This document shows positions 1 through 64,000 of a DNA stretch of 64,000 nucleotides, one piece after another (positions within the stretch are counted from its first letter, which is position 1; every line of letters starts with the position of its first letter). Made by a program: the position numbers and the translations under genes. The DNA comes from a virus. The DNA is taken from UHGV virus genome UHGV-0211472; one strand, 5' to 3'. The notes beneath the pieces were generated by a model. It did not search any database. It saw nothing but the letters and a program-made list of their open reading frames with translations, and was not told the DNA's origin.

Positions 1-312
1 ATGAGATTGGAGAGAACTGGTATAGACTTTGACAATGTAACTAACGAGTGGAATCAGAAGCACATAAACAGGTTCCGCCCACAAGTAACAGGGTCAGGTA
101 CATACATATTCCAAGCGGGTGGTAGTCAGTATTCTGACCAAGAAGATAGACACATTCATAGTGAAAAGTCTTATACGATCGGTGTTGACAGACATATAGG
201 TGTCCGACTGAACCATCCGTATCTATTCTATAATGTTATAGATAATGATGTTAACAGTAATGCAGCTATCAATGGACTAACTATTGAGTTTGCTGTTGGC
301 GGGCGAAGATAA
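1..312 (+). CDS. hypothetical virion protein (103 aa)
   Basis: ORF begins with ATG at window base 1; the window end carries AAAGGAGG followed by a 6-nt spacer, consistent with this being its RBS if the ends are contiguous; lies in the structural gene block. Confidence 0.4.
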   Translation: MRLERTGIDFDNVTNEWNQKHINRFRPQVTGSGTYIFQAGGSQYSDQEDRHIHSEKSYTIGVDRHIGVRLNHPYLFYNVIDNDVNSNAAINGLTIEFAVGGRR

Positions 313-362
313 TAACAAGGGAGCTTCGTGCTCCCTTTTCTTGTTTATTATAAGGAGGGTCT

Positions 363-1331
363 ATGGGTGCTGGTGGCTTTCGTAAGAATACCGGAAGAAA
401 CAACACAACACAACCTTACAGTGTGGGCTTTCTAAACACCTCTGAGAGTGTAGAAACTAACAACGTTGCAATATATGATGAACTACAGAACATTAGCACT
501 GCAACTAACCAAATGTTCCAAGCTATAGATGAAATCCATGAGGAGATTGATGTTCGTATTAAAGCTCTTCATGCTATGAATTTACAATTTGATGAATTAG
601 AGAATCGTGTTACGACAGAGATTGAGACTGCCATCGCAGATATTATAACACAAATGGGTAACCTATCCACCGATGATATTTGGGATAATTCAGTTAGTCC
701 TCCTGTTAAGTTAGATTCAACTATGTCTGGTATTAAGACTTCTATAGAAGGTAACACAGCATCTATACAGACTGTTGAAGGGATTGTTAATGATCAAGGA
801 CAAGAGATTGCCCTTATCCAATCTGACCTGACGAACGGAACAGGTAGTGCATCTCAGTATATGAAGCTCACTGAGTACGAGGCTACTTGGGGCGTTAACT
901 CCACGGTGAATGGTAAGACAGCAGGGGTAAAACTGACAAATAATGGTTCTACAAGCCAATTCCAAGTCACTGCTGATAAATTCCTTGTTTCCGATGGCAC
1001 ATCAGGGAGTACTCCTTTTAAAGTAGTTGGTGGAAGGGCAGTTATGGAGTTTGCTGATATTACTAACGTTGTGATAACAACTGCTCAGATAGCAACAGCT
1101 AGGATTCAGTGGGCACAAATTGATAACGTTAGCATAACAAATGCACAGATTACAAGTTTGTCCGCTGATAAGATAACAGCTGGGTCAATGTCAGGAACTA
1201 ATTGGCGTCTTACGGTTGGTGGTGATTTTGTTTTGGGTAGGACTTCTAGTTCTCAGCTTTGGATGAATGGTAGTCGTATCGACTTCTATGATGCAAGTGG
1301 TACTCTTCGTATTAGAATAGGGAGTTGGTAA
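363..1331 (+). CDS. tail fiber-like structural protein
   Basis: RBS AAGGAGG upstream; Thr/Ser/Asn-rich with short repeats (ITNVVITTAQIATARIQWAQIDNVSITNAQITS) typical of fiber shafts; position among structural genes. Confidence 0.5.
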   Translation: MGAGGFRKNTGRNNTTQPYSVGFLNTSESVETNNVAIYDELQNISTATNQMFQAIDEIHEEIDVRIKALHAMNLQFDELENRVTTEIETAIADIITQMGNLSTDDIWDNSVSPPVKLDSTMSGIKTSIEGNTASIQTVEGIVNDQGQEIALIQSDLTNGTGSASQYMKLTEYEATWGVNSTVNGKTAGVKLTNNGSTSQFQVTADKFLVSDGTSGSTPFKVVGGRAVMEFADITNVVITTAQIATARIQWAQIDNVSITNAQITSLSADKITAGSMSGTNWRLTVGGDFVLGRTSSSQLWMNGSRIDFYDASGTLRIRIGSW

Positions 1332-1332
1332 T

Positions 1333-2367
1333 ATGGCGTATGGAATATGGACAACGCCAGTCGGACCGGGACCAGCTTCTCCGGCTGAGCTTTTTATTGA
1401 TAGTGATTCTACTTTCCCTCAATTCAAGAACAGGGTTAGTGGTAATTACAACTTTAATGGGGGTAGTAGAGATTTCCCTATTTCTGGATGGGATGGCTCA
1501 GGCCAAATCGTTGTAGTCCCCACCGGCTCTTTGTGTTGGCAATGGGAAGTCCCTCCTAATCTTGTCCCTGATGTGTATGTTGTAAACAATATCAGTATTG
1601 TAAATAACTCAACTTTCAGGGTTAGTATAAACATGAATCCCGGAAGTAATCCACTGTTTGACGTGGCTTTCAATGTATACCAAATATGGCCTAGAGCCAA
1701 TAGAAACTATGGTATAACCTTTTCAAACACAGCTGATTACTTCTCTATATCAGATGCTGGAGTTGTTGGTCAATGTATTTGGGCTTGGGAAGGAAACATT
1801 AATGGCTCTATGCAAATACCAGCAATCAGTGGTTTTGATATGTCTAGAGCTTCAGTGTTTGCTAACTGGTCTGGAGGACAAGGTTTACTCTATGATGCTG
1901 GGAGTCGTAATATCAGGGTTTACCAAAACAGAACCTATGATAACGGAAACAACAACCAAACAGGAACAATTAATAATGTGAGAGTTGCAGTGTTCTGTAA
2001 CGGGGCTGGTGTTCCTACTCACAATGGTGGATTAAACATATATTCACCTAATGGTTCTCAGTGTGTATTTTCTACTTACAGAACACCTTTTATGGTTGAT
2101 CGTTTTATGGCTATGAGTGGAGGGAATACTGGACTTACATATCCTATGATACCTCTGACGAACGGGGCAGGTTCTATTAGGGGTCAGGCGGGGAGTTGGT
2201 ATTTCCAACATGCTAGATCTCATACGATGAACGGCTCTTCTTTTGGTACAGGGTATGGTCGATATATGTTCCAGTGGGATAGAAACTACGATATGGGTGG
2301 TGGTGGGGCTATCTCCCTTCAGATTCCAGTCCTAGATGCTAGGAAGATTTTTAGAAGCATACAATAA
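1333..2367 (+). CDS. putative tail/structural protein (344 aa)
   Basis: start ATG 1 nt after the stop of the upstream gene (TAATATGG); Gly/Asn-rich, structural-module context. Confidence 0.5.
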   Translation: MAYGIWTTPVGPGPASPAELFIDSDSTFPQFKNRVSGNYNFNGGSRDFPISGWDGSGQIVVVPTGSLCWQWEVPPNLVPDVYVVNNISIVNNSTFRVSINMNPGSNPLFDVAFNVYQIWPRANRNYGITFSNTADYFSISDAGVVGQCIWAWEGNINGSMQIPAISGFDMSRASVFANWSGGQGLLYDAGSRNIRVYQNRTYDNGNNNQTGTINNVRVAVFCNGAGVPTHNGGLNIYSPNGSQCVFSTYRTPFMVDRFMAMSGGNTGLTYPMIPLTNGAGSIRGQAGSWYFQHARSHTMNGSSFGTGYGRYMFQWDRNYDMGGGGAISLQIPVLDARKIFRSIQ

Positions 2368-2376
2368 GGAGAACTT

Positions 2377-3159
2377 ATGGCAATTAGAATGGGTATAGAA
2401 GAATTAGACCCGATGGTTCAACAGGCTTCAAAGAAGTATGGTATACCAGCTGCTTTGATTCATGCTGTAATTCAAAGGGAGTCTAGTGGTCGTCCTAAGG
2501 TGGCTTCCGGAACTGGTCCTGTTGGTTTGATGCAGATCAGTAAAGGGTTAGCTAAAGATTACGGTTATAAACTAGAAGATAGGCTTGACCCAGCTAAGAA
2601 TATCGACATGGGTGCTCGCTATATCAGAGATAACCTTAAAGCTTTTAATGGTGATGTTAAGAAAGCAATGGTTGGTTATTCAGAAGGTATTGGTGGAGCT
2701 AAGCAGATGTTCGCTGGTAAAAGAGGGTTTACTCCTCAGGCTCTCGACTCTATGAATAATAAGCACTTCCTTCCTTTCTACGGTGATGCAGCTTCTCAGA
2801 TTGCTAACCCTATTGGAGCTTTACAAGCTATCCAACCAGTCAACCAGTTTAATCCTGACTTACTAGACAGAGAGAAAGCTGCACAAGCTCCAACTCAGGC
2901 GGAGATTGCTGCTTCTAAGACAGGAGCTTTAGGAGGTAATCCGGTAGAGTTTTACTCTGATGAAGTGCAGGAAGGGGAAGATCAGAAGCCTCAACAGAAC
3001 TTTGGTAATGCAGTATTAGGAGTAGCTGCTATGCTTGCTGGTAAACCTCCTACTTCTCAAACAGTTCAGAGGGCAAGTGCACCACATGCAGCAGGTTCTC
3101 AGTACAGTCCACAAACACAAGCAGTGCTTAGACGTTTGGCTAGCATTGGTGTAAAGTAA
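2377..3159 (+). CDS. lytic transglycosylase (SLT-domain) protein, probably virion-associated peptidoglycan hydrolase
   Basis: N-terminal motif ...IHAVIQRESSGRPKVASGTGPVGLMQI matches the SLT catalytic Glu-Ser...GLMQ signature; RBS AAGGAG; located between structural genes. Confidence 0.7.
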   Translation: MAIRMGIEELDPMVQQASKKYGIPAALIHAVIQRESSGRPKVASGTGPVGLMQISKGLAKDYGYKLEDRLDPAKNIDMGARYIRDNLKAFNGDVKKAMVGYSEGIGGAKQMFAGKRGFTPQALDSMNNKHFLPFYGDAASQIANPIGALQAIQPVNQFNPDLLDREKAAQAPTQAEIAASKTGALGGNPVEFYSDEVQEGEDQKPQQNFGNAVLGVAAMLAGKPPTSQTVQRASAPHAAGSQYSPQTQAVLRRLASIGVK

Positions 3160-3178
3160 TAATCTTTAAGGAGGACTT

Positions 3179-4231
3179 ATGTCTTTATTTGGAAAATCAG
3201 CTTCTAGCAAAACCACAGTGGCCCCTTCCTCTCAGGTTGATGCCCTGCTGAAGCAGATTGTTGCTAATGCTCAGAAGATGCAGAACAACGATCAGGGATT
3301 CATCTCCCAACAGCTGGCTGGGTTTAATAACAATCAACAAGGTGCTCTGAACAACTTATCAGCTTCTACAACTCAGAAGCAACTGGCTGACATGTACACA
3401 CCTCGTACACAGCAAGGGCTGGACCAACTTAACTCTCTTGCTCAACAGTATCAGAATATTGTCAATGGTGGTGGAGTGACAGCCGAGGGGGTTAATAACT
3501 TTAGTAAAGGGTTAAATAATTCTGCTCTTGCTCAAGCAACTAGTAAAGCAGCTTCTAATGTATCTCTCGGAAATGGTTCTGACTCAGGTTCTCTCCGTAG
3601 AGCTGCTGCTCAGGGTGCTGCTCTGAACGGTGCTAATACAAACTTAGCTCGTACTATCAGTGGTAAGAATATGGGAATCAGTGCCCTGCAACAAGACCAG
3701 AACTTCCAGAGAGGTTTGCTTGGTGCTCAGTCTGGTCTAGCTGGACAGAATCTCAATCTTGGTGCTCAAGGTGTTCAGGCAACTCAACAAGCTATTCAGA
3801 ATCAACTTATGGCTGGCAATCTACAACAGCAACAGGCTCAAGCACAAGCTGATATCAATTGGCAGAACGCTATTGGTTCTCAGCAGTACGGATGGAATCA
3901 GCTTAACAACCAACTTAATGTATTAAATAGTGTAAGCCCAATGGCTGGATATACAATTAAGAATGCCGCTCCGGGCGTTAACGTAGGACAACAGCTCCTA
4001 GGTGCTGGTATCACTGGTTTAGGTATTGCGGGTCGTATGGGTGCTTTCTCTCCTAACCAACAGACTCAGAATGCTTGGAGTTCATATAACAACTCGGGTG
4101 GGCAATCTGGAATGGCTGGTCCTATGATTGGAGGTTCTAATCTTTCTCAACAGAGGGGTCAGTCTAACTGGTTATCCACGGCAGGGAGTAATATCTTAGG
4201 TGGGGTCTTGGGGGCATTTGGAGCAAACTAA
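3179..4231 (+). CDS. Gln/Asn/Gly-rich structural protein (paralog A)
   Basis: RBS AAGGAGG; begins MSLFGK...; shares the GFNNNQ..ALNNL segment and overall Q/N/G-rich composition with the next ORF. Confidence 0.55.
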   Translation: MSLFGKSASSKTTVAPSSQVDALLKQIVANAQKMQNNDQGFISQQLAGFNNNQQGALNNLSASTTQKQLADMYTPRTQQGLDQLNSLAQQYQNIVNGGGVTAEGVNNFSKGLNNSALAQATSKAASNVSLGNGSDSGSLRRAAAQGAALNGANTNLARTISGKNMGISALQQDQNFQRGLLGAQSGLAGQNLNLGAQGVQATQQAIQNQLMAGNLQQQQAQAQADINWQNAIGSQQYGWNQLNNQLNVLNSVSPMAGYTIKNAAPGVNVGQQLLGAGITGLGIAGRMGAFSPNQQTQNAWSSYNNSGGQSGMAGPMIGGSNLSQQRGQSNWLSTAGSNILGGVLGAFGAN

Positions 4232-4243
4232 AGGAGAATATCT

Positions 4244-5212
4244 ATGTCACTTTTTGGTGGAGGCGGAAGTAAAACTACTTCCCAAATGATTCGCCCTGAA
4301 TACATTCAACAGTATATTGACCAGCTTAATAAGCAGATTGGTAATACTAGTTCAGGGGATTATGTTTATCGAGATAATGTAGGGTTTAATAACAATCAGA
4401 CAGAGGCACTTAATAACCTAGCACAATCTGGCGCTTTAGGCACTCTCTCACAGCAATATATGGATGCAGCAGGTCAAGGCTTGGGTTATCTAGATAATGC
4501 CTATAAAGGCTATCAGAGCCTCTCTGGACAAGGTGGGATTACTGGAGAACAAATTGGTGCTCTCGCTGGTCAACTGTATGATGATGATGCTGTGCAAGCA
4601 GCTATTACAGCTAATAACGAGCAGGTTCAACAGAACTTGGCACGTAATGCTCTTCCTCAATTAGCTCAACAGTATGCTGGTCAGCAAGGCTCAGGTGCTC
4701 GTATGGCTAAATCTTTTGCCCAAGGTGATGCTCTGAATCAGATGCAAGGGCAAGCAACAGATATTACCAACAGTGCCTATAACTCTGCTATCAACCAAGC
4801 TGAAAGCATTCTCTCTGGTAATAGACAGAATCAGGCAGCTGCTCTCTCTGGTCTTTCTACTATTGGTTCTAACCTTTCTAACCTAGGTCAGCAGGGTGCT
4901 AATTTGTCTCAACAGCAAATAATGAATCAATGGAATGCAGGGTTGCAGCAACAACAGCAACAACAGAATGAATATGATAATGCCTACCAGAACGCTCAGA
5001 ACGCAGCTAATTGGGGATGGCAAGATATCAACAACCAACTCGGTGCAGCAGGTGTACTTAACGGTGCTCTCGGACAAACTACAACTACTAAAACATCTGG
5101 TGGTAGTGGTGGCTTCTTAGGTGGGGCCATGAGCGGTGCAGCAGCAGGCTCTGCGTTTGGGCCTTGGGGTGCATTAGCTGGGGGTGTAATCGGTGGGTTG
5201 GCTAGTACTTAA
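4244..5212 (+). CDS. Gln/Asn/Gly-rich structural protein (paralog B)
   Basis: RBS AAGGAGA; begins MSLFGGGG...; paralogous to 3179..4231. Confidence 0.55.
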   Translation: MSLFGGGGSKTTSQMIRPEYIQQYIDQLNKQIGNTSSGDYVYRDNVGFNNNQTEALNNLAQSGALGTLSQQYMDAAGQGLGYLDNAYKGYQSLSGQGGITGEQIGALAGQLYDDDAVQAAITANNEQVQQNLARNALPQLAQQYAGQQGSGARMAKSFAQGDALNQMQGQATDITNSAYNSAINQAESILSGNRQNQAAALSGLSTIGSNLSNLGQQGANLSQQQIMNQWNAGLQQQQQQQNEYDNAYQNAQNAANWGWQDINNQLGAAGVLNGALGQTTTTKTSGGSGGFLGGAMSGAAAGSAFGPWGALAGGVIGGLAST

Positions 5213-5225
5213 TTAGGAGATAAAT

Positions 5226-6875
5226 ATGCAACAGACAACTTACGCTCAGGTCAGAAGTCGTGACCCGAGAAATACTTTCTATGGTGTTAATCCGGGAGCG
5301 GCTTCGGCCTCTCCTTATATGGCTAGACCCGTTCAGACAGCAGATATTTCTATGTATCAACGACCTGCTGTACCTGCTGGGTTATCTGCTCTAGTAGGTC
5401 AGGCTTCAGTTGATCATCAGAATATGTTAAATCCTGTTCAGAGTAATGGTCTTCCTTCTGACATTCCGAATGATGTACAACCTCAAGCACAACAGGCTGT
5501 AACTCTTCCTGAGTTTGAGAATCAAGAAACCATGCAAGCTGCTGGGCTTTCTCCTTCTTCTATTCCTCCAGAATCAGAACCTCTTCCGGTAACACCTCCT
5601 ACTAAACCGTTAGAAGCTGGTCCTATGGAGTTTACTCCTTCTCAGGTGGAACAGGCACAAGGTGTGGTTAACACTCTTGCTCAAGGACAAGACACTGGTG
5701 ATGGGATGGCTGCTGCTACTCGCGCTAAAGATCAAGAGCGTGTTAACAATGATATCTTGCAAGTTGCTAAAGCTAAAGACCCTTCAGAAGCTTGGAACAA
5801 GCTACAGAAAGAGCCATTCTATCAGAACTCTAGTTTCTATACAGGTTTGATGGGTGTAGGTCTTTCCATTATGTCAGGTAAATCCCCTATCGAAGCTTTC
5901 CAAATTGGTCAGGGAATGGCTAATCAAGATGAGACTAAGAAGCAATTGGAAGCTAACCGTGATGCATTGGTTGAGCAAGGTTTCTCTCAAGACTCTATTG
6001 CTGCTGCTATTGCAAGCGGTGACCCTTCTCTTCTGAAGATGAAAACTAAAGACCCACTCCAACAGGAGGCTCTGTATGCTGCTCGTGAAGAACGACAGAA
6101 TGCTGAATGGGATAGACGTCAACGGATTCAAGAGCAGACTATGCGTGAGCGTGCTGATGAGACTCGTCGTGCCGCTGAAGAAAGGGCTAACCTGAACTTT
6201 GAACGTCAGAAAGAGTTGATTGGCTTCCGTGATAAGGTTAAGGCTGAACGTGCTGAACAAGCTGCTCAGAGTTTTAACTTTAACCCGAAAGAAGTTCGTC
6301 TTGCTCAGAACACAGCTGAAGGTACAGTTGCTAAGCAGTGGGCGGAGAAAGGTGGTCTATTTAATCAATCCAACAAAGACTTGGATTTGGCTGACAAAGC
6401 AGTTAAAGATAAAGATTATCAGACAGCTCGTTCTGCTTACATGCAGGCTATCATGAACTCCGCAAGGGCTGAAATCGGTGCTACTCGTTCACTTACTGAA
6501 GAGGACTTGGGACACTTCGCAGAAGACCCGTCGGTCTTTGTTCGTGTTGGCAACAAGTTTGCACTGAAGTCTGGATGGCGTCCTACTGATGCTGCTCTTT
6601 CTTATGCTCGTAAGCAAGCTAACGTTGGTCACACCTCTGCAATGAAAGGTGTTGCTGATGCTAAGAAAGCGACAATTGAAGCTTACATCGGTTCTGGTAT
6701 GGATAAGAAGAGAGCTACTGCATTGGTTAACCGTGCAATTCCTTCTGGTGGTTTCTATGACCCTCTAGGTGTTTTCTCTGAGCAAGCGGAAGAATCTGTT
6801 GGGGGTGCAGCAACCAACCCTAAGCTTAATGGTGCTTTATCAGCTGTCGAAGACACTAGCTGGTTCACTCAATAA
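5226..6875 (+). CDS. putative internal virion protein (549 aa)
   Basis: RBS TAGGAGA; long ORF in structural block; Pro-rich N-terminal part and charged coiled-coil-like C-terminal part. Confidence 0.5.
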   Translation: MQQTTYAQVRSRDPRNTFYGVNPGAASASPYMARPVQTADISMYQRPAVPAGLSALVGQASVDHQNMLNPVQSNGLPSDIPNDVQPQAQQAVTLPEFENQETMQAAGLSPSSIPPESEPLPVTPPTKPLEAGPMEFTPSQVEQAQGVVNTLAQGQDTGDGMAAATRAKDQERVNNDILQVAKAKDPSEAWNKLQKEPFYQNSSFYTGLMGVGLSIMSGKSPIEAFQIGQGMANQDETKKQLEANRDALVEQGFSQDSIAAAIASGDPSLLKMKTKDPLQQEALYAAREERQNAEWDRRQRIQEQTMRERADETRRAAEERANLNFERQKELIGFRDKVKAERAEQAAQSFNFNPKEVRLAQNTAEGTVAKQWAEKGGLFNQSNKDLDLADKAVKDKDYQTARSAYMQAIMNSARAEIGATRSLTEEDLGHFAEDPSVFVRVGNKFALKSGWRPTDAALSYARKQANVGHTSAMKGVADAKKATIEAYIGSGMDKKRATALVNRAIPSGGFYDPLGVFSEQAEESVGGAATNPKLNGALSAVEDTSWFTQ

Positions 6876-6942
6876 GACCTAAGTCCTGCCTTCTATAATG
6901 TATATAGGGGGTAGGACATTTTTATTTATAAAAGGAGACGTT

Positions 6943-9900
6943 ATGGCTAACATTAAACCGTGGGAAGAAGCTTCCAAAGCTCCTGCGTATCTGAATGCCT
7001 CTCCGGAGCAACAAGCTCAAATGAGAGAACAATATAAGGCAGCAGGTGGCTCTATTCCTGAGGAACAACCAGTAGCACAACCACAACAAGAAGAACGTGG
7101 TGCTATAGGTGAGTTTGCTCAAGGTGTGTCAAATGCTCTTCAGTCCGGCAGTGCTAACATCTCTGCTAATCTTGCTAGGGGTATTGGAGGCTTAGTTGAG
7201 ATTGGTGAAGATCTAACTGGAGCACAAACCGGTTACGGGAAGCGTATGCAAGAGAACGCTCAAAATCTCTTGAAAGAACGTATGGATAAGATTGAGGATG
7301 GGATTGGTAAATCTGCTGGTCAGTATGCTGGGGTGGTTGCCGACATTGGTCTGACAGTTGCTAACCCATTAGTTGCCGCTGCTATCATCGCAGGTCGTGA
7401 GACAGGTCGTGCATATGCAGACCAAACCCCTGAAGAGGGGGAAGATAAGTCTGTTCTAGATGCAGCCCTAGTTGGTGGTGCTAACTATGCAGCTCAAAGA
7501 ATCCTTCCGGGTGCTGTTGGGACAGCTGAATCAGCTCTTGGTCGTATCGGTCAGAACGTTGCTAGTAACGCAGTGGCTGGTGCTAAAGGTGGTGCTCTTG
7601 TTGGTGCTGCTGAGGTTCAGAACAAGTATGGTGATGACAATGATCTAGCTAAGACATTGGAAGGTGTTATCGAAGAAGGTGCTATGGGTGCTGCATTCGG
7701 TGGTGCAGTTGGTGGGGTTCATGGTTTGATTAGCCGTCCGGATTCTGCTGTCTTCAGGAATACTCCAGAGTATGCGAAGACTGATATTGCTGCTGATGAC
7801 GAACTGATTCGTAGTGCTAAGAATGTTGATGAATTGAAAGAGGCTTACTCTAAAGCTGAAACTGCTAACGCTGCTTCTGCTCTGAACCTTCTCGATGAGA
7901 ATGGATTCCGTATTACAGATGCTGTTGCTGTAGATTCTCCTGCTGCTCAGCGTATTCTTAATACTGACCAAGCTCGTGCTGAGAAAGCTGCTTCCGTTCA
8001 GAAAGAGCATTCCAACATTCCGGGCCTTAATCCTTTAGCTTCTCCTGCTAAGACTCGTGGTAAAGCATTCGCTGATAATGAGCACAACCAGAAGCAGGCT
8101 GTTGCTATGAAGGATGCAATGGCTGACTACACCAAAGACAACACGAAAGCTCTTACAGATGTTCTGGATAACCTAGATCGTGAATTAACTTCTCTCCGAG
8201 CTTCTGGTGATTTTACTGGTAGTCCGATTGATATTAAGAACCGTACACAAGCCGACCGTGATTTCATTGATGCTTACAAGACTTTCTACAATGAAGCAAA
8301 TCGATTCAAAGCTCGTGATGGTGAAGACTTTAATAACTTTGTAGAGAAAGCTGCTGAACTACAGAAGATGGCTGATAATGTTTCTCCAGAGATGAAGAAA
8401 GCTATTGGTGGGTTGAAGAAACTGAAAGGTATGCCTGAAGGTTTTAATCCTATCCAAGATGCTTACACTCTGAACAATACAGCTAAGTTCATGAGCAATC
8501 AAGATCGTGGTTGGACTTCCCTGACTGATGATGGCTTCCGTGAGGCTTCTTCACCTAGTCTGGTAATGAACACTCTTGGTGCTGCTAAGTATGCTCTGAA
8601 TCGCTTCTCTTCTCAGCGTGCTCGTTCTCAGCGTGTTAAGCAACAAGAGTCTAACAGCGAAGCTATCCGCTCTCTGGCTCGTGGTGATTTGGAAGTTGCT
8701 CGTGCTAAATCTACTGCTGATGAAGCTCGCGCTAAGATGGAAGAAGAACCAGTTGTTGATGACATTAAATTTAAGATGCAAAATGATGTAGAAACCGAAC
8801 CGGTTCGGGAGCCTTCTTCTAGTACTGTGACGGAAGAAAATCTTCCTTCTTCTGTTCCTCAAGAAGCCCCTCTTACGGCTCGTGATTTAGTTGCTCAAAG
8901 ACGTGCAGTTAAGCAGGTGGAACAGCGTCGTGCGCAAGAAGAGGCCGCACAGGCTCCAGAATCGACCGTAGAGGAACCAACCATCAAAGCTGAGCCATTA
9001 CCTGCCCGTGCCCCTAAAGCTCCTAAGGAAGCTGTACAGGATGTTAAACCATCAATTGGTGTAGAACGTTTAGCTGCCATGTCCAGTGCTGCTCGTCAAG
9101 CTACTAAAGATCGTGCAGAACGTTTTGCTCGTTCTCTGTACTCTAAGGCTGCTAAGGCTAAAGCAACTGCTGAGAACTTCTTATCTTACAAGGGTGATCC
9201 TAAGGAGTTGATGCGTCGTATTCGTCAGGAAGATAATGCTATCAACACTGAACGTCATGAAGAAATGGCTCGTAACCAGCTGGCTTCTCAGCAAGGCATT
9301 GCTACTGCTAAGAACAACACGGTACGAACTAATTTTGCTGAATGGGTTAAGGAACGTGGTCTTCCAGAAGACATTGCTACTAAGGCATTACGTGCTGAAG
9401 AGAAAGGTTTAGGTGGGAACGTAACTAACTTGGATAGCCTGAAACGTCGTGCAGAAAGGTTATATCAGAAGCAGCGTGAGGATGAGTTTGATAGGCTGTA
9501 TCAACAAGCTCTTGAAGAGAACAAAGCTTTCGATAATAAGAATGCTCCTAAGCTGGTTGACCAGAAGAAAGAGCTTCAGTCTGAGATTGATGCTTTAATT
9601 GATTCAGAACCTTTACGTCCTGCTCAGAAAGATGCTATGCGTAAGCTGATGAATGACTTTGTAGATGGGAAGTTTAAATCTTCAGAGAAGGCTGGTAGGG
9701 AAGAGGCTTTGGAAGTTGGTCAGATGAAGGATATTTGGGATGGGTTTATCAACACCTATAACAGAGAAGTGAATGCCTTCAACAGAGCTAATAAGAACTC
9801 TCAGTATGAAGCTTTTGCTAAACACATACAGGCTCGTGAAGAACGTCTTGCTACTCTGAAAAATAAAGCTCAGGCTCGTTCAGATGCCAAGGCTGCTGTT

Positions 9901-11250
9901 GAGAATGAACGTAAAACTCTAGAAGCTATTGCAGCTCAAAAGAGTGAGATTGAGAAGATGATGGAAGGTTTACCTAAACCTGTTCGTGAGGCTCAGGAAT
10001 CTCGTACATTGAAACAGTTGGCTGCTCACCACGACAAGAACTCTCCAGTTCCTCCAGAGAAGTTCCGTAGTTACATTGAACGTATCCATAACGCCGAGTC
10101 AGATTACCTTGATCGTCAGCGTCGTTTAACTGATGCAGAGGAAGATGCTCGTCAGGCTAAATGGAATAGGATGTATGAGCAAGCGGAAGAGATGAATCGT
10201 AAGTTTGATGTGGACAAGAGAGTTAAGCGCAGTGAAGAGCTTAAAGCGGCCCAAGAGCGTGAGAATGACCTTATGGCAGTACAACGTCAACGTGATGACA
10301 TCCATCGCCGCCTGATGCGTACTATGGAAGATAAGGGCATATCTAGAGAGGATGCTGAAGCATTTGCTGGTTCCTACATGGACAACCGTTATGCACTTCT
10401 TGAGAAGCCTATGACTCCTACTGAACATCAGAATGCTCGTTCTCGTATCGAAGCTGATGTTGAGAAATTCGCTAAGAAGTACGAATCAATGACTCCTATC
10501 GAGAAAGAGATTGTTAAGGTTACTGGAGATACTGAAGGTAAGCTTGATAACTTGGATGCGGATACTAGGAAGGCTATTGAGGAGGCTCAGAAGGTTGACT
10601 CCGATATTAAGAAACTGCAAGAGGAAGAATTGGAGATGGAGAAGATTCGTTCTGCTCTGCCTGATGATGAAAAATCTCAAGCAAATTCTGATATCTTGGA
10701 AAGCATTAAACAGCAGGAAGAAGCCTTTGCTGATAAAGCAGAGAAAGCTTTCTTGAATGGGAAGAGCTTGGACGAATTAGTCAGTGTGGCTGAAGTTTTA
10801 GACAGAGTGCATGGTGCAGACAAGGCTGGTAACAACCGTCGCTTTGTACGTGCATTGCAGACTGCTGCTGAAAACAAGAAGAAGTATGGAGATAATCCGG
10901 TAGCTTGGTTTAGTGCTGATGATTATTCTGCCATTGCTAAACTTGGTGCTTCTTCCGCAGGTGGTAACAAATCCAGAGCACTGGAGAAGATTTTTGGTTC
11001 TACAGCTGAACAGGCTAAGAGTAAGTTGCTTGGTAGGGATGATGTAGCGAAGATGAGACGTGTGATTGAAGAGAACCCTGATATTAAGATTCCTTCTTAC
11101 AAGACAACGAATCGTACTGAGTACTTGCAGTTCTTGGAGAAGTTTAATGACGAAGGGAAGCCGAAGATTAAACGTGGCTCATTGTCAGAGAAGCTTGAAC
11201 GCAGTAAGCGTCAATCGAGACTCCGTGTAAGAGTTCGACCTAAGGAGTGA
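6943..11250 (+). CDS. large coiled-coil internal virion / ejection-like protein (about 1435 aa)
   Basis: ORF track 6898..11250; preferred start ATG at 6943 preceded by AAAGGAGACGTT; highly charged, Ala/Glu/Lys-rich, last gene of the plus-strand structural unit. Confidence 0.55.
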   Translation: MANIKPWEEASKAPAYLNASPEQQAQMREQYKAAGGSIPEEQPVAQPQQEERGAIGEFAQGVSNALQSGSANISANLARGIGGLVEIGEDLTGAQTGYGKRMQENAQNLLKERMDKIEDGIGKSAGQYAGVVADIGLTVANPLVAAAIIAGRETGRAYADQTPEEGEDKSVLDAALVGGANYAAQRILPGAVGTAESALGRIGQNVASNAVAGAKGGALVGAAEVQNKYGDDNDLAKTLEGVIEEGAMGAAFGGAVGGVHGLISRPDSAVFRNTPEYAKTDIAADDELIRSAKNVDELKEAYSKAETANAASALNLLDENGFRITDAVAVDSPAAQRILNTDQARAEKAASVQKEHSNIPGLNPLASPAKTRGKAFADNEHNQKQAVAMKDAMADYTKDNTKALTDVLDNLDRELTSLRASGDFTGSPIDIKNRTQADRDFIDAYKTFYNEANRFKARDGEDFNNFVEKAAELQKMADNVSPEMKKAIGGLKKLKGMPEGFNPIQDAYTLNNTAKFMSNQDRGWTSLTDDGFREASSPSLVMNTLGAAKYALNRFSSQRARSQRVKQQESNSEAIRSLARGDLEVARAKSTADEARAKMEEEPVVDDIKFKMQNDVETEPVREPSSSTVTEENLPSSVPQEAPLTARDLVAQRRAVKQVEQRRAQEEAAQAPESTVEEPTIKAEPLPARAPKAPKEAVQDVKPSIGVERLAAMSSAARQATKDRAERFARSLYSKAAKAKATAENFLSYKGDPKELMRRIRQEDNAINTERHEEMARNQLASQQGIATAKNNTVRTNFAEWVKERGLPEDIATKALRAEEKGLGGNVTNLDSLKRRAERLYQKQREDEFDRLYQQALEENKAFDNKNAPKLVDQKKELQSEIDALIDSEPLRPAQKDAMRKLMNDFVDGKFKSSEKAGREEALEVGQMKDIWDGFINTYNREVNAFNRANKNSQYEAFAKHIQAREERLATLKNKAQARSDAKAAVENERKTLEAIAAQKSEIEKMMEGLPKPVREAQESRTLKQLAAHHDKNSPVPPEKFRSYIERIHNAESDYLDRQRRLTDAEEDARQAKWNRMYEQAEEMNRKFDVDKRVKRSEELKAAQERENDLMAVQRQRDDIHRRLMRTMEDKGISREDAEAFAGSYMDNRYALLEKPMTPTEHQNARSRIEADVEKFAKKYESMTPIEKEIVKVTGDTEGKLDNLDADTRKAIEEAQKVDSDIKKLQEEELEMEKIRSALPDDEKSQANSDILESIKQQEEAFADKAEKAFLNGKSLDELVSVAEVLDRVHGADKAGNNRRFVRALQTAAENKKKYGDNPVAWFSADDYSAIAKLGASSAGGNKSRALEKIFGSTAEQAKSKLLGRDDVAKMRRVIEENPDIKIPSYKTTNRTEYLQFLEKFNDEGKPKIKRGSLSEKLERSKRQSRLRVRVRPKE

Positions 11251-11252
11251 TA

Positions 11253-11297
11253 AAAGAAAAGCCCTCAAGGTGAAATCCAAGAGGGCTTTATTTATTT
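11253..11297. terminator. bidirectional rho-independent terminator at operon convergence
   Basis: GCCCTC-(14-nt loop)-GAGGGC hairpin flanked by A-run on one side and TTTATTTATTT on the other; sits where plus- and minus-strand units meet. Confidence 0.6.
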
Positions 11298-11536
11298 CTA
11301 GATCTTCTTGTAGGTGATAGTTCCTTCTTTAACAGCTTTATCATAAGCTGCTTTGAATTTTTCTATCATAGCGATTTTACTCTGTTTTATCTTTTCAAAA
11401 TCCATCAAATTCATCCTCATACATCCCAATTTTCCTCAGAAGTCTGGGTGTTCATCTTCAAAGCACCCTGAGACACCGCCATAGAACCAATCGGATTTAC
11501 TGCCAAGAATAACAACTTCTTCATTCATATTTCCTC

Positions 11537-11764
11537 CTAGATCAAATCATAATATTGAATAATATCTGAGAGCTTGAACTCTCGAATCTCATCTTTCTCT
11601 ATATCAATTGCTGTCATAATCCAACAAGGTTTGCCACCGTTATGAAAACGGGAGCTAGCAACGGAGGTTCGGAGTGGAATAACGGACCGGTCAGCAACCT
11701 CGCCTCTCCAATTGCGATAGCGAAAGCGAAGCACTTGTTGCGTAGATTTTTGATCATTACTCAT
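11537..11764 (-). CDS. hypothetical protein (about 75 aa)
   Basis: internal ATG (MSNDQK...) of track ORF 11537..11905, overlapping the HNH stop by a few nt; weak RBS. Confidence 0.3.
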   Translation of the reverse strand: MSNDQKSTQQVLRFRYRNWRGEVADRSVIPLRTSVASSRFHNGGKPCWIMTAIDIEKDEIREFKLSDIIQYYDLI

Positions 11765-12158
11765 TTCCTTTTTTGAATTGTTTTCTTGCATCATTCTCTT
11801 CTTTTGTTTTAATCTTATGACAAGGGTCTTTACACAGAACCTGAAAACCTTCTTTCTCACACAGAGCACGAGAGATGATCTCATCCCAAGTTGCTTCATG
11901 GTCAAGAGGGACTATAGGCTCTATGTGGTCAATAGCCATATCCTTTACAGGGTGGTCAGAACCACACATGGCACACTTAAAGTGCATTGCCAGTCTACCT
12001 GTCTTCGGGTTAATCTTCTGCTCTGTCTTGGAGTCTGCTAGTGCATCAAACATGGGCTTCCACTTTCTAGTCAGAGAACGAATCCCTGACTTGATGAATG
12101 AGTTGTAACGAGCTTCAGTCCACGTTCCACTACAGCGTGTCTTCTCAGACTTCGCCAT
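11757..12158 (-). CDS. HNH endonuclease
   Basis: Cys/His-rich motif HFKCAMCGSDHPVKDMAIDHIEPI...LCKDPCHKIK consistent with HNH zinc-finger nuclease. Confidence 0.6.
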   Translation of the reverse strand: MAKSEKTRCSGTWTEARYNSFIKSGIRSLTRKWKPMFDALADSKTEQKINPKTGRLAMHFKCAMCGSDHPVKDMAIDHIEPIVPLDHEATWDEIISRALCEKEGFQVLCKDPCHKIKTKEENDARKQFKKGNE

Positions 12159-12334
12159 AATCAGCTTCTTCCCAAACTCGTTTGTTTACACGATGACTTA
12201 CTTTACCCTCACGAGGAATACGACCAGTCCGCTGATCAAATAGTTGATGTTTAATTTTTTGGTCTTTACGGGATTCACGATTGGAGGAGTTTTCATCATA
12301 TGAACGATAATCAAATTTACCCATTATAATATCC

Positions 12335-13156
12335 TTATTTCCAAGTTTTTTCGAGCCATGACCAATCAAATAGGTCTTCCGGAGTCTGACCAACAAATAG
12401 AAGCCGAGCATTCTCAAGCATCTTCTCTTCATCTTCAGTATCGAACTTCTTATAATATTCCATTCGTACTATATGATACATGGTCCACTTATCTGTAACA
12501 TCAGCCAGTAATTTAGCTGCTGCCCTCTTCCCTATGCCTTGACGTCGAAGCTGAAGCTTACCACCCCACATAACCTCTTTACGTTCCCCACATCCGGGAA
12601 TATTATCCGTACCATCCCCAATCAACATTTGATAGAAGAAGTTTTGCCATGAGACTAAATCAGATACGTAGTGAGGGGGTACCTCTTTCTGCCTTTCTCC
12701 ACAAGCCCAGCGATAGTGCCATCCGGGGGTTATTAATAAATCTTTGTCTCTAGTACAAATGATAGTGTTCTTGTCTCTACGTTGCCTTTCAGCTAGTGCA
12801 TCATCAGCCTCTCTCCCAAATACATCTATGTATTCATATTTACCTTTAATATAATCACCAACATTTTGCCAGTGAAAAGGTCTTTCTCCGGGAGGTCTAT
12901 TTGCTTTGTAGTCTTGCTGCTTAGCGACATCGAAACGGAAGTTACCACCTTCGCTGAAGTAGAACACAACCTTACTACAACCTGAGCGAGCAATGATAGT
13001 ATCTATCTTGTACTGAAGTCGTTCAATCATGAAATTATAGTCAACTGGAACACGTCCTGTGTCAAGAAAGGGATGCTCCTGAGTAAGAGCACCTACTTCA
13101 TAACGAAGAACATCCGCGTCCACAATTGCTACTTCAGGGAGCTTAACATCTCCCAT
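12335..13156 (-). CDS. 5'-3' exonuclease / flap endonuclease (FEN family, T7 gene 6-like)
   Basis: acidic catalytic clusters and H3TH-like motif MLIGDGTDNIPG; 273 aa. Confidence 0.8.
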   Translation of the reverse strand: MGDVKLPEVAIVDADVLRYEVGALTQEHPFLDTGRVPVDYNFMIERLQYKIDTIIARSGCSKVVFYFSEGGNFRFDVAKQQDYKANRPPGERPFHWQNVGDYIKGKYEYIDVFGREADDALAERQRRDKNTIICTRDKDLLITPGWHYRWACGERQKEVPPHYVSDLVSWQNFFYQMLIGDGTDNIPGCGERKEVMWGGKLQLRRQGIGKRAAAKLLADVTDKWTMYHIVRMEYYKKFDTEDEEKMLENARLLFVGQTPEDLFDWSWLEKTWK

Positions 13157-13157
13157 A

Positions 13158-14427
<1,270 letters not shown>

Positions 14428-14620
14428 TCTCTAACTCTTGTTGATGCTTCTCTCTATCAAGATTGTTACTATCTGTTCGGTATTCATTGAACTTCATACC
14501 TCCAAAGAACACGAGAGCAGAGAAGATGATAAAACCTACATTATCACTTAATGTACTTTTCATATTGTCTCCAACGAAAAAAGCCACCCGAAGATGGCTA
14601 AGCTATAACAAGGAGAGTTA

Positions 14621-15367
14621 TTAGAATGGGCTATCGTTGTCGTCTTCGTAAGTAGAAGCAGGTTCTTTATCAATCGTAGGGATTGAAGGAGTAGCTTCTT
14701 TCTGTTCTGTTTCAGAAGCACGAGTAATTTCACGACCAGCCAGAGGCATGTTCTTAGCGTCAATAGCTTGGGTAAGCAGGTTGCGCTGGAACGGGAACAT
14801 CAGTTGATAGGATGCTACGTTCTCATCGGTTTCAGCATACGGTTCGAAGAATACCAGAGGACTACGAGCTTCACCAACTGCTGCACGATATTTGGTTGGG
14901 ATTGGAGAAATGGTCTTGATGGAGTTTTTAACTTCACCAGCTTTGTTAGTGTAAGAATTAACCAGAATGTTAACAGGCTGACCTAACAACACATCCTTAA
15001 ACCAAGACAGATCACCTTTCAGTGCTTGGATGCTTGGGTCAATCATCTTGCAGAGATCAAGGATACCAGAGTTCTTGGCTCGTGGGTTTACATCATAGCT
15101 CTTGAACTGGCAAGCCGGACGCGGTTCTAATGCCTTACCATCGGAATCTTTACCAGTAGCATCAACACCAATCAGCTCGAAAGCCAAATCCATACGGAAA
15201 GCCGGATTCTTAGGGGTTACTGCTTTGGTCTTCGGGTCAATCCAAGGGTCACGATTGTGAACACCCAAACCTACTACACGAACGATACGTGCTTCGTATT
15301 CACCATCAGGGATTACATCGTAGTTGGATTTACGGGAAGCAGTTGCGATAGTTGGGATCATGCTCAT
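14621..15367 (-). CDS. single-stranded DNA-binding protein candidate
   Basis: 248 aa ending in acidic tail ...TYEDDNDSPF with C-terminal Phe, as in SSB/T7 gp2.5-type proteins; within replication module. Confidence 0.5.
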   Translation of the reverse strand: MSMIPTIATASRKSNYDVIPDGEYEARIVRVVGLGVHNRDPWIDPKTKAVTPKNPAFRMDLAFELIGVDATGKDSDGKALEPRPACQFKSYDVNPRAKNSGILDLCKMIDPSIQALKGDLSWFKDVLLGQPVNILVNSYTNKAGEVKNSIKTISPIPTKYRAAVGEARSPLVFFEPYAETDENVASYQLMFPFQRNLLTQAIDAKNMPLAGREITRASETEQKEATPSIPTIDKEPASTYEDDNDSPF

Positions 15368-15933
15368 TATTAATTTCCTTATTTAATTTGAAAGATTGTT
15401 GCTCTCTTTGAGCGGTTATGTATAATATACATTACATATATAGTGTAGGAACTACCGGAAGGTAGTAGGTTTTGTCCAAACAAAAGTCTCTTTAGAGTTA
15501 TTTGTTGGGGACTGTCTCTTATAAACCCGAGACTGTCTAGCAGTTACATAAGCTCTAGCTTTTTCTGTAGCTGCATACTTATGATTAAATTTCATGGTAG
15601 TATATCTCTAAGTGCTATAATATATATAAGTTATAGCTGATAAAGTTATTGCACGGGACTGACGACGATAAGGCGCAGACGACAACCTCTCATAAGTTTG
15701 TAAGAAATTGAGAGACTACCGGAAGGGCAGGAGCCACCTGCGAGATAAAAATAGAGAATTAAGGAATCCTTGATTTAGGTTGTAGGGACTCCTAGGGACT
15801 TTGATTCTCTATTTAAAAGAATAAATAATTATTACATCTAACACTAAACAAACTGAAACAAAGATAAGAAACTTCTTATAAATACTCATTACTTATCACT
15901 TAAACAGTTAACTAGCCTCTGATATAAAGAAGT

Positions 15934-16122
15934 TTAAATCAAGCATCCATCACAAACATAATCTCCACTAAGAGATTCTTGTAGCAAGCGATTTTGTTCC
16001 TCTGAATATAGAGAATCTACTAATTCTTTTAACTCTGAAAGAGTAATGAAATCAATAGTATTTCCATTATCTAAAATAGAAGAGTTGAGTATATATTCAT
16101 TATCTTTAATTTTATTGATCAT
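15934..16122 (-). CDS. hypothetical protein (62 aa)
   Basis: ORF; start ATG overlaps stop of an upstream short ORF (ATGA). Confidence 0.4.
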   Translation of the reverse strand: MINKIKDNEYILNSSILDNGNTIDFITLSELKELVDSLYSEEQNRLLQESLSGDYVCDGCLI

Positions 16123-16259
16123 TTTTCTATTCCTTTTACTTCAGCGTATACTTTAACTTCTCCCTTAAGGATTACCTTGGAAGCATTAGCGCTTTCTTCG
16201 GAGTGGTGTACAACGGTCATCTCTTTCTTTCCAATCTTATATGTGTGAATCCAAATCAT
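16119..16259 (-). CDS. short ORF (46 aa)
   Basis: not in ORF track (<60 aa); MIWIHTYKIGKKEMTVVHHSEE...; stop overlaps next start. Confidence 0.3.
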   Translation of the reverse strand: MIWIHTYKIGKKEMTVVHHSEESANASKVILKGEVKVYAEVKGIEK

Positions 16260-16310
16260 TATTTCTTAATCCTTTTAGACAAGAAAAGCCGCCCTAAGGC
16301 AGCTTCTTAT

Positions 16311-16487
16311 TTAACTGTTCACTTTAGCTTCAAGTGTTTCGTTTTCAATACTCAAGTCAATCACTACACCAGTAAGCTCAACGACTGCTTGGCGAAGGGC
16401 ATCTTTACCCATAGAGTGTACTTGAGATAAGAAGAAAGCTTTCCCTTCTTCAGTGGATAGGGTTTCTTTCAGTTCAGTTGCAGTCAT
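16311..16487 (-). CDS. short ORF (58 aa)
   Basis: not in ORF track; ATG preceded by GAGAGAGGAAAAGA; MTATELKETLSTEEGKAFFLSQVHSMGKDALRQAVVELTGVVIDLSIENETLEAKVNS. Confidence 0.35.
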   Translation of the reverse strand: MTATELKETLSTEEGKAFFLSQVHSMGKDALRQAVVELTGVVIDLSIENETLEAKVNS

Positions 16488-16680
16488 TCTTTTCCTCTCT
16501 CTCTTTCCATAGTTCAGCTAATTCTAAATAGTATTGTGCTTCATCAGCACGTCCTTGTTCATTACAGATGGCGCTTTGACGATAACACCAATCCGATGGC
16601 ATCTCTTCCACTTCAATCTCCTTATGATGAACTAATCAATAAGACTAGTTCATTTGTGTTCCTGTCTTTCAGTTCTGCCT

Positions 16681-18525
16681 TTAGTGCGTATGCATCCAAT
16701 TTAATCCAATCTGACAATCAGAAGCCAGAGGACATTCCATGTTCAAGTACTCACCAGCCTTCTTAACACAAAGCTCAGTGTGCTCTTTGAGTTTCTGTAC
16801 ATCATTACGATTTACTGAGAATTGGCCCTCATCGTGCATATCAATTACCTTAGCACAACGAACCCCATCCTTCTCAATCCACTTGTTAAGGAACATCATA
16901 GCATATTTCATAACAACAGCACCAGCACATTGCAGGAGTGTGTTAAGGGCTTTATGAACCATAACTTTACCAGTGGCATCTCTTCTCATTGTAATCTTAC
17001 GACCATCAACTCCAATCAAGTATCCTTGAGCAGCTTTCTCTGTCATACGATCAATGAGGATTGCAATACACGGGTTCTCTGCTAAGAAACGCGCTCGCAT
17101 CACTGAACCTTCGTCAGCCCCACCACCTACAATTGAACCAAGCTTAGCATCACCAGCACCGTAGTTGAATGCATAGATAAATGTCTTAGCGTTGTCACGA
17201 GTAGGAAGACCAGCAAGTTTCTGGTTGTGGGAGTGGATATCACCTTCAAGGAGAATATCACGATACATAACAGCAGAAGCTAAACCGCGTTCTGCCAGAG
17301 CTTTCTTAGCTGGGTTATTCTCTTCGATTGCTTCAGCAAGCATATCTCTACACTCTTTGATGAGGTAGTGAGCGAGCATACGAAGTTCAAGTCCAGAACC
17401 ATCATACCCTAAGAATATTTCTTTACCAGCGGGTATGTAATATTTGTAAGCACCTACAGGTTTGTCTTTCTTCCCCGGCTTACCTTTCTCGTAAATTACG
17501 TTAGTACCTTTTCGTATATAACAATCATCAGGAACAACGTTAGTAATAACGAAAGGACGAGAGTGATCACTGTCTGAGTTATAGTCAGACTCAAACAAAC
17601 TGCGACACTCATGACCAAACAAACCACGGGAGGGAATATTAACCACGATACGATGTTTGAATCGAAAAGTCGGCGTAGCACAGCTGTTAGCTTCTGCCGA
17701 AAGTTTACCATCTTTGCGTTCCTTTGCTATGAGTCCGCTGATAAGGCCTAGCCTGTGAGCCGCTACAACACGTCTCTTAAGCAAACTTCCGACACTCCCT
17801 AGCTCACCCCCTAATCCTTCTTCAAGGGTCTCCTCGAGGTTTGTAGGAGCTGTAGGCCACTTGTTTGAGGTAGCTAGTGCTATCTTAATCTCGTCAAAAG
17901 TGATAGGCCTACGTCGGTTAGGATTTAAACCTAAACCAAATACATAAGCCTTCATGTAGTTCTTAGTCTTAAACCTAAAATGCTTCTCTAAGAACTTCCT
18001 GATATCAGCGTCAACCATCTCGGCTGTCTGCTTCTGTTTAGCATTACCTCGCATCCAAGCTGAATACCATGCTTGGTATGTTCCATACTTTCTCATATCT
18101 TTCTTAATTTCAAAAGTATTCCAAGGCTTCTTAGATACGTTAAACTCTGGAGGAAGAAAGCCCTCATCCATAAGAGCTTCTTTAACTCGTGCATCCTTCG
18201 ATGGGTCAAAGTCTACGTATTCGACACAGGTAAAAGCTCCACCAATGTCTTCTCTCTTCAGCCCAACCCTATCGCAATAAGCTTGAGGCCACTTCTGCAA
18301 AGCCCCAGACTTCTTAAATGGCTTCATATAAGTAGAGCCATCTAATCTCATCTTAGGTAAGAGAGGAATTAGTTCTTTATCAATATTAACAATAATCTCT
18401 TTAAGGAGGTGAACATACCACCGAGCATTTCTTCGGTTGAAACTCACTCCGTGCTTTGCTTGCTTAGAGATTATATCAGCGACAGTCATCTCTGTCAAAA
18501 ATGGGAGAGCGTCCGGGTTGCTCAC
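16681..18525 (-). CDS. DNA polymerase family A, polymerase domain only
   Basis: motif A DGSGLELR, motif B RDNAKTFIYAFNYGAGDAKLG, motif C IDMHDEG; no 3'-5' exonuclease motifs in this ORF. Confidence 0.85.
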   Translation of the reverse strand: MSNPDALPFLTEMTVADIISKQAKHGVSFNRRNARWYVHLLKEIIVNIDKELIPLLPKMRLDGSTYMKPFKKSGALQKWPQAYCDRVGLKREDIGGAFTCVEYVDFDPSKDARVKEALMDEGFLPPEFNVSKKPWNTFEIKKDMRKYGTYQAWYSAWMRGNAKQKQTAEMVDADIRKFLEKHFRFKTKNYMKAYVFGLGLNPNRRRPITFDEIKIALATSNKWPTAPTNLEETLEEGLGGELGSVGSLLKRRVVAAHRLGLISGLIAKERKDGKLSAEANSCATPTFRFKHRIVVNIPSRGLFGHECRSLFESDYNSDSDHSRPFVITNVVPDDCYIRKGTNVIYEKGKPGKKDKPVGAYKYYIPAGKEIFLGYDGSGLELRMLAHYLIKECRDMLAEAIEENNPAKKALAERGLASAVMYRDILLEGDIHSHNQKLAGLPTRDNAKTFIYAFNYGAGDAKLGSIVGGGADEGSVMRARFLAENPCIAILIDRMTEKAAQGYLIGVDGRKITMRRDATGKVMVHKALNTLLQCAGAVVMKYAMMFLNKWIEKDGVRCAKVIDMHDEGQFSVNRNDVQKLKEHTELCVKKAGEYLNMECPLASDCQIGLNWMHTH

Positions 18526-18541
18526 TTTATACTCCTTTAAA

Positions 18542-18946
18542 TTATTGGTAAAGTAAATCTGTAAATGCTTGATTGTCAGCTATTGCATCTAGGTCATTAG
18601 GAGATACTCGGATAGTGTTACCTTCAACTCTCCACGGAGTTGGCGTAGGTGAAGACCTAACTTCAAGAGGCTGCTCTCTGACTAGATGGGCCATGACCTC
18701 CTGATCGGCAACTTCCTCTCTTTCTCGAATATCTCTCTGGATGTAGGCCAGCTTCATGCCCCAAGCTTCTTCAAACTCTTGAGGGTGTTTATCACTGATC
18801 ACTACATATCGACGATTGACGGAAAACCTTCTTGCTTTCAAAATAAGATTGCAAAGATCTTCTACTTCATCTTCTTCTAGGTTGTTATAAATATCATCCC
18901 ACTTCACTACACAGAAGCGGTTTTGGTGTCTAGTTGGTAGTGGCAT
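18542..18946 (-). CDS. hypothetical protein (134 aa)
   Basis: ORF in replication/metabolism operon. Confidence 0.45.
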   Translation of the reverse strand: MPLPTRHQNRFCVVKWDDIYNNLEEDEVEDLCNLILKARRFSVNRRYVVISDKHPQEFEEAWGMKLAYIQRDIREREEVADQEVMAHLVREQPLEVRSSPTPTPWRVEGNTIRVSPNDLDAIADNQAFTDLLYQ

Positions 18947-18949
18947 AGC

Positions 18950-19234
18950 TTAACCTTTCGGGAATGGCATTAAAGATTCCATAGCAGATTTAATTTCGCT
19001 ATTGATTCGAGCATCACGATAAGAGATAAATTTACCTTTGCTATCACGTAACATTACATGGGTTCTGGCTGTTTCGTGAGGAAGCAGTGTGATACTGGTT
19101 GGGATAGTATCAATCCCTACAGGTAGTTTGTAAATAGTCTTACTCTCAGCTAGTAGGTAAGACCAAGTACATGGTTTCTTCTCCGGATGGTTAGGGTATG
19201 TATCTCTAATCTGAACCATAGCTAATTTATTCAT
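18950..19234 (-). CDS. hypothetical protein, tandem paralog 1
   Basis: C-terminal ...KGKFISYRDARINSEIKSAMESLMPFPKG closely resembles the adjacent ORF. Confidence 0.45.
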   Translation of the reverse strand: MNKLAMVQIRDTYPNHPEKKPCTWSYLLAESKTIYKLPVGIDTIPTSITLLPHETARTHVMLRDSKGKFISYRDARINSEIKSAMESLMPFPKG

Positions 19235-19235
19235 A

Positions 19236-19487
19236 TTAAACTCCTTTAGGAAATGGGATGAGGTTTTCTATTGCAACACGGAAAGGTTTTTCTACATTCT
19301 TATTTTTATAAGAGATGAACTTCCCATCAGCCCCACGAAGGATTACGTTAGTGCGAGCTGTATTGGGATCTAGATTGATCATAGAGGTGATGTTCTTTTT
19401 TGAGTTGTTGTAGTTGTTATCGAAAGTCCACTTATCCAGATGATTAGCTATTACATCAATAATAGTTACAGTTTTTACAATAGACAT
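19236..19487 (-). CDS. hypothetical protein, tandem paralog 2
   Basis: C-terminal ...DGKFISYKNKNVEKPFRVAIENLIPFPKGV; paralog of 18950..19234. Confidence 0.45.
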   Translation of the reverse strand: MSIVKTVTIIDVIANHLDKWTFDNNYNNSKKNITSMINLDPNTARTNVILRGADGKFISYKNKNVEKPFRVAIENLIPFPKGV

Positions 19488-19520
19488 ATTTGTTACCTAA
19501 GAAATTTAATTTAGTTTATA

Positions 19521-19550
19521 TAAAAGAAAAGGCCACCCGATTGGGTAGCC
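19521..19550 (-). terminator. rho-independent terminator (minus strand)
   Basis: hairpin GGCCACCC-GATT-GGGTAGCC followed on the minus strand by a T-run; directly after the stop of 19556..19873. Confidence 0.4.
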
Positions 19551-19555
19551 TCATA

Positions 19556-19873
19556 TTACGATGAGCTTAAAGCTCCTTTGCGAGATCCAGCTGCTTTTCC
19601 AGCTCGATCACCACTTTTGCCGCCGTTTGAACGGTTTGAGCTGACTGATTCAACACGTAAGTTGCTTGACGCATTAGAGCCTCCAGACTTGATAGCTCGT
19701 TTGTGTCCAACATCTTTACCTCTGACAGCAGCTTTTCCATCGCGCTTTTCAACGATGCGACGTGCACGGTGGCGCTGAGCATCTCCGCTCTTGCTCCCAA
19801 TGCCTGTCTCACCACGGGCAATTGCGGTACGTCTTTCTTGTGCATAATCTCTCTTTCCTACATGGTCTGCCAT
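19556..19873 (-). CDS. basic Arg/Lys/Gly-rich protein (105 aa)
   Basis: ATG preceded by AAGGAG with 6-nt spacer; overlapping alternative frame 19567..19845 judged less likely. Confidence 0.4.
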   Translation of the reverse strand: MADHVGKRDYAQERRTAIARGETGIGSKSGDAQRHRARRIVEKRDGKAAVRGKDVGHKRAIKSGGSNASSNLRVESVSSNRSNGGKSGDRAGKAAGSRKGALSSS

Positions 19874-19929
19874 TTAGAACTCCTTAATATATCAGTGTAC
19901 ACTAAGGAGTATACATTATAAGTTACTGT

Positions 19930-20667
19930 TTAAGCTTTCTTTTCCATTGCTTTAACAATCGCCTTACAGAAACCAGAACGAACAATGTCATCCGATTCGC
20001 CGTCTACAATCTCAGCAAACTCATACAGATCGTGTTCATCAATAAAGTTAGTAGCCCAAGTTAGACCACTCTCGCGACCACGCATATCATGCTGGTTTGT
20101 ATCACCCATGCAGAACAATTGAGAGGTTTCTCCCAATCGAGTCATGATAGAGAAGGCTTCATCTTTAGTGGTGTTCTGGAACTCATCCACGATAACAATG
20201 GCATCATTGAAGGAACGACCACGGAGATATTCCAGAGGTACAAATTCAATGTTACCATTTCCGATCTGGCATTCATAGAATCCCTTACCATATCGCTGAG
20301 TGATAACATCAATGATAGGCATCAGGTAAGGTTCAAATTTCTCACGCATTCCTCCCGGAAGTAATCCAAGAGAATTACCCATACCAACTGAAGGACGACT
20401 AAGAATGATCTTTTGAATCTTACCGCTCTTCAGTGCATCGATAACTGTGGAGGTAATTACAAAGGTCTTACCACAGCCCGCAGGAGCGTCTGTGAACACA
20501 ACTTGCTTAGTCTTGATAGCATTGAGTAGCTCAGACTGAAACTGGTTCTGAGGGACTACAGGCTTTGCTAAAACCACCTCTTCATACTCTCGCTTACCCT
20601 TACGAGTAACGAGTGCTTCCCGACGAAGGTCTTTCCGTGATTCTTTCCGTGATTGACGACGACTCAT
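19930..20667 (-). CDS. phoH: PhoH-like ATPase
   Basis: Walker A DAPAGCGKTFV and overall PhoH-like layout. Confidence 0.8.
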   Translation of the reverse strand: MSRRQSRKESRKDLRREALVTRKGKREYEEVVLAKPVVPQNQFQSELLNAIKTKQVVFTDAPAGCGKTFVITSTVIDALKSGKIQKIILSRPSVGMGNSLGLLPGGMREKFEPYLMPIIDVITQRYGKGFYECQIGNGNIEFVPLEYLRGRSFNDAIVIVDEFQNTTKDEAFSIMTRLGETSQLFCMGDTNQHDMRGRESGLTWATNFIDEHDLYEFAEIVDGESDDIVRSGFCKAIVKAMEKKA

Positions 20668-20849
20668 TTACGCTCTCCAATTTCTTCGTAATGACACTCA
20701 GTAGTTAAGCAGTCTTTACAGATTGCTGTATAAACCCTGACGTTAGTAAATCGTTTGTTCTTCCCTTTGGTTGGAGAGTCTTTGGCAAGCTCTCTGATAA
20801 CCTTGTTACTTAAATGAAGGTTTGTTCCTTCACATCTAGAGCACTTCAT
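20664..20849 (-). CDS. small zinc-ribbon protein (61 aa)
   Basis: CxxC ... CxxC arrangement (MKCSRCEG ... CKDCLTTEC). Confidence 0.4.
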   Translation of the reverse strand: MKCSRCEGTNLHLSNKVIRELAKDSPTKGKNKRFTNVRVYTAICKDCLTTECHYEEIGERK

Positions 20850-21165
20850 GGTTCATATCTTTATGAATCCTGTAAACAGCTGTCGCCATACAAGCAACAG
20901 CCTCATTGTGTGGGAGGTGCATCCCTGTAGAACCATCCCAATCTTTGAACTCATTGTCAAAGACTCCAGTAGGTTCTGGATACAGAGCTTGCAGCTCAAC
21001 CAAATCATTAGCAACTTGTTGCCATTTATCATCAGACCAGATAGGGTCATCCAACCAGTAATACAAATAGGAATGGATGATCAATTGCCTTCTGTGCCGA
21101 TTAATTATTTCAGCGGGACTTATCTCACTTCCGTTTGAAGTCCTAAATGTATTACTGTCAATCAT
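20836..21165 (-). CDS. hypothetical protein (109 aa)
   Basis: ORF in metabolism block. Confidence 0.45.
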   Translation of the reverse strand: MIDSNTFRTSNGSEISPAEIINRHRRQLIIHSYLYYWLDDPIWSDDKWQQVANDLVELQALYPEPTGVFDNEFKDWDGSTGMHLPHNEAVACMATAVYRIHKDMNHEVL

Positions 21166-21167
21166 GA

Positions 21168-21824
21168 TTACTTATTCCAAGTAGTTGATAAGGCTTTCCA
21201 AGAGATTGGATAGAGCTTCTTCATCTCTTCATCAATAGTTTGTGCAAATAGTCGGACCTCATACTGAGCGTGTTCTGACAGACGTTGACGGCATACTTCT
21301 GACCAGCCATATAAGGAGCCAGTCCAGATCCACTCCGTCGTCATTCCCTGAGGTAGGACAAACCGAGCTTGCTCAGGGGCAATCAGGTCAATCAGTTTTT
21401 CATAATTACTAACAGCTACTTCATATGCCTCGTTAATCAGTGTGAGAGCTTCTGCACGGGCTTCGTCTTGTAATAGGATACCAGAACCTTTGTGAAGGTC
21501 TTCAGGTCGGGAGAAGATCTCTTGTGGAATGAATACATCAACGTCTCCATCTTTATATCGACGGCTCATCTCATTCCAGCTAAACCCCGTCTGATGTTTT
21601 CCTAGCTGGCGAGCAATAGCAATAGGTGCTACACATCGGAAGGTTACTTGTGGGTGCCTAAAAGGAGTCACATGTTTTTCACGAGCGAGGAAGTTGATGA
21701 GACGTTCATCACGTTCATTTAAATCACCTTCACGGGTTACTCCAAAGGATACACGAGCTGCATTTACTACAGTTTTATCCGAGCCTAAAAACTCTACCAG
21801 TTCTGCTTTAAGCTGATCATTCAT
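21168..21824 (-). CDS. ThyX-like (flavin-dependent thymidylate synthase family) protein with divergent active-site motif
   Basis: segment FRCVAPIAIARQLGKHQTGFSWNEMSRRY resembles the ThyX RHR...S..RY signature but reads KHQ with the Ser position shifted. Confidence 0.6.
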   Translation of the reverse strand: MNDQLKAELVEFLGSDKTVVNAARVSFGVTREGDLNERDERLINFLAREKHVTPFRHPQVTFRCVAPIAIARQLGKHQTGFSWNEMSRRYKDGDVDVFIPQEIFSRPEDLHKGSGILLQDEARAEALTLINEAYEVAVSNYEKLIDLIAPEQARFVLPQGMTTEWIWTGSLYGWSEVCRQRLSEHAQYEVRLFAQTIDEEMKKLYPISWKALSTTWNK

Positions 21825-21855
21825 TACTTTTTCTCTCCATCCATGAATTTCCTTA

Positions 21856-22065
21856 TTAATATTCTTTTACATAATAAACCACTAAGGTTCCCATCTCTGA
21901 CAATGTTGATTTATGTAAGCTTACTTTACTATAAATCTTTGGAGACATCTTAAGAGCCTTCTTAAAACGGCGAGCGTCTTTACGAGTAGCAAAGTGCTCT
22001 GTAACAGGTATAGCCGGGTCTTGGTAGAGGTAGTATACCACCGTCCAATATTTTTTCATAATCAA
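21856..22065 (-). CDS. hypothetical protein (69 aa)
   Basis: ORF. Confidence 0.4.
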   Translation of the reverse strand: MIMKKYWTVVYYLYQDPAIPVTEHFATRKDARRFKKALKMSPKIYSKVSLHKSTLSEMGTLVVYYVKEY

Positions 22066-22334
22066 ACACCTAGGGCAGTAGTTAAGAATGCTTTCAGGTT
22101 TGCTTCGGTTTGCATACCAGAGAGGCTGTAATGTGCACCACTGTTACGGTCAGGTACAACGAAAGCAGGGATGCTACGAACTCCGTACTTAACAGCTTGT
22201 TCACGACCATCACCTTCAAGGATGTTAATCTCTTCCACTTCTACATCGAACTCCTTAACAACCTTCTCAAAGATAGGAGCCATTGCTTTACATGGAGCAC
22301 ACTGATCACTATAAAACTTAATCACTTTAGACAT
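22062..22334 (-). CDS. thioredoxin/glutaredoxin-like redox protein
   Basis: CxxC active site YSDQCAPCKAM in a 90-aa thioredoxin-fold-sized protein. Confidence 0.65.
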   Translation of the reverse strand: MSKVIKFYSDQCAPCKAMAPIFEKVVKEFDVEVEEINILEGDGREQAVKYGVRSIPAFVVPDRNSGAHYSLSGMQTEANLKAFLTTALGV

Positions 22335-22342
22335 GTAAACCC

Positions 22343-22522
22343 TTATGCAGTCAGGAGGTGAAGCAGGAATGGGATAACAACAGCTACAATAACCATGATG
22401 GTTGATGCTGTTTGAAGCTCACCTTTCTTGTCAGGGGTTTCTTCAATAAGCTTACCAGAAGCCCAATAAACACCACCACCAATAAAGATAGCCCAAATAC
22501 CCCATACGATTGCTGATAACAT
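22343..22522 (-). CDS. small two-helix membrane protein (59 aa)
   Basis: not in ORF track; ATG preceded by AAGGA; MLSAIVWGIWAIFIGGGVYWASGKLIEETPDKKGELQTASTIMVIVAVVIPFLLHLLTA has two hydrophobic helices; preferred over overlapping track ORF 22384..22683. Confidence 0.35.
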   Translation of the reverse strand: MLSAIVWGIWAIFIGGGVYWASGKLIEETPDKKGELQTASTIMVIVAVVIPFLLHLLTA

Positions 22523-22582
22523 ATATCTATATCCTTATAAATAAGTTCGCCCCACCTCGGGTTAGGAGACAGGGCGTAGGTT

Positions 22583-23146
22583 TTAGTAAGACACATCACC
22601 ACTTGAATGGGACATGTTGCTCTTGACAAAGTAACAATACTTGCCAAGACCTTCATTAATTTCTTGAAGCATACTCTGATCAACTGGATAAGTAGCTAAA
22701 TCGCCATCAAACTCATCCATCTTCTCAATAATACACATCAAGGTCATGCACATATCAGAGAGCATACCATCCATGTCTAGATCAGCATTACCCTCTGAGA
22801 ACCAAGCATGAGAGAGGTAGTTAGCTGCTGTAGCATCCACTTTAACACAGTGGTAGCGCATACGTTCAGCAATACGATCTCCTACTTGTCGTGCGTAATC
22901 TTCCAGCTCGTCAAACATACCATGAACACCCTGAAACCCTGCACCAGAGACGTTCCAGTGGTAGTTCTTAGCTTTGATATGCAAGAGTTCCATGTTAGCT
23001 TGTAAGCAGCTCAGGATGTGTTCTAGGCTGTTTCCGCTAATCATGCCTTGCATCGTTTCAAGGCGAGAGATTGAAAGCTCAGACCGGTCTAACACACTAT
23101 AGCTGTCACGACCAATCTCAGGTAAATCAAAAACATTCTTATGCAT
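22583..23146 (-). CDS. Dps/ferritin-like protein
   Basis: NYHWNVSGAGFQGVHGMFDELEDYARQVGDRIAERM resembles the Dps HWNV.G..F..LH..FEE ferroxidase-site region; preferred start ATG at 23146 with GGAGAAA upstream (track ORF extends to 23203). Confidence 0.55.
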   Translation of the reverse strand: MHKNVFDLPEIGRDSYSVLDRSELSISRLETMQGMISGNSLEHILSCLQANMELLHIKAKNYHWNVSGAGFQGVHGMFDELEDYARQVGDRIAERMRYHCVKVDATAANYLSHAWFSEGNADLDMDGMLSDMCMTLMCIIEKMDEFDGDLATYPVDQSMLQEINEGLGKYCYFVKSNMSHSSGDVSY

Positions 23147-23468
23147 TTGGCTTTTCTCCATCAAGTTCAACTGAATTAGCAACGTTACGTTCCAGATTGT
23201 CAATTACCTGCTGGGTAATTACGATGCAGTTCTGTGGATCTACTGACTTAGAACGCCCCATTTCAGGGTCATACACCTTAACACGCTTAGCAGTTGAACC
23301 TGTAACCTGAAGAACCTTCAACAGATATCCCTGATTACCAATAGACCAAGCAACAACATCACGATTCTTGATAAAGCGACCAAGCATATCACGATGATAA
23401 AACTGTTGCATCACCTTGGATTTTGTAATCTCTTCAGTGGGCGGGGCCACTTTACTCAAATCTAACAT
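23139..23468 (-). CDS. hypothetical protein (109 aa)
   Basis: ORF. Confidence 0.45.
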   Translation of the reverse strand: MLDLSKVAPPTEEITKSKVMQQFYHRDMLGRFIKNRDVVAWSIGNQGYLLKVLQVTGSTAKRVKVYDPEMGRSKSVDPQNCIVITQQVIDNLERNVANSVELDGEKPNA

Positions 23469-23540
23469 AACTCTCTCCTGTAAAATACAAATTCTTATTG
23501 TACTCTATATACATTTGAGAGTTACCATATCTACTACCAA

Positions 23541-23768
23541 TTAGTAGTGTACTTTTCCACTGAGATAAACACGACCAGAGGAATATTCTCTGGCCTTATG
23601 GATGCTAACGCTCTTAGTTAAGTCCCCATGAAACATAGACTTTTTAAAATCTCGAGCCCGTTGACGAGTAGGTAATGAGGTCATAGTCGTACAACCAGAT
23701 GACCACTTAATCTTCACTAACCAGAACTTTTTCATAATGATATCACACACCTTTAGACGCAACCACAC
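23541..23768 (-). CDS. hypothetical protein (75 aa)
   Basis: ORF. Confidence 0.4.
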   Translation of the reverse strand: MWLRLKVCDIIMKKFWLVKIKWSSGCTTMTSLPTRQRARDFKKSMFHGDLTKSVSIHKAREYSSGRVYLSGKVHY

Positions 23769-24276
23769 CTTCAGAGTTATTATAACGACCCTTCACTGCA
23801 TAAGAATGCTCTCCTGCATGAGAGTGCTCAAACATAACCATCTGACCAACACGCATACCAGAACGGATTCTTAAGCTGTGATGTTTGGTCACATTATGAA
23901 ATTCAAACGTCAATTTACTGTTATTAAACCCCCCATCTGCCCACCCGGCGTGAAGATGGTTCAAACCACAACGAGCCATAGATGAACGAAGAACAAACAA
24001 GCTTGAGATGTTATCTGGAAGGTTAAACTCTTCCATAGAGTGAGCCAAGAAGAACTGACCCGGAGTAATAACCAAACCCTCTTCAGGAATCTTTACTTCC
24101 TTCCACTGAAGATTCTCTTTCGCATCAATATCAACGATGCCATCAGCCTGTTCTTCAACAAGGATAGTATCACCAATACGGATATCCACACTAGCAGCGT
24201 TAACATACTTATGCTCCGCATCCAAATAGCCATTGTCAATTACATCGTGCAGTTCAACACTTCCTAGTAAACTCAT
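23743..24276 (-). CDS. dCTP deaminase / dUTPase-superfamily protein
   Basis: motif ASVDIRIGDTIL resembles the dCTP deaminase (A/N)SxDLRLG signature; 177 aa. Confidence 0.65.
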   Translation of the reverse strand: MSLLGSVELHDVIDNGYLDAEHKYVNAASVDIRIGDTILVEEQADGIVDIDAKENLQWKEVKIPEEGLVITPGQFFLAHSMEEFNLPDNISSLFVLRSSMARCGLNHLHAGWADGGFNNSKLTFEFHNVTKHHSLRIRSGMRVGQMVMFEHSHAGEHSYAVKGRYNNSEGVVASKGV

Positions 24277-24297
24277 TCTTATTCCTTAGTTATTTGT

Positions 24298-25599
24298 TCA
24301 CACTTCAAAAGAGAAACCGCGACCCGATTCATCGGCAAACCGAACTGTACGGGTTTGAGGTTCTAATACTTCAGGGTTGTTGGCAACAAATCTATCAGCG
24401 AGGCTATCTCCTAAATCCTCTATCACATCTTCATCAGTCCACACAGTCCTAACCGGTACATCAAAGTCACCAGCAACAAAACCCTGACCGGAGAATTGAC
24501 GTGCGCTGACAGTAAAGTCATTTGACCGACCACGAGAAGAACCAGTCATCCACCGCTCTGTAGAACCGTTCGTAATACCAAGAGCCTCTTCAAAAGATGT
24601 TCTAGGATCGGGGCTTTCACTTCGTGACTCTTGTGCTCGACGCATTTCAGGGACTGCAAACACCCCTTCCATTGTGTTGTGATGATTAGTCTCATCTTCC
24701 CGACCAAGTAGATCTCCACTTGTATTGGTTGTTAAGTTTGTCAACCCTTCAGACCAATACGCACTAATCTGACTAGATCCATGAACACTTGACATTAACT
24801 GGATTTCTTCATAAGGGATTCCAAAGAATCGACTCATGTCACGATTAACACAATACTGAGCACTTGTTGTATCCTCAACAAGAGCAACCTGACCCCATTC
24901 ATTGATCAGATGACTGACCGGTTGAGGTGTGGGAAGATATCGAGATTGTGCCATATATTGGTATGCAACAGATGGAGCGGAGAATCTTAATACCTGTGAA
25001 TTAGGCCACTTCTTGTGAACATACTTGATTTCACGACCAGAAACAACTACTGGACAGGGGGAGGTCATAGCCAAATATCCATGAGGGGTCATGAATAGAT
25101 TGTCAAGAGTAATCGCACCACGGCACATCATAGGAAAGCTGTCCAACACCTCTTCAATAGAAGTAGGATAGTTAAACATGAATTGGATACGAACCCCACT
25201 CCACTGGAACTCAATAATATCGGTAAATGTTAACAGAGATCCTTCAGCGTAGGCTTCATTCGTAGCTTCAGCAAGAAGGGAAGAGTACTCAATATCTTGA
25301 GACTCGAGCCACTCTTTCACGTTACTTTCAACCTCTCGTCCGAGATCTTGCCACTGGTCATGGTGGATAAAGGTGTTTCGAGTTCTTGGGGCCTGTCCTC
25401 TGACAATAAAGATATCAATGTCATGAGGTGCTCTGTTATTAAGAACAGCATCACGAACAGCCCCACCAGTGATGATGGGACAAATACAGTCTGGAATCAA
25501 GTTGTTGTTAATCAGCTGTTCAATGAAGTGACGACCAACAGCGATATCAGGTTGTTGAGCAACCTTATCTGCAATTCGGTTAATCGGGATAACAATCAT
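24298..25599 (-). CDS. Pol-beta-superfamily nucleotidyltransferase with CCA-adding-enzyme-like head
   Basis: ITGGAVRDAVLNNRAPHDIDIFIV matches the GGxVRD...DxD head-domain motif of class II tRNA nucleotidyltransferases/poly(A) polymerases; preferred start ATG 25599 (one nt after the exonuclease stop); long Ser/Gly/Glu-rich C-terminal region. Confidence 0.6.
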   Translation of the reverse strand: MIVIPINRIADKVAQQPDIAVGRHFIEQLINNNLIPDCICPIITGGAVRDAVLNNRAPHDIDIFIVRGQAPRTRNTFIHHDQWQDLGREVESNVKEWLESQDIEYSSLLAEATNEAYAEGSLLTFTDIIEFQWSGVRIQFMFNYPTSIEEVLDSFPMMCRGAITLDNLFMTPHGYLAMTSPCPVVVSGREIKYVHKKWPNSQVLRFSAPSVAYQYMAQSRYLPTPQPVSHLINEWGQVALVEDTTSAQYCVNRDMSRFFGIPYEEIQLMSSVHGSSQISAYWSEGLTNLTTNTSGDLLGREDETNHHNTMEGVFAVPEMRRAQESRSESPDPRTSFEEALGITNGSTERWMTGSSRGRSNDFTVSARQFSGQGFVAGDFDVPVRTVWTDEDVIEDLGDSLADRFVANNPEVLEPQTRTVRFADESGRGFSFEV

Positions 25600-25600
25600 T

Positions 25601-26158
25601 TTACATTTTCCAATATAATGAAGGTGGGTCGTAAGGGTCAAATCCTGTGAGTTCACACAAGTATTTATAAACCTTAACAGTTAAATTAACGTCCTGTTCA
25701 CAATAAGTAAACATATCCTCAGTGAAAGCATCCCATGCTTCCTCTTGCTCACCGTAATCACCTTTAAGTTCCCCTAAGAACTCACCCCATTGCTTCAAGC
25801 CATGACCTCTTGGGCCATGTCTAGGGTCGCCTTTCGGGTACTCAGGACTGTCACCAATACGGTCAGGTTTAAGATATCGACTAAGACATAAAGTGTCAAA
25901 GACGTTAAAACGATAGTTAATCAGATTGGGATACATCTTCTTCAGAGCACAAAGGTCGAAGTCAATAATATTGTGACCCACGAGCACATCTGCTTCTGTA
26001 AGTTTATGAATCCCATCTTCAATTTGGTGAGGCCGATAGCCCCACCTTTCACCAGTTTCAACATCGAAAACATAAATACACCATACTTTGGTTATATCAT
26101 CGTATAGTGCATTACTCTCAATATCGAATGCAAACACTTTCTTCTTTTTCTTTACCAC
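25601..26158 (-). CDS. DnaQ-like 3'-5' exonuclease (stand-alone proofreading domain of family A polymerase type)
   Basis: Exo I FDIES, Exo II HNIIDFD, Exo III YCEQD motifs; GTG start overlapping the upstream stop. Confidence 0.7.
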
Positions 26159-26712
26159 GGTGAAGCTCCATCTGCTTGGCTGACGAGAGAAGCTGCATCC
26201 TCTCCGTTAGTTAAAACGAATGGATTATCTTCATCAACTTCAAAGTCTTCCCTTTCTACAAGTCTACCGGTTTCACTGATATACTTAGTATAACAGACAC
26301 CTGTCTGACCGTAGTTACGTTCTTTCAGTAATCGAATGACTGAGAGGTTCTTAGCTAAGCCGTCAGCTTGCTTGTCACGCTCAAAGCCAATGATACACTG
26401 ACACCAACGCATAAGAGAACGAGAGCCAGTGAACTGTACTTCACGTACCTGTCCACCTTCTTCATGAGGAGCACCACCTGCCGGAGCATTAAGGTGAGAT
26501 AGCACGAAAGCGGTAAAGTCTAACTCTTTACACATACCAGCAAGCTCGGAAGCGATCTTACTGATTTCAGTGTTAATCTCTGAAGGTGTTAAATGAGATA
26601 CCAGAGCGGTAATGTTATCAAGGATGATAAATTTACACTGGTTTTCAACTACCCAGAAACGAATACACTGTTTAATGTCTTCCCATTCGTTTTGCAATAA
26701 TTCAATGAAGGA
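26152..26712 (-). CDS. primase-helicase, exon 2 (helicase C-terminal part)
   Basis: [33 protein letters not shown]... continues the T7-gp4-type helicase (H2 onward) in frame once the intron is removed; 5' boundary predicted. Confidence 0.65.
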
Positions 26713-26947
26713 CGCAACTCCTTCACCCGTAGCATTATATCTACTGCCCGTGGTTTCCCACGGGATTGGACTATATCATCACTCCTATTAAGGAGGCTAG
26801 GCGCTTCCACTAGCATTAGCTTCTAGTGTACTCCTTTCGGATAGTCTCTGCACTTTCTAGGATGTATCCTAGCTTAGCTCAGGATTGGCATATCTTTCGA
26901 CTTAGCTTTCCCTGAATTCACCTAGTTTTACTTCGGCCATTGTGTTA
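26713..26947 (-). ncRNA. group I self-splicing intron (ORF-less) within primase-helicase gene
   Basis: no ORF; begins with in-frame UAA; P1 pairing of exon end ACUUCGGU with intron GGCCGAAGU (terminal U-G wobble); R-like GCAGAGACUA and S-like GAUAUAGUCC; P9-like hairpin CCCGUGG-GAAA-CCACGGG; terminal G; boundaries uncertain by a few nt. Confidence 0.65.
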
Positions 26948-28195
26948 ACCGAAGTTGTCATACAAGAAGAATTTGTCTGCATAACGAAGTGCTTCATTAC
27001 GCAAATCCTCTTCATCATATTCAACATCAGGTCGGTGGAAAGGAATTGATGCTGACTTACCAGCGATGTTCTTAACAGACATGCCTACCTTCTCTTCCAA
27101 GAAGAAGCCACCCCCATTAAAACCATGTTCTAAGCACAGATGAGCAACAAGTTCGTGAGCAATTAGTGTTTTACCACTACCTACACCACCACCGATGGCT
27201 ACCACCTCTCCCCATCGAATACCGAAGGTCATCTCATTCAGAGTCTTCCACGGGTAGGGGATACCCCACTCCGCTTTCTTCAGAGCATCATCAAGACAAT
27301 CAAAGATTGTTACAGCTCCGGCAGGAGATTCCCGCTTTGCTGAATACTTGAGAATGTTGAATAACTCTTGACCGCGACCAGACAGAAGCATGTCATTCGC
27401 ATCCTTAATCTCTTTCTCCACACCGTTGTATGGGAAAGTTCCTTTAGGAATACGAGCAAACTTAACATGAGGGAATAAAGAACGACCTTTTGTTAAAGCT
27501 ATCTCACCTGCATCATCGTTGTCCATGCAGAGCACAACCTCCTCAAAACCATTTACGAAGTCTCGGTTACGAGACAACACAGAAGAGATTGAACCTGCAC
27601 CGAACGGTAAAGAAACACAGGCTGGTTTAATGTTTGTTGCATTTGTAAAAGCTGTAAGGACATGGAAACCAGACATACAAGATAGCGGGTCTTCAAAAAT
27701 GAACAGCTTCTTGTTGTACACGTCTCCCCGTTGAGCTTGTGCCATACCAAATAAATCTGCTTCTTTCACACTGCCGACGTAATAAAACTTCTTACTATCT
27801 AGCAGTTTAACCTCATATCCGACAATGTTTCCATCACGTTCACGAGGAAAGAAGTAACTGTCTGGTGTCTGACCATCAGTTTGACTGAGACCAATACGAC
27901 ACTCAAAACGCTCTGATACAGCCTTGGGAATTAAACGGCGAGTAAGTTCACCCTGAGGGAGTTCTAAGCAATCATCTAAGACTTCTCTCAACTCTTCAGG
28001 GGATAACTCTTTCTTCTCATTTGGAGTAGGTGTAGTGCCCTTTTCGAACACTTCGTAATTCCCACAACGGTTACAACTTCCCCACTCCTCACCGGTCTCT
28101 TCGTTACGGAAGAGAATCATGTGGTTGTGGGTTTTATCACGACCATGAGAGATACATTCCTTACAACCTGTGTCTCCCAAAATGATCTTTGACAT
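26948..28195 (-). CDS. primase-helicase, exon 1 (zinc-binding primase, TOPRIM, helicase Walker A)
   Basis: N-terminal Cys4 zinc ribbon (CKECISHG...CNRCGNYE), TOPRIM-like acidic motifs, Walker A GGGVGSGKT, ends ...KFFLYDNFG like T7 gp4 ...FHLYDSFA. Confidence 0.8.
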
Positions 28196-28221
28196 GCTCT
28201 TCCTCCTTGGAATCCTTGAGC

Positions 28222-28425
28222 TTAGTAGAACGAACGGATTTCATCCCACACTTGTTCCTGTTCTTTCCTATAAAAAGAAAGTTGGGTCTTGAACATCTCC
28301 ACTGATGATTCAAAGTTTTTAGATTGTGCAGCTTCAACGAAACGTTCATGTCTGTTGATTTTGCACCGTAACATTAAATACTTGGCTTCAAGTCTCCGAA
28401 GAGCTTGTCTTTTCTCAAGATTCAC
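28222..28425 (-). CDS. hypothetical protein (67 aa)
   Basis: ORF; overlapping alternative 28161..28349 considered less likely. Confidence 0.35.
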   Translation of the reverse strand: MNLEKRQALRRLEAKYLMLRCKINRHERFVEAAQSKNFESSVEMFKTQLSFYRKEQEQVWDEIRSFY

Positions 28426-28840
28426 TTTTCAGATACTCTGACCAGTCACCAGATTCAACCAGAACATCTTGTTCTTCGTCAATATGGTAGATATAGCATT
28501 CAACAATTTCACCTGAATCCATCTTGACGTTGACCAGAGACCTGTTGTAGAAGCTATCTTCAGGGCTATGTTTGTTGTAACCTTCCAGTCGGTCATATGG
28601 ACCTTCCAGACCTGCTTTGTCAGTAGCAAACACTTCTACACGAACAGGCTTATTGTTATTGCTGTGTGCGAGAGAGATGCTCGGGAAGTAGGAACCACCG
28701 TAACGGAACAGATCGAAGTTATCTTCAGTCCAACCTTCACCGATTGACTTAGCACCAGCTCGGTCATTAACTAAATAGTTAGCTTGACCACTTCTCAAAG
28801 ACCCATAACATGCGACTAAAACTTTATTTTGTTCTGACAT
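28415..28840 (-). CDS. gamma-glutamyl cyclotransferase-like (AIG2/GGCT family) protein
   Basis: N-terminal VLVACYGSLRSGQ (YGSL motif) and downstream ...GPYDRLEGY... typical of AIG2/GGCT fold. Confidence 0.65.
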   Translation of the reverse strand: MSEQNKVLVACYGSLRSGQANYLVNDRAGAKSIGEGWTEDNFDLFRYGGSYFPSISLAHSNNNKPVRVEVFATDKAGLEGPYDRLEGYNKHSPEDSFYNRSLVNVKMDSGEIVECYIYHIDEEQDVLVESGDWSEYLKSES

Positions 28841-38424: not shown

Positions 38425-38787
38425 CTATTGGTTTTTAATCAACTCAATCGACTTACGGATATAAAGAATATCTCGGAAGTTTCGATAGTTGTTCATAAAT
38501 TGGTGCTTCTGGAAAGTAGCTTCTTCCAGAGCTTTCTTTGCTTCTTCGTAGTTTTTACGGGCAAGATGTACAACCCGCTCTGGTAACACATTTGCACGAC
38601 GGATGATATACTTGTGAGCTTTCATGTTGCTTTGCTCACGAGCAATCTTACTTTTAGCAACTTTGATACCATTTGCAATCCAAGCAAGTTCTTGCTCAAG
38701 CTCATCGTTGGACATACCACCGAGGTTTGATGCAACCTTGTTCAGAGTTTCAATATTAACGTTGCCCTTAATGGGACGTGTATTCAT
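38425..38787 (-). CDS. hypothetical protein (120 aa)
   Basis: ORF. Confidence 0.45.
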   Translation of the reverse strand: MNTRPIKGNVNIETLNKVASNLGGMSNDELEQELAWIANGIKVAKSKIAREQSNMKAHKYIIRRANVLPERVVHLARKNYEEAKKALEEATFQKHQFMNNYRNFRDILYIRKSIELIKNQ

Positions 38788-38789
38788 AC

Positions 38790-38942
38790 TTACTCCTGTT
38801 GTTTACACTCGTCAGTAACCCACTGATAAGTGGATTGCCCAGAAAAGAAACACTGAATAAATCCAGATGTTCTCTGCGTTACCAGTGCTAGTGCACAAAT
38901 CACTACCGCTGCTGCTAGCAGTTTTAAACCTAATTTAGACAT
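38790..38942 (-). CDS. short secreted/membrane peptide (50 aa)
   Basis: not in ORF track; ATG preceded by GAGAGGAAAT; MSKLGLKLLAAAVVICALALV... hydrophobic N-terminus; stop adjacent to next start. Confidence 0.3.
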   Translation of the reverse strand: MSKLGLKLLAAAVVICALALVTQRTSGFIQCFFSGQSTYQWVTDECKQQE

Positions 38943-38961
38943 ATTTCCTCTCATTGAATTT

Positions 38962-38986
38962 AAAAAAGGACTCTCCGAAAAGAGCC
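38962..38986 (-). terminator. putative rho-independent terminator (minus strand)
   Basis: minus-strand hairpin GGCTCT-TTTCGG-AGAGTCC followed by TTTTTT. Confidence 0.35.
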
Positions 38987-39208
38987 AAGCTTTAAATCCA
39001 AAAAAAAGATATTACCCAATATCTGTGGATAACCTGCTCTTAAAATATCTATCCGACGGATGTTTGAGGAACACTCCTCGCCCTAGCATCGGCCCCATAC
39101 GGGAAATATATTAAGATTAGGTTAGTTGAGTTAGAATAACTCACATAGCCCTCCGAAGAAGGCTATAGGCGTTACTACAACTAAAAATCACCTGATTTTA
39201 CAAAATCA

Positions 39209-39442
39209 TCACTCGCCTTTCTTAGCACGATCTTTGGCAGTTTTGCCAGTGCGGATGCGATAGGAAACGTTAACCAGAGTGCCACCATCAACTACGGTAA
39301 CGCTCTTGTTTTTAGCCAGATCAAATACAGTCTTCTCTGTGCCACCCAAGCGAATCTGCTTAGGCTCGCTGAAGGTTTGGGTTGATTTGGATTGGAACTG
39401 GAACGGTTGACGGATTGCATCGATTGCGCTTACTTTAGACAT
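39209..39442 (-). CDS. hypothetical basic protein (77 aa)
   Basis: ATG preceded by AAGGAA at about 10 nt. Confidence 0.45.
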   Translation of the reverse strand: MSKVSAIDAIRQPFQFQSKSTQTFSEPKQIRLGGTEKTVFDLAKNKSVTVVDGGTLVNVSYRIRTGKTAKDRAKKGE

Positions 39443-39673
39443 AGGGGAAATTCCTTAAAAAGTTATGGCTGCGTAGAGGGAATTCCCTACGCAAATTGGG
39501 CCGCCTACAGAGAGGCGTCATAGTACTAAAAGGAGGAGAGAAGAAGGCTTATTTAGCTACCTTTTTCTGTCCATTTACGAACCAGATAATTGAACCGTCA
39601 GGCTGTCGTTGACCGAAGCCTTTCTGGGTAATCATATCGTCATAAGAATATGCTTTACGTCTCATTTGTTTTC

Positions 39674-39922
39674 CTATGGAGTTAAGATAATTTCAGCCTT
39701 ACTAAACTTCTCACCAACAACCATATCTCCAGAGATGACACGTAGTTCTCCAGTACCCAAATTAACAGCTCCAGCAGGTTGGCAACCTCTGCTCTTAGCT
39801 GTCATCATGTAAATCTTTTTATTCTGGCACTCTTGAAGTGTGAACACATCAGACATGTTTAGATCTTTAACACGAAGAACTATCTTTTCTATGGAATCAA
39901 CCTTGATACTGATAGTGCTCAT
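39674..39922 (-). CDS. hypothetical protein (82 aa)
   Basis: ORF; overlapping plus-strand ORF 39609..39812 judged spurious. Confidence 0.4.
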   Translation of the reverse strand: MSTISIKVDSIEKIVLRVKDLNMSDVFTLQECQNKKIYMMTAKSRGCQPAGAVNLGTGELRVISGDMVVGEKFSKAEIILTP

Positions 39923-39927
39923 TGGTA

Positions 39928-40173
39928 TTACTCCTGAACCACTGACATGCGAATCATTTCCACCTGAGTATCAGCACCTTTAGCACATAAGACCCCTGTG
40001 AGAAGATTTACCACAGTAATCCAACCGTTAACTACACTAATATTGCTAGAAGTGTTTTCAACTCTCATGTAATATTGAGGAGATGCTGAGCCACGTTGAA
40101 TTACGAATGGGTTTCCGGGAATGATAGTAGACAAGGAAACAGTATTATCTTTAATCTTGGGAATGATCTTCAC
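39928..40173 (-). CDS. hypothetical protein (81 aa)
   Basis: ORF. Confidence 0.45.
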   Translation of the reverse strand: MKIIPKIKDNTVSLSTIIPGNPFVIQRGSASPQYYMRVENTSSNISVVNGWITVVNLLTGVLCAKGADTQVEMIRMSVVQE

Positions 40174-40181
40174 ATTGATTC

Positions 40182-40493
40182 CTATTTAAGTTTGAGGCTA
40201 ATATTAAGGTGCATACATGCCCTGTTCTGTACAGCAGCATAACTTCTACCGAGCATGTCAGCCATTCTCTGAATAGACATGAACCCGGCATTACGGATAA
40301 CAAACTGATCTTCTTCTTCAGACCACTTTAATCGAGCTTTAGCGCGAGAGATTTTAAAACGAGAGCACGCAGCATTAATAATCTGTGCTGTTGTTCCCAT
40401 CATCTCTGCTACTTCTTCAACTGTGTGATCTTTAATCAGAGTCTTTAGCAAATCAATTTGCCAAGGAGTCCATTGAATCTGTGCAGGTTTCAT
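40182..40493 (-). CDS. putative HTH DNA-binding protein (103 aa)
   Basis: two HTH-like segments (TVEEVAEMMGTTAQIINAACSRF and SIQRMADMLGRSYAAVQNRA). Confidence 0.4.
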   Translation of the reverse strand: MKPAQIQWTPWQIDLLKTLIKDHTVEEVAEMMGTTAQIINAACSRFKISRAKARLKWSEEEDQFVIRNAGFMSIQRMADMLGRSYAAVQNRACMHLNISLKLK

Positions 40494-40787
40494 ATACCCT
40501 CCAATTAAACATTTATATAAGACTTGCTTAGATAAAGATTCAATAAATAGGGGGAGGGGACGAATCCTCCCTTATCCTATTAGTTACTATTGCATGTAAG
40601 ATCTAACAATCGGTTGCCTTTGTAGGAATAAGCGTTATGCTAATCCAGCACTAAACTCCCGCCCCCTTAGTGGGCTGGGTTATTAAAGGGTAACGCCCTT
40701 ATGGGCTAGTTACATGAATGTTAGTTTGATAGGAGATCTGAAGTCCTATCTCAAAGGACTCTCGTAAGAATCCTTCACGATAAGTTC

Positions 40788-40985
40788 TTAATACACTAAG
40801 CCGTGTAAAAGAAACACCCTCTTTGTAAGCTCTGCTTTAGCTCTGTAATAAGCCCTAGAACCTAACAGACGGCTCTTAACAAAGAACTTAATGTCATTGC
40901 TAACATCTTGTATTAAACGCTCCTGTACAGCTTCTGAGGAGCTATTAATCGAATCAATTAACACCTTTGTAGATGTGTAATTCAT
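40788..40985 (-). CDS. hypothetical protein (65 aa)
   Basis: ORF. Confidence 0.35.
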   Translation of the reverse strand: MNYTSTKVLIDSINSSSEAVQERLIQDVSNDIKFFVKSRLLGSRAYYRAKAELTKRVFLLHGLVY

Positions 40986-41084
40986 GTCACTACTCCCTAC
41001 TAATTACAGCCTGTAAGGGCCACACAGACGATGAAGATACAGATTAAGGATATTACACCACCCCAACTCATAACACACCTCATT

Positions 41085-41600
41085 CTATTTAGTTAACCAA
41101 AAACCTTTCGGCTTTTTAACAACACCAAGAATCCTACATCTCTTATGGACAGCCGAATCACTAACACTCAGTAACCTCCCTACTACGTACACGGGGTAAA
41201 TGTCTATTAAAGACTGAAGAGATTCTTTTGTTATTTCAAACCGTCTGCTATCTAATTTGGCACAAAGCTGTGAGCAAAACCTTTGGTTGCTATTCTCTGA
41301 AACAAGGTAAATCTCTCCACAAAAAGAACATAATCTTTCTTCCATAACAGCCCCATGATGATGCCTGCTATGCTCCTCATAAGTCATGATTTCTAAATTA
41401 GATGGTTCGTTGTTTAACTTATTCTCATCCTTGTGATGAACCACTAGGTCAGAGTTCAGTTCGACACCGTAGAAATTTTGAGCAACATACCTATGAACAT
41501 ACACCTTTCCAGCTTTATTGGCCATAGGGTGTGTTGGTTGGTACACATACAAATAACCAACACCTTTATCAACAACTGCTTTACTTAGATCTAGCTTCAT
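41085..41600 (-). CDS. HNH endonuclease
   Basis: VVHHKDENKLNNEPSNLEIMTYEEH HNH core plus C-terminal Cys-rich region. Confidence 0.65.
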   Translation of the reverse strand: MKLDLSKAVVDKGVGYLYVYQPTHPMANKAGKVYVHRYVAQNFYGVELNSDLVVHHKDENKLNNEPSNLEIMTYEEHSRHHHGAVMEERLCSFCGEIYLVSENSNQRFCSQLCAKLDSRRFEITKESLQSLIDIYPVYVVGRLLSVSDSAVHKRCRILGVVKKPKGFWLTK

Positions 41601-41720
41601 AATACCTCAAGAACTCTTAGCGAGGGTGACAGGACTCGAACCTGCATACTCCATTTACTTCTTTAACGACCACTTAGAAGGCGGGGAAGATACACCCTCA
41701 CTAAGAGCTCTCGTTAATCC

Positions 41721-41972
41721 TCAAGCACAAGCAGGGAGTGTGATGATCTTATACTTACCTTCAAACTCTCCAAACAAACCCAAGAATGTAGGACTGTAGG
41801 TTCCAGTACAAACAAACTCATCAAACAATTCGTTATAGCTAGGCTTAATCTTCCAAGCCCATACATAACCCATCCTATCAATCGCAATGTAACGAGTGTT
41901 CAGAGGAACAGTCATCATCACACCATCAACTTCAATCACTTTAGTTATTGGTGCAGCTTGAAAGTTTTTCAT
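41721..41972 (-). CDS. hypothetical protein (83 aa)
   Basis: ORF; start overlaps stop of upstream short ORF (ATGA). Confidence 0.45.
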   Translation of the reverse strand: MKNFQAAPITKVIEVDGVMMTVPLNTRYIAIDRMGYVWAWKIKPSYNELFDEFVCTGTYSPTFLGLFGEFEGKYKIITLPACA

Positions 41973-42145
41973 ACTTTACCTTTGATAAAAATATCATTAC
42001 CACAGACACAGCATGAACGAACAACAGTAGCGCCACGCTGAACGATACGAACCTCTTCCTTAACCAGATTAATACGAGCACCGCAGCAAGGAGAATTGAC
42101 ATAAGAGTAACCAGCTTGTGTATTCTTGATTGTTTGCTTAGACAT
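41969..42145 (-). CDS. short zinc-ribbon protein (58 aa)
   Basis: not in ORF track; ATG preceded by AAGAGGAAG; MSKQTIKNTQAGYSYVNSPCCGARINLVKEEVRIVQRGATVVRSCCVCGNDIFIKGKV with two Cys pairs. Confidence 0.35.
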   Translation of the reverse strand: MSKQTIKNTQAGYSYVNSPCCGARINLVKEEVRIVQRGATVVRSCCVCGNDIFIKGKV

Positions 42146-42190
42146 TTTTAGCTTCCTCTTGTTAGTTTAAGTAAGAGTTGTCCCTTAATT

Positions 42191-42230
42191 AAAACAACAA
42201 AGGCCACCCGATTGGGCAGCCTTTTTATTT
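42191..42230. terminator. rho-independent terminator hairpin (same stem sequence as at 19531..19550)
   Basis: GGCCACCC-GATT-GGGCAGCC flanked by A-run upstream and TTTTTATTT downstream. Confidence 0.4.
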
Positions 42231-42671
42231 GTTAGCTGTTATAAGTCCAACCACCTTGCTTGTTACGAATGGCAGACATTGCATGAAGCCAGAAGTCTTC
42301 CAGTTTCAGAGCACCGTTAGCTACTGCATCCATACGTTCAGGGCGGTTCATACGTTTGGTTGATACTTTCATACCTATCTCTCTTTGTTAGTGGAGGCAT
42401 TATTGCCAGTTGATATAGCGGATAGCTCTCACTATAGAGCCAACTACTCTACAAACTGGTGAAGACTCCCTACCCCTAGGAAGTCTCCTGAATCCCAAAC
42501 CAATACGTACCCCTACATATCGGAAAGTCTTTCGAAAATTAACAGGTTTTAGTCTAGCACCGGATGTTCGAGCAAGCTCTCCCTAGCGGTGTGGCATATG
42601 CCTGAATTAATAAGTTAATGAGGAACACCCTCACATAGCCCTCTGATGAATACAAGGGCTATAAGTCGGTG

Positions 42672-42968
42672 TTACTTATCAGCTTCAATCTCTTGATGCT
42701 TAGCAATAGCTACTCGCAAGTCTTCATTAGCACGAGCAAGGCGTAAGACTTCGTGGTTGAGATTCTGAAGACGGTTGTTTCTGTCTTCAACTTGCATAAC
42801 AAGATCATTAAGAGTTACTTTAACTTTCTCGCTATACATTTCATCTACTTGAATCAGAGATTTATACTTTCTCTCCCAGCTTGCTGCTTTGTTTCTAAGA
42901 ATAATAAATCCTATAACACTGATAGTTAAACAGCTTACAAAAAGGAATTTATATACTTCTAAAGTCAT
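42672..42968 (-). CDS. membrane-anchored coiled-coil protein (98 aa)
   Basis: N-terminal hydrophobic helix FLFVSCLTISVIGFIIL then charged coiled-coil-like region; adjacent to hydrolase gene. Confidence 0.45.
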   Translation of the reverse strand: MTLEVYKFLFVSCLTISVIGFIILRNKAASWERKYKSLIQVDEMYSEKVKVTLNDLVMQVEDRNNRLQNLNHEVLRLARANEDLRVAIAKHQEIEADK

Positions 42969-43167
42969 ATTATTTACCCTTTATCAGAGATTAAAAGTAA
43001 TATTATTTAAGTAAGTTATATTTAGTAAACTTATTTTCTAAGAAATTTTCAAAGGGTCTATATACAGAGCATTACTCATAGTCCCAGAATACTACCATCT
43101 TTTTCAATAAATTTACTAAGTGGTTGGTTTATAAAGGAATTTAGTTTGTCAAATCTGGCACTAGTGA

Positions 43168-43557
43168 TTATTCCCTAGAGCTATTATCGAATACTAAATC
43201 ACCACAATACATAGGATTGGCATACCATTTTGGCACCCCTTCGCTCTTACTCTGAAAGTAAGTCCCACTGTACAGCGGAACATAATTCTTCTTAAGGGCA
43301 CGTTTAGCTAGCTGCTCACTTTCTCCAATGGCTTGCTTAGTCATCGGATTTTTATCACGAATCAGCTTCACATAACGTTTATAAGGTTTCTCCTGTTTTA
43401 ATAGTACCGGAATCCACTCAAACTGGTTCTTTTGTCTTATCACCTGTTCAGCGGTCAGTTTTCGTTGAGCCATTCTATTTATTACGGTATCCGCAACCAT
43501 AGCTTTACATGCGGTTGGCTGATTCCCTGCCTCATAATAAATAGTCAATGTCAACAT
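43168..43557 (-). CDS. cell-wall hydrolase (SleB-like) - candidate endolysin
   Basis: N-terminal IYYEAGNQPTACKAMVADTVINRMAQ resembles the SleB-type cell wall hydrolase signature (IY.EARGE...A.VILNR). Confidence 0.5.
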   Translation of the reverse strand: MLTLTIYYEAGNQPTACKAMVADTVINRMAQRKLTAEQVIRQKNQFEWIPVLLKQEKPYKRYVKLIRDKNPMTKQAIGESEQLAKRALKKNYVPLYSGTYFQSKSEGVPKWYANPMYCGDLVFDNSSRE

Positions 43558-43631
43558 TAGCTGGGCCGTTGTTATCAGAACTTGCTACCTCCTTTGTTTA
43601 TAGGCCCCCAATTGTGGGGGCCTTCAGTCTG

Positions 43632-44042
43632 TCATTCAATAACTTTGTAAGATATTACGTCGCCACCGTTTTTGTGTATGTTCCAGTTCACATCTTCGGA
43701 CTTTATGACCTCTTTTCCGCCATCCCGATATATAACACTAACAATTTTACCGGTGGCTGGGTTTTCTCCGCCTCCCCAATAGCTCCACCATTTAGAGGAC
43801 TCTTCATTTTCATCGGTTGTGACAGACTCTATTGCTTTGTATTTTCCGACTGTGGACCCTGAAGAGTTCATAGCGTAGACTACGCTATACACTAAAGCGT
43901 CGCCTACTTCCTTTAAGTGTAAAGTGAACGGTCCATCAGAATCAACCGCATCTATTTTATTGCTTTTAGCGTGGTAGGAGAAAGTTTTAACCTCATATAG
44001 AGATTCTGACCCATCGTTACGCATAGCTTTTAATGTAAACAT
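43632..44042 (-). CDS. hypothetical protein (about 136 aa)
   Basis: preferred start ATG 44042 with AAGGAG at 8 nt; track ORF start at 44135 would overlap a terminator hairpin. Confidence 0.45.
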   Translation of the reverse strand: MFTLKAMRNDGSESLYEVKTFSYHAKSNKIDAVDSDGPFTLHLKEVGDALVYSVVYAMNSSGSTVGKYKAIESVTTDENEESSKWWSYWGGGENPATGKIVSVIYRDGGKEVIKSEDVNWNIHKNGGDVISYKVIE

Positions 44043-44090
44043 ATTATTCTCCTTCTTCGTAGTTAAGAAATAATCTCGTTTTACAGGCAT

Positions 44091-44116
44091 AAAAAAGCCC
44101 CAGCCGTAGCCGGGGC
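44091..44116 (-). terminator. rho-independent terminator (minus strand)
   Basis: GC-rich hairpin GCCCCGGCTACGGCTGGGGC followed by TTTTTT on the minus strand. Confidence 0.4.
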
Positions 44117-44281
44117 AAACCTGAAAGCAACACATGACCGTTGCTATAAATACACTCGCAAATGCACTTACAGCAACGCAAAAAGCCGCTCAAAGGCGGC
44201 TATGCGGAAGCTTCAAATGGGGAGAGGGCACGACGCTACAGAAAGAGCGTCACAGTACTAAAAGAGGGGGCTATATTCCTA

Positions 44282-44725
44282 CTACTTAACCCTTGCTTCT
44301 TTGATGGGGTCGATGTATTTCTCAACTCCCCACTTGTGTTTACTATCTGCGTAGAATACATCAGGTGCACACTGGCTAGTCTTAGGAAAAGCCTGCGGGT
44401 CTTTCGTGCTACCCTTAAACTTCTGTTTACCACGGGTGCGACCATTACAGAAGATTTCTAACTTCTTCTCCTCTTCTGTTTTAGCTCCCCCGCTCTGTAA
44501 TAAAGAGCGTTTATGATCGGCTAACAATAACGCATCAGCACGATGGACACGATGGCCTACACGTTTTGTCACACTGGAAGGAACATGGGATTCAGCCTCA
44601 ACCTTTGCAGCACGACGTTTTAAACTACGCTTACTAACGTGATTGGTTGCCTTTGGTTTCTCTTTCTCCAGTTCAGAGATAGAAAAACAACGACCGCCCT
44701 TCATGCTGATTTTAGATTTAGCCAC
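44282..44725 (-). CDS. basic protein (147 aa), possible nucleic-acid-binding
   Basis: Lys/Arg-rich ORF; overlapping plus ORF 44162..44461 judged spurious. Confidence 0.45.
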   Translation of the reverse strand: MAKSKISMKGGRCFSISELEKEKPKATNHVSKRSLKRRAAKVEAESHVPSSVTKRVGHRVHRADALLLADHKRSLLQSGGAKTEEEKKLEIFCNGRTRGKQKFKGSTKDPQAFPKTSQCAPDVFYADSKHKWGVEKYIDPIKEARVK

Positions 44726-44794
44726 AATCTTATTCCTTTTAGTGATAAGTTATATCGGGCAAGCCCATCAAGGCGATAGGCTTGAACAAACAAC

Positions 44795-45001
44795 TTAATT
44801 AAGTAAACCGAACGACTTCCAACTACGTGTTAAAACTGTACCATCATCCATCTTAACGGACATATTGAGAAATTTCTTTCCTTGTGTACTAATCGTTGCA
44901 ACTACTCCCGTCATTGCCTTACCTTTATTTAAGTATCGGTATGAAACACGACGCCCAAGAAGGGCTATAGGAGTCTTACTAAAAGGTTTAATATTAATCA
45001 T
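44795..45001 (-). CDS. hypothetical protein (68 aa)
   Basis: ORF. Confidence 0.4.
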   Translation of the reverse strand: MINIKPFSKTPIALLGRRVSYRYLNKGKAMTGVVATISTQGKKFLNMSVKMDDGTVLTRSWKSFGLLN

Positions 45002-45222
45002 GCTGCTTGATACCTTTTCATATATTCGATGCGGTGGGAATGTGTGTATGACGCTTTAATTGCCATTGCTCTGACTTCTTCTAAGCGTTGGTTTTCGTAA
45101 ACCTTCTTTGCTTCTTCATGGTTATGTCGTTTCTGGAGAATCTTACTACATTTACGATGGTTTCCCGTGCTGCGATGTTTCTCACAAATAGGACACTTAC
45201 CAAAGCCTTCACTAATGATCAT
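44998..45222 (-). CDS. small zinc-finger protein (74 aa)
   Basis: GKCPICEKH...HRKC motif. Confidence 0.4.
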   Translation of the reverse strand: MIISEGFGKCPICEKHRSTGNHRKCSKILQKRHNHEEAKKVYENQRLEEVRAMAIKASYTHSHRIEYMKRYQAA

Positions 45223-45482
45223 TTTCTCAATCCTACCTTACGTAGTACACGGCCTAACGTTGTTTCTTGCGTGATGGTATAACTAATCGCTTCACGTTCT
45301 AACGTCTCAATCTTCATTGGCGACGGATACCATTCACCGGTAAGCATACATTTATATTCAATGCCATACTTCTTAGATAGGCGGTAATGTTGACCGTTTC
45401 GAAGGTTTCTGTAGATCGTGGTATGTGTAGTTAACATAGTCATCACCTTTGATTGGATTCTTTGATTAATGCACTGAATCAA
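45219..45482 (-). CDS. hypothetical protein (87 aa)
   Basis: ORF. Confidence 0.4.
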   Translation of the reverse strand: MIQCINQRIQSKVMTMLTTHTTIYRNLRNGQHYRLSKKYGIEYKCMLTGEWYPSPMKIETLEREAISYTITQETTLGRVLRKVGLRK

Positions 45483-45490
45483 TGCACTGA

Positions 45491-45526
45491 TAAAAGAAAA
45501 GGCGCTACCCGTTAAGATAGCGCCTT
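45491..45526 (-). terminator. rho-independent terminator (minus strand)
   Basis: AAGGCGCTA-(10-nt loop)-TAGCGCCTT followed on minus strand by TTCTTTT. Confidence 0.4.
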
Positions 45527-45548
45527 ATGTTTATTTAAATTGTCTTAC

Positions 45549-46448
45549 TTATGCTGCCTGACGTGCTGCCATAATTTCAGCCGCTTTGCGCAGTACTTCT
45601 TCCTCTTCTGCTTTCGCAGCTTGCTCGGTACGAGTAGCAACCGTTGAAGAGATACGACCGCGCAGACTTTCTAACTTCTCCTGCATAGCTGCAACAGCCT
45701 TTTCCATTTCATCAGCGTATGAATCAAGTGATTCCAATTCCTTGCTTGATGCGTTCATCAGGTAGTCATCAGAGATTGCTACCGTTGAGGCCGTGACTTT
45801 CTTGATGAGTGAATCAAAGGACTTTTTAACTTTGCCGACTTCTTCGCTCAGGGCAATAGTGTTATCACTAGTTGCGCCGTTGCGCTCATCAGCTAGTAAT
45901 TTAGCTTCAATACGGATTGCATTCAAGCGTTCAACCAAAGCGTAAATATCTTGGTTAAAATCTTCCTTGTTTTTCGCCGGGATTTGCAGGTGTGCCGCTA
46001 CGTTGTCGTTGCAACCTTTGTAGAAGTTAGGATTATCAACTTCAATTTCACGACCTAAAGCAAAGTTTTCGAAAGCGTTTGACCAGCGAGCGCGGTTTTG
46101 TTCCATTTTGGTCTTAATCTGCGCTTCTTTCGCATCTTCTTTCGCTTTCGCTTCACCTTCCAGATTAATCCACTTTTTACGACCATTTGCCGCATCGGTG
46201 TTAAACTTGATAGGGGTTAAGAAAGTGATTGCGGTAGCAATAACATCCATATCGCGGAAGCGTTCAGTTAACAGGAAATCAACCGCCGTCTGTAATACGT
46301 CCAGTTTCTTACCGTTGCTGCGGAAGTGCTGCAAATGACCTAACAGGAAGTTAGAAACATCTTGTTTGATCGCCGCGTTATTGCTACGAATGTTGTTAGC
46401 CAGAGCATTAAAACCGGATTCGTTAACCAGAGTAAAGATTTTAGCCAT
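45549..46448 (-). CDS. hypothetical early protein (about 299 aa)
   Basis: preferred start ATG 46448 with AAGGTG at 7 nt (track start 46457 is GTG); first gene downstream of the ORF-free region. Confidence 0.5.
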   Translation of the reverse strand: MAKIFTLVNESGFNALANNIRSNNAAIKQDVSNFLLGHLQHFRSNGKKLDVLQTAVDFLLTERFRDMDVIATAITFLTPIKFNTDAANGRKKWINLEGEAKAKEDAKEAQIKTKMEQNRARWSNAFENFALGREIEVDNPNFYKGCNDNVAAHLQIPAKNKEDFNQDIYALVERLNAIRIEAKLLADERNGATSDNTIALSEEVGKVKKSFDSLIKKVTASTVAISDDYLMNASSKELESLDSYADEMEKAVAAMQEKLESLRGRISSTVATRTEQAAKAEEEEVLRKAAEIMAARQAA

Positions 46449-47370
46449 GATATTCACCTTTCAATTGTAAGGGCACTTTGCCCCGCTCTCTATGAGCTTG
46501 CTTAAGTCACTATTAACTTAACTCTAACCACTCACTATTAAGTAGTTATAGGTAAGTGGAGCGGTCTTATCAGGAATTAACCTTGCCGCTCCCTTATCCG
46601 TGATGTTTCATCTGGTATCTTTAATTAGTCGCTATAAACAAAGCCGACCTGATAGCGATGATCAATCATCACAATAAGGCAGTGCGTCCGACTCTAATTA
46701 GTTACGTTATTGTAACCGTCGGCAATATCGTCTACTTTGCTTTCGCTCTCGCCTATCCTTTTGTATCAACTCTCAATCGCTAGTCATCGCCCACTACGGG
46801 ATACTATTGCGAAAGAGTCATTGACCGTCTAATATTCCGACGTTTTATATCTTTCAGCGAGTTTACTACATAAACCGACTATGTACTTTCATCATGAGAT
46901 GAATCTCAAGCCGTTCACATTGTAAACGTTCACACTAAACCTTATTGTTAAATAGCAATTTGCCACTTTTTAACCACTCCCCGCCGCTCTCAATTGAGCG
47001 TTAATTCGTCGGACTTATCTACCCTGATTAACTTCTTTCACCGTAGCGCCTTGTTAGCGATGACCGCCGCTACCCTTAACCGTGGGCGATTAGCTTAAGT
47101 CGATGCGTGCACTCGATGAATCTGCTTATCAGTGGTGATGTTTCCAGTAAGGGATTGTAAGGCTGTTTTCTCTGATAGTTTAGAGAGTCTTACACCGTTT
47201 TATCTGGTATGCTTTCCGATGGTTATTATCATCAAGCATATTCAACCGATATAGGAGAACGTTTAAATTGTTAAAGAGCGGTAAATCTATCAGCGCGCTT
47301 TCTCACGCTATGCAACTGTTAGCCGTTGTTACGCTATTCACTGAAGCGGTGATTTGCTTAAGTGATGCTC

Positions 47371-47703
47371 ATTATGAATCATGTTGTTTTAGCTGTCAAC
47401 CACTTTTTTAATCTTTTTCGTCGTTCCCGTTATTGGGAGGATATACCAATCAGCTTTATTCGATTGGAGATTAAGCGGTAAGGCTTAACTTATGATTCAT
47501 ATTTTTAAAGAGCGGTTACTACATTCACAGCTTAACACATCGTGTTAGCTTGTCAACTCTTTTTATCATCTTCTTTGAATTCCTTTCCCTTATCTCGCGT
47601 GAATCTCTGCGAAAGGGCAAGATGATAAGTTTTTAAAGAGCAATTGCAAGTTTCCTTGCTTTGTTTCTGATACCCATCTTACTACATTTGGGCATCTTGT
47701 CAA
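47371..47703 (-). promoter_or_regulatory. cluster of three tandem sigma70-like promoters on the minus strand
   Basis: three perfect TTGACA -35 boxes (plus coords 47394-47399, 47551-47556, 47698-47703), each preceded by an A-tract (AAAAAG); copy 1 has -10 CATAAT at 17-nt spacing, copy 3 TAAGAT at 16 nt; copy 2 -10 is weak. Confidence 0.4.
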
Positions 47704-48061
47704 TCTTTTTATTTCTTATCGATTACCTGTTTTTCGTACGACTTATCAGGTTGTCTACTTGGCACTGCTTAACCGATGAATAGATAATAGTGGAAGTGAG
47801 GGAGGAAAGCAACACTTATTTTGATTATTTTCAGGGAAGGAAGATATAAAAGAACGCGCACGCGAATAACATACTAAAACAGGCTTGTAAAGCACTAGTT
47901 GACGCTCTCAGACGCATCACAACGAGCTAAAAGGAAGTAAGGCATACAATCACCTTATAAAAGAGAAAAGCCTCACTAGGAGGCTTACAGGAAGGATTAG
48001 AGAATCAGATAGATTATGACCATAGGCATGACTACGGCACAATACAGGAGAAAGATTAAGC

Positions 48062-48427
48062 CTATGGATTTACACATTGACCGTTGCCGGATTTTATTTC
48101 GTTCATAGACTCGTCAAAGAGCGTCAACGACGAGCGCAACAAGTGATCGACCGTAATTTGTTTGCCAGTGGTTTCGTTAGTCATATAGATAGACTTGTCA
48201 TAGACTACAACACTCTCAAAATCTTCTACATGTAAAATAATAACTTTAGGTGACTGTTTACCAGTTTCATAATCTTCTATCAAATAGGTGCACTGTAGAC
48301 CTTCGATAGTATCAGGTGTGAACGTTGCAGCCTTCACACTACCCATAGACGATAGCAGGACACCTAACAGGAGAACAACAAGGAAGAAGCCTACAACCGT
48401 TTTAACGACGAATTTAATAAACCACAT
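48062..48427 (-). CDS. secreted or membrane-anchored protein (121 aa)
   Basis: N-terminal hydrophobic signal/anchor FIKFVVKTVVGFFLVVLLLGVLLSSMGSVKA. Confidence 0.45.
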   Translation of the reverse strand: MWFIKFVVKTVVGFFLVVLLLGVLLSSMGSVKAATFTPDTIEGLQCTYLIEDYETGKQSPKVIILHVEDFESVVVYDKSIYMTNETTGKQITVDHLLRSSLTLFDESMNEIKSGNGQCVNP

Positions 48428-48521
48428 AGCAGTAAACCTTTTTAGTCAGAGAATGTAAGAATACAGCATATCAGCGACGAACAACGCTACCGTAACGACG
48501 AACAAGCAACGCCAAAAATAA

Positions 48522-49052
48522 TCATGAAGCATCATTGCTACCCTCGACAAAAAATACTATACTGATTTGTTCCACTTCTTCCAGCGACAGGAGAATCCCA
48601 CGTTGAGCTAAATACTTCCCAATAGCGAGATAATCTTGCACTAAATAGACCGCAGGAAAGCTAACGGTTTTTATCTTACCCTTCGTAAGAAAAGACAAAT
48701 AAGCATAGTCGATTGACTCATCAAAGGAGAGCGTAACGCCACCGTAATTATGCGTATCAATCAGCGCAATAGTTTCATTACCCATTGGTATCACACTCCC
48801 AAAACAACTAACAGATAGTAAGCGATTGCAGTAGCAATCACCGTGAAAATTAAAGATAAAATGGTTGAGCTGGTATTGCAAACCATTCTTTTTAAATGTC
48901 CCATTCTTTACCTTTAGTGGAAGTGTTGCCACCGCAATGAGTTGCTCGGGAGATAAAGTCTGACTTCTTCCAATCAGCTTGTGTTTCCATATCACGCTCA
49001 CGATAGGCTTTCTCATCAACAGATCCACCATTAGAGCAGCTAGCACCTTCAT
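48522..49052 (-). CDS. hypothetical protein (frame overlaps next gene; true start uncertain)
   Basis: track ORF overlaps 48892..49221 by about 160 nt in another frame; may start at an internal Met. Confidence 0.3.
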   Translation of the reverse strand: MKVLAALMVDLLMRKPIVSVIWKHKLIGRSQTLSPEQLIAVATLPLKVKNGTFKKNGLQYQLNHFIFNFHGDCYCNRLLSVSCFGSVIPMGNETIALIDTHNYGGVTLSFDESIDYAYLSFLTKGKIKTVSFPAVYLVQDYLAIGKYLAQRGILLSLEEVEQISIVFFVEGSNDAS

Positions 49053-49221
49053 ACTTCATATCAATTTCACCAGAAGGAACCTTAACCCCATCTTTCCAAC
49101 GCATTACACAAGTACCCTCAACTCCCAGAGCACACCAACCGTTGGGACGCGGAGAAGAAGAACATCCAACAGTTGAGAGAACAGCTACAGATAAAAGAGC
49201 AGATGCAATCAGAGTTTTCAT
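48892..49221 (-). CDS. secreted lipoprotein-like protein
   Basis: preferred start MKTLIASALLSVAVLSTVGCSS (signal peptide ending in Cys) with AAAGGAA RBS; track ORF extends to 49269. Confidence 0.4.
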   Translation of the reverse strand: MKTLIASALLSVAVLSTVGCSSSPRPNGWCALGVEGTCVMRWKDGVKVPSGEIDMKYEGASCSNGGSVDEKAYRERDMETQADWKKSDFISRATHCGGNTSTKGKEWDI

Positions 49222-49290
49222 TGTCTTGATTCCTTTAGTGTTGTCTTGATGAGGTAATAATACTGCCAATCAATAACCGTGTCAACAACT

Positions 49291-49767
49291 TTATTTTGCT
49301 TTAACACAATCACCCATCTGGAAGCGGAACGTCCAGATACTATTATCAGCAGCATAGACGGAAGTGGCTAACATGGTTTCTTGCATTGTGCCATACGTTA
49401 CCAGATTAGTCACAACTTTAGAGCCTTTGATAGTCTGCACATCGCCAAAGGTAATCAACTCAGGGTCATTGTCTTTGCGAGAAAGGAGAATATCCTCATT
49501 GTTCTGATTGTCAAGTGTATGAGTAGACAGCACCATACCACGATTGGTTACGTTAGATAACTTAACCTTCATCAACGTAGTGACATTATCTGAATCCAAC
49601 CCTTTACAAACCATCCAACCTTTAGGAGCGTTGCTAACGAATGTATCAGCAGCATCATTCACAACTACAGCAGCTTGAGCAACTGGAGCACTAGCAATCT
49701 TGTCAGCGATAGCCATGCTACCGAAGGTTAATATCAGAGCACCGATTACAAAGTTTGACTTAGTCAT
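49291..49767 (-). CDS. secreted protein (158 aa), first gene of minus-strand early unit
   Basis: N-terminal signal peptide MTKSNFVIGALILTFGSMAIA; RBS AAAGGAA; sigma70-like promoter just upstream. Confidence 0.5.
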   Translation of the reverse strand: MTKSNFVIGALILTFGSMAIADKIASAPVAQAAVVVNDAADTFVSNAPKGWMVCKGLDSDNVTTLMKVKLSNVTNRGMVLSTHTLDNQNNEDILLSRKDNDPELITFGDVQTIKGSKVVTNLVTYGTMQETMLATSVYAADNSIWTFRFQMGDCVKAK

Positions 49768-49808
49768 GATTGATTCCTTTAGTTGGTATGCTTCGTTTCA
49801 ATGAGATA

Positions 49809-49837
49809 ACTATACTTCTTACTACACAACAAGTCAA
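49809..49837 (-). promoter_or_regulatory. sigma70-like promoter (minus strand)
   Basis: minus-strand TTGACT (49832-49837) - 17 nt - TATAGT (49809-49814) with AT-rich upstream region. Confidence 0.5.
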
Positions 49838-50129
49838 CAACTAATTTTAATTCTTTTATGATTCACGATGTAGCCTGAGCAACCGCAGTTCTCAGAGAGC
49901 CATTACTCACTTGGCTTCTCCAGTGACCCGATAGTGTTCCAGCCTTAGCCAGTCAATCGCGGAGTCCTTACATCTAATCACTTTCCACTACTTAGGACGA
50001 TTATCCTTCATGGAACCTACTACTATCTAGCTACTTGGTATCGCTACTTCGCTTCGATGAATACAATTTACTACTTCTTACTAAGGAAAGCAAGCGCTAC
50101 GGGTAAAATATTTCTACTATCTATATAGG

Positions 50130-50572
50130 ACGGGGAGATAACAACCGCAGGACAGACCACGGGGAAGGGTAGCCAGATAGTGCGGTAATAATATACCACT
50201 TAAATAATTGTATAACTCAAACATCAAAGACCGTTCGTACTACGTACTCACCATTCGCTACGCTCATGTACGCTGAAAAAGAAAGTAATAAAAGAATATA
50301 ATAAACATCAAACATAATCTTTCCACTTAATTAATACATACATCATTATTGCACTCATAATAACAACTATTGAAACTATTATCAACGTAACTATGGGGGC
50401 TTGTGACTGTTACTCATGGGCATTATATCGCCTTAATCTATTGGTACAGTGGAAGACCATTATCAGTGCTAGCCTTTCATCCATTCAGTAAAGGGGAACT
50501 AAATAAACGGGTAGGTAATGAATAGGATGGTATACACGGGGAAAGAATAACGGGGAGTAGGCACGGGGAAGG
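50130..50572. repeat. iteron-like direct repeats ACGGGGA(A/G), five copies in two clusters
   Basis: copies at 50130-50137, 50160-50167, 50536-50543, 50550-50557, 50563-50570 inside the ORF-poor divergent control region. Confidence 0.5.
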
Positions 50573-50999
50573 TTGGAACGTTGAAAGGGAAGGTAAAGGC
50601 ATTCCCATATGAGCTTTTTTAAATGAGGACTCCCCTTTTTTAGGAAACGCGCGGAAGCTGCCTAGCCCCACTCGGTCAAATTGAAATTTTAAACTGTTAT
50701 ATATAAGCTTGATAACTTTATTACGGGGTTGGATACTACACATGAAGTAGTTCACTACGTTCAAGTAGCCTTAACGTGACATAGCCTTTATGGGAGTGCC
50801 TTAATGTGAGGTCCCCTTTATGTCTTAACTTTATCAGAGGGATTTATGACTGAAGATGAATATGGTAGCTTCTCTGAAGAAGACTACGAAAATGAATACA
50901 GGTATGCTCACGGGTATTAATGTGAGGAGGCCTTTACGGGTAGGTAGTCATCAGAGAAGATGATGTGCCCTTTATACTTTCTACTCAGAGGAAAATAAT

Positions 51000-51110
51000 A
51001 TGGGATGGTTCCTGTTGGGTTTAATTCTTTTTGCCACTGTTCCTATTGTTGCTGTGTTTGGTTGCATAGCCGCTGACTTATTGGGAATAAAGAAAGGAGA
51101 TGAATTATGA
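51000..51110 (+). CDS. short hydrophobic peptide (36 aa)
   Basis: not in ORF track; ATG preceded by GAGGAAAA; MGWFLLGLILFATVPIVAVFGCIAADLLGIKKGDEL; stop overlaps next start (ATGA). Confidence 0.3.
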   Translation: MGWFLLGLILFATVPIVAVFGCIAADLLGIKKGDEL

Positions 51111-51463
51111 GATTGGATTTAAGAGGTTGTACTAGGTCAGTTATATTGTTCAGAGGTTATGCTATCAAGATTCCTACTTTTAAATCTTGGAAGCTTTTCT
51201 TAAAAGGGATTCTTGCTAACCTACAAGAGAGACATTTCTCTGAGATGAAAGACCCCAACCTTTGTCCTGTAGTCTTCTCTGATAAGTTTGGTTTCTTAGT
51301 AATAATGAAGAGGTGTAAGGTGGTTAAGCACAAAGGATTGTGGATGGCAGAGCTTCACACCTTGAAAGGCTCCCTTCCTAAAGAATTTTACCTGTCAGAC
51401 CTTAAGCCAGAAAATTATGGATACCTAGGCGGACGGTTGGTTAAATTAGATTATGGAGATTGA
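51107..51463 (+). CDS. hypothetical protein (118 aa)
   Basis: ORF; first long gene of plus-strand unit. Confidence 0.45.
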   Translation: MRLDLRGCTRSVILFRGYAIKIPTFKSWKLFLKGILANLQERHFSEMKDPNLCPVVFSDKFGFLVIMKRCKVVKHKGLWMAELHTLKGSLPKEFYLSDLKPENYGYLGGRLVKLDYGD

Positions 51464-51687
51464 TCATGAATTTAATACTAGACTTTTTATCAGAGGTGAT
51501 TCCACGGTTCAGAACAGAGACTTGCGCCTTTGTTAAGATATCCCCTGAAGAATTAGAATGCATCGGTCGTCTGGTTGACTTGGATGACGATGAAGAATTT
51601 GATGCAACGATGGAAGTTAGTAGCCTAGGATGGTTATTCTTCCGAGCGTTCACCACTATCAAACCACACACTTATAAGGAATATTAA
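51460..51687 (+). CDS. hypothetical protein (75 aa)
   Basis: ORF, start overlaps upstream stop. Confidence 0.4.
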   Translation: MIMNLILDFLSEVIPRFRTETCAFVKISPEELECIGRLVDLDDDEEFDATMEVSSLGWLFFRAFTTIKPHTYKEY

Positions 51688-51690
51688 TTT

Positions 51691-52092
51691 ATGCTAGACT
51701 TAATCCACACTACTCGCCCTGATTCTAAAACTAAAACACAACCATCTACTCTGGAAGTAGTTGAATACGAATCTACTAAATATGATCACCTCCCTGACTA
51801 TGCTCGTGCAATGATTGAGATGATTGAAGAAGCTGAATATGAAATGCTCCATGATTACATTACCTCCAAAGATGAATGGCATCGTGATGTTCGCATCGAA
51901 GAAGATGGTACAGAAACAATTACGTGGATTCACAAGAGTGAGTTAGTAGACGACGCACTGCGAGACTACGAAAAATTTTTGGTCGACGGCTCTATTCTTT
52001 TAGAGGAAGAGAAGGGTGCAGAACTTCCGTGGGAAGGCGAGACGATTGCTCTTGGTAAGATGTTTAACCTGTCCGTTGGTGATTGTAAGTAA
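51691..52092 (+). CDS. hypothetical acidic protein (133 aa)
   Basis: ORF. Confidence 0.45.
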   Translation: MLDLIHTTRPDSKTKTQPSTLEVVEYESTKYDHLPDYARAMIEMIEEAEYEMLHDYITSKDEWHRDVRIEEDGTETITWIHKSELVDDALRDYEKFLVDGSILLEEEKGAELPWEGETIALGKMFNLSVGDCK

Positions 52093-52148
52093 TGTTTGCC
52101 TCCTTTGGGAGGCTTTTTGTGTTGTTGATAATGTAGAAGGAGTATAAA

Positions 52149-52622
52149 ATGTTTGGAGAAAACGGAGAACTCACACCTGCACAGGTAGCTGAGATTACAG
52201 GAAGATTACCCGGAGTAACGGAAGAACTTGAAGTCCGTGGTATGAACCCAAGCAATGGGAAGTTTCAAAAGGGAAATAAATTCGGACGACCCAAAGGTAG
52301 TAGAGGTAAACTGACACAATTAATGTTGGACCGTGTTGCTGCAAGTCATTTGTCTCCTGATGAAGTGTTAATTCAAATTTACGAAGATCCTAATATTCCA
52401 CCTGATCTTAGATTCAAGGCTGCATCAAAAGTTGCAGATCTGGTATATCCTAAGGCGGCCTCTGTTGAAGTTAAGATTGAGGAAGAGAATGTAATCAACG
52501 AAGAATCATTGAATGCACAAATCAAGGACTTCTTGACTGGAGCACTTGGTATCGATGTTATGCCTCCAGAAGAAGATAACTCTGAGGACGCTGAAAAGGG
52601 GGAGGAAGCGGACGAGAGTTAA
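52149..52622 (+). CDS. putative terminase small subunit
   Basis: immediately upstream of large terminase; basic N-terminal segment NGKFQKGNKFGRPKGSRGK typical of small-terminase DNA-binding regions; acidic C-terminus. Confidence 0.4.
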   Translation: MFGENGELTPAQVAEITGRLPGVTEELEVRGMNPSNGKFQKGNKFGRPKGSRGKLTQLMLDRVAASHLSPDEVLIQIYEDPNIPPDLRFKAASKVADLVYPKAASVEVKIEEENVINEESLNAQIKDFLTGALGIDVMPPEEDNSEDAEKGEEADES

Positions 52623-52691
52623 GTAAAGGAAAGAAGGGGAGGTTCTTTGACGAAGGGACTTTCCCTTTTCTATTTTTAAACTGGAGGAAGT

Positions 52692-54233
52692 ATGTCATTA
52701 GATAAACAAATTTATGAAGCTCTAACTGGTAACAACCTTAGTGTAGATGAAAAGAAAGCACTATTGAATATGTTGAAAGAGCGTGACCAATGGAGGAAGT
52801 ATAATAGGATTTTGTCTTTCAAGGCGTATGACTTCCAAAAGAAATTTTATGCAGCAGGATTGAAGCATCGCTTTAGATTCTTGTGTGCAGCGAACCGTGT
52901 TGGTAAATCTTATAGTGAGGCATACGAGTTTGCTTGTCATGTCACAGGTCGCTACCCAACTTGGTGGACAGGATATAAATTTAAAAGACCTATCTTAGCA
53001 TGGGCAGTTGGTATTACAGGGGATTCCACAAGGAAAGTATTGCAAAAGGAATTGTTTGGTACACCTATCGGAAAGGATACAAATTTATTAGGGACAGGTG
53101 TCATTCCTCGTGATGCTATCGTCATTGATACGATAGAACGAGATGGTAACAAACTTCAAATCGTACAAATCAAACATCAAAATGAGAGAGGAGAGTTTGA
53201 CGGTTTAAGTACATTAGAATTCCGTTCAACCCAACAGGGTGAACATACATTGATGGGTGCAACAGTTGACTACATTTGGTTAGACGAAGAAGATCCATAC
53301 GAGTCTATGGCTATATTCGCACAGTGTGTCACACGTACACTCACAACTAAAGGTCTAGTTACAATTACAGCTACACCAGAGAACGGTTTAACTGAACTGG
53401 TAGATAAATTTATGAAAGGTGAAGGAGATGAGAACACGGGTTCTCTATATTTCCAGAATGCTTCTTGGTGGGATGCTCATGCAGACCTAGGTGGACATAT
53501 CACTGACCAAGATATAAAAGATATGACTGAAGGTATTCCAGCGTGGCAATTAGAGATGCGTTCAAAAGGTATGCCATTGTTAGGAAGTGGTTTGATTTAT
53601 GATGTATCGGATGACACAATTAAATGTGAACCATTCGAAATTCCTGATACGTGGAAACGTGTCTGTGCAATTGATATTGGTATTGATCACCCAACTGCTG
53701 CTGTTTGGACAGCTTACGACGCAAACACGGATACTATCTATGTTTACGACTCATATAAAGAAGGTGGCTTTACTCCAGTGTATCATGCTCCAGCTATTAA
53801 TGGTCGTGGTCAGTGGATTCCTGTCATCCTACCGCATGACGCGGACAATATTGAGAAAGGTAGTGGTTCATCTGTTGCTCAATTCTATAAGAATGCAGGA
53901 GTTAATGTACAGAGTGATACCTTCTACAACAAAATTGGAATGGATGGTAAAAAGAACTTCTTTGTAGAACCGGGAATCACAGATATCCGAGAAAGAATGA
54001 TGAGTGGACGCTTTAAAATCTTTAACACAGCCGCTAACGCTAAGCTATTCGAAGAGAAAGCTAGATATCACCGTAAGGTTGGTAAGATTATTAAAGAACA
54101 TGATGACTTAATGGATGCAATGCGCTATTCAGCGTGCTCTGTTACACATCGTGGTCGCTCTAAGCATGATGTTAGCTACGGAAGCGCTTCTTTGTATGAG
54201 GCAAACGTAAGCAGATGGAATCAGAGTTACTAA
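52692..54233 (+). CDS. terminase large subunit
   Basis: Walker A CAANRVGKS, Walker B VDYIWLDEE, C-terminal RNase H-like nuclease acidic residues (CAIDIGIDH, DDLMDAMRY). Confidence 0.85.
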   Translation: MSLDKQIYEALTGNNLSVDEKKALLNMLKERDQWRKYNRILSFKAYDFQKKFYAAGLKHRFRFLCAANRVGKSYSEAYEFACHVTGRYPTWWTGYKFKRPILAWAVGITGDSTRKVLQKELFGTPIGKDTNLLGTGVIPRDAIVIDTIERDGNKLQIVQIKHQNERGEFDGLSTLEFRSTQQGEHTLMGATVDYIWLDEEDPYESMAIFAQCVTRTLTTKGLVTITATPENGLTELVDKFMKGEGDENTGSLYFQNASWWDAHADLGGHITDQDIKDMTEGIPAWQLEMRSKGMPLLGSGLIYDVSDDTIKCEPFEIPDTWKRVCAIDIGIDHPTAAVWTAYDANTDTIYVYDSYKEGGFTPVYHAPAINGRGQWIPVILPHDADNIEKGSGSSVAQFYKNAGVNVQSDTFYNKIGMDGKKNFFVEPGITDIRERMMSGRFKIFNTAANAKLFEEKARYHRKVGKIIKEHDDLMDAMRYSACSVTHRGRSKHDVSYGSASLYEANVSRWNQSY

Positions 54234-54294
54234 AGTAAGGGGGAGGTTTATCCTCCCTTCTTTTATTTAAGCTATCAACCGAGGGAGAGAATCG

Positions 54295-56538
54295 ATGGCT
54301 AAGCAAAAATATAGTGAAGAGGTGTTGGACGAGTTACGTGTTGACCTTCAACGTCGTTTTAATTATGCTCAAGGCTACGTAGACACAGCTGTTAAGGGCT
54401 ATGCTCGTGAAGCTTGGGAATATTTCTATGGTAACTTACCTGCACCAGTAACTGCTGGCAGCTCTAGTTGGGTAGATCGTACTGTTTGGGAATCTGTTAA
54501 CGGTACATTGCAAGATATTATTAACGTATTCTGTTCTGGTGACGAAGCGGTTACTTTCGTAGCTGACAACCAACAGGATTCTGATGCTGCTGATGTAGCA
54601 ACTAAACTAGTTAACCAAATTCTTCTGCGTGATAATCCGGGATATAATATTATCTCTTCTGCTGCACAAGAATGTCTGGTTACTCGTAACTCTTTTATCA
54701 AATATTATTGGGATGAGCAAACTTCTACTCAAACTGAAGAGGCTGAAGGTGTACCACCGGAAGCATTGGCTGCATATGTTCAGGGATTAGAAGCTGGTGG
54801 ACTCAAGAATCTGGAAATCTTCACTGAAGAAAATGAAGATGGTACAGTAGATGTTAAAGTTACTTACGAACAAACTGTTAAACGTGTGAAAGTTGAATAT
54901 GTTCCTTCAGAGCAAATCTTTGTTGATGAACATGCTACCTCTTTTGCAGATGCACAATACTTCTGTCATCGTGTACGTCGTTCTAAAGAAGATCTGGTTG
55001 CTATGGGCTTCCCTAAAGATGAGATTGAAGCATTCAACGACTGGACAGATACGATGGATACCACTCAATCTACAGTTGCTTGGTCTCGTACTGACTGGCG
55101 TCAGGATATTGATGCTGATATTGGCACAGATACCGAAGATATTGCTTCTATGGTTTGGGTTTATGAGCACTACATTCGTACAGGTGTTCTAGATAAGAAT
55201 AAAGAGTCTAAACTCTATCAGGTTATTCAAGCTGGTGAGCATATCCTTCACACTGAAGAAGTAACTCACATTCCGTTTGTAACCTTCTGCCCATATCCTA
55301 TTCCGGGTTCCTTCTATGGTCAATCGGTCTATGACATTACGAAAGATATTCAAGATTTACGTACCGCGTTAGTTCGTGGTTATATCGATAACGTCAACAA
55401 TGCTAACTATGGTCGATACAAAGCTCTTGTTGGTGCATATGATCGTCGCTCTCTGCTTGATAACCGTCCCGGTGGAGTGGTTGAAATGGAACGTCAGGAC
55501 GCTATTGACCTGTTCCCATACCATAACCTACCTCAAGGTATTGATGGCCTCCTAGGTATGTCTGAGGAGCTTAAAGAGACACGTACAGGTGTAACCAAAC
55601 TAGGTATGGGTATCAACCCTGATGTGTTTAAGAATGATAACGCTTATGCAACCGTAGGCTTGATGATGAATGCTGCACAGAACCGTCTCCGTATGGTATG
55701 TCGTAACATTGCTCACAATGGTATGGTTGAATTGATGCGTGGTATTTACAGCCTTATCAGAGAAAATGGTGAAGTTCCTATCGAGGTACAAACCCCTCGT
55801 GGTATGGTTCAGGTTAATCCGAAACAATTACCAGCTCGTCACAATCTTCAAGTTGTTGTAGCTATCTCCCCTAATGAGAAAGCAGAACGTGCACAGAAAC
55901 TGATTAGCTTGAAACAGCTGATTGCAGCAGATGCACAGTTAGCACCTCTCTTTGGTTTGGAGCAAGACCGTTACATGACTGCACAGATCTTTGAGTTGAT
56001 GGGTATTAAAGATACACATAAATACCTTCTGCCTCTGGAACAATATCAGCCTCCAGAACCTTCTCCGATGGAAATCCTCCAGCTCGAGATGACTAAAGCA
56101 CAGGTTGAGAACGTACAGGCTTCTTCTCAGAAGATGATTGCTGATGCATTCGACCAACGTGAACGTACTACATTCGAACAGCAGAAAGCTGCGGATGAAT
56201 TAAGTCTGCGTCAGGAAGAGTTGCAGTTCAAGCAAGAAAATGCAGCAGATGCAATGACTCTGGAAAACCGTAAAGAAGATAACAATGCTACTCTGGAACA
56301 AGCTAAGCACAAGTTAGCTCTTATGCAACAGCAGGTCCGTCAGTATGAATCTGTACTAAAAGAGTTGCAGATGGTTATGTCTCATCAGGTTGACCAAGAG
56401 AAGCTTAATGAACAATCACGCATTCAAAACAAGACTTTGGAACTCCAAAAGAAAGAAGCTAATGTAACTAAGAAAGAGCAACAAACTTCTCTCAAAGATT
56501 CACGGATTCAAGGCAAACGTCTTGGAAGTAAAAAGTAA
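54295..56538 (+). CDS. portal protein
   Basis: 747-aa ORF directly after terminase with coiled-coil C-terminal region; synteny terminase-portal-scaffold-capsid. Confidence 0.6.
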   Translation: MAKQKYSEEVLDELRVDLQRRFNYAQGYVDTAVKGYAREAWEYFYGNLPAPVTAGSSSWVDRTVWESVNGTLQDIINVFCSGDEAVTFVADNQQDSDAADVATKLVNQILLRDNPGYNIISSAAQECLVTRNSFIKYYWDEQTSTQTEEAEGVPPEALAAYVQGLEAGGLKNLEIFTEENEDGTVDVKVTYEQTVKRVKVEYVPSEQIFVDEHATSFADAQYFCHRVRRSKEDLVAMGFPKDEIEAFNDWTDTMDTTQSTVAWSRTDWRQDIDADIGTDTEDIASMVWVYEHYIRTGVLDKNKESKLYQVIQAGEHILHTEEVTHIPFVTFCPYPIPGSFYGQSVYDITKDIQDLRTALVRGYIDNVNNANYGRYKALVGAYDRRSLLDNRPGGVVEMERQDAIDLFPYHNLPQGIDGLLGMSEELKETRTGVTKLGMGINPDVFKNDNAYATVGLMMNAAQNRLRMVCRNIAHNGMVELMRGIYSLIRENGEVPIEVQTPRGMVQVNPKQLPARHNLQVVVAISPNEKAERAQKLISLKQLIAADAQLAPLFGLEQDRYMTAQIFELMGIKDTHKYLLPLEQYQPPEPSPMEILQLEMTKAQVENVQASSQKMIADAFDQRERTTFEQQKAADELSLRQEELQFKQENAADAMTLENRKEDNNATLEQAKHKLALMQQQVRQYESVLKELQMVMSHQVDQEKLNEQSRIQNKTLELQKKEANVTKKEQQTSLKDSRIQGKRLGSKK

Positions 56539-56547
56539 GGACGTCGA

Positions 56548-56784
56548 ATGAACATTAGGCATCAATTCAATAAAGAGCACGCCGCCGCTTTGGCGGCTCT
56601 CAATCTTAACGGCAGTCTTGACGCAGCATTAGAGGCATTGAAAGAAAGACTCATGACCGAGATAGTTCAAACTGAACCTCATGAGAATAAGAAACGCGAA
56701 GATTGTTATCAAAAGTATAAAATGGTGGGTAGCTTAAAAGAGGTCATAAAAGCTGCTATCAATAGTGCAGGAGATGTTTCATAA
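56548..56784 (+). CDS. hypothetical protein (78 aa)
   Basis: ORF between portal and scaffold. Confidence 0.4.
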   Translation: MNIRHQFNKEHAAALAALNLNGSLDAALEALKERLMTEIVQTEPHENKKREDCYQKYKMVGSLKEVIKAAINSAGDVS

Positions 56785-57860
56785 TGCCACAAGATAATTA
56801 TATTGACCCGAACGATTTTAAATCTTTCCTCCAACTGGATGACCTGAAAGGTTCTTTCAAAGAAGAACTCGGTCGATTAGAATCTGAACAAGAGCCAGAA
56901 GTGGACATTGACGATGAGTTCCCGGAAAAAGACGGTGACGATTTCGACTTTGATACCGACCTTCTCGGTGAAAGCGATGAGCTTAAGTTCGAAGATGAAG
57001 ATGGTTGGGAAGATCATGATGAGGAAGGCGAAGTCGAAGAAGATGAAGATGAATCCTCTGAAGCAGAAGAGCAAGAGGAAGAAGATTCAAGTGATGCAGG
57101 GTATGAAGATGATTCTGCTGACGGTGAAGGTGAAGTCTTTGATGTAGACTACGAAACCGTTATCACCCTTCCTGATGGACGTGAGATGACTATTGAAGAA
57201 CTTTCTAATGGCTATCTTACTGGTGCTGATATGACAGAACGAGAATCAACTCTTCAGCGTCATATGGAAGCATTTGAGGAACGTGTAGTAGGTTTGAAGG
57301 ATGTATTAGAATTAGCGTCTTTAGAAGCAGACCGAGTAATTGAAGATTACAATGGTTTTGATTGGGACAAGCTTGCAGTAGAAGATCCTCAAGCATATGT
57401 TGAAAACAAACGTTTCCTAGAGAAGTACACAGCTCGTCGTAACCAGCTTGAACAGGCTCAAGTCCGTATTAAGCAGGAAGCAGCAGCTAAAGAGCAGGAA
57501 GCTTTCCAAGCCAAGAGTGTTGAGTGCGTTAATATTCTGAAACGTGAGATTCCAAATTGGGATGAAAACTTATATCAAAACTTAATGCAATATGCAATTG
57601 ACTTAGGTGCTACTGAAGAAGAAATATTGAAGGAAAACCGTCCGTCTATTTTCCTAGCTCTCCACAAAGCATACCAATTTGATAAAGGTAAGCAGCAGGT
57701 GATGGCTAAGATTAAACGTCCCGGTGCTCCACGCAAGGTTGTGAAGTCTGATGCTGCAAAGTCTCGTACTTCCAATAAGCCCGACAACGCTAAGGTTGCC
57801 AAGGCATTCGCAGAGGGTCGCGTTAGTCACGAAGACGCATTCAAATTCCTCGTAGATTAA
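56784..57860 (+). CDS. scaffolding protein candidate
   Basis: highly acidic Asp/Glu-rich segment followed by coiled-coil-like region; immediately upstream of capsid gene. Confidence 0.5.
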   Translation: MPQDNYIDPNDFKSFLQLDDLKGSFKEELGRLESEQEPEVDIDDEFPEKDGDDFDFDTDLLGESDELKFEDEDGWEDHDEEGEVEEDEDESSEAEEQEEEDSSDAGYEDDSADGEGEVFDVDYETVITLPDGREMTIEELSNGYLTGADMTERESTLQRHMEAFEERVVGLKDVLELASLEADRVIEDYNGFDWDKLAVEDPQAYVENKRFLEKYTARRNQLEQAQVRIKQEAAAKEQEAFQAKSVECVNILKREIPNWDENLYQNLMQYAIDLGATEEEILKENRPSIFLALHKAYQFDKGKQQVMAKIKRPGAPRKVVKSDAAKSRTSNKPDNAKVAKAFAEGRVSHEDAFKFLVD

Positions 57861-57900
57861 TCGACAAATTAATTATTAATAGTATAGGAGCTAATATAAC

Positions 57901-58962
57901 ATGGCTAGTCCAACTTTATTTGTATCGTATGACCAGAATGGTAAAAAACTTTCTTTTGCTAACTGGATTTCTGTTCTGTCCCCTCAGGATACCCCGTTCG
58001 TATCTATGACCGGTAAAGAGTCTATCAACCAGACTATCTTTAGCTGGCAGACCGATGCACTGGCAAGCGTTGACGGTAATAACGCACACGTCGAAGGCTC
58101 TCGTGCTGAAGACGGCGAAATGAAACCGACTGTTATCAAATCTAACGTTACTCAGATTCTGCGTAAGGTTGTTCGTGTTTCTGATACTGCTAACACCACC
58201 GCTAACTACGGTCGTGGTCGTGAACTGATGTATCAGCTGGAGAAGAAAGGTAAAGAGATCAAGCGTGACCTCGAGAAAATCCTTCTGTCCGGTCAGGCTC
58301 GTACCGACGTTCTGGCTGACCAGTACCTGACTAACTCTGCAACTGATCCTGCTGTTGTTGGTCTGAATGACACCCATACAGCTCGTAAGACTGGTGCATT
58401 CCAGTTCCTGTGTGCTCACGGTGGTCTGGCTGGTGGTGTTGTTGACAAGACCAAGAATGGTCCTGCTGACCCGGATACTGGTGCAATCACTGTTAAAGTT
58501 GCACAGAATGCTTCTAACCCGACCACTAACATTGGTTTCGACGAAGCTGATATCTTTGATATGACTCTGCAACTGTATACCGCTGGTTCTGAAGCAGATA
58601 TCATCATGATTAACCCGGCTCATGCTAAGATCTTCGCTGGTCTGCAAGAAAATACTCAGGGTTCACGTAAGCGTATCTTTGAGAACACCAAGCAGTTCAT
58701 CTACGAAGTTAACAGCATCACTGACCCGCTGGGCCAGAGCTACAAAATCATCGTTAACCGTTGGATGCCTACCGATGCAGTTTACTTCTTCCGTAGCGCT
58801 GACTGGACTCAGATGGTTCTGCGTGCTCCGAAACGTACTGAACTGGCTAAAGATGGTTCTTATGAGAAATGGATGATTGAAATGGAAGTTGGTCTGCGTC
58901 ACCGCAACCCGTATGCTTCCGGCGTTCTGTTCACTGCTGCGGGAAAGGTAGCGGCGGCGTAA
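57901..58962 (+). CDS. major capsid protein
   Basis: synteny (after scaffold), RBS AGGAG, strongly biased codon usage (CGT, CTG, GGT) suggesting high expression, followed by Ig-like extension and terminator. Confidence 0.7.
   Translation: MASPTLFVSYDQNGKKLSFANWISVLSPQDTPFVSMTGKESINQTIFSWQTDALASVDGNNAHVEGSRAEDGEMKPTVIKSNVTQILRKVVRVSDTANTTANYGRGRELMYQLEKKGKEIKRDLEKILLSGQARTDVLADQYLTNSATDPAVVGLNDTHTARKTGAFQFLCAHGGLAGGVVDKTKNGPADPDTGAITVKVAQNASNPTTNIGFDEADIFDMTLQLYTAGSEADIIMINPAHAKIFAGLQENTQGSRKRIFENTKQFIYEVNSITDPLGQSYKIIVNRWMPTDAVYFFRSADWTQMVLRAPKRTELAKDGSYEKWMIEMEVGLRHRNPYASGVLFTAAGKVAAA
58941..58947 (+). other. predicted -1 programmed ribosomal frameshift slippery heptamer G_GGA_AAG
   Basis: X XXY YYZ heptamer in capsid frame 5 codons before stop; the -1 frame is open from 58881 and continues GKGSGGVTVDSVTVSPSS... 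into the Ig-like ORF. Confidence 0.55.
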
Positions 58963-59045
58963 CAGTAGATTCCGTAACTGTTAGTCCTTCGTCGGTTGCA
59001 AGCCTTCCGACGGGGGCTACTCAGCAGTTTACAGCTACAGCAGAA

Positions 59046-60065
59046 ATGAGTGACGGCTCCACAAGCACAACTGGATTTAATTGGTCCGTTGAAGGCGGTG
59101 GGGCTATTTCTGTTTCTGGGCTATACACTGCACCGAGTGCGTCGCAAGAAACCCCAGCAATTATTACGGCAACGAAGTCATCCAAGAAAGGGACGGCTAC
59201 TGTTAATTCTATCTACGAACCAGCGACTATTGTATCAAAAGGTCCTATTACTGGTAAGATTGGTGGCAGCACTACAGCATTCACCACAATGTTTACAGCA
59301 ACCAACTCAGCATTCTCTGATTATGAGTTTGAAATCACTCCTCCGTCAGCAGGTTCTTTTAACCTGTCGGGTGTATTTGGTTTAGATGACAATGCATCTG
59401 GAACAGTGACTGTAAAAGCAACGCATAAAACTCAAACCTCAGTTACTGCAACAGGGACAATCAGTGGTGTAATTCCTAAAGCTACTATCACAGGTAAGTC
59501 TCTTACCGGTAAGGTTGGTGGTGATGTGATTCCTTTTACTGACATGTTTACTAGTAACAAACCAGCATCGGAATTTACTTACGCACTGACTCCTGATGGT
59601 GAAGTTGGTTCAATCAACACTACTACTGGTGCACTGACTTTAGCACTGGCTCCTACAGATGAACTTATGAGTGTTAAAGCAACCCATAAAACACAAACTT
59701 CTGTAACAGCTACTGCTACAATTACAGCAACACCGAAGTTGACAGGTCTTGTCCTTTCTTCTGTGACTAACACCACGGTTACTGGAAGCCCTGCGGTTCC
59801 GGCTGAATCTGATACAATTACTATCACTGATTCAGGTGTTGCAGGTGTTGCTCGTGTAGATGGGGTTCCTCAAGGAGCTTTAACTGGAGCTTTGGCCTAT
59901 GATGTAGAAGGTACAGATTCTTCATTGATGACAGTGGATTTAACCAGCAATGTGTTAACTATCACCCTGTCAGCACCGATTACCAGTGAAGATACAAAAA
60001 TTACCATCCGAACTAATCCGGGTTCTGATGTTTTCCGTACTTATATTGTTAAATCTGGTGCATAA
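59046..60065 (+). CDS. Ig-like (BIG2-type) domain protein, probably expressed as C-terminal extension of capsid protein by frameshift
   Basis: repeated VKATHKTQTSVTAT... Ig-like units; the first domain (VTVSPSSVASLPTGATQQFTATAEMSDGST) begins upstream of the annotated ATG in the -1 frame of the capsid gene. Confidence 0.6.
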   Translation: MSDGSTSTTGFNWSVEGGGAISVSGLYTAPSASQETPAIITATKSSKKGTATVNSIYEPATIVSKGPITGKIGGSTTAFTTMFTATNSAFSDYEFEITPPSAGSFNLSGVFGLDDNASGTVTVKATHKTQTSVTATGTISGVIPKATITGKSLTGKVGGDVIPFTDMFTSNKPASEFTYALTPDGEVGSINTTTGALTLALAPTDELMSVKATHKTQTSVTATATITATPKLTGLVLSSVTNTTVTGSPAVPAESDTITITDSGVAGVARVDGVPQGALTGALAYDVEGTDSSLMTVDLTSNVLTITLSAPITSEDTKITIRTNPGSDVFRTYIVKSGA

Positions 60066-60068
60066 GAA

Positions 60069-60098
60069 TAAAGCCGCCTTCGGGTGGCTTTTCTTGTT
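60069..60098 (+). terminator. rho-independent terminator after capsid/Ig module
   Basis: AAGCCGCC-TTCG-GGTGGCTT hairpin followed by TTCTTGTTTT. Confidence 0.55.
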
Positions 60099-60164
60099 TT
60101 AAGACCTATACAAGTCAGTGTGTAATGTATATTCTTTGTCTACATATAACAAGGAGGACAACCT

Positions 60165-60917
60165 ATGGCAATGCCAGATGTGGCCTATCCGATTAACACG
60201 TATGGCTGGCTTAAGAAAGCTGTTGCCTTGTGGGCCGATCGGGACGATGATGAATTTGTCAATCAAATTCCAAACTTTATTAACTTTGCAGAGAAAGAGA
60301 TCTATCGTAACTTACGTATTCCTCCTCTGGAAAAAGAAGTGTATTTAGATATCAAAGATGGAGTGGCTTATATTCCTCCTGATTACTTAGAAGCTCAATG
60401 GATGATGAGAGCCAAAGATGGTGCAATCTTCCAAGTAACATCTCCTGAAGAGATTAGCTATCGTAGACAGCATGGAACAATTAATCCATCTCACTGGAAT
60501 AACCAACCTGTTAACTTTGCTCGTTTCGGGAGTCGTTTCATTTTCTACCCTAGTATTGAAGCAGATACTCCATACTACCCTGATGATGGAAGCCCTTTGA
60601 TTCCAGCAGAAAACTCAGTAATTCTTAGTTATTATGCAGATCCACCGGAATTCCACGAAGATACAGATACCAGCGCTATTCTTACTATAGCACCAGAACT
60701 TCTTCTGTATTTTACCCTACGTCATGCTTGTCTGTTTGTTCAAGATGATAACGGTGTTCAGAAATGGTCAGCATTAGGAAAAGCTATCCTTGATGAAATG
60801 GTAGAGCAGAACAAGAAACAAGAGTACTCAGGTTCACCTATCGCAATTCCGAATAACATGACTCGACTTCAGAGCAGCTTGCCTGATATTTATGGTATTC
60901 GCACTTCACGTGTATAA
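60165..60917 (+). CDS. virion structural protein (possible head-tail adaptor / tail tubular protein)
   Basis: RBS AAGGAGG; position between capsid and tail fiber genes. Confidence 0.45.
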   Translation: MAMPDVAYPINTYGWLKKAVALWADRDDDEFVNQIPNFINFAEKEIYRNLRIPPLEKEVYLDIKDGVAYIPPDYLEAQWMMRAKDGAIFQVTSPEEISYRRQHGTINPSHWNNQPVNFARFGSRFIFYPSIEADTPYYPDDGSPLIPAENSVILSYYADPPEFHEDTDTSAILTIAPELLLYFTLRHACLFVQDDNGVQKWSALGKAILDEMVEQNKKQEYSGSPIAIPNNMTRLQSSLPDIYGIRTSRV

Positions 60918-60926
60918 GGAGAAAAC

Positions 60927-63659
60927 ATGATTAGTTACAACAATTCAGCACCTAAAGCGGTAAATAATGTAGGGCAATTCGGTGCTACAGAAGGGTCCAT
61001 TGGTGCATATAAATCAGCAGCTGAGTATGCGTCTGATGCTAAATACTGGGCACTTCTATCCCAAACTAAATACTCTTCAGTAGAGGATATTCTGGCTGAA
61101 GTAGAACGCCTGTATGCTCAAGGTTATCTACTGGAAGAAGATATTAAACAGCTTAAGAGTGACTTTGAGTCACAAGAGCAAGTGCTCTTAGGCTTGATTC
61201 AATCCACAGGAACTGCAATTGACAACACTAATGCAGCAACTGAACTTTCAAAAGAGGCAACTCAAAATGTTCTAGCACAACTTGACATTATCTCTAATAT
61301 GACAGTTCAAACAACGCTACTCCCTCCCGGAAGTTTAGCAACTGGATCTTATGACAACTTAACTGGAGAGTTTTCTTTTGGTATTCCAGAAGGTAAACCG
61401 GGCCGTGATGGGACAGATGGTACGATTTCTGATATCGGCAGTGTTCCTATTGGTACCCCTGTTACTGATGACTTCGGTTTCTATGTAGATCAGGATGATG
61501 GTGGTTTATACCGAGCCAATATGTCTGATATTGCCAACCTAGTGCCTTCTATCCGATCTATCTCTATCAACGGCGGTGCAGAGCAGACGGGTACTGTATC
61601 TTTTAACTCTGTATCTAGTTTTAACACTCGTACCGGAGATGTTGTATCACAAACTGGTGATTATGAAGTAAGTCAAATCACAGGGGCGGCTGCTAGTGGT
61701 GATAATTCAGATATTACATCCCTTTCTGGCCTTACTACAGCAATATCTGTTTCACAGGGTGGTACAGGGGCTACATCTGCTGAGAATGCTCGAGTAAATC
61801 TTGGACTCGGTTCAGTGTCTGTGGAAAATGTAACCCCTTTAACTAAAGGAGGTACAGGAGCTACTACACCTTCTGGTGCACGTAGTAATCTTGGCTTAGG
61901 TTTAGTTTCAACTGAATCTATCGTGCCAATCACTAAAGGTGGTACAGGGGCTACATCTGCTGAGAATGCTCGATTGGCATTGGTTGCAGCTAAAAGCGGT
62001 GCTAACTCAGATATTACATCAATGACAAATAGCGTCACTTTTACCCAGCCAATATCTATTGCCGATGGGGTAAGTGCTACAAACGCTGTGAACCTCGGTC
62101 AAATTTCCTCAAATCAAGGGGCTTCTTTAATTGGTGTTAAGCAACCCTTTACAAACACAGTAGCTCGGACACAATACGACAAGAATGCGGAGATGATATC
62201 CATTCGTGACTTCCATCAGAGCACTGACCCTGACTGGACGCTTGCGTTTAATCGTGCGTCAACAGTATCTGCACAGCAGGGGAAAATTATATTCGTACCT
62301 GCCGGTGAGTACAAAATATCAGATTCTATCCTTCTCTATGATTCGGAAGATGTTTACAACGAGAAATATTATCAGCCACCAGGGAGCCGATTTGTCGGGG
62401 AGGGCCGCGCATCTATTATTCGCAAGACAGCGGTAGGGACTCAGGACATTAACGCTGTTTTCTACAACAAAGGTAAGCGCGGTAATGTTGTCCGTGGACT
62501 GCGCATTCTGGATGAGACAACGGATAGTTACGGGTATTACACACCCAATACAGCTGTATACCAGGAATTTAGCGATCTGTTTATCCTGGCACAAAAATGG
62601 GGAATGTATTTTGGAGGTAATACCTTTGTTGGTGTTTCCCTCCGCGAAATCGTTGTCCAAGGTTCAAACGCTACGGGTATATATGGTGGTATTCATATCC
62701 ATGGCGGGACGAGCTACGTAGTATCTCAATGTAATGTGTTTAAAGCGAACTACTGTTCCTTTGAGTTGACTGGCTCATACTGCGAAGTGGGACCATTAGC
62801 ATCTGATGATTGCACTGGGACTCCGTATATTTTTAACGCAGGCTCGTACAGCGTTTCATCTTTAGGCTGTGAGCAGCCTTCGCGCCAGAACAGTGGAACA
62901 ATTATTAAGGGAACCGGGGCTAACTTGCAGATAGACAATATACATCTGTATGACCAAACGCAGATTGCCGGTAGCTACATGTTTGACCTATCCGGCTATG
63001 CGAAAGTAAGTATTAAGCAACTAATCACCAGCTCAACCACTACTTTCAATGGTGCGATGGCCCGTTTAAACAACGGTGCTAAGTTAGAAATCGTGTACAG
63101 CAATAAGGTTGAAACGTCGTGGCCTCAAAGGAATTCTTATGACACAACAACAACAACTTTCGCTACGTTAGGAAGTCTTGGTGGTGTGGCAACCATCCCG
63201 ACATTCGGAACTACTATGTGCCGAGATATAGCTCTACCAAATCCGAACCAGGAGAATGGTCCCTACTATCGTATTGTTGGTGGTCAATATGGAACTCGTG
63301 GTTGTATTGGAACTATATTCACTCTACGTAGTGGTACTGGTATGACTCCTATCGCAGGTGCTTATAATCTTAACACAGTAAGCAGTAACACTGCTACGAA
63401 CGCAAAATTAGTTAAAGCTGCTCATTGCGACACTGAAGCCCTCAAAGACTATGATAAATGGTTCACTGGTACGTACGAAGGGACGTCTTATCTATTTATC
63501 CGTATGCCTATTGAAGGCGGGGATCGCAACCTCGGGACATTCTTCTCTGGTGTTGTTTTTGGACAAGATCGAAATATGTTCAAAACCTTGTTAGGGAGTG
63601 AGATCTCCGGACTAACTGAATATTCGTCGGGTAGTATTCTTACCGCGCAGGCAACTTAA
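60927..63659 (+). CDS. tail fiber / tailspike-like protein
   Basis: 910 aa; three copies of KGGTGATSAENAR-(V/L) repeat typical of fiber shafts; Gly/Thr/Ser-rich C-terminal region consistent with beta-helical fold. Confidence 0.6.
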   Translation: MISYNNSAPKAVNNVGQFGATEGSIGAYKSAAEYASDAKYWALLSQTKYSSVEDILAEVERLYAQGYLLEEDIKQLKSDFESQEQVLLGLIQSTGTAIDNTNAATELSKEATQNVLAQLDIISNMTVQTTLLPPGSLATGSYDNLTGEFSFGIPEGKPGRDGTDGTISDIGSVPIGTPVTDDFGFYVDQDDGGLYRANMSDIANLVPSIRSISINGGAEQTGTVSFNSVSSFNTRTGDVVSQTGDYEVSQITGAAASGDNSDITSLSGLTTAISVSQGGTGATSAENARVNLGLGSVSVENVTPLTKGGTGATTPSGARSNLGLGLVSTESIVPITKGGTGATSAENARLALVAAKSGANSDITSMTNSVTFTQPISIADGVSATNAVNLGQISSNQGASLIGVKQPFTNTVARTQYDKNAEMISIRDFHQSTDPDWTLAFNRASTVSAQQGKIIFVPAGEYKISDSILLYDSEDVYNEKYYQPPGSRFVGEGRASIIRKTAVGTQDINAVFYNKGKRGNVVRGLRILDETTDSYGYYTPNTAVYQEFSDLFILAQKWGMYFGGNTFVGVSLREIVVQGSNATGIYGGIHIHGGTSYVVSQCNVFKANYCSFELTGSYCEVGPLASDDCTGTPYIFNAGSYSVSSLGCEQPSRQNSGTIIKGTGANLQIDNIHLYDQTQIAGSYMFDLSGYAKVSIKQLITSSTTTFNGAMARLNNGAKLEIVYSNKVETSWPQRNSYDTTTTTFATLGSLGGVATIPTFGTTMCRDIALPNPNQENGPYYRIVGGQYGTRGCIGTIFTLRSGTGMTPIAGAYNLNTVSSNTATNAKLVKAAHCDTEALKDYDKWFTGTYEGTSYLFIRMPIEGGDRNLGTFFSGVVFGQDRNMFKTLLGSEISGLTEYSSGSILTAQAT

Positions 63660-63664
63660 AAATA

Positions 63665-63685
63665 AGGCCCTGTTTGGGGCCTTTT
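63665..63685 (+). terminator. rho-independent terminator after tail fiber gene
   Basis: GGCCC-TGTTT-GGGGCC followed by TTTTAG. Confidence 0.45.
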
Positions 63686-63754
63686 AGCAGTATCACACTG
63701 CGATAAGTAATGAATATACTATACTTAAGAGGTTAAATAATAGGAGGATGATAG

Positions 63755-63973
63755 ATGAAAATAATGAAACAAGTTACATACGGATTAGCGTGTCTAAGCA
63801 CCGGGTTTGTGATTTCAACCGCACTTCCAGTAACAGCAGGACACTCTCTGATTACTACCTCTGCACCAGCAGAGAAGCTTAGCTCTCATTGTAAGCAACG
63901 TACTATACAAAATAACCTCGTTGTTATCTGCCCTGATGCTGAATCTAACGCCCTGAGAAAGATGCTACCTTAA
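63755..63973 (+). CDS. small secreted protein (72 aa)
   Basis: RBS TAGGAGGA; N-terminal signal-peptide-like LACLSTGFVISTALPVTAG. Confidence 0.4.
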   Translation: MKIMKQVTYGLACLSTGFVISTALPVTAGHSLITTSAPAEKLSSHCKQRTIQNNLVVICPDAESNALRKMLP

Positions 63974-64000
63974 TAAAGGGACTACAAAAGGAGGTTAGAA

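Follow-up and report, generated by a model that had tools for sequence, protein, structure and literature searches.

The closest described counterpart of the locus analysed here is found in coliphage phiEco32, whose 2008 GenBank record already annotates gp74 as 'type I DNA polymerase; contains 3'-5' exonuclease domain' and gp53 as 'DNA polymerase-like protein; lacks 5'-3' and 3'-5' exonuclease domains'; the exonuclease/polymerase split is real but not new. Exonuclease and polymerase activities are encoded by separate genes in all LUZ24-group phages, and the same gene separation is cited there as reported for phiEco32 (PMC3517423); a 2023 study describes the separation as common to all Kuravirus-like members and to phages 7-11, Privateer, Vp_R1 and BUCT695 (PMC9965538). 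This literature, dated 2012 and 2023, calls the separation typical for the phage group, and PHROGs carries families named 'DNA polymerase exonuclease subunit'. In LUZ24-like phages (Bruynoghevirus) the genes are named 'DNA polymerase part I' or 'exonuclease subunit' and 'part II', with LUZ24 itself carrying an intron in its polymerase gene (PMC3517423), and in Salmonella phage 7-11 (Moazamivirus, Grimontviridae) they are a 'DNA polymerase exonuclease subunit' (gp082) and a DNA polymerase I (gp063). T7-like family A domains also lie on two genes in S-SBP1-like cyanophages, where the split is predicted to leave the complex intact (Czernecki et al. 2023, PMC10201439). In T7 itself, gp5 is one polypeptide, used with host thioredoxin. 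Polymerase and proofreading exonuclease are likewise separate subunits, alpha (DnaE) and epsilon (DnaQ), in E. coli Pol III, a family C polymerase whose epsilon is DnaQ-type and not a PolA exonuclease domain; its likeness to the present locus is a functional analogy only, and the arrangement is not homologous.

We analysed a 64,000-nucleotide stretch of viral DNA (the window), the source of which is, as judged by its sequence, a phiEco32-like (Kuravirus-group) coliphage. The region shows about 91% nucleotide identity to phiEco32, SU10, 172-1 and their relatives, and of the 108 matching records 55 span 80% or more of the 11 kb that hold both polymerase-part genes. A preliminary description had placed a family A polymerase ORF with motifs A, B and C about 7 kb from a 185-aa exonuclease ORF with FDIES, HNIIDFD and YCEQD, and had counted more than 15 genes between them, including nucleotidyltransferase, dCTP deaminase-like, Dps-like, thioredoxin-like, ThyX-like and PhoH genes. 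The coordinates and motifs of both ORFs hold, as does the named gene content; the strand, previously unstated, is minus for both, and the features of the locus are as follows:

12335..13156, minus strand: 5'-3' exonuclease, FEN-like, 273 aa (PHROG 'exonuclease', 6.1e-64)
16681..18525, minus strand: exonuclease-less family A (T7-type) DNA polymerase, 614 aa (orthologue of phiEco32 gp53)
18526..25600, minus strand: intervening cassette of 16 same-strand ORFs, 7,075 nt (ORF list, Pfam, phiEco32 and SU10 annotations)
22062..22334, minus strand: phage thioredoxin within the cassette, 90 aa (Pfam Thioredoxin, 4.2e-13)
25601..26158, minus strand: predicted stand-alone 3'-5' proofreading exonuclease subunit, 185 aa, DEDDy type (orthologue of phiEco32 gp74)
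26152..28195, minus strand: T7 gp4-type primase/helicase gene, directly upstream of the exonuclease gene (comparison with phiEco32 gp75)
26695..26947, minus strand: group I intron in the primase/helicase gene, 253 nt, ORF-less (Rfam RF00028)

Relative to phiEco32 and other Kuravirus-like phages, the genes are orthologous, with the same order, strand and kinds of genes between the two parts and with equal ORF lengths (1845 nt for the polymerase and gp53, 558 nt for the exonuclease and gp74); the polymerase split itself is identical, and the window differs in adding a primase/helicase intron and in having a slightly shorter cassette. The cassette encodes a nucleotidyltransferase, a dCTP deaminase, a Dps/ferritin-like protein, thioredoxin, ThyX, Nlig-Ia, PhoH and small ORFs without assigned function, and the same cassette genes are annotated in phiEco32 and SU10. 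For the nucleotidyltransferase the ATG at 25599 is the most likely start codon, as in phiEco32 gp73, rather than the exonuclease-overlapping GTG at 25656. The order primase/helicase, exonuclease, cassette, polymerase is syntenic in phiEco32, SU10, Salmonella phage 7-11 and Bruynoghevirus Ab22, with an exonuclease-polymerase gap of 7.1 kb here, about 8.0 kb in phiEco32, 8.6 kb in SU10, 6.7 kb in 7-11 and 1.9 kb in Ab22. LUZ24-like phages share the fission point and the order, including the overlap of the exonuclease with the primase/helicase, and their polymerase shares about 40% identity across 99% of its length; however, their gap of only about 1.9 kb holds small genes, and their polymerase, at about 545 aa, is roughly 70 aa shorter. 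Phage 7-11 has a stand-alone exonuclease that is 48% identical, a 611-aa polymerase about 6.7 kb away and, between the parts, dCTP deaminase, PhoH, thioredoxin, ThyX and Dps-like genes, but its cassette order differs and an endonuclease VII gene lies between primase/helicase and exonuclease. The preliminary description had raised the conservation of the split in related phages: it is kept in Kuravirus-like, 7-11 and LUZ24-like phages, and the arrangement is conserved across many genomes belonging to three or more phage lineages.

The polymerase ORF begins at a GTG with an AAGGAG Shine-Dalgarno 7 nt upstream and encodes motif A (LGYDGSGLELRMLAHY, aa 372-387), motif B (RDNAKTFIYAFNYGAG, aa 443-458) and motif C (VIDMHDEGQ, aa 560-568), with the family A signatures LGYDGSGLELR (A, DxSxLE-type), RDNAKTFIYAFNYG (B, RxxxKxxxYxxxYG) and MHDEGQ (C, HDE). 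Residues D375, R443, K447, Y451, Y455, H564, D565, E566 and the C-terminal histidine, H614, are invariant among 40 homologues. Pfam DNA_pol_A (PF00476) matches at 4.3e-23 (82.3 bits versus a gathering score of 34.3), and phmmer ranks T7 gp5 (1.7e-32) far above Klenow (4e-6). An AF2 model of the polymerase (pLDDT 89.7) retrieved T7 gp5 as the best Foldseek match (E 1.6e-26), and the top 27 matches were all T7 gp5 chains. The counterpart of Y451 in T7 gp5 is the motif B tyrosine Y526, and a tyrosine at this discrimination position is a feature of the T7-like cluster (PMC10201439), to which sequence comparison and the model together assign the polymerase part. The polymerase homologues with at least 97% query coverage are all exonuclease-less (about 490-620 aa, down to about 36% identity) and include the LUZ24-type 'DNA polymerase part II', whereas every fused homologue scored lower and covered less of the query.

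Among solved structures, that of T7 gp5 is closest to both ORFs, and the catalytic motifs, the motif B tyrosine, the C-terminal histidine and the primase/helicase neighbourhood of the gene all match. Unlike gp5, the window polymerase has a shorter thioredoxin-binding loop region and two extra insertions without T7 counterpart, one all-helical and about 100 aa long (aa ~135-243), the other small, of beta structure and about 45 aa long (aa ~317-366); both are lineage-specific. Polymerase residue 3 aligns to gp5 residue 205 and the alignment is then colinear to the C-terminus, the extra stretches being these insertions, so that the ORF harbours no cryptic exonuclease, in agreement with the preliminary description.

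The exonuclease ORF contains all three PolA-type motifs: Exo I (FDIES, aa 11-15, 26114..26128; DxE), Exo II (HNIIDFD, aa 62-68, 25955..25975; NxxxFD) and Exo III (YCEQD, aa 152-156, 25691..25705; YxxxD). Among 37 homologues D12, E14, D68 and D156 are invariant and Y152 is nearly so. Pfam DNA_pol_A_exo1 (PF01612) matches at 6.7e-9 (36.2 bits versus a gathering score of 23.6), the PHROG 'DNA polymerase exonuclease subunit' matches at 2.8e-77, and the only sequence matches in the PDB are T7 DNA polymerase chains (residues 3-182, E 9e-12). A tblastn search matched 2,203 phage records; in 60 rows sampled down the ranking, the match fell within a DNA polymerase gene in nearly every case, usually that of a T7-like phage. 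Of the 150 best representatives from an exhaustive profile search, 88 were at least 550 aa long and matched at their N-terminus; all 59 word-indexed homologues were short (101-247 aa). The GTG start of the exonuclease overlaps the primase/helicase stop by 7 nt, suggesting translational coupling, and the exonuclease start and primase/helicase end also overlap in phiEco32, SU10 and Ab22.

The domain-boundary alignment to T7 gp5 envisaged in the preliminary description gave residues 2-199 for the exonuclease family profile (hhalign probability 99.8, E 1.5e-27), including the PP motif of the interdomain linker, and residues 205-704 for the polymerase family (probability 100, E 1.2e-54). Like the Pfam matches of the two ORFs, these alignments are much stronger than chance would give. 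Relative to gp5 nothing is missing and nothing overlaps, and the alignments place the break in the T7 gp5-type interdomain linker, between gp5 residues 199 and 205. A single PHROG 'DNA polymerase' profile matches both ORFs in consecutive segments (667-826 and 836-1233), and seven single-chain relatives (597-633 aa) align colinearly with both ORFs, first with the exonuclease over their residues ~2-168 at 35-41% identity and then with the polymerase from their residue ~164 to the end.

We consider it highly probable that the locus encodes a T7 gp5-type family A replicative polymerase whose gene was split by an ancient fission in the linker and whose parts would assemble as a gp5-like heterodimer. 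An ancestral T7 gp5-type gene would have fissioned in the interdomain linker; the N-terminal exonuclease part would have remained beside the primase/helicase gene, the polymerase part would have become its own gene, now 7 kb downstream on the same strand, and a variable cassette, made up of small genes and genes of nucleotide metabolism, would have accumulated between the two. A single ancestral fission is what we infer from similarity ranking and synteny rather than from a phylogeny. The two polypeptides would join non-covalently, and the exonuclease would proofread in trans within a T7-like replisome. An AlphaFold2 model of the split T7-like PolA of phage S-SBP1 superposes on an unsplit relative, and PolAs are known to need their exonuclease domain structurally, for stability (PMC10201439). 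The two S-SBP1 genes are, however, adjacent and derive from a recent +1 frameshift, whereas the parts here are 7 kb apart and their split is common to several distant phage lineages.

The exonuclease ORF is small and stand-alone, as is DnaQ, and has a weak Pfam RNase_H_2 match (1.5e-4), as might be seen if it were an RNase H-fold exonuclease in its own right, of DnaQ/epsilon or another type, and the polymerase acted without proofreading. We regard this as very unlikely, because DNA_pol_A_exo1 is the top Pfam family, the gp5 alignment extends into the linker, the ORF shares a PHROG profile with the polymerase in an adjacent segment, and most of the top representatives are long proteins matched at their N-terminus. 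The Pfam matches listed at E up to 0.01 include no DnaQ-type family, and the PDB matches at E up to 1 include no DnaQ or epsilon structure. A DnaQ or Pol III epsilon-type identity is thus refuted at the level of homology (Pfam, PDB, hhalign, PHROG), and the reading in the preliminary description, a family A polymerase divided into two separate polypeptides, is supported. It is scarcely credible that the two ORFs are rejoined into one polypeptide by RNA splicing or trans-splicing, a split intein or programmed frameshifting, even though group I introns occur in this genome and in relatives' polymerase genes. The parts are separated by 16 protein-coding ORFs, many with clear Pfam families, over a distance that varies from 1.9 to about 8 kb across relatives, and each has its own Shine-Dalgarno and GTG start. 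In gp5 numbering the exonuclease stops near residue 199 and the polymerase resumes near 205, leaving no spare sequence and therefore no room for split intein halves. The sole Rfam intron in the window lies in the primase/helicase gene, and none was found within 16681..26158. An intron- or intein-interrupted polymerase gene was accordingly rejected (no ribozyme, no unaccounted junction sequence, and a strong Shine-Dalgarno and GTG at the polymerase), as the preliminary description had anticipated in stating that the interruption is not of intron type.

Both genes might also be functional without forming one enzyme, the exonuclease serving a primase/helicase-linked, recombination or nucleotide-salvage role and the polymerase replicating with the help of a host factor or with no proofreading activity dedicated to it. 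This we judge improbable as a whole, if less remote than the two readings above. It would accommodate the overlap of the exonuclease with the primase/helicase gene in phiEco32, SU10, Ab22 and the window while the polymerase gene is distant, as well as the lineage-specific insertions of the polymerase, and our literature search found no biochemistry, and in particular no published assay of exonuclease proofreading in this phage group. However, T7-like polymerase genes normally follow the primase/helicase closely, and the position of the exonuclease is therefore explained by ancestry. The exonuclease moreover retains the linker segment and all DEDDy residues, modelling of the analogous split enzyme predicts the same assembly as in the unsplit form, and the requirement of PolAs for the exonuclease domain for stability also argues for association (PMC10201439), in favor of a gp5-like heterodimer.

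The cassette thioredoxin, encoded by the phage itself where T7 uses that of its host, can be put forward, purely as a hypothesis, as a possible processivity partner for the T7-type polymerase, and a thioredoxin processivity-partner hypothesis has been raised for the related phage Privateer (PMC7881722). The FEN-like gene gives a third Pol I-type activity a gene of its own; its Pfam 5_3_exonuc_N match (6.6e-6) is below the gathering score, and 5'-3' and 3'-5' exonuclease subunits are listed as separately encoded in this phage group (PMC9965538).

The primase/helicase gene consists of exon 1 (26948..28195) and exon 2 (26152..26694), whereas phiEco32 gp75 is one uninterrupted 1791-nt ORF. The spliced ORF matches gp75 at 595 of 597 compared positions, stop included; the Pfam matches of the gene, DnaB_C and Toprim_2, are both below gathering scores. 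The intervening group I intron scores 86.3 bits (E 1.4e-20) against RF00028, with its exact boundaries set by the phiEco32 comparison. In its predicted fold (z = -5.06) the 5' exon end pairs with an intron segment just downstream, in the manner of a P1 helix. The intron occurs in near-full form in only one phage record of the searched collection, and it forms part of the genomic context, separate from the polymerase split.

The 11-kb stretch that holds both polymerase genes is approximately 90-92% identical to phiEco32, SU10, 172-1, NJ01 and many other Kuravirus-like coliphages; it matches 108 phage records, 55 of them with coverage of at least 80%. By composition and ORF layout, the window carries a long minus-strand module for replication and nucleotide metabolism. 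The preliminary description had assigned the two activities of a family A DNA polymerase to two ORFs separated by more than 15 genes, and we found both ORFs on the minus strand, with 16 ORFs in the 7,075-nt gap. The motifs read in each were also confirmed, with FDIES, HNIIDFD and YCEQD in the exonuclease ORF and motifs A (aa 372-387), B (aa 443-458) and C (aa 560-568) in the polymerase ORF.

Features of the polymerase-exonuclease region
16681..18525, minus strand: polymerase ORF, 614 aa, GTG start (Pfam DNA_pol_A, 4.3e-23)
20836..21165, minus strand: 109-aa protein with only the Ia (NAD+-binding) domain of an NAD-dependent DNA ligase (Pfam Nlig-Ia, 1.5e-35)
24298..25656, minus strand: nucleotidyltransferase ORF, with a mechanically assigned GTG start at 25656 and a 56-nt overlap with the exonuclease gene
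25601..26158, minus strand: exonuclease ORF, 185 aa, GTG start (Pfam DNA_pol_A_exo1, 6.7e-9, above the gathering score)

Pfam families in the intervening cassette comprise dCTP deaminase, ferritin/Dps-like, ThyX, PhoH, thioredoxin and the Nlig-Ia domain protein, and the head domain of the nucleotidyltransferase was recognized below the gathering score. Judged against phiEco32 gp73, the nucleotidyltransferase gene probably starts instead at the ATG at 25599, one base past the exonuclease stop codon. The Ia-domain protein has no catalytic domains, yet its counterparts in phiEco32 and SU10 carry the annotation 'NAD-dependent DNA ligase'.

Alignment of both ORFs to gp5, the single-chain T7 DNA polymerase, had been proposed as a check, and it confirmed the domain boundaries. 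The exonuclease profile (37 homologues) aligned to gp5 residues 2-199 (probability 99.8, E 1.5e-27) and the polymerase profile (40 homologues) to residues 205-704 (probability 100, E 1.2e-54); the ORFs thus complement each other exactly, with the break in the interdomain linker. A single PHROG 'DNA polymerase' profile also matched both ORFs, at positions 667-826 and 836-1233 in succession, and seven single-chain relatives of 597-633 aa matched colinearly, the exonuclease ORF first and the polymerase ORF second.

Two other readings were raised in the preliminary description: that the exonuclease belongs with stand-alone DnaQ/epsilon-type enzymes unrelated to PolA proofreading domains, or that the polymerase ORF contains a cryptic exonuclease domain of its own. 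The alignment to gp5 residues 2-199 places the exonuclease ORF with the PolA proofreading domains, and among solved structures it shows sequence similarity to T7 DNA polymerase chains only. A hidden exonuclease domain in the N-terminal 360 aa of the polymerase ORF was ruled out, as this region corresponds to the thumb and palm of gp5, starting at residue 205; it contains a single DxE tripeptide, and the nearest structure to the AlphaFold2 model of the ORF (pLDDT 89.7) is T7 gp5. Neither reading holds, and the interpretation of a family A polymerase split into separately encoded exonuclease and polymerase domains therefore stands.

Two stretches of the polymerase ORF have no equivalent in T7 gp5, each predicted with good confidence: an all-helical module of ~100 aa (aa ~135-243) and a beta-rich stretch of short strands (~45 aa, aa ~317-366) just before motif A. 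Neither is RNase H-fold exonuclease-like or carries DEDD motifs by alignment, motif scan or model, and both are also absent from the fused 597-633-aa relatives. We speculate that these clade-specific insertions could provide a docking surface for the exonuclease subunit, replacing the covalent link.

Catalytic residues are conserved in both polypeptides. In the exonuclease, D12, E14, D68 and D156 are invariant and Y152 is nearly so among homologues down to 32% identity; in the polymerase, D375, R443, K447, Y451, H564-D565-E566 and the C-terminal H614 are invariant. The separation had been described as something other than an intron-type interruption, and the translation signals agree: each ORF has its own Shine-Dalgarno sequence and GTG start (AAGGAG 7 nt before the GTG for the polymerase, GGAG 8 nt before it for the exonuclease), Rfam found no ribozyme within 16681..26158, and the alignments to gp5 leave no unassigned sequence at the junction for intein halves. 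In UFV-P2 the two genes have been called 'the two exons' of the polymerase (PMC3890496, 2014), a label not supported by the evidence here. The end of the primase/helicase gene and the start of the exonuclease gene overlap by 7 nt, and translation of the two may be coupled.

Comparison with related phages, also suggested in the preliminary description, showed that the split is conserved in phiEco32, SU10, 7-11 and Ab22. The order primase/helicase, exonuclease, cassette, polymerase is kept in phiEco32 (gap of ~8.0 kb) and SU10 (~8.6 kb); Salmonella phage 7-11 has the same order, a 6.7-kb gap and cassette genes similar to those of the window, and in the LUZ24-like Bruynoghevirus Ab22 the genes keep this order across a gap of 1.9 kb. 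Word-indexed homologues of the exonuclease ORF are all short (101-247 aa), and polymerase homologues with query coverage of at least 97%, down to ~36% identity, all lack an exonuclease domain, with fused polymerases appearing only at lower scores and lower coverage. An exhaustive profile search (5,709 representatives) showed a continuum between the exonuclease family and the N-terminal domains found in ordinary fused PolAs: among the best 150 of the 5,709 representatives, 38 were shorter than 300 aa, 24 were intermediate, and 88 were at least 550 aa with an N-terminal match. A tblastn search of phages with the exonuclease ORF matched 2,203 records, and 60 rows drawn from throughout the ranking nearly all placed the match on a DNA polymerase gene, mostly from T7-like phages. 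The simplest reading of these sequence comparisons would be one old fission of a T7-type polymerase gene, after which the gap was filled by gene accretion.

We infer that the polymerase and exonuclease would form a non-covalent, gp5-like heterodimer acting alongside a gp4-type primase/helicase. The primase/helicase C-terminus (near 26152) is an acidic tail with a terminal Trp, and a 248-aa ORF at 14621..15367 on the minus strand also has an acidic C-terminal tail, with Phe as the last residue (...YEDDNDSPF). These tails recall those of T7 gp2.5 and gp4, which bind gp5. As a candidate gp2.5-like SSB, the 248-aa ORF matched a PHROG family of unknown function, and its comparison with the gp2.5-like protein of Ab22 gave no significant match. 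More speculatively, the phage thioredoxin (22062..22334) could act as a polymerase processivity factor, a role proposed for thioredoxin in phage Privateer (PMC7881722). We found no biochemical work on these split enzymes in the searchable literature, including on binding or proofreading in trans. It seems quite improbable that the gene separation is functional rather than a neutral relic, with the exonuclease delivered by the helicase or dosed apart from the polymerase and the insertions serving for docking; if it were functional, the phage would have tunable proofreading and mutation rate, or an exonuclease that serves a second process.

The 2008 GenBank entry for phiEco32 (EU330206) states that gp53 'lacks 5'-3' and 3'-5' exonuclease domains' and that gp74 'contains 3'-5' exonuclease domain'. 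The two activities were described in 2012 as separate genes in all LUZ24-group phages (PMC3517423), in a paper that also mentions an earlier report of a like organization in phiEco32, and in 2023 the separation was described as common to all members of the Kuravirus-like group and present also in 7-11, Privateer, Vp_R1 and BUCT695 (PMC9965538); PHROGs families carry the name 'DNA polymerase exonuclease subunit'. The polymerase split is therefore already known and has little weight as a discovery. As a natural, evolutionarily stable two-subunit T7-type polymerase, it offers an experimental system for communication between exonuclease and polymerase domains and for fidelity tuning in trans. An independent split with adjacent genes occurs in S-SBP1-like cyanophages, where an AlphaFold2 complex superposes on an unsplit relative (PMC10201439); in that 2023 survey of family A polymerases, the splitting of exonuclease and polymerase genes in cyanophages is described as observed "for the first time". 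The older, wider-spaced Kuravirus-like split therefore merits citation beside the cyanophage case.

The primase/helicase gene of the window is itself interrupted, in contrast to the uninterrupted gene of phiEco32 and SU10.

Introns and endonuclease genes in the window and in database relatives
26695..26947, minus strand: group I intron, 253 nt, ORF-less, in the primase/helicase gene 26152..28195 (Rfam RF00028, 86.3 bits)
28824..29372, minus strand: free-standing gene for a 182-aa HNH_3/NUMOD4 endonuclease, located ~0.6 kb upstream of the primase/helicase gene
L006 (Escherichia phage record PP989838.1), 3004..3736: region of the VTCCBPA_211 intron (739 nt), with ORF 3109..3639 for a 176-aa HNH_3/NUMOD4/HTH homing endonuclease
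L007 (Bas93 record), 613..3163: interrupted polymerase gene, joined CDS; further interrupted polymerase genes are represented by proteins P0073-P0076 and P0140-P0164 (~437-460 aa)

With intron boundaries set by exact string matching to phiEco32, the intron is preceded by an exon U and ends in G, and its removal yields a 596-aa primase/helicase identical to phiEco32 gp75 at 595 of 597 compared positions, stop included. In the predicted fold, the end of the 5' exon pairs with an intron segment just downstream, resembling a P1 helix. Only one of 50,697 phage records, VTCCBPA_211, contains a near-full copy; its intron encodes an endonuclease, so by sequence the window copy resembles a derivative of this type that lacks the endonuclease. 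The literature on introns in Kuravirus yielded a single paper, which concerns a Sulfitobacter phage. The free-standing endonuclease shares 38% identity over 113 aa with the VTCCBPA_211 intron endonuclease. The annotation of PP989838.1 wrongly labels exon 1 'DNA directed DNA polymerase' and exon 2 'helicase'.

In several Kuravirus-like relatives, the polymerase gene itself is interrupted close to motif B, after approximately aa 450. The group I intron at this site encodes an endonuclease VII-type ORF and resembles, in parts, the primase/helicase intron of the window. Through the split and this intron together, the coding sequence of the enzyme falls into three segments in the DNA of those relatives.

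Follow-up and report, generated by a model that had tools for sequence, protein, structure and literature searches.

Does a viral gene whose product departs from the textbook signature of flavin-dependent thymidylate synthase (ThyX) still encode a thymidylate synthase, or does the departure mark another product, another substrate or a protein that no longer catalyzes? The question was raised by an earlier note on UHGV virus genome UHGV-0211472, made from the letters of the window, that is, the whole stretch of 64,000 nucleotides analyzed here. The note described a ThyX-like protein reading KHQ...MSRRY in place of the conserved Arg-His-Arg and serine pattern, and offered two readings: a divergent ThyX, or a homologue whose product would be another 5-substituted pyrimidine, with a link to a cluster of ligase genes. 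The gene, its signature and its relevant neighbors are given in Table 1.

Table 1 Features at and around the thyX locus, with positions counted along the window
Feature	Position	Strand	Basis
thyX, predicted flavin-dependent thymidylate synthase, 218 aa	21168..21824	-	Pfam, NCBIfam and PDB matches, AF2 model
Shine-Dalgarno-like GGAGAG, 8 nt 5' of the thyX ATG	21833..21838	-	sequence reading
Variant ThyX signature K76-H-Q-T-G80-F-S82-W-N-E-M-S87-R88-R89-Y90	21555..21599	-	alignment to 1kq4 and 6j61; codons read
Stand-alone NAD+-ligase domain Ia protein, 109 aa	20836..21165	-	PF22745 (Nlig-Ia) E 1.5e-35; phrog_6466
Protein with a thioredoxin fold, encoded in the minus-strand gene string that includes thyX	22062..22334	-	PF00085 E 4.2e-13
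dCTP deaminase	23743..24276	-	PF22769 E 1.5e-33; TIGR02274 106 bits (cut-off 92.8)

The predicted protein matched the Pfam profile PF02511 (Thy1) with an E-value of 5e-44 and 150.8 bits, against a cut-off of 24.8, and the match ran end to end, with residues 8-206 falling on positions 1-190 of the 191 in the profile. It also scored 127.4 bits against the NCBIfam equivalog TIGR02170 (thyX), above the cut-off of 87.9, and its PHROG family is PHROG 85, thymidylate synthase. Its best sequence matches in the PDB were 6j61 (E 4e-28), a ThyX of 270 aa that we take to be the Thermus thermophilus enzyme, and the ThyX of T. maritima (E 5e-24); identity to the T. maritima and Thermus crystal-structure sequences was 32-36%. 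ThyX works as a homotetramer in which three subunits build each active site; a model of the monomer, built by AF2 from a 33-sequence alignment, reached a mean pLDDT of 94.5. Foldseek placed only T. maritima ThyX structures among the top 50 matches of this model (TM-score 0.78-0.83, E ~1e-17), many of them complexes with FAD, dUMP or folate, which assigns it the ThyX fold of a central alpha/beta domain with helical domains. As judged from these profile matches, the product belongs to the ThyX family over its full length, which agrees with the first of the two readings in the note.

We further compared the gene with its orthologue in phage Bas92 (78% nucleotide and 84% amino acid identity) and obtained a dN/dS of 0.14 at a dS of about 1.0. 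The stop codon of thyX is followed, after 2 nt, by the ATG of the next gene, so that the stand-alone ligase-domain gene downstream is, by its spacing, a translationally coupled neighbor. A pseudogene or chance open reading frame was ruled out by the profile scores, the ribosome-binding site, the translational coupling and the low dN/dS.

Canonical ThyX proteins carry the signature RHRxxSxxxxSxRY, or RHRX7S in its short form. HMMER alignment to the T. maritima enzyme, together with a reading of the codons, confirmed the KHQ...MSRRY variant: K76, H77 and Q78 lie opposite R78, H79 and R80, and S82-W-N84-E85-M-S87-R88-R89-Y90 lies opposite S83-Y-N85-E86-L-S88-G89-R90-Y91. Between these blocks, a one-residue insertion after KHQ sets T79-G80-F81 against I81-A82 of T. 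maritima. The literal RHRX7S is therefore absent, and the protein reads KHQX8S instead, with His and Ser kept, both arginines replaced and one residue inserted. The serine had been described as shifted, and its spacing is indeed changed; it is not displaced in the fold, however, because the shift stems from the insertion upstream of it.

Active-site alignment to ThyX, the check that the note had suggested, revealed that catalytic and substrate residues were essentially all present and that the two RHR arginines were replaced. We mapped the T. maritima numbering onto alignments of 120 close homologues and 125 distant representatives. R74, Q75, E86, S88, R90, R147, R174 and the lid tyrosine Y91 correspond to R72, Q73, E85, S87, R89, R154, R181 and Y90 of the window protein, and each is invariant or nearly invariant among the close and the distant relatives alike. 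The roles that we assume for the dUMP-binding and dUMP-activating residues come partly from the T. maritima literature. E144 is likewise kept (E151; Glu in 124 of the 125 distant representatives), as is H53, the folate-stacking histidine (H51; His in 121 of the 125).

Four positions are changed. R78 is K76 in the window protein, a swap that retains the positive charge, and the distant representatives have Lys in 78% and Arg in 22% of cases at this position. R80 is replaced by Q78 and varies across the subfamily (Q/K/T/H/V), as do the positions of R165, here Tyr (Y/A/L/F/M), and E58, here Arg (R/A/S/G). We take R80, R165 and E58 of T. maritima to be further flavin ligands, and H79 and S30, which are kept as H77 and S26, presumably contribute to flavin binding as well. 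According to published structural work, the RHR motif forms hydrogen bonds in FAD with the AMP phosphate as well as with the phosphate and ribityl groups of the FMN part, its first arginine reaches the isoalloxazine ring and dUMP too, and the R165 equivalents of M. tuberculosis and H. pylori ThyX are flavin phosphate ligands; the dUMP ligands and the lid tyrosine given there are residues that the window protein retains (PMC6514825). Read against these alignments, the altered signature would affect the grip on the dinucleotide portion of the flavin and not the reaction centre.

Since the equivalents of R80, R165 and E58 are lost, flavin binding should differ in detail. The invariant R88 and the glycine of the inserted loop would be a plausible compensation for the lost arginines, and R88 and K76 may together offset them. 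A stronger version of this idea, which refines the reading of the protein as a thymidylate synthase and is compatible with it, holds that the dinucleotide part of FAD is bound in another way: R88 or K76 might assume the phosphate contacts, and the enzyme might have a weaker hold on flavin, work with FMN or rely on an exchangeable reduced flavin. We consider such a re-wired site a tentative proposal, and on balance an unlikely one. The Thermus ThyX (6j61) has a canonical RHR and yet a histidine at the R165 position, so that this position is not universal in ThyX, and the presumed flavin-binding positions H77 and S26 are retained. The proposal gains from the spread of residues found across the subfamily at the R80, R165 and E58 positions, from the subfamily-wide invariance of R88 (G89 in T. 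maritima) and of the inserted G80, and from the role of RHR and the R165-equivalent arginine as ligands of the FAD phosphate and ribityl groups (PMC6514825).

We examined how widely the variant signature occurs. In a collection of 5.8 billion proteins, 117 of the 120 best homologues, spanning 94% down to 55% identity, had KHQ-x-G-x-SWNE-x-SRRY; the carriers included kuraviruses, Salmonella phage SeKF_80, and 53-kb Yersinia and Escherichia phages. An exhaustive HMMER search across 1.84 billion cluster representatives returned 7017 proteins at E<=0.001, of which 356 reached E<=1e-30. In nearly all of the 150 best representatives among these 7017 matches (50%-identity clusters), the signature ended in SRRY, and most of the 125 alignable ones combined K/R-H at the RHR position with the conserved glycine, the pattern in distant representatives being [K/R]-[H/S]-x-x-G-x-x-x-[N/S]-E-x-S-R-R-Y. 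Within the 33-sequence alignment (38-72% identity), G80, E85, S87, R89 and Y90 were invariant and R88 nearly so, while position 78, where RHR has its last arginine, was free to vary (Q, K, T, H or V). A motif private to this phage was thus ruled out, both by the 117 close homologues and by its frequency among the 150 best representatives. One representative, from a 559-kb contig where the neighboring genes resemble those of giant viruses, is not bacterial. Some homologues carry intein-like insertions at the signature loop, directly before the conserved serine; inteins usually occupy functionally critical sites.

A sequence search found no KHQ/SRRY member among the PDB structures, and the literature searched held no characterized one; to our knowledge, no ThyX of this type has been studied biochemically or genetically. 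We therefore looked to the genomic setting of the signature in cells. A degenerate DNA pattern for K-H-x-x-G-x-x-W-N-E-x-S-R-R-Y, run against one genome per species for 185,579 prokaryotic species, gave 45 loci, and every one of these long enough for the gene held a ThyX open reading frame with the motif. The same pattern gave at least 120 loci in IMG/VR, a much smaller collection, indicating that the signature is far more frequent in viral contigs.

Several of the loci in species genomes are nevertheless chromosomal. One complete Spirochaetia chromosome has genes for citrate synthase, an aldo-keto reductase and an SDR on one flank of thyX, with pyrD, a fusion of the pyrF/pyrE type and pyrB on the opposite flank; in a second spirochaete, the order pyrD-thyX-SDR recurs. 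In two Chloroflexota/Dehalococcoidia genomes, thyX adjoins a 2-oxoacid dehydrogenase operon, and in a Poribacteria genome it has an enolase-superfamily gene on one side and a gene for an aminotransferase on the other. The Spirochaetia, Chloroflexota and Poribacteria proteins share 42-46% identity with the window ThyX and have the same signature. Other loci were prophage-like, with MT-A70 and GcrA neighbors or a 5'-3' exonuclease neighbor. A homology search from the Spirochaete KHQ protein returned only metagenomic proteins; beyond two close relatives, these came from contigs of up to ~79 kb, many of them ~43 kb, sizes typical of phages. A purely viral subfamily was ruled out by the chromosomal, non-prophage loci in these three groups. 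On this distribution, KHQ/SRRY proteins form a large, virus-rich ThyX subfamily that has been captured by cells in places. Synteny with pyrimidine-biosynthesis genes, as far as gene order can tell, is expected of a working thymidylate synthase.

The same body of evidence bears on whether the protein could be a decayed, non-catalytic relic of ThyX with a structural or regulatory role. The sole point for such a pseudoenzyme is the departure from the textbook RHRX7S. It is hard to reconcile with a dN/dS of 0.14, with a variant motif that is invariant over hundreds of sequences, with substrate residues that are intact to the last one, and with the intein-like insertions at the signature loop of some homologues, and we regard it as extremely improbable. 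The distribution also matters for how ThyX is recognized: a very large, virus-rich part of the family, cellular enzymes included, departs from RHRX7S, so that motif-based filters discard real ThyX sequences. Indeed, one published survey dropped sequences deviating by more than two residues (PMC2826268). In addition, the KHQ/SRRY flavin site differs from that of the enzymes used in the design of ThyX inhibitors.

A 6-kb stretch around thyX matched 99 phage records at ~90% nucleotide identity, nearly all of them Escherichia phages of the phiEco32 group (Kuravirus/Gordonclarkvirinae). The orthologue in related phages is annotated as "thymidylate synthase thyX" or similar, and it is already known that phiEco32-like phages are annotated as carrying thyX. 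Bas92 and the window share the gene order PhoH, small proteins, a "DNA ligase" fragment, thymidylate synthase, thioredoxin, a Dps-like DNA-binding protein, dCTP deaminase, nucleotidyltransferase, a polymerase exonuclease subunit and primase/helicase. The genes for primase/helicase, DNA polymerase and dCTP deaminase lie in the same strand block as thyX. Both neighbors named in the earlier note, the dCTP deaminase-like enzyme and the thioredoxin-like protein, were recovered by profile searches (Table 1). Among PDB sequences, the deaminase matched 2qxx (E 9e-14), which we take to be the bifunctional dCTP deaminase/dUTPase of M. tuberculosis, ahead of 1xs1 (~1e-7), presumably the monofunctional E. 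coli dCTP deaminase. If it resembles 2qxx in function as well, it may deliver dUMP directly; otherwise, dUMP may arise via the host dUTPase.

Taken with the retained reaction centre and the predicted fold, this setting suggests that thyX very probably encodes a functional flavin-dependent thymidylate synthase, belonging to the virus-rich variant subfamily and supplying dTMP after the action of the dCTP deaminase. The hallmarks of the subfamily are the change of RHR to [K/R]-H-x, a one-residue loop insertion with an invariant glycine, and an arginine after the serine of the catalytic loop. In the proposed route, the phage dCTP deaminase would act upstream, turning dCTP into dUTP or dUMP, and ThyX would then methylate dUMP to dTMP, with methylene-tetrahydrofolate as the carbon donor and reduced flavin as the reductant. 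We infer that dTMP is the product, and FAD the cofactor, of KHQ-type ThyX. The GC content of the window is 41-44%, against ~51% in E. coli, and a conversion of dCTP to dTMP thus makes sense for the phage: it would shift the host nucleotide pool towards T for the replication of a 42% GC genome in a ~51% GC host.

The second reading of the earlier note is harder to sustain. Stated in full, it takes the protein for a ThyX-derived enzyme that releases another 5-substituted dUMP, for example 5-hydroxymethyl-dUMP, which would arise from capture of the exocyclic-methylene intermediate by water, a proposal that we judge improbable. Equally improbable, to our minds, is its extension, whereby this product would feed a thymidine hypermodification, perhaps via the conserved amidoligase, COOH-NH2 ligase and GATase cluster that lies 7-17 kb from thyX, and would account for the resistance of Gordonclarkvirinae to restriction-modification (RM). 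Were it true, a C5-substituted dUMP would be incorporated into the phage DNA and perhaps decorated further, which would explain that resistance. Several observations give the proposal some appeal. Phage SP-15, whose DNA contains a hypermodified T, has a ThyX-like protein whose corresponding loop carries a large insertion, and the ligase cluster is conserved. Acid-quenched ThyX intermediates yield hydroxymethyl-dUMP, so that the chemistry is accessible (PMC4913046). Finally, the BASEL study found Gordonclarkvirinae to be markedly RM-resistant without a known modification pathway (PMC11990801), so that their DNA may be of unusual chemistry.

The residues that changed are, however, ligands of the flavin phosphate and ribityl groups; the residues that bind and activate dUMP are not among them, and Y90, R181, S87 and R89 at the reaction centre are intact. 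The dUMP, folate-stacking and lid residues are all conserved. The identical signature is also found on cellular chromosomes, in genes that adjoin pyr genes, and in many unrelated phages that have no ligase cluster, such as Chaseviridae-like 53-kb phages, vibriophages and roseophages. For these reasons, we found no specific support for an alternative product or for a tie to the ligase cluster. The thymidine hypermodifications described in one published study begin with a dUMP hydroxymethylase of the ThyA family, and that study mentions ThyX only as a methylase (PMC8989533). The window protein has the ThyX fold and not the ThyA fold, the Pfam matches of the neighbors examined included no gene of the 5-hmdU DNA kinase or aGPT-Pplase type, and the literature searched offered neither a link between ThyX homologues and hypermodified bases nor an explanation of the phiEco32 amidoligase cluster.

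Such ThyA-family hydroxymethylases, known from SPO1, M6, ViI and phiW-14, would be the functional analogue of the window protein if the alternative product were real. They share with ThyX the addition of one carbon at C5 of dUMP from methylene-tetrahydrofolate (PMC8989533). Unlike them, ThyX has an unrelated fold and mechanism, and nothing that we found ties the window protein to their role. For the RM resistance itself, the BASEL study suggests DNA containing dU, citing the dCTP deaminase and the nucleotidyltransferase, and never mentions the thymidylate synthase (PMC11990801). A ThyX that is conserved and shows purifying selection speaks against a dU genome in Gordonclarkvirinae.

ThyX homologues with altered substrates do exist, PolB of polyoxin biosynthesis being a UMP C5-methylase, which raises the prospect that the window protein acts on something other than dUMP, such as a ribonucleotide or a nucleic acid. 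We hold this to be most unlikely: at 218 aa, the protein has the minimal length of a ThyX without extra loops or domains, the ligands of the dUMP phosphate and base are all kept, and the gene sits among genes of deoxynucleotide metabolism and replication.

A thymidylate synthase, the reading that we favor, can be set beside known systems. The canonical short flavin-dependent thymidylate synthases are represented by T. maritima ThyX (TM0449; PDB 1KQ4, 1O26 and 4GT9) and 6J61. The window protein shares with them the length class, the fold (TM-score 0.8 to T. maritima) and 32-36% of its residues, and its dUMP-binding and dUMP-activating residues, folate-stacking histidine and lid tyrosine are identical to theirs. 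It differs from both in its KHQ with an extra residue and an invariant glycine, and in SRRY in place of SGRY, and from T. maritima ThyX in lacking the equivalents of R165 and E58. A phage counterpart is gp48 of mycobacteriophage L5, a ThyX that also lies among nucleotide-metabolism genes, in that case adjoining ribonucleotide reductase, and that is reportedly active. In contrast to the window protein, gp48 has a canonical, actinobacterial-type RHR...S.RY signature; it was thus ruled out as a characterized KHQ member and lends no direct experimental support to the KHQ subfamily.

The closest counterparts are the ThyX proteins of phiEco32 and other Gordonclarkvirinae (e.g., Bas92_0048), none of which was found to have been tested experimentally in the literature searched. 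They occupy the orthologous position and have the KHQ motif. Their amino acid identity to the window protein is only 73-84%, despite flanking DNA that is ~90% identical, which indicates that the thyX allele of the window is a mosaic variant.

The resistance of Gordonclarkvirinae to restriction-modification (RM) systems has been attributed in the BASEL paper to dU-DNA, a proposal grounded in the presence of a dCTP deaminase and a nucleotidyltransferase; the conserved ThyX goes unmentioned there (PMC11990801). That these phages encode a ThyX speaks against dU replacing T in their DNA, and so against this account of their RM resistance.

The thyX allele of the window is 78% identical in nucleotides to its L004 counterpart, and its product shares 73-84% of its amino acids with those of other kuraviruses, the nearest protein being metagenomic (94%). 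Since the surrounding region is ~90% identical to relatives at the nucleotide level, the markedly more divergent allele suggests that thyX has been exchanged as a mosaic within the phage group. Only 2 nt separate the thyX stop from the ATG of the adjoining gene, whose product comprises domain Ia alone, the N-terminal, NAD+-binding domain of NAD-dependent DNA ligases. In related phages it is labelled “DNA ligase”, although it lacks the adenylation and OB domains.

The earlier note had raised a different 5-substituted pyrimidine as a possible product of this ThyX. For a non-methyl product, should one come from a ThyX homologue at all, SP15_009 of Bacillus phage SP-15 is a better candidate than the ThyX of the window. 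In the loop that bears the variant signature in the latter, SP15_009 has K-Y-R-V-G followed by an insertion of ~45 residues and NEASRRY, and a dNK-family kinase gene adjoins its gene. In SP-15 DNA, 5-dihydroxypentyl-uracil replaces T. Four other homologues of 350-640 aa (P0121, P0124, P0212, P0250) appear to carry an intein inserted within the signature loop, directly N-terminal to the conserved Ser/Cys (...VVHN|SWNE..., ...VVHN|CRSE...). A ThyX of a related type lies among DUF5760, VWA, AAA and glycosyltransferase-25 genes on a contig that, rather than a bacterial chromosome, looks like giant-virus DNA within the assembly of a eukaryote.

The “ligase cluster” of the earlier note is probably the conserved cluster listed below, in which the GGACT gene is gamma-glutamyl cyclotransferase-like, the amidotransferase is GlmS-like, the ligase genes are of the “phiEco32-like COOH-NH2 ligase” kind and four ORFs have no Pfam match. 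No functional study of it was found in the literature searched. Its HNH/NUMOD4 gene fits the variable homing-endonuclease insertions described at this locus (PMC11990801).

Coordinates of the features discussed (window unless a locus is named)
Feature	Position	Strand	Remarks
NAD-dependent DNA ligase domain Ia protein, stand-alone	20836..21165	-	109 aa; PF22745, E 1.5e-35
thyX	21168..21824	-	
thyX counterpart	L004 13431..14087		
Stretch bearing on the dU-DNA proposal	23743..25656	-	
GGACT, HNH/NUMOD4, class-II GATase (glutamine amidotransferase), Amidoligase_2, COOH-NH2 ligase cluster	28415..38787	-	conserved
HNH/NUMOD4 homing-endonuclease gene	28824..29372	-	inserted in replication/metabolism block
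SP15_009, ThyX-like	L002 5512..6348	+	Bacillus phage SP-15
ThyX of related RHTVGFARNEVSRRY type	L005 6001..6957	+	contig JACCDX010832861.1, 559 kb

Follow-up and report, generated by a model that had tools for sequence, protein, structure and literature searches.

A core nucleotidyltransferase gene of phiEco32-like coliphages with a class II-type catalytic head and remote likeness to the Gabija inhibitor Gad2

The class II CCA-, CC- and A-adding enzymes and poly(A) polymerase I (PAP I) share a catalytic-head fold and its motif A, in which a GGxVRD sequence is followed by the catalytic carboxylates of a DxD sequence. In class II enzymes, an RRD sequence (motif B) reads the ribose 2′-OH, whereas an EDxxR sequence (motif D) acts as a protein template that chooses CTP and ATP. 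Some phages carry canonical enzymes of this kind, which share 35-56% identity with E. coli Cca and are present in 423 phage records. Their carriers are tRNA-rich and mostly have large genomes (84-375 kb among 30 sampled records). Short tRNA nucleotidyltransferases of 243-246 aa, comprising head and neck only, are found in other phages and match the tRNA-nucleotidyltransferase PHROGs 24229 and 2244.

Other phage nucleotidyltransferases have been described in the context of host defense and DNA replication. Gad2 is the second Gabija anti-defense gene of SPbeta-like Bacillus phages, and encodes a 400-aa protein with an AlphaFold-predicted nucleotidyltransferase domain (bioRxiv 10.1101/2023.05.01.538930). 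Knockout of this gene renders phage SPbetaL7 sensitive to Gabija, and expression of a Gad2 homolog in trans abolishes Gabija defense (bioRxiv 10.1101/2023.05.01.538930). As of February 2026, the mechanism of Gad2 was still listed as unknown (PMC12904381). Smaller nucleotidyltransferases of 167-254 aa from T7/phiKMV-like podophages make up phrog_1614. In the phiKMV-like phage LKD16, the phrog_1614 member ORF16 lies between the helicase and ligase genes. Similarly, gp22 of the P. putida phage Emajogi adjoins the primase/helicase gene; it is toxic when over-expressed, and the annotation of its relatives names the Gad2 family.

A core gene beside the exonuclease gene of Kuraviruses

The stretch of viral DNA analyzed here (UHGV virus genome UHGV-0211472; 64,000 nucleotides, hereafter the window) is a Kuravirus as judged by nucleotide sequence: it is approximately 92% identical to phiEco32 and to some 100 further genomes of that genus. 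A complete coding sequence for a nucleotidyltransferase (NTase) of 433 aa plus stop codon lies on the minus strand at 24298-25599, with the ATG at 25599 as its start. A 452-aa reading from a GTG at 25656, taken from a mechanical list of open reading frames, was dropped, as all homologs start at the ATG with the sequence MI(V/x)IP. The protein is the ortholog of phiEco32 gp73: it matches phrog_12715 ('nucleotidyltransferase') over its full length (E 1.5e-225) and is 73-84% identical, again over the full length, to Kuravirus proteins annotated 'nucleotidyltransferase', gp73 included, whose genes lie in the same order. An identical protein is already present in nr, from a 68-kb metagenomic contig in public metagenome assemblies. 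On these sequence matches, the NTase gene is an already annotated one that is common to all phiEco32-like (Kuravirus) coliphages, where it resides among replication genes. A literature search on the function of gp73 found nothing.

The gene upstream of the NTase encodes a stand-alone 3′-5′ exonuclease of the DNA polymerase A type (25601-26158, minus strand; Pfam DNA_pol_A_exo1, E 7e-9; PHROG annotation 'DNA polymerase exonuclease subunit'). As the first-pass annotation of this stretch had proposed, the two genes are tightly coupled. Specifically, the sequence TAAAATG at the junction (25597-25603, minus strand) holds the exonuclease stop codon TAA (25601-25603), one base, and the NTase start codon ATG (25597-25599). 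This arrangement suggests that the two genes are co-transcribed and that their translation is possibly coupled. The order primase/helicase, exonuclease, NTase and dCTP deaminase is constant in Kuravirus, Nieuwekanaalvirus and Suseptimavirus, and the adjacency of exonuclease and NTase genes is also found in phiEco32, EP335 and ECBP2. Two environmental phage contigs have the same gene order even though their NTases are only 29-35% identical. A thymidylate synthase, ThyX (Pfam Thy1), is encoded in the same module as the dCTP deaminase.

The NTase belongs to a small family. When 1.84 billion representative proteins were searched exhaustively with phmmer, just 31 relatives of 118-482 aa were returned, all of which have the N-terminal domain, and a profile search of 5.8 billion proteins added more of the same family plus two proteins of PF26128 (Gad2), the sole matches outside it. 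Family members have about 274-482 aa, and the shorter entries look like fragments. An N-terminal domain of approximately 215 aa is common to the family, whereas the sequence beyond it is entirely different between members; the Nieuwekanaalvirus and Suseptimavirus orthologs, for example, are 30-34% identical to the NTase across this domain. Twelve residues (G45, G46, R49, D50, D60, D62, F64, I128, Q139, P156, Y193 and K197) are invariant among 24-26 family representatives. Because the GG turn, R49/D50, D60 and D62 are retained without exception despite a mean column identity of 25-40%, we expect the active site to be under selection.

The head motif named in the first-pass annotation is readily recovered as motif A, ITGGAVRDAVLNNRAPHDIDIF, at aa 43-64 (25408-25473, minus strand), which includes the GG turn as well as both catalytic aspartates (D60 and D62). 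It lies within a conserved catalytic domain of aa 1-222 (24934-25599, minus strand) that begins with a strand and two helices specific to the family (aa 1-31) and continues as a class II-type NTase head. A helical extension follows at aa 223-289 (24733-24933, minus strand), with helices modeled at moderate to high confidence at residues 228-231, 247-259, 263-270 and 274-277. This extension is only loosely conserved outside Kuravirus, and alignment quality falls beyond about aa 215. In the predicted model, roughly the first 220-285 aa fold into a domain that carries the invariant GGxhRD...DhDhF active site.

The remainder of the protein had been described as a long Ser/Gly/Glu-rich C-terminal region, and the composition agrees: these three residues make up 29% of aa 290-433, versus 19% of aa 1-289. 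Two parts can be distinguished. Residues 290-392 (24424-24732, minus strand) form a predicted disordered linker, rich in Thr, Ser, Gly, Arg and Glu (pLDDT 31-49), that varies in length and sequence. It is followed by a small C-terminal module of aa 393-433, ending in ...GRGFSFEV (24301-24423, minus strand; pLDDT 57-78), with predicted helices at 393-407 and 409-412 and strands at 418-422 and 428-432 that would form a beta-hairpin. The linker is partly deleted in some Kuravirus homologs, one of which (P0042) lacks approximately 60 aa but keeps both flanks, whereas the C-terminal module is conserved in five of five Kuravirus sequences, including the linker-deleted one. As modeled, this module may be a tethered protein-interaction element. 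Relative to the 453-456-aa Kuravirus forms, the 433-aa clade to which the window belongs is missing an insert of 15-20 aa, and the linkers differ only in allelic ways.

Comparison with class II CCA-adding enzymes

The first-pass annotation regarded the NTase as CCA-adding-enzyme-like. Regarding lineage, this view holds. Motif A, with GGxVRD followed by DxD, is present and invariant, and the predicted catalytic head adopts a class II-type fold: the top 41 Foldseek matches in the PDB are all class II proteins, and the closest solved structures are class II tRNA nucleotidyltransferases at 12-16% identity. Sequence profiles also find this relationship, within a narrow range. The family profile matches solved CCA-adding enzymes at motif A only (6ibp, E 0.0027). 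Because comparison with single sequences proved too insensitive, we built a class II profile from nine E. coli and phage enzymes. The family profile matches it at 94% probability, with a confident alignment of 59 columns around motif A (hhalign), whereas against E. coli Cca or PcnB alone nothing beyond motif A aligns, and the probability is 5-12%. A phmmer search of PDB sequences with the single NTase sequence gave no match.

The determinants of CCA synthesis are a different matter. The Pfam model for the head domain (PF01743, PolyA_pol) scores 19.0 bits on the NTase, below its gathering score of 23, and covers profile positions 3-66 of 126; on homologs it yields 18.8 bits, 13.5 bits or no match. 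No RRD of motif B was found, as the equivalent stretch reads LDSFPMMCRGA rather than RRDFTINA, and only P156 within it is invariant. Similarly, no EDxxR of motif D was found; the aligned sequence SPCPVVV varies across the family, and a family motif, [RTK][DE]xxYxx[KR]K, lies nearby. These residue assignments derive from a low-confidence alignment combined with the order of secondary-structure elements. The column of E130, which aligns with the strand that usually bears the third carboxylate, is variable in the family (E, D, Q, N or S). Class II enzymes hold tRNA with alpha-helical neck, body and tail domains, of which the body and tail are absent from the predicted model. Compared to class II enzymes and PAP I, the NTase lacks RRD, EDxxR and a body and tail.

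Comparison with phage enzymes gives the same picture. Canonical phage CCA enzymes constitute a separate group, and Kuravirus appears neither among the matches listed for these enzymes nor in the tally of their organisms. Furthermore, the NTase does not match PHROGs 24229 and 2244 of the short tRNA nucleotidyltransferases. The predicted pI is 4.7 for the whole NTase and 4.5-5.2 for its catalytic domain; charge was rejected as a discriminator from CCA enzymes, as canonical CCA-enzyme heads are acidic too. Judged by its sequence, the NTase is a descendant of a class II catalytic head that lacks the parts by which those enzymes build CCA, and its designation as a CCA-adding enzyme is not supported. 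As a database label, 'class II CCA-adding enzyme domain' therefore claims more than the sequence supports, since the CCA-synthesis determinants are missing. This label predates the first-pass annotation, which repeats it.

That annotation had also set the NTase in a genome with no recognizable tRNA genes and no tRNA-like T-loop motifs. Neither statement survives inspection of the window. ARAGORN reported no tRNA in the whole window, and no Rfam match reached the gathering score. Regardless, a structurally unusual, 79-nt tRNA-Arg(UCU)-like gene at 41621-41699 on the minus strand reaches 28.1 bits with the Rfam tRNA model, below its gathering score of 29, and is syntenic with the tRNA-Arg(UCU) gene of phiEco32. 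A canonical T-loop, GGTTCGAGTCC, lies within it at 41632-41642 (minus strand). We collected 13 distinct homologs of this element, from phi92-like, FelixO1-like and jumbo phages, which share a 7-bp acceptor stem, a T arm and an anticodon hairpin whose loop, CUUCUAA, is invariant and contains the anticodon UCU. Lacking a D arm, they have instead a 3-bp helix around the anticodon hairpin, with the invariant sequence UGGAGUAU after it. Covariation supports this structure: across the 13 homologs, 98.5% of cells are paired, with compensatory changes at 11 pairs, compared to 38-52% for slid controls. Most Kuravirus-like phages have been reported to carry one tRNA-Arg (PMC9965538). The tRNA-Arg(UCU) of phiEco32 has an encoded CCA, whereas CUA stands at the 3′ end of the copy in the window and of that in Bas94. 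This CUA end is the only observation that could link a CCA-type activity to the phage of the window.

Relatives among Gad2-type nucleotidyltransferases

Although the closest solved folds are of class II, the whole-domain profile matches go instead to Gad2-type NTases. A precomputed match to PF26128 (Gad2), marked as weak (best E between 1e-5 and 1e-3), is found on the NTase and most of its close homologs. We constructed a Gad2 profile from eight sequences, namely Gad2 and seven homologs taken from the supplementary tables of bioRxiv 10.1101/2023.05.01.538930, and aligned it with the family profile by hhalign. The match has a probability of 89% (E 2e-6) and extends over 121 columns (aa 42-199). 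It spans motif A, the strand of the invariant Q (IQFMF in the NTase family versus LQMIH in Gad2), an F-P/D-x-x-C-x-G-A sequence and the R..Y..K helix that comes next. The hhalign score of the class II profile (60.6) is slightly higher than that of Gad2 (51.7), but the class II alignment is much shorter.

The two out-of-family matches from the search of 5.8 billion proteins, at 223-226 aa, point in the same direction. One of them, the PF26128 protein P0088, aligns with the family at 95.5% probability (E 1.4e-8) over 159 columns. A tblastn search with P0088 against phage genomes found only two weak matches in Aeromonas phages, and no genomic context was gained. The NTase, the Gad2 proteins and the two PF26128 proteins all match phrog_1614 (E 5e-7 for the NTase), which also supplies the best viral structure matches. 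The NTase does not match the SPbeta-type Gad2 PHROGs 18122, 27100, 16176 and 4400. Scans of the NTase with NCBIfam and PADLOC gave no match at E values up to 10, and models of known defense-system proteins, including CD-NTases, cGAS-like proteins and other defense NTases, likewise did not match.

Two phage proteins can therefore be set beside the NTase, each with its own resemblances and differences. The NTase and Gad2 have in common the head motif hIAGGA...NDhDhaF, then a hQhh strand, an F[D/P]xxxC sequence and an R..(K)Y helix, and both occur in phages. However, the alignment ends near Gad2 residues 161-197, and the C-terminal half of Gad2 (about aa 200-400) has no similarity to the NTase. 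Moreover, motif A of the NTase keeps the class II 'VRD' that SPbeta-type Gad2 has lost, and Gad2 sits in a variable anti-defense locus, whereas the NTase is a core gene within the replication module. Similarly, LKD16 ORF16 and Emajogi gp22 have a minimal class II-like head and are placed among replication genes, such that this placement recurs in two unrelated podophage lineages. The phrog_1614 NTases differ in having no helical extension, disordered linker or C-terminal module, and their similarity to the NTase is limited to about 100 residues.

Together, the profile matches indicate that the nearest whole-domain relatives of the NTase are the Gad2-type phage NTases, by a link that is remote. 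On our best reading, the NTase represents the Gordonclarkvirinae branch (phrog_12715) of a Gad2-like group that includes PF26128, PHROG 1614 and relatives.

Candidate functions of the NTase

What would a phage gain from a class II-type head stripped of its CCA-specifying parts? We tentatively favor the reading, with a probability of roughly 0.45 judging from the comparisons above, that the NTase is a phage-specific, minimal class II-derived enzyme of the Gad2-like group, probably active, that serves counter-defense or replication. If catalytically active, the NTase would use an NTP or dNTP to add a nucleotide to a 3′-OH, with no C-C-A-specifying protein template to guide the transfer. On the analogy of Gad2, the product or the modified target might shield replicating phage DNA from Gabija or other DNA-end-sensing host defenses. 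Synthesis of the NTase would coincide with that of the replication proteins, and its C-terminal module might tether it to them. A literature search for a link between Gabija and Kuravirus-type phages found none. Anti-defense genes are usually accessory and variable, whereas the NTase is core and syntenic, and thus a housekeeping role in replication or nucleotide metabolism fits better.

Roles in RNA metabolism must be weighed against this proposal. A genuine tRNA 3′-end CCA-adding or repair enzyme could act on host or phage tRNAs, such as those damaged by defense nucleases, or on a CCA-less, tRNA-like phage RNA. The class II motif A and closest solved folds are what such an enzyme would have, head-and-neck-only tRNA nucleotidyltransferases are known in other phages, older GenBank annotation also suggests this role, and the tRNA-like gene of the window ends in G-CUA, which would need 3′ maturation. 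Nevertheless, we consider this role improbable, given the partial, sub-threshold match to PF01743, the absence of RRD, EDxxR, body and tail, and the position of the NTase outside both the canonical phage CCA enzymes of large, tRNA-rich phages and the PHROGs of the short ones. In addition, the NTase is found in every relative, even where the tRNA-Arg encodes its own CCA, and E. coli, the host, already encodes a Cca. A template-independent RNA-tailing enzyme that resembles a poly(A) or poly(N) polymerase could instead target host transcripts or early phage transcripts for degradation, or change how stable they are, at the switch to phage-directed transcription. This role seems to us no more probable than tRNA maturation: PAP I (pI 9.7) retains RRD as well as a body and C-terminus that are basic and bind RNA, whereas the NTase is acidic and without those parts, and its gene context offers no pointer to RNA metabolism.

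An enzyme of replication or DNA modification that acts on DNA or dNTPs, through addition to 3′ ends or the making of a modified nucleotide, is unlikely in our estimation, although several observations speak for it. The gene holds its strict place between the exonuclease subunit and dCTP deaminase, beside primase/helicase, even at ~30% identity; it is separated from the exonuclease gene by one base; and the protein lacks RRD, the reader of the ribose 2′-OH. Gordonclarkvirinae are reported to be remarkably resistant to restriction, with Fun/Z as the only tested defense to which Kuravirus is sensitive (BASEL paper; PMC11990801). This resistance to restriction-modification is not accompanied by a known modification pathway, and the same authors pointed to the NTase and dCTP deaminase as a possible DNA-modification pair in Gordonclarkvirinae (PMC11990801). 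On the other side, whole genomes are syntenic in this lineage, such that a conserved position says little about a functional link, and because ThyX is encoded, the dCTP deaminase is explained by ordinary dTTP supply. Moreover, we know of no class II-type NTase that makes a DNA base modification. DNA containing deoxyuracil, the simplest reading in the BASEL paper, was judged unlikely, with ThyX encoded beside the dCTP deaminase. Finally, the NTase fold might be kept solely as a catalytically dead scaffold for structure or binding. The variable E130 column would permit such a role, but we regard it as very improbable because the motif A aspartates, GG turn and R49/D50 are invariant amid such divergent sequences.

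The favored reading, a minimal and probably active NTase of the Gad2-like group, can be extended into a bolder proposal, which is drawn by analogy and which we consider a long shot. The Gordonclarkvirinae NTase, the small phiKMV-type NTases and Gad2 might form one class of replisome-associated, template-independent NTases. During phage DNA replication, such enzymes would cap or extend DNA 3′ ends or else generate a nucleotide product, and would thereby keep DNA-end-sensing immunity such as Gabija from engaging; in Kuraviruses, the linker and C-terminal module would anchor the NTase to the split DNA polymerase or to the helicase. If true, this would supply the missing mechanism of Gad2 and might add to the unusual defense resistance of this phage group.

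As a gene, the NTase is a known and annotated core component of a well-sampled group of coliphages, and in this regard its observation is ordinary. However, its relatives include a proven Gabija inhibitor, Gad2. Kuraviruses are readily grown, the BASEL collection now offers them on E. coli K-12, and their resistance to host defenses is reported to be striking. Should a replication-linked mechanism directed at DNA ends prove true, the interest of this NTase would rise sharply.

A tRNA-like gene lacking a D arm

The window carries a non-canonical tRNA-like gene (41621-41699, minus strand) at the very site that tRNA-Arg(UCU) occupies in phiEco32. The first-pass annotation had claimed that the window holds no recognisable tRNA genes or T-loop motifs. 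ARAGORN did not find this gene in the window, and the gene's Rfam tRNA score of 28.1 bits falls below the gathering score of 29. Acceptor stem, T arm and anticodon hairpin are all present, whereas the D arm is absent. Specifically, the anticodon hairpin presents the invariant loop CUUCUAA, with the anticodon UCU, and is enclosed by a 3-bp helix followed by the invariant UGGAGUAU.

Phages of the phi92-like, FelixO1-like and jumbo groups provide 13 distinct homologues, in which 98.5% of cells are paired and compensatory changes occur at 11 pairs. CCA is encoded in eight of these 13 homologues, whereas the copy in the window ends in G-CUA and does not encode it. The gene could be a tRNA-Arg whose structure has been rearranged, and it looks more unusual than the nucleotidyltransferase finding.

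Interrupted, split and possibly exchanged replication genes

In phiEco32 the primase/helicase is encoded by a single uninterrupted 1791-bp gene, whereas in the window a group I intron divides it, leaving one ORF at 26945-28195 and another at 26152-26697. The intron matches Rfam RF00028 at 26747-26957 on the minus strand (86.3 bits, E 1.4e-20), and the window has ~255 additional bases relative to phiEco32 at this site (insertion about 26692-26948). An HNH homing-endonuclease ORF (28824-29372, minus strand; Pfam NUMOD4 E 2e-10, HNH_3 E 5e-8) is likewise an insertion relative to phiEco32, lying within an alignment gap that extends from 28791 to 29415.

The DNA polymerase is split between two separate genes ~7 kb apart on the minus strand, one for a stand-alone 3'-5' exonuclease subunit of 185 aa (25601-26158) and one for the polymerase proper (about 16681-18946). 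The latter is the counterpart of phiEco32 gp53, which is annotated as being without exonuclease domains; this split is already known for phiEco32. The ThyX gene (21198-21770) shares only ~76% DNA identity with phiEco32 whereas its neighbours share 91-96%, and this disparity suggests a mosaic replacement.

A ligase and amidotransferase cluster

The region at 29958-36000 (minus strand) matches phiEco32 gp80-86, where a RimK-like ligase, a GlmS-like amidotransferase, an amidoligase and a COOH-NH2 ligase are annotated. A gamma-glutamyl cyclotransferase (Pfam GGACT) is encoded at 28415-28840. This pathway is a further candidate for the basis of the resistance to host defences reported for this phage group.

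Follow-up and report, generated by a model that had tools for sequence, protein, structure and literature searches.

The primase-helicase gene of a phiEco32-like coliphage is very likely interrupted by a functional, self-splicing group I intron of the subgroup IA type, which is 253 nt long and carries no ORF. The gene lies on the minus strand of the window, by which we mean the whole 64-kb stretch of DNA that was analysed, and the window represents a member of Kuravirus with ~97% identity to phiEco32, SU10 and some 70 other Kuravirus coliphages. The interrupted gene consists of the following parts, in the order of transcription.

26948..28195, minus strand: exon 1, 416 codons, from the ORF list and identical to residues 1-416 of phiEco32 gp75.
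26695..26947, minus strand: group I intron, 253 nt, without a homing-endonuclease ORF, based on the match to RF00028 and the exact insertion relative to phiEco32.
26152..26694, minus strand: exon 2, 180 codons plus stop, starting CAA AAC GAA UGG (QNEW).

In phiEco32, which lacks the intron, a single uninterrupted gene (phi32_75; gp75) encodes a primase/helicase of 596 aa that reads ...FFLYDNFG^QNEWEDIK... across the position of interest (the caret marks the junction). Joining the two exons of the window in silico (28195..26948 plus 26694..26152) likewise yields 596 aa, which differ from gp75 only by V587I and S588N. The spliced protein matches the T7 gp4 chains 5ikn_D, 6n7i_A and 1q57_A over residues 117-571 with E values of 1.5e-32 to 5.8e-31, and the alignment to these crystal and cryo-EM chains contains no gap at the junction, where the partner stretch of T7 gp4 is FHLYDSFAEAETDRLL. 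When the halves were submitted separately to a domain search, only sub-threshold Toprim_2 and DnaB_C matches were obtained. Exon 1, which aligns to T7 gp4, encodes a zinc-finger, the Toprim primase and the N-terminal portion of the helicase, which includes Walker A (GGGVGSGKT), and exon 2 encodes Walker B (FIILDN) and the remaining helicase motifs. The host gene thus encodes a T7 gp4-type bifunctional enzyme, in which one predicted spliced polypeptide combines a Toprim primase and, after it, a DnaB/RecA-type helicase, and the break separates Walker A from Walker B within the RecA-like core of the helicase. A first-pass annotation of this DNA had taken the ORF that ends in ...KFFLYDNFG and the downstream ORF at 26152..26697 (minus strand) to be one T7-gp4-type primase-helicase; the two-residue difference from gp75 and the ungapped alignment to T7 gp4 bear this out, and the downstream ORF does hold the rest of the helicase. 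The phage has a single primase-helicase gene, presumably essential, and splicing is therefore very probably required for its replication. The end of exon 2 overlaps a separate gene for a 185-aa DNA polymerase 3'-5' exonuclease subunit (25601..26158, minus strand), and a nucleotidyltransferase gene (24298..25656, minus strand) comes next, both as in phiEco32. The possibility that 24298..26158 represents another interrupted gene was rejected, as this arrangement is normal in the phiEco32 group.

The extent of the intron was determined by comparison with intronless phages. In phiEco32 and ~70 close relatives, the matched span is 253 nt shorter than in the window, exactly at the intron site, and DNA alignment with phiEco32 places the insertion between GG(T) and CAAAAC. 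The intronless target sequence across the insertion site is given by ...CTTCGGACAGAACGAATGG... and ...TATGACAACTTCGGACAGAACGAATGGGAA..., and a 90-nt junction spliced in silico is contiguous in at least 97 related phage records, with a best identity of 97.8%. By sequence comparison alone, the splice sites slide by one base (GG^...UUAUU^G), which leaves the protein the same. The choice between them followed the rule of the family, namely that the intron ends in G and that the exon base preceding the 5' splice site is a U in a pair with G. Because of the insertion relative to intronless phages and these family rules on U and the terminal G, we assign the intron to 26947..26695, a length of 253 nt. 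The final codon of exon 1 is GGU, the U of which is the 5' splice-site nucleotide, and the in-frame TAA at 26947..26945 that follows directly, as the first-pass annotation had observed, provides the first three intron bases (UAA). The last base is G26695, immediately before CAA AAC. The predicted ligated exons read ...UUC GGU^CAA AAC..., with a spliced cDNA junction of GACAACTTCGGT^CAAAACGAATGG. The codon at the 5' splice site is GGT in all four intron-bearing alleles and GGA in phiEco32, the intronless allele that was inspected.

Those four alleles represent every carrier that we found. Among 98 related phage records, Escherichia phage VTCCBPA_211 (PP989838) was the only one with the intron, and a metagenome scan revealed two more carriers, the kuravirus-like contigs L010 (MAVA01000002.1) and L011 (MAUZ01000001.1). 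Exact-match scans of IMG/VR viral contigs with three intron segments returned no matches to the intron, and neither did GTDB genomes or a megablast search of complete E. coli genomes. Copies of the intron are rare in public data. The copies in VTCCBPA_211, L010 and L011 are identical to the window copy in insertion site, P1 and internal guide, and they share ~92-95% identity with it outside P6a. However, each of them is 739 nt long and contains an ORF of 168-176 aa for a NUMOD4+HNH_3 (I-HmuI-like) protein in the P6a loop, whereas the window copy has no ORF; a second ORF-less copy was found in none of IMG/VR, GTDB, the E. coli genomes, the related phage records and the metagenome scan. In the GenBank record of VTCCBPA_211 (PP989838.1 22387..24916; L002 1556..4085), the intron is not annotated, and exon 1, the intron HNH gene and exon 2 are labelled 'DNA directed DNA polymerase', 'hypothetical protein' and 'helicase', respectively. 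Rfam missed the ORF-containing copies of this and related introns (L002, L007, L008, L010 and L011) because of their large inserts, and these copies were compared by alignment instead. In addition, the last ~50 nt (2352..2401) of a 2.4-kb contig, MAVA01000069.1 (L009), match P8-P9 of the intron, and the rest of the contig has no match in the window. We regard this contig as a probable assembly fragment or chimera; alternatively, it could represent another insertion site.

The intervening sequence has the features of a complete group I ribozyme. A covariance-model search, which the first-pass annotation had suggested as a check, identified a match to the Rfam group I catalytic intron family (RF00028) at 26957..26747 on the minus strand, with a score of 86.3 bits against a gathering score of 50 bits, an E value of 1.4e-20 and coverage of model positions 1-253 of 253 without truncation. 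This match is the sole above-threshold Rfam match in the entire window. The intron holds no endonuclease-sized ORF within its 253 nt, as all three forward frames are full of stops, and the earlier description of the spacer as free of any meaningful ORF was correct. The minimum free energy (MFE) fold has a predicted energy of -86.3 kcal/mol and a z-score of -4.57, with none of 200 shuffled sequences equally stable, and it recovers every helix except the P7 pseudoknot. The predicted elements are listed below in intron numbering, for which the window coordinate equals 26948 minus the position; all are on the minus strand.

P1: exon -8..-1 with 11-18; 26930..26955; Rfam alignment and MFE fold.
P3: 23-29 with 145-151; 26925..26919 with 26803..26797; Rfam alignment, MFE fold and covariation.
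P4: 33-38 with 64-69; 26915..26910 with 26884..26879; Rfam alignment, MFE fold and covariation.
P5 and P5a: 42-43 with 59-60, and 47-49 with 54-56; GAAA loop.
P6: 70-71 with 95-96; MFE fold.
P6a: 76-81 with 86-91; hairpin at 26872..26857, CUAGGA-UACA-UCCUAG.
P7 5' strand: GACUAU, 102-107; 26841..26846; within GCAGAGACUA (R element); Rfam alignment.
P7.1: 107-109 with 114-116; UCC-GAAA-GGA; U107 is counted in P7 too.
P7.2: 120-125 with 135-140; 26828..26808; CACUAG-AAGCUAAUG-CUAGUG; MFE fold.
P8: 152-157 with 162-168; 26780..26796; CCUCCU-UAAU-AGGAG(U)G; Rfam alignment and MFE fold.
P7 3' strand: AUAGUC, 174-179; 26769..26774; within GAUAUAGUCC (S element); Rfam alignment.
P9: 184-190 with 195-201; 26747..26764; CCCGUGG-GAAA-CCACGGG; Rfam alignment and MFE fold.
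3' extension (P9.1, P9.2 and the tail AUUGAAUUAUUG): 26695..26744; MFE fold.
P9.1: 204-207 with 216-219; 26744..26729; MFE fold.
P9.2: 222-229 with 236-243; 26726..26705; MFE fold; G26713 in the loop.
Terminal G: 253; 26695.

In P1, the exon strand ACUUCGGU (26955..26948) pairs with the internal guide GCCGAAGU (26937..26930), which sets U26948 (U-1) against G26937 (G11) as a U-G wobble at the 5' splice site, and the UAA stop lies in the P1 loop. P3 spans 26797..26925 and encloses P4, P5/P5a, P6/P6a, the 5' strand of P7, P7.1 and P7.2. The two strands of P7 pair as a pseudoknot that holds the guanosine-binding site. P2 is absent, and within the established classification the intron is putatively of the IA2 (T4 td-like) type rather than IA1 or IA3. 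P7.1 and P7.2 lie between the 5' strand of P7 and the 3' strand of P3, which is the mark of subgroup IA, the usual type in phages (see the review PMC3984707), and the intron is therefore placed in this subgroup. A P9.0 pairing is possible between AAU of J7/9 (181-183; 26767..26765) and AUU at 250-252, before the terminal G, and P10 would comprise at most 2 bp (C-G and A-U). Several of these elements had been picked out in the first-pass annotation: the Rfam alignment pairs the same exon and intron strands in P1, with the terminal U-G wobble, places GACUAU/AUAGUC inside the R-like and S-like elements that had been proposed to form P7, and includes the P9-like hairpin.

The same structure bears on where the intron ends. 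The first-pass annotation had placed the 3' splice site after G26713, which would correspond to an intron of ~235 nt (26947..26713), a 602-aa protein with SFIELL inserted after NFG, and a junction peptide ...NFGSFIELLQ.... Splicing there would preserve the frame and would occur after a G, but is extremely unlikely. G26713 is position 235 and sits in the loop of the P9.2 hairpin, 18 nt too early, and SFIELL is encoded by the 3' strand of P9.2 together with the intron tail. Furthermore, all intronless homologues and T7 gp4 lack these residues, with the relatives joining NFG directly to QNEW (...NFG^QNEWED...), and the size difference to the intronless genomes is 253 nt rather than 235 nt. From the sequence, only the AUU before G26695 would be able to form P9.0 with J7/9. 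The 3' end of the intron is thus G26695.

We also examined whether the helices are conserved among related introns. A blastn search identified related introns (70-73% identity, 63-77% query coverage) in ribonucleotide reductase genes (Rhizobium phage RHph_N3_13 and Roseobacter phage CRP-7), a capsid gene (phage C72C1) and a DNA polymerase gene (Pseudoalteromonas phage pYD6-A), each of which is a full-length match to RF00028 (79-88 bits). The pairing logic of P1 also holds in the CRP-7 and RHph_N3_13 introns. Pairs were counted in an alignment of six sequences, comprising these four introns, the window intron and that of VTCCBPA_211 with its ORF removed, and the count covers 32 pairs in P3, P4, P7, P8 and P9 only; the MAFFT alignment is out of register in P1 (in two sequences), P5, P6, P7.1 and P7.2, and these helices were excluded from the count and described from visual inspection. 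Across the six introns, 95.8% of the cells are paired, compared with 28-43% in controls with partners slid by 1-3 columns, and 15 pairs show changes on both sides, values that none of 500 shuffles reached. Compensatory changes are present in four of the seven pairs of P3 and two of the six pairs of P4, both of which are 100% paired in the six sequences, in three pairs of P8, and in six of the seven pairs of P9, all of which are paired. P7 is invariant and paired in all six, which is compatible with the helix and uninformative for covariation. Among the window copy and its three close relatives (VTCCBPA_211, L010 and L011), compensatory or wobble changes occur in P7.2, P8, P9 and P9.2, including an A-U to G-C change in P7.2 of VTCCBPA_211 and a G-C to A-U change in P9.2 on comparison with the same phage. 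These compensatory changes among same-site copies indicate selection on the predicted RNA fold. The earlier proposal of a group I intron in the primase-helicase gene is thus upheld by the RF00028 match, covariation, the exact 253-nt difference, the alignment to T7 gp4 and 97 contiguous genomes.

Based on the established chemistry of the group I family, we infer that the intron is spliced as follows. The primase-helicase gene would be transcribed with the intron included, and the RNA would fold into P1-P9.2, with P7 forming the guanosine pocket. Free (exogenous) guanosine would attack after U26948, held in P1 by the U-G wobble, and the terminal G26695 would then take the pocket, possibly placed there by the P9.0 pairing. 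Exon ligation (...UUC GGU^CAA AAC...) would lead to the 596-aa protein. On unspliced RNA, a ribosome would be expected to halt at the UAA with which the intron opens, which would keep the downstream ribozyme core untranslated; the only product of such RNA would be 416 aa long, without Walker B and the helicase motifs that follow it.

A different outcome would be expected if the element were a dead remnant that leaves the gene permanently split into a 416-aa primase fragment and a separately translated helicase C-terminal fragment of ~180 aa. The two halves are annotated as separate genes in the GenBank record of VTCCBPA_211, an ORF from TTG 26697 exists, and phiEco32-like phages do split other replication proteins, such as the separate DNA polymerase exonuclease subunit. 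However, the separate-gene annotation of VTCCBPA_211 looks like automatic annotation, not evidence, and the split falls between Walker A and Walker B of a single RecA-type fold. Exon 2 has no ATG, and the TTG is without a usable ribosome-binding site upstream, as the only Shine-Dalgarno-like sequence (AAGGAG) lies 20 nt upstream within the stem of P9.2. The ribozyme core also scores as a complete group I intron with helices kept through compensatory changes among four copies, and the exons keep their phase and differ very little from the uninterrupted gene. We therefore regard a permanently split gene as very improbable and favour a functional intron.

Because the intron lacks an endonuclease gene, it is not capable of homing on its own. 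Its transmission is probably vertical, or else occurs through recombination or co-conversion during co-infection with a relative whose copy of the same intron carries an HNH gene. The first-pass annotation had pointed to a free-standing HNH homing endonuclease ~1.9 kb away, and such a gene is present at 28824..29372 (minus strand), encoding a NUMOD4+HNH_3 protein, but it has no demonstrable link to the intron. The gene lies on an insertion of ~625 bp (window about 28790..29414), flanked by the phi32_78 homologue and the gamma-glutamyl cyclotransferase gene; this insertion is absent in phiEco32, VTCCBPA_211, L010 and L011. The kuraviruses E20-1, EK010 and EcoN5 encode the closest relatives of this HNH (66-70% identity); the EcoN5 copy is annotated beside the gamma-glutamyl cyclotransferase gene, as in the window, and the EK010 copy lies ~1.9 kb upstream of an uninterrupted primase-helicase junction. 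A specific relation of the free-standing HNH to either intron-encoded HNH was rejected, as identity is only 37-38%. Because the HNH insertion occurs in intronless relatives too, nothing ties it to the intron, and the gene is a predicted independent homing-endonuclease insertion, separate from the intron. Elsewhere in this region, L010 (about 9884..10092) and L011 (about 1873..2084) contain an extra ~210 bp upstream of the gamma-glutamyl cyclotransferase gene that is absent in the window (near 29465..29475), phiEco32 and VTCCBPA_211.

These data also bear on collaborative homing, in which the free-standing HNH would cut intronless primase-helicase alleles at the insertion site and thereby mobilise the ORF-less intron in trans. 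Among the genomes seen, the window alone combines an ORF-less intron copy with the HNH gene, the three ORF-containing copies occur without the HNH insertion, the free-standing HNH belongs to the same NUMOD4+HNH_3 family as the VTCCBPA_211 intron-encoded enzyme, and collaborative homing has been documented in other phages (PMC3984707). However, its resemblance to the intron-encoded HNHs is at family level only, its orthologues occupy the same intergenic position in the intronless kuraviruses EK010 and EcoN5, and the co-occurrence with the intron is limited to one genome. The HNH gene is also 1.9 kb and two genes away from the intron site. In documented cases, the endonuclease gene reportedly adjoins its target. 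On these grounds, mobilisation in trans seems improbable, and we retain the reading of two separate elements.

Differences among the same-site copies are concentrated in P6. The ORF-bearing copies have a P6a stem (CCCUUCUCC/GGAGAAGGG) with no relation to the short P6a hairpin of the window. On this basis, we rejected the idea that the window copy arose from a VTCCBPA_211-type intron simply by loss of the HNH ORF. In exon 2 of the same gene, L011 contains a second group I intron (L011 5011..5630; 620 nt) between ...SLMR and WCQC..., with a 111-aa HNH ORF at L011 5117..5452; the equivalent site in the window, 26407/26406, is uninterrupted. The P4-P6 region of this second intron is nearly identical to that of the window intron, whereas its 3' half is different. 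At window 26857..26880, the base of P6 (GAGCUAAGCUAG ... UAGAAAGUGCAGAG) is identical to that of the second L011 intron and differs from that of the first, whereas P1-P5 and P7.1-P9.2 match the same-site HNH-bearing intron (92-95%), which gives the window intron a mosaic appearance and suggests that it could be a recombinant or an ancestral form. Different endonuclease genes are present in the P6 loop in this family: an I-HmuI-like HNH in VTCCBPA_211, L010 and L011, the 111-aa HNH in the second L011 intron, an EndoVII-type gene in Bas93 and another HNH in Bas89. Tentatively, and with some doubt, the window copy may represent the endonuclease-free state of an intron family that has been invaded repeatedly, always in the P6 loop, by different endonuclease genes. 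We also observed that the HNH_3 ORF of VTCCBPA_211 and the EndoVII ORF of Bas93, which are unrelated, both read into the ribozyme core in the same frame (L002 3373..3442 and L008 about 2040..2085; window 26800..26855) and end in ...VQRLSERST(L/P)EAN..GSA.... The ORF-less window intron still encodes this tail in one frame because the tail is ribozyme core sequence.

Subgroup IA introns are established residents of phage DNA-metabolism genes, with examples in T4 td, nrdB and nrdD and in the DNA polymerase genes of SPO1 and T7-like phages (reviewed in PMC3984707). The window intron has in common with them the P1-P9 ribozyme architecture with P7.1 and P7.2 between P7 and P3', a stop codon just inside the intron, a site in a conserved stretch of a replication gene and a sporadic distribution among close relatives. 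Its core from P7 to P7' shares 80-82% identity over ~90 nt with the DNA polymerase introns of Salmonella phage Vi06 and coliphages Bas93 and Bas94. In contrast with the known subgroup IA phage introns, it occupies a different gene and site and is without P2 and an endonuclease ORF. A further resemblance across genes is to the DNA polymerase I intron of KarlSchell_Bas89, KBNP1711 and LAMP, the 5' half of which (3' strand of P1 to P6) is 86% identical to the window intron. This intron, which is 781 nt long in Bas89 (L007 1979..2759) and annotated as a joined CDS, as is that of Bas93, has the same overall family architecture but differs in gene, P1 guide and the endonuclease ORF in its P6 loop. 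KBNP1711 and LAMP give the same short match in the polymerase region as Bas89, and the DNA polymerase I gene of the window (about 16695..18589, minus strand) is uninterrupted at the Bas89 intron site. Because of the 86% identity of the 5' halves, one intron lineage apparently occupies different replication genes within this phage group. The more distant CRP-7 intron shares the P1 loop UAACACAAUGG with that of the window, but the CRP-7, RHph_N3_13, C72C1 and pYD6-A introns are from unrelated phages and genes and have other 3' extensions, several with ORFs downstream of P9.

A literature search returned no description of an intron in phiEco32-like phages (phiEco32, Kuravirus or Gordonclarkvirinae), and neither that search nor the review PMC3984707 yielded an intron in a phage primase-helicase gene. 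The one paper that contained all search terms concerns the DNA polymerase intron of Pseudomonas phage LUZ24 and was set aside. The element type is classical and well known in phages, and the insertion site is one for which we found no description; no concept is changed by an intron in the primase-helicase gene. The finding does correct the gene calling, as the locus is predicted to encode one 596-aa primase-helicase rather than a truncated primase and an orphan helicase fragment, and the same error is present in the GenBank record of VTCCBPA_211. The replicative primase-helicase, with a site between Walker A and Walker B, joins the phage replication genes that are colonised by group I introns. 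If the window copy is indeed the endonuclease-free state of its family, then it and its ORF-bearing same-site twins would constitute a natural before-and-after pair for the acquisition of homing endonucleases by introns. An ORF-less ribozyme, 739-nt HNH-bearing versions at the same site and ~97 relatives with an empty site, all in a genus of easily grown E. coli phages, make a convenient system that could be used to study intron homing, the gain and loss of endonucleases, and co-conversion.

Follow-up and report, generated by a model that had tools for sequence, protein, structure and literature searches.

What is the short intergenic element that recurs at two gene junctions of the 64,000-nucleotide stretch of virus genome UHGV-0211472 analysed here (in the following, the window)? 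A sequence-only reading had described it as a conserved 35-bp element with a covarying hairpin and had offered RNA processing sites, transcriptional attenuators or promoters for a phage sigma factor as possible functions. Judged from the sequence of the window, the source phage is a phiEco32-like coliphage (Kuravirus, Gordonclarkvirinae): the region from 36 to 48 kb is ~ 90% identical to phiEco32-like coliphages, and the window is a circular permutation of phiEco32, with position 1 corresponding to phiEco32 19123 and position 51742 to phiEco32 1290. The genes between 11 and 50 kb are carried by the minus strand, and near-consensus sigma-70 early promoters are found on the same strand at about 47.4, 47.7, 49.3, 49.5 and 49.8 kb. 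Therefore, both copies of the element, A and B, lie within a leftward early transcription unit.

Both sequences were found in the window, but their coordinates had been given with an offset of 5 nt (A) and 2 nt (B). Copy A (CGCCTACAG...AAAAGGAGG) spans 39502-39536 instead of 39497-39531 and copy B (CGACGCTACAG...GGGGG) spans 44231-44270 instead of 44233-44272, in both cases with the minus strand as the coding strand. As described before, the copies are located just past stop codons, starting 17–18 nt after the stop: copy A is downstream of a g94-like ORF (39549-39665, stop codon 39549-39551) and copy B is downstream of a g120-like ORF (44282-44725). The similarity of the two loci is limited to ~ 40 nt. 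Read on the coding strand, each copy comprises a pyrimidine-rich run, the box TTTTAGTACTRTGACGC and a short hairpin, for which the end of the box provides the 5' arm. A location upstream of the next terminator, which had been proposed as well, applies to copy B, which lies ~ 30 nt before the canonical intrinsic terminator T1 (44201-44184, minus strand). T1 was found beside site B in every relative compared, and the distance is 9 nt in Suseptimavirus.

The core shared by the two copies is not random. With up to three mismatches, the 18-mer GCGTCAYAGTACTAAAAG was found three times in the window versus 0.13 expected, and none of 100 shuffles reached three matches. The genome-wide, mismatch-tolerant search that had been suggested for further copies thereby revealed one more at 8816-8833; it is on the plus strand and inside a gene, and the occurrence of the element is thus wider than the two gene junctions described when this copy was missed. 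The box of site A (TACTATGAC, 39517..39525, minus strand) and that of site B (TACTGTGAC, 44249..44257, minus strand) match TACTRTGMC exactly, and the box of site C, the third copy, is again TACTGTGAC (8823..8831, plus strand) and lies inside the homologue of phiEco32 gene 26. The conserved blocks extend beyond the boxes to TAGTACTATGACGC at site A (39528..39515, minus strand), TAGTACTGTGACGC at site B (44260..44247, minus strand) and TAGTACTGTGACGG at site C (8820-8833, plus strand). At site A, the box is preceded by TAG, the AG of which is at 39527-39526, and the spacer between the g94-like stop codon and the box (39548 down to 39529, minus strand) is pyrimidine-rich and ends with TTTT; the run GCCTTCTTCT ahead of site C resembles this spacer.

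Common to all three sites is the 13-mer TAGTACTRTGACG, whose threefold occurrence is not to be expected by chance; for a third copy arising by chance in the window, we estimate ~ 0.004. By count, TACTRTGMC is at chance level in the 64 kb of the window (three matches versus 2.16 expected). The window and phiEco32 contain exactly three TACTRTGMC sites each, and these are the same three, located in phiEco32 at 63070 (A), 70592 (B) and 27941 (C). Two of the sites in the window are on the minus and one is on the plus strand, in each case the coding strand of the local genes, and two of the three (A and B) are found at gene boundaries. Counted from the early-gene end of phiEco32, B is at 9.0%, A at 18.7% and C at 64.0% of the genome, which places two of three within 19% of the early end.

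Copy A was found in ~ 98 phage records and copy B in ~ 92. Representatives of Kuravirus, Nieuwekanaalvirus and Suseptimavirus were fetched and their copies were aligned anchored on the box. This alignment of sites A, B and C from three genera revealed a near-invariant T-A-C-T-R-T-G-A-C-G with at least 90% identity per column, whereas the flanks amounted to 30–80%. The constrained part is thus the box TACTRTGACG and not the stem. At site A, the box is invariant across the three genera; at site B, the exact 9-mer is present in most lineages fetched from them, and two lineages have a degenerate copy. Site C is kept in phiEco32 and in all three genera, including synonymous positions, within a stretch of gene 26 that is otherwise 73–78% identical and contains indels, although the encoded peptide TVTEE could account for part of this conservation. 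For the flanking g120 protein, distant homologues were not found outside Gordonclarkvirinae and, therefore, the comparative depth is three genera.

The box has a counterpart in the literature. The DNA of Pseudomonas phage tf has 14 nicks, all in one strand, which were established by run-off sequencing, primer extension and ligase-reversible fragmentation; their consensus is 5'-TACT/RTGMC-3' with the nick after position 4, the main variants are TACTGTGAC and TACTATGAC, and nicking was abolished by single substitutions at positions 1, 3 or 4 (Glukhov et al. 2012, PMC3517423). The GenBank record of tf annotates the sites as localized single-chain interruptions, sci1-14. A G is found at position 10 in 11 of these 14 sites, and in sci1/tf_04, sci4/tf_15 and sci11/tf_41 the RTG is the start codon of the next gene. 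In phage Rembedalsseter, WACTRTGAC was found at 13 strand-specific drops of ONT coverage; its enrichment extends to 60 related Pseudomonas phages, where most occurrences are on the coding strand and gene starts are a frequent location, but the same survey found no enrichment outside that cluster of Pseudomonas phages (Dougherty et al. 2025, PMC11780129). The published TACT/RTGMC cases that we found are from Pseudomonas phages only, and our literature search gave no paper connecting nicks with phiEco32, Kuravirus or Salmonella phage 7-11.

We are highly confident that the core of the element, as judged by this match, belongs to the TACT/RTGMC family of nick-site motifs. Since the box is the nick consensus of related Pseudomonas phages, it is most likely a nick site, which is predicted here as new for phiEco32-like coliphages. 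On balance, we consider it probable that the element marks site-specific single-strand nicks in the virion DNA of kuraviruses, with an adjoining hairpin. By analogy with tf, a phage-specified nickase would, late in infection, cut the motif-bearing strand between T4 and R5 of 5'-TACT/RTGAC(G)-3', and the resulting ligatable nick with 3'-OH and 5'-P would be packaged into virions. The predicted nicks are between 39522 and 39521 at site A (minus strand, after g94), between 44254 and 44253 at site B (minus strand, after g120 and just before the tandem terminators closing the first early operon) and between 8826 and 8827 at site C (plus strand, inside gene 26). Each predicted site directly precedes a short inverted repeat, and the GAC(G) of the site is where the 5' arm of this repeat begins. 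The hairpin may help to present or stabilise the nicked strand, or may allow folding on the 5' side of that strand, which is the least certain step of the scheme; another possibility is a separate function in the early mRNA, where the hairpin might weakly terminate transcription or stabilise a 3' end before T1.

The identity of the motif and its conservation would be explained equally well if the box were a DNA binding site, duplex or single-stranded, for a different conserved protein of the phage, such as one acting in packaging or in the initiation of replication, and if kuravirus DNA were not nicked at all. The small number of three sites per genome at fixed positions would suit such a protein, as would the observation that the one nickase candidate considered was not detected in phiEco32. 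We know of no candidate protein that binds the TACTRTGAC box. Nicking, however, is the only property of the motif that has been established experimentally, in tf and Rembedalsseter, and we assign a low probability to binding by another protein. A T7-endonuclease-I-like protein was considered as nickase on the basis of shared presence and was rejected: tf (tf_46) and 7-11 (gp029) have one, but phiEco32 has no detectable homologue, since tblastn gave no match in phiEco32 or in the window.

A nick site in kuraviruses finds a basis in the relationship of these phages to the tf lineage. A tblastx comparison of tf with phiEco32 revealed as shared TerL, the portal, the major capsid protein and a tail protein, further a split DNA polymerase with exonuclease subunit, a primase/helicase and a 5'-3' exonuclease, and an amidoligase/ATP-grasp cluster. 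In a ranking by TerL, the 7-11/phiEco32 group with its enterobacterial relatives was followed by a Vibrio phage and then by LUZ24-like phages with ~ 40% identity, just above P22-like phages with ~ 36%. The shared gene core and the TerL ranking make a shared, inherited nicking system plausible.

The genome of Salmonella phage 7-11 contains 13 exact TACTRTGMC sites, 12 of them on the minus strand, versus ~ 3 expected for both strands, and 18 exact CTACTRTGA. These sites are mostly within genes and clustered toward the early-gene end; they are found in different reading frames, and a protein-coding motif was rejected as the source of the box on these grounds. The 7-11 sites have the extended consensus aaCTACTGTGACGg and seven of them are in the last 16% of the genome, which is the early end; at 57091 and at 83748, the gene that follows is annotated as starting with the RTG of the motif. 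No enrichment was seen in 30000-76631 (46.6 kb) of Cronobacter phage GAP52, which is closely related to 7-11: a single WACTRTGMC site was found at 73260 on the minus strand near the early end, versus ~ 3 expected. Since GAP52 has one site, the enrichment of the motif is, by these sequence counts, patchy within Grimontviridae.

Compared to tf and the LUZ24-like phages, the kuravirus sites have the same sequence variants (TACTATGAC/TACTGTGAC) with G at position 10, the window sites are likewise on the coding strand, often at gene boundaries and biased to the early end, and the kuraviruses have the core of structural and replication genes that is common to the LUZ24-like lineage. Unlike those phages, which have 8–14 sites per genome, the kuraviruses have three predicted nick sites, on both strands and not enriched; a location in one strand at above-chance number, as seen for tf-type sites, was found in 7-11 but neither in the window and phiEco32 (three sites each) nor in GAP52. 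Further differences are that each kuravirus site is coupled to an adjacent hairpin and that kuraviruses infect E. coli and have a sigma factor of the ECF type.

The hairpin was the feature stressed by the sequence-only reading. At site A, it is formed by CGCCT (39517-39513), a loop CTCTGT and AGGCG (39506-39502) on the minus strand, with an RNAfold energy of −7.4 kcal/mol, and its 5' arm overlaps the box. At site B, GACGCT (44251-44246) pairs with AGCGTC (44237-44232) around the loop CTTTCTGT on the minus strand (RNAfold about −9 to −11 kcal/mol), and downstream of the box of site C, GGAAG (8832-8836) can pair with CTTCC (8842-8846) on the plus strand. Among the genera, the stem of copy A is CGCCT/AGGCG in Kuravirus, GACGCT/AGCGTC in Nieuwekanaalvirus (EP335) and CGCC/GGCG in Suseptimavirus, and that of copy B is GACGCT/AGCGTC in Kuravirus and GACGCTC/GAGCGTC in Suseptimavirus (7–8 bp). 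Since the 3' arms of different copies were not in register in any alignment, the stems were evaluated by shuffling the tail of each sequence rather than by counting covariation by columns. The stem of copy A in the window was reached by 411 of 2000 tail shuffles and is not significant, and copy A stems were weak overall (411/2000, 181/2000 and 1524/2000); the Kuravirus copy B stem was marginal (59/2000) and that of Suseptimavirus convincing (12/2000 and 8/2000). The two stems that had been taken as compensatory exist, but they are weak evidence for selection on structure. Covariation in relatives, proposed as a check, is real but thin: A>G changes opposite U occurred twice independently and result in U.G wobbles, in copy A of Bas90/NJ01 and in copy B of TH42, and one A>C change opens a loop-closing pair.

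The sequence following the three kuravirus sites had an MFE of −7.4 to −9.2 kcal/mol versus −3.07 ± 2.44 kcal/mol for a GAC-anchored background (P = 0.0008). The same trend was weaker after the sites of tf (P = 0.04) and 7-11 (P = 0.017), in which no hairpin was found at a fixed position or geometry. In sum, copy B has a convincing hairpin and copy A a weak one, and that of site C may be compositional.

A hairpin that folds on the coding strand just past stop codons, with copy B ahead of T1, could as well have its main function in the polycistronic mRNA of the early genes, by acting as an attenuator or weak intrinsic terminator or by stabilising a 3' end or processing site, with the box recognised by an RNA-binding factor or an RNase. 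The two U.G wobbles speak for such a function, and the variable stem and the loop of 8–11 nt between the arms suit a hairpin better than the operator of a dimeric protein, for which a palindrome was rejected because of this varying spacing. Like intrinsic terminators, the element is a G+C-rich hairpin directly after a stop codon, and a T-run follows the hairpin in copy A of EP335, 4E8 and KBNP1711 as well as in the two copies of Suseptimavirus; the GenBank records of 4E8 and SU7 annotate the hairpin as terminator. In contrast, the window copies end with ...AGGCGGCCCAATT and ...AGCGTCGTGCCCTC, a U-tract is absent from them and from every Kuravirus-type copy examined, the terminator scan lists neither, and their stems of 5–6 bp are joined to a conserved 5' flank that terminators do not need. 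Copy A stems amount to 4–6 bp and did not exceed shuffles. Moreover, the box outlasts the stem, since copy B of 4E8 and KBNP1711 has lost the 3' arm but keeps the first ten box bases TACTGTGACG, and it is also present in gene 26 and, in 7-11 and tf, in many coding regions. The box deviates from the consensus for RNase E, and RNase III would require a longer stem. A cmscan search of 36000-48000 against Rfam (E ≤ 1) gave a tRNA and two chance-level matches, none of them at the element. The attenuator or processing site put forward earlier is thus backed to some extent by the hairpin but not by a box that is found on the other strand inside a gene, and we regard a function mainly in RNA as rather unlikely.

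The surroundings of the copies raise the possibility of a linker at module boundaries that shuffles small early genes by recombination, for which the PeSL (promoter-early stem-loop) cassettes of T4-type phages provide a comparison. The homology between Kuravirus and Suseptimavirus copy A ends right behind the hairpin's 5' arm (it covers only query positions 6-52), genes were inserted or deleted beside both copies (a 414-nt gene after A and a 174-nt gene before B), and types of upstream flank are swapped between copies A and B across the genera. A linker would, however, have only two intergenic copies, no promoter and a third copy within a large structural gene, and it leaves unexplained why the ten conserved bases are those of a known nick motif; we therefore consider this very improbable.

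The promoter for the phage sigma factor that the sequence-only reading had proposed did not hold. The promoter motif of this factor, gp36, is tAATGTAtA, with AATGTA centred at −11.5 (PMC4281155, PMC12276001), and is absent from the element; in the window, TAATGTAT matches it at 3556, 3916, 6896, 15427, 19911 and 60123. Host sigma-70 could be considered with TACTRT as −10 region, because TACTAT/TACTGT retains T1, A2 and T6 of the −10 hexamer, but the aligned copies have no conserved −35 region or TG extension, and transcription starting 7 nt downstream would begin within the stem. The consensus scan gave no minus-strand promoter at A or B, only a weak 9/12 match on the plus strand at 44249-44277, and sigma-70 promoters with −35 and −10 regions spaced by 16–18 bp were not found on the coding strand at either copy. 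A promoter for either sigma factor is extremely improbable. Further candidates were rejected: a small ORF that would begin with the RTG in the box is conserved neither in frame nor in length (28, 21, 20 and 5 codons) and has no Shine-Dalgarno sequence, conservation of the lambda-nut/boxA-like CGCTCTTT in the loop of copy B extends neither to copy A nor to other genera, and nothing consistent was found in a search for a larger conserved RNA structure around A or B.

The nick site predicted for kuraviruses can be compared to interruptions in other virulent phages. Those of the packaged DNA of T5, phiKMV-like and LUZ24-like phages are site-specific. The major nicks of coliphage T5/BF23 have the consensus R/GCGCRGG (quoted in PMC3517423), and those of phiKMV-like phages CGACxxxxxCCTA/CTCCGG (Kulakov et al. 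2009, cited in PMC3517423). The phiKMV-like nicks are sequence-specific like the predicted kuravirus sites and are repaired early and reappear late in infection, but they differ by their motif, by their location in what is reportedly the non-coding strand and by the T7-like RNA polymerase of these phages. T5 resembles the prediction in being a virulent coliphage with few, fixed and strand-specific interruptions in its packaged DNA, whereas its motif and lineage are unrelated and its nicks are all in one strand. Such nicks have been known in packaged T5 DNA for about 50 years, and more recently from phiKMV-like and LUZ24-like phages; the major ones of T5 are located at 7.9, 18.5, 32.6, 64.8 and 99.5% of the genome, the first at the boundary of the first-step-transfer DNA. 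That the phiEco32 sites at 9.0, 18.7 and 64.0% are close to those of T5 at 7.9, 18.5 and 64.8% is probably a coincidence.

To our knowledge, the site-specific nicks of phages have no accepted function and the TACT/RTGMC class has no identified enzyme. The conservation of the motif in kuraviruses and its enrichment in 7-11 extend the nick motif system to enterobacterial phages and suggest that, as far as motif occurrence can tell, the TACT/RTGMC system is ancestral to the phiEco32/LUZ24 supergroup. From the identity and conservation of the motif, the relatedness of the phages and the enrichment in 7-11 we infer that kuravirus DNA may be nicked and that the nicks may have a purpose. It is possible, if doubtful, that phiEco32-like phages carry a minimal, positionally fixed TACT/RTGAC system of three hairpin-coupled nicks that are fixed across three genera and one of which lies exactly where the first early operon ends, before the tandem terminators. 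If so, the nicks would be functional landmarks and not incidental marks, they might bound staged DNA entry or early transcription, as the nick at 7.9% does in the first-step transfer of T5, or prime strand-displacement replication, and E. coli would offer the first genetically tractable system in which this motif family could be assigned a nickase and a function. A host and a phage set are available with phiEco32 and the BASEL phages Bas86-94, where eliminating every site could take three point mutations. Nick sites also cause strand-specific coverage drops and false termini in sequencing and are, therefore, worth annotating.

Several further observations were made at and around the copies. 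In copy B of phage E20-1 (locus 7735-7725), the box is degenerate (CACTACGAC) and differs at two positions where substitutions prevent nicking in tf. The 7-bp hairpin and the T-run are preserved there, and the ORF upstream is longer; by its sequence, this copy may represent a natural variant that has lost the site. Just downstream of site B, T1 and a second terminator, T2 (44116-44097, minus strand), form a pair of strong tandem intrinsic terminators ~ 65 nt apart (44097-44201). The spacer between them has a hairpin of its own (GTTGCT...AGCAAC) and could be a small RNA or a promoter-bearing spacer; in Rfam, it gave only a chance-level match to MicX (E = 0.17). Further upstream in the early region, a 1.6-kb stretch (46458-48061, minus strand) has no ORF of at least 35 aa. 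Three sigma-70 promoters close to the consensus are located in it, and a boxA-like sequence lies after each of them (TTGCTCTTTAAAAAC, CCGCTCTTTAAAAAT and CCGCTCTTTAACAATTT); part of the third such sequence is GCTCTTTAACAA, which we take to be the core of an rrn-type boxA. This series suggests a Nus-factor-dependent antitermination of early transcription with a leader RNA of more than 1 kb.

A second repeated intergenic element was found on the minus strand in two long intergenic regions, 38955-39208 and 42373-42671; it comprises a hairpin TATAGCC...GGGCTATGTGAG, followed by GTGTTCCTCA and ACATCCG. Finally, copy A is followed by a second hairpin at 39471-39492 (minus strand), whose sequence GCGTAGGGAATTCCCTCTACGC aligns with the first codons ATGTCTGGGAAATTCCCTAACG... 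of the 414-nt Suseptimavirus gene that occupies the same position after copy A; according to this alignment, the hairpin may be the remnant of a deleted gene and not a functional structure.

Follow-up and report, generated by a model that had tools for sequence, protein, structure and literature searches.

Tandem promoters, candidate boxA elements and a conserved structured leader RNA in the probable main early control region of a Kuravirus coliphage

Introduction

Phages and prophages carry several large RNAs, among them GOLLD, ROOL and HEARO, that are several hundred nucleotides long and contain many covarying helices, and whose function is not known. Bacteria also make long untranslated RNAs, and in rrn operons and CRISPR arrays a boxA element stands ahead of them (PMC7665894). 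In CRISPR arrays, the untranslated RNA is unusually long and has a consensus boxA ahead of it, which counters Rho; at suhB, the boxA lies near the Shine-Dalgarno sequence and helps occlude it (PMC7665894, PMC5725501). Phage T7 has a boxA downstream of its early promoters A0-A3, which is reported to be a functional anti-termination element in the passage of PMC3709561 that cites Savalia 2010.

The Gordonclarkvirinae are common coliphages and candidates for therapy, and have been reported as little studied (PMC11990801). In one of them, SU10, three sigma70 promoters were predicted "like phiEco32" in a spacer homologous to the one described here (PMC4281155). A three-promoter early array is therefore already known, having been predicted earlier for SU10 and phiEco32. 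In the 2012 work of Pavlova et al., transcripts of early infection reportedly start at these phiEco32 promoters. Here, we describe the corresponding region in a stretch of 64,000 nucleotides from virus genome UHGV-0211472 (hereafter the window), where the promoters are accompanied by boxA-like elements and followed by a conserved, folded RNA.

Results

The window is DNA of a Kuravirus (phiEco32-like) coliphage, with ~92% identity to phiEco32 72638-74844, the gap that separates genes 124 and 125 and carries no annotation. As the original prediction had held, this gap is a 1.6-kb segment free of substantial reading frames: no ORF of at least 60 aa overlaps positions 46458-48061, where the longest ORF is 47 aa, and at 1604 nt it is the largest ORF-free stretch of the 64 kb (the runner-up measures 709 nt). 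The same prediction described the downstream part as GC-richer, which is right in direction, though the shift is modest (~42% vs 38%). A tRNA and tmRNA scan returned none. Read 5' to 3' on the minus strand, the segment opens with the upstream operon's terminator and a variable spacer, continues with three promoters and their boxAs, and ends with a 917-nt untranslated RNA and the ribosome-binding site of the first early gene. We consider it to be probably the main early transcription control region of the phage, and give a rough probability of 0.75 to the explanation as a whole (early control region, boxA anti-termination, structured leader and early operon).

At the upstream edge, a terminator scan found an intrinsic-terminator-like hairpin (AAGCCUCCUAGUGAGGCUU) with a U-rich tail at 47958-47986 on the minus strand. 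It closes the upstream operon, which contains the homologues of genes 128-125, and the SU10, SU7 and 4E8 records annotate terminators at the corresponding site. At the other edge lies the gp124 homologue (45549-46461, minus strand), with a Shine-Dalgarno sequence (AAAGGUGA) at 46461-46454, an AUG at 46448 and a coding sequence of 299 aa. This is the first gene of a long early operon. Its product belongs to phrog_13018, which has no assigned function, and contains no Pfam domain.

The promoters lie on the minus strand, with TTGACA hexamers at 47399-47394 (P1), 47556-47551 (P2) and 47703-47698 (P3). The window contains the composite AAAAAG-N1-4-TTGACA three times, and only at these promoters, against an expected 0.08 occurrences, and none of 100 shuffled sequences reached three. 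This bears out the original claim of three minus-strand TTGACA copies preceded by AAAAAG, and the -10 elements proposed for the first and third copies proved equally sound. P1 (47371-47408) has an A-tract, a 17-nt spacer and the -10 hexamer CATAAT (47376-47371). P3 (47676-47710) has the A-tract AAAAAG (47710-47705), a 16-nt spacer and TAAGAT (47681-47676). P2 (47529-47564) combines AAAAAG and a perfect -35 with a weak -10 (TAAGCT, 47534-47529) at 16 nt; several relatives have a better -10 there (TAGAAT, TATAAT or TAAGAT). The hexamers match sigma70 at 11/12 positions in P1 and 10/12 in P3, and the set has the hexamers and 16-18 nt spacing of sigma70 early promoters, on the strand of the downstream genes. 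Across 25 sequences, the -10 hexamer of P1 is invariant and its -35 hexamer nearly so. Transcription from P1 would start near 47363-47366. Two of the three promoters published for SU10 (supplementary table S2) match P1 and P2.

Upstream of P3, a 37-nt element (47724-47760, minus strand) is 95% identical to T7 552-588. In T7, this sequence adjoins the -35 of early promoter A2 on its upstream side, in the same orientation relative to early transcription. We also looked for promoters of the phage sigma factor gp36 (tAATGTAtA): the region contained no matches and the window-wide counts were those expected by chance, while the AATGTAGTAA strings near P2 and P3 fall short of the gp36 consensus.

The key mechanistic element of the segment is the boxA. 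The original prediction listed a direct repeat, TTAAAGAGCGGT, and missed its identity: by its sequence, it is the reverse complement of the rrn/T7-type boxA (GCTCTTTAAMA). The copies listed at 47271 and 47505 stand, the one at 47633 is imperfect, and the other repeats listed are weak. On the transcribed strand, the gamma-proteobacterial consensus GYTCTTTAANA has three exact matches, each after a promoter, and only one other match on either strand of the 64 kb, where 0.5 are expected. The copy after P1, boxA1 with its flank (GCUCUUUAACAAUUUA, 47264-47279), is identical to the E. coli rrnB leader at 16/16 positions. The overlapping stretch 47280-47267 (CGCTCTTTAACAAT) is identical to the T7 boxA at 14/14 positions, and boxA1 sits within the longest invariant run (AGATTTACCGCTCTTTAA) of the whole 5.6-kb alignment. 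After P2 and P3, the consensus is matched by boxA2 (GCUCUUUAAAA, 47503-47513) and boxA3 (GCUCUUUAAAA, 47631-47641), the latter sharing 18/20 positions with the rrnB leader boxA when its flanks are included (47642-47623).

Two of the three copies follow a boxB-like hairpin. About 13 nt 5' of boxA1 is helix 4, with the loop AGAAAG (47292-47309), which shows compensatory changes in 3/6 pairs; boxB followed by boxA is the order found in rrn. Direct reading of the sequence places a second such hairpin (GCAAG-GAAA-CUUGC, 47646-47659) ahead of boxA3, at a distance of 4 nt. In transcripts from P2, boxA2 has no evident hairpin of this kind, and no GU-rich boxC of the rrnB type (UGUGUGGG) could be read after any of the three boxAs. 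The copies are conserved, with 3-5 sense-strand boxAs in each of 23/23 genomes (the window and 22 relatives); relative to the ATG, two positions are constant, one near -830 and one near -1065. Many of the copies in these genomes have a TTGACA promoter 43-122 nt upstream. The candidate boxAs have the consensus, the position downstream of a promoter, the conservation and, at two of the three, the boxB of known boxAs, and lack boxC.

The early end of the related phage 7-11 contains no boxA, so this arrangement is not general among phiEco32 relatives. We had considered boxA as the basis of the anti-termination postulated for phage 7-11, and dropped this idea for the same reason. Our full-text literature search returned no paper on a Kuravirus boxA or non-coding RNA, although the primary phiEco32 papers, which were beyond its reach, may mention the boxA or the gap. 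The boxA after each promoter and the conserved folded RNA both appear to be new.

A transcript initiated at P1 would carry a leader of ~917 nt (46449-47365, minus strand) ahead of the gp124 homologue's start codon, and this leader is non-coding but under constraint. Variable sites are spread evenly over the three codon phases (119/127/130, p = 0.77), in contrast to the adjacent coding sequence (84/52/242, p = 2e-36), and codon periodicity is absent in every 150-nt block. Indels in the leader are few, and include frame-breaking ones of 1, 2 and 4 nt among relatives; neither of the marks of protein-coding sequence, periodicity and indels in multiples of three, is present. Nonetheless, nucleotide diversity is 0.117 in the leader vs 0.163 in the adjacent coding sequence.

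Instead, the leader is constrained in its base pairing. Its consensus fold has ~40 helices and 245 pairs, with 99.1% of cells paired. Compensatory double changes affect 75/245 pairs, compared with 6-11 in slid-partner controls and 7 in the neighbouring coding sequence; a shuffle control gave 33 +/- 3 compensated pairs and never reached 75 in 500 trials. When the same procedure was applied to the antisense strand it yielded 47 compensated pairs and -157 kcal/mol (sense: -242), and for the neighbouring coding sequence 7 compensated pairs and -79 kcal/mol. A fold predicted from the window sequence alone still has 69 compensated pairs (coding sequence: 18), and 69% of its changed cells stay paired (coding sequence: 38%). 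The sense strand has an MFE z-score of -5.8, compared with -3.0 on the antisense strand and -0.9 in the coding sequence. The leader thus has both covariation well above phylogeny-preserving controls and strand asymmetry, as a conserved structured RNA should.

The fold comprises two large domains and a series of 3' hairpins. Domain I (46969-47267) is closed by helix 6 (47267-47255 with 46981-46969) and encloses helices 7-19. It is followed by the hairpin of helix 20 (46950-46968), which contains an invariant pseudo-boxA (UGCUAUUUAACAA) with A instead of C at position 4. Domain II (46671-46948) is closed by helix 21 (46948-46939 with 46680-46671) and encloses helices 22-31, while helices 32-40 form the 3' series (46470-46670). 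The latter includes the GGAGCGG...CCGCTCC hairpin of the original prediction, which is real and lies one base off the earlier coordinate (helix 35, 46558-46564 with 46586-46592), with compensatory changes in 5/7 pairs. A further predicted long-range helix pairs the boxA flank with the Shine-Dalgarno region; it shows no covariation because both sides are invariant. A loop-motif scan for a protein sponge gave only modest enrichments (UUACAAU four times and ACUUAAGC three times).

We also asked how widespread the leader is and whether it belongs to a described family. The Rfam covariance-model scan that the original prediction had proposed as a check assigned no family to the region when gathering thresholds were applied. 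Relaxing the cutoff to E <= 10 gave only implausible snoRNA or sRNA models, the highest-scoring of which reached 24.8 bits (threshold: 90); GOLLD, ROOL, HEARO, OLE, group I/II introns, 6S and tmRNA were among the families without a match. Searching IMG/VR with the gp124 protein returned five loci, all from Kuravirus, and searching it with an invariant 16-mer returned the same five along with chance matches. An invariant 18-mer, scanned against metagenomes, had 36 matches, only seven of which were true relatives. As far as we have searched, the leader is confined to Gordonclarkvirinae of E. coli and Shigella.

Discussion

One option in the original prediction was an array of tandem early promoters that drives a structured non-coding RNA, and this is supported both by the match to published promoters and by the minus-strand covariation over the downstream 0.9 kb. 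In the mechanism we propose, host RNA polymerase-sigma70 would initiate just after DNA entry at P1-P3, whose A-tracts form UP-like upstream elements. By analogy with rrn operons, CRISPR arrays and T7, the nascent boxA RNA would bind NusB-NusE and, with NusA, NusG and SuhB, convert the polymerase into a fast, Rho-resistant complex, which could complete the long untranslated RNA and then enter the early operon. This anti-termination complex may also aid the formation of long-range helices, as for 16S rRNA. The leader RNA has more G than C and is heavily paired, so Rho may act on it poorly even if boxA were absent; in that case, boxA may serve speed or the downstream genes, and not the leader. 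Our leading guess for the folded RNA is that it works as RNA in the leader, stabilising and gating the early mRNA, or is released as an abundant non-coding RNA. Both effects could come from the 5' hairpin and from the boxA flank pairing with the Shine-Dalgarno region. If released, the putative stable species would come first among the products of the main early promoter array.

Other readings of the segment deserve consideration. Several tiny proteins could be encoded in the gap, which contains ORFs of 25-47 aa on both strands; some GenBank records annotate them (CHD5UKE1 has 10-11 "hypothetical proteins" here), and the original prediction also allowed for tiny ORFs. The phase counts, the lack of periodicity in any block and the 1-, 2- and 4-nt indels refute this. 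Substitutions keep base pairs instead, and most records leave the region unannotated; such proteins are very improbable. A genome terminus, terminal repeat or packaging site, likewise raised earlier, would fit a long non-coding stretch close to one end of the reference genome. However, the physical ends of phiEco32 and SU10 carry 193-bp terminal repeats (PMC4281155) and do not coincide with the gap. The phiEco32 record end aligns to window 50130-50654, which puts its right end, by homology, at about 50654-50663, ~3 kb away, and the gap is internal in linear records; this reading can practically be dismissed. A replication origin primed by a transcript, in the manner of ColE1 RNA II or T7, would account for conservation of the RNA structure through its priming role: the folded pre-primer RNA would form an R-loop and prime phage DNA. 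The gap is the largest non-coding stretch of the genome, with strong promoters and a conserved folded RNA containing G-rich conserved segments (GCGGCGGGG), and to our knowledge the origin of these phages is unmapped. Nevertheless, the region contains no DnaA boxes, iterons or tandem repeats, and its dispersed repeats are weak apart from boxA. The GC skew turns not in the gap but near 49-50 kb, where transcription flips direction. The RNA also enters a ribosome-binding site and operon without a terminator or break, and boxA points to read-through, all of which makes an origin here quite improbable, although a phage-specific type of origin is conceivable.

Perhaps the folded RNA instead acts in trans, for host takeover or against defence, by sequestering a host protein as a decoy or sponge; the target could be a Nus factor, a ribosomal protein, an RNase, or a restriction or defence component. 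Transcription from the strongest early promoters would yield it first, ahead of all phage proteins whose genes lie downstream of them, and its fold is under selection in all three named genera of the subfamily. Several boxA copies could titrate NusB/NusE, and Gordonclarkvirinae are reportedly unusually resistant to restriction and defence systems, with no inhibitor known (PMC11990801). On the other hand, no 3' end or terminator marks a separate RNA, no loop motif of the protein-sponge kind is strongly repeated, there is no similarity to an Rfam family, and the reading is wholly inferential. We therefore consider a trans-acting role unlikely. It is similarly doubtful that the 0.9-kb RNA is an abundant, protein-independent effector made from an rRNA-operon-like unit; we would also give only slight credence to its proposed targets, either some part of a restriction or defence system or, to stop host rRNA synthesis, the Nus factors and ribosomal proteins. 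If such an effector did exist, it would help explain the resistance of Gordonclarkvirinae to restriction and defence without a known inhibitor.

With the early control region as our preferred reading, the rRNA-style cassette of promoter, boxB and boxA ahead of the RNA suggests that virulent phages may rely on host machinery for ribosomal anti-termination and RNA chaperoning when they produce a large folded RNA. The same promoter-boxA cassette also occurs in T7-like phages and in one pre-early region of T5-like type, so Nus-factor hijacking may extend beyond the single case of T7. At ~900 nt, a covariation-supported RNA would rank among the largest structured non-coding RNAs known in coliphages. 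The host is tractable (E. coli K-12 with restored O-antigen, and the BASEL phages Bas86-94), making genetics, SHAPE and cryo-EM straightforward. There is also a warning for annotation, as the tiny "hypothetical proteins" called in the gap are spurious.

How does the locus compare with described systems? In size, covarying helices and phage context, the RNA recalls GOLLD, ROOL and HEARO, but it has no Rfam model match at E <= 10 and is a 5' leader joined to an operon. As in CRISPR arrays, a boxA precedes a long untranslated RNA, and, recalling suhB, the fold predicts that the boxA flank pairs with the Shine-Dalgarno region. Unlike these cases, the locus comes from a virulent phage, with several boxAs and a single complex fold rather than repeats, and its Shine-Dalgarno pairing, in comparison with suhB, is a prediction only.

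The A1, A2 and A3 region of T7, an otherwise unrelated phage, is closer: three tandem strong sigma70 promoters, A-rich upstream and near the genome end, are followed on the transcript by a boxA (14/14 identical) and an untranslated leader ahead of the first gene (gene 0.3 in T7). The two also share the 37-nt block upstream of T7 A2 (95% identical) and the -10 TAAGAT of P3. However, T7 has a single boxA after A3, whereas in the window there is one per promoter. In T7, the leader does not exceed ~430 nt, and only ~100 nt separate boxA from gene 0.3, compared to 830 nt of covariation-supported structure after boxA1. The E. coli rrn leader has a boxC, which we did not find here, and the window RNA is not ribosomal, has no Rfam match and runs on into protein-coding genes. 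Nonetheless, both combine tandem strong promoters with A-tracts (rrn P1/P2, with UP elements), a boxB-like hairpin followed by boxA (16/16 identical to rrnB with its flank) and, downstream, a long structured untranslated RNA with long-range closing helices.

Promoter array and genome position

The segment 46458-48061 lacks any overlapping ORF of 60 aa or more, as the original prediction stated, and at 1604 nt it is the largest ORF-free gap within the window (the runner-up has 709 nt). The three minus-strand TTGACA hexamers (P1, 47399-47394; P2, 47556-47551; P3, 47703-47698) and the -10 elements of the first and third copies are also where they had been placed. The combination AAAAAG-N1-4-TTGACA occurs three times in the 64 kb, always here, against 0.08 occurrences expected on both strands; plain TTGACA is, if anything, depleted. 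Since the neighbouring genes are all on the minus strand, P1-P3 face the gp124 homologue, whose real start, from comparison with relatives, is the AUG at 46448, with the Shine-Dalgarno sequence AAAGGUGA. This array is already known, as table S2 of the paper on the related phage SU10 lists promoter sequences that match P1 and P2 almost base for base. Many records, as well as phrog_13168, call the 121-aa gp125 homologue (48062-48427, minus strand) a 'terminase'. The protein has no Pfam match and starts with a hydrophobic stretch (MWFIKFVVKTVVGFFLVVLLLGVLLSSMGSVKA) that resembles a signal or transmembrane segment, and the name looks like a propagated mis-annotation.

A megablast search with 46300-48200 matched 98 phage records at ~92% identity, and all belong to the phiEco32 group of E. 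coli/Shigella phages (Gordonclarkvirinae: Kuravirus and relatives). In phiEco32 the counterpart (72787-74730) is an unannotated stretch that separates genes 124 and 125; the right end of the linear genome is ~2.8 kb away. That genome end aligns to 50130-50654, and right-end homology ceases near 50654-50663. The window therefore crosses the joined genome ends, with the ORF-free segment ~3 kb inside the right end, which rules out the suggestion that the segment holds the genome termini. The joined physical ends themselves, where the 193-bp terminal repeat is located, are at ~50130-50660, adjoined by the second-largest ORF-free gap (49768-50476).

BoxA elements

The direct repeat TTAAAGAGCGGT is present as originally described, but reads ACCGCUCUUUAA on the transcribed strand, which makes it a boxA. 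Exact minus-strand matches to the gamma-proteobacterial consensus GYTCTTTAANA (PMC5725501) lie downstream of P1 (boxA1, 47279-47269), P2 (boxA2, 47513-47503) and P3 (boxA3, 47641-47631), with only one further match elsewhere in the window against 0.5 expected. Compared with the E. coli rrnB leader (GCTCTTTAACAATTTA), boxA1 and its flank are identical at 16/16 positions and boxA3 at 18/20; the T7 element at 812-825 equals boxA1 with flank at 14/14. The T7 boxA, downstream of A0-A3, is reported to be a functional anti-termination site whose mutation makes gp2 dispensable (PMC3709561, citing Savalia 2010). A boxB-like hairpin (helix 4 of the fold described below; loop AGAAAG, compensatory changes in 3/6 pairs) precedes boxA1 and the hairpin GCAAG-GAAA-CUUGC precedes boxA3, a boxB-then-boxA order likewise seen in rrn leaders. 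Unlike in rrn leaders, no boxC-like element was found after the boxAs.

Sense-strand boxAs number 3-5 in the window and in each of the 22 relatives scanned. Two of them hold constant positions relative to the ATG, near -830 and -1065. The others fall within the upstream part, where indels abound, and in many cases a TTGACA promoter can be recognised 43-122 nt before them. Across all 5.6 kb of the 20-phage alignment, AGATTTACCGCTCTTTAA is the longest stretch without variation. We rate this boxA array as a new instance of the T7/rrn-type element.

In the same alignment, the region upstream of ~47650 is rich in indels. Comparison with related phage records (L005-L023) shows an insertion/deletion hotspot at 47650-48061, the promoter-distal part of the gap. 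Promoter-boxA cassettes come and go or are exchanged there: the number of boxAs per relative ranges from 3 to 5, and a 66-aa ORF is present in SU7 and PAS59. The 0.9-kb leader, unlike this part, is near-constant in length.

A non-coding, folded leader

The leader runs from the predicted P1 start to the gp124 AUG (46449-47365, minus strand, ~917 nt). In the 20-phage alignment, 46449-47370 aligns nearly gap-free, with a mean diversity of 0.117 against 0.163 in the adjacent gp124 coding sequence. Even the divergent phage SU7, with a gp124 protein of just 79.5% identity, still matches at 88% of nucleotides along the first 1184 nt of the ORF-free query, which comprise the leader and P1-P2. Diversity in the gp124 coding sequence is 0.10 at first, 0.06 at second and 0.33 at third codon positions, and its variable sites fall 84/52/242 by phase (p = 2e-36), compared with 119/127/130 (p = 0.77) in the leader, whose few indels measure 1, 2 or 4 nt. 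This excludes coding on both strands and, with it, the tiny ORFs once proposed for this gap. In CHD5UKE1, a relative, the region homologous to ~46650-48040 (1854-3444) is annotated with 10-11 ORFs of 29-49 aa as 'hypothetical proteins'; as the substitution pattern carries no coding signal, these are probably gene-caller artefacts.

Instead, the minus-strand leader is a folded RNA under base-pairing constraint, which supports the earlier suggestion of a structured noncoding RNA downstream of the promoters. In an RNA-sense alignment of 25 sequences, whose pairwise identities go as low as 75%, compensatory changes are visible by eye. The consensus fold has 245 pairs in 40 helices, with 99.1% of cells paired. 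Compensatory double changes occur at 75 pairs, compared with 6-11 for slid partners and 33 +/- 3 for shuffles (0/500 reach 75), a statistic that kinship among the 25 related sequences can inflate; we therefore place the main weight on the slid-partner, antisense and coding-sequence controls. The covariation score is 0.218, against 0.03-0.055 for slid partners. The same fold-and-count procedure gave 75 pairs and -242 kcal/mol for the leader sense strand, 47 and -157 for the antisense strand, and 7 and -79 for the adjacent coding sequence (900 nt, 24 of the same sequences, 391 against 405 variable columns). When the structure predicted from the window only was scored on the other 24 sequences, 69 pairs were compensated and 69% of changed cells still paired, against 18 pairs and 38% in the coding sequence. 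Single-sequence MFE z-scores were -5.8 (sense), -3.0 (antisense) and -0.9 (coding sequence).

From the 5' end, the model consists of a hairpin, the boxB-like hairpin and boxA1, domain I (47267-46969), a hairpin with an invariant pseudo-boxA (46968-46950), domain II (46948-46671) and a row of hairpins (46670-46470) that includes the GGAGCGG/CCGCUCC stem of the original prediction. The pseudo-boxA (UGCUAUUUAACAA, 46946-46968, minus strand), in which A replaces the critical C at position 4, is invariant in 25/25 sequences and half-buried in its hairpin between both RNA domains. No Rfam family matched the leader. Elsewhere in the window, Rfam identifies a group I intron (RF00028, 86 bits, E = 1e-20) at 26747-26957 on the minus strand. 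It is flanked by a 416-aa ORF (26945-28195) and a 181-aa ORF (26152-26697) with a weak DnaB_C helicase match, and probably interrupts a primase/helicase-type replication gene.

Possible role of the leader

Transcription of this region, in all its aspects, we infer from sequence. By analogy with rrn operons, CRISPR arrays and T7, boxA RNA would recruit NusB-NusE and other Nus factors, which would make RNA polymerase Rho-resistant and faster; in CRISPR arrays, boxA-Nus anti-termination acts against Rho (PMC7665894). A 917-nt untranslated transcript would be the kind of RNA otherwise open to Rho attack. The leader RNA has more G than C and is tightly folded, and the value of boxA may therefore lie just as much in transcription speed, in helping the long-range helices to fold co-transcriptionally or in its effect on the long early operon downstream as in resistance to Rho. 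One such long-range helix is predicted between the boxA1 5' flank and the Shine-Dalgarno region, both sides being invariant, and no terminator was found between the leader and the gp124 homologue. As to what the fold does, we tentatively rank a cis-acting leader ahead of a released trans-acting RNA, and both ahead of a replication pre-primer. We rate the folded leader as a new RNA family attached to known promoter/boxA machinery.

Distribution and comparison with other phages

The P1-boxA1 segment is present with at least 80% query coverage in 98 phage records, and the gp124 homologue likewise occurs in 98. Outside those records, IMG/VR and metagenomes yielded only Kuravirus-like contigs, and no boxA was found at the early end of phage 7-11. 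Full-text searches, whose reach did not extend to the primary phiEco32 papers, found neither a boxA nor a non-coding RNA described for a Kuravirus.

Similar sequences occur in other phages. In the T5-like Serratia phage Slocum (L080), the pre-early terminal-repeat region holds, at 1460-1525, a near-consensus sigma70 promoter (TTGACA-17-TAAGAT) followed directly by AGATTCACCGCTCTTTAACAATTT, almost the Kuravirus boxA1 with flank. Two T7-like phages, Klebsiella phage P67_1 (718-739) and Vibrio phage VEN (679-697), have only short matches to the boxA segment (19-22 nt, high E-value). Early regions of virulent enterobacterial phages may commonly contain promoter-boxA cassettes. Upstream of P3, a 37-nt block (47724-47760, minus strand) matches T7 552-588 at 95-97% identity, as it does phage 13a and T7-like Klebsiella and Salmonella phages. 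This suggests either that unrelated virulent phages have exchanged promoter modules or that they share a host-factor site. The T7 copy directly adjoins the -35 of early promoter A2, whereas the window has 20 extra nt before P3, and A2 and P3 have the same -10, TAAGAT.
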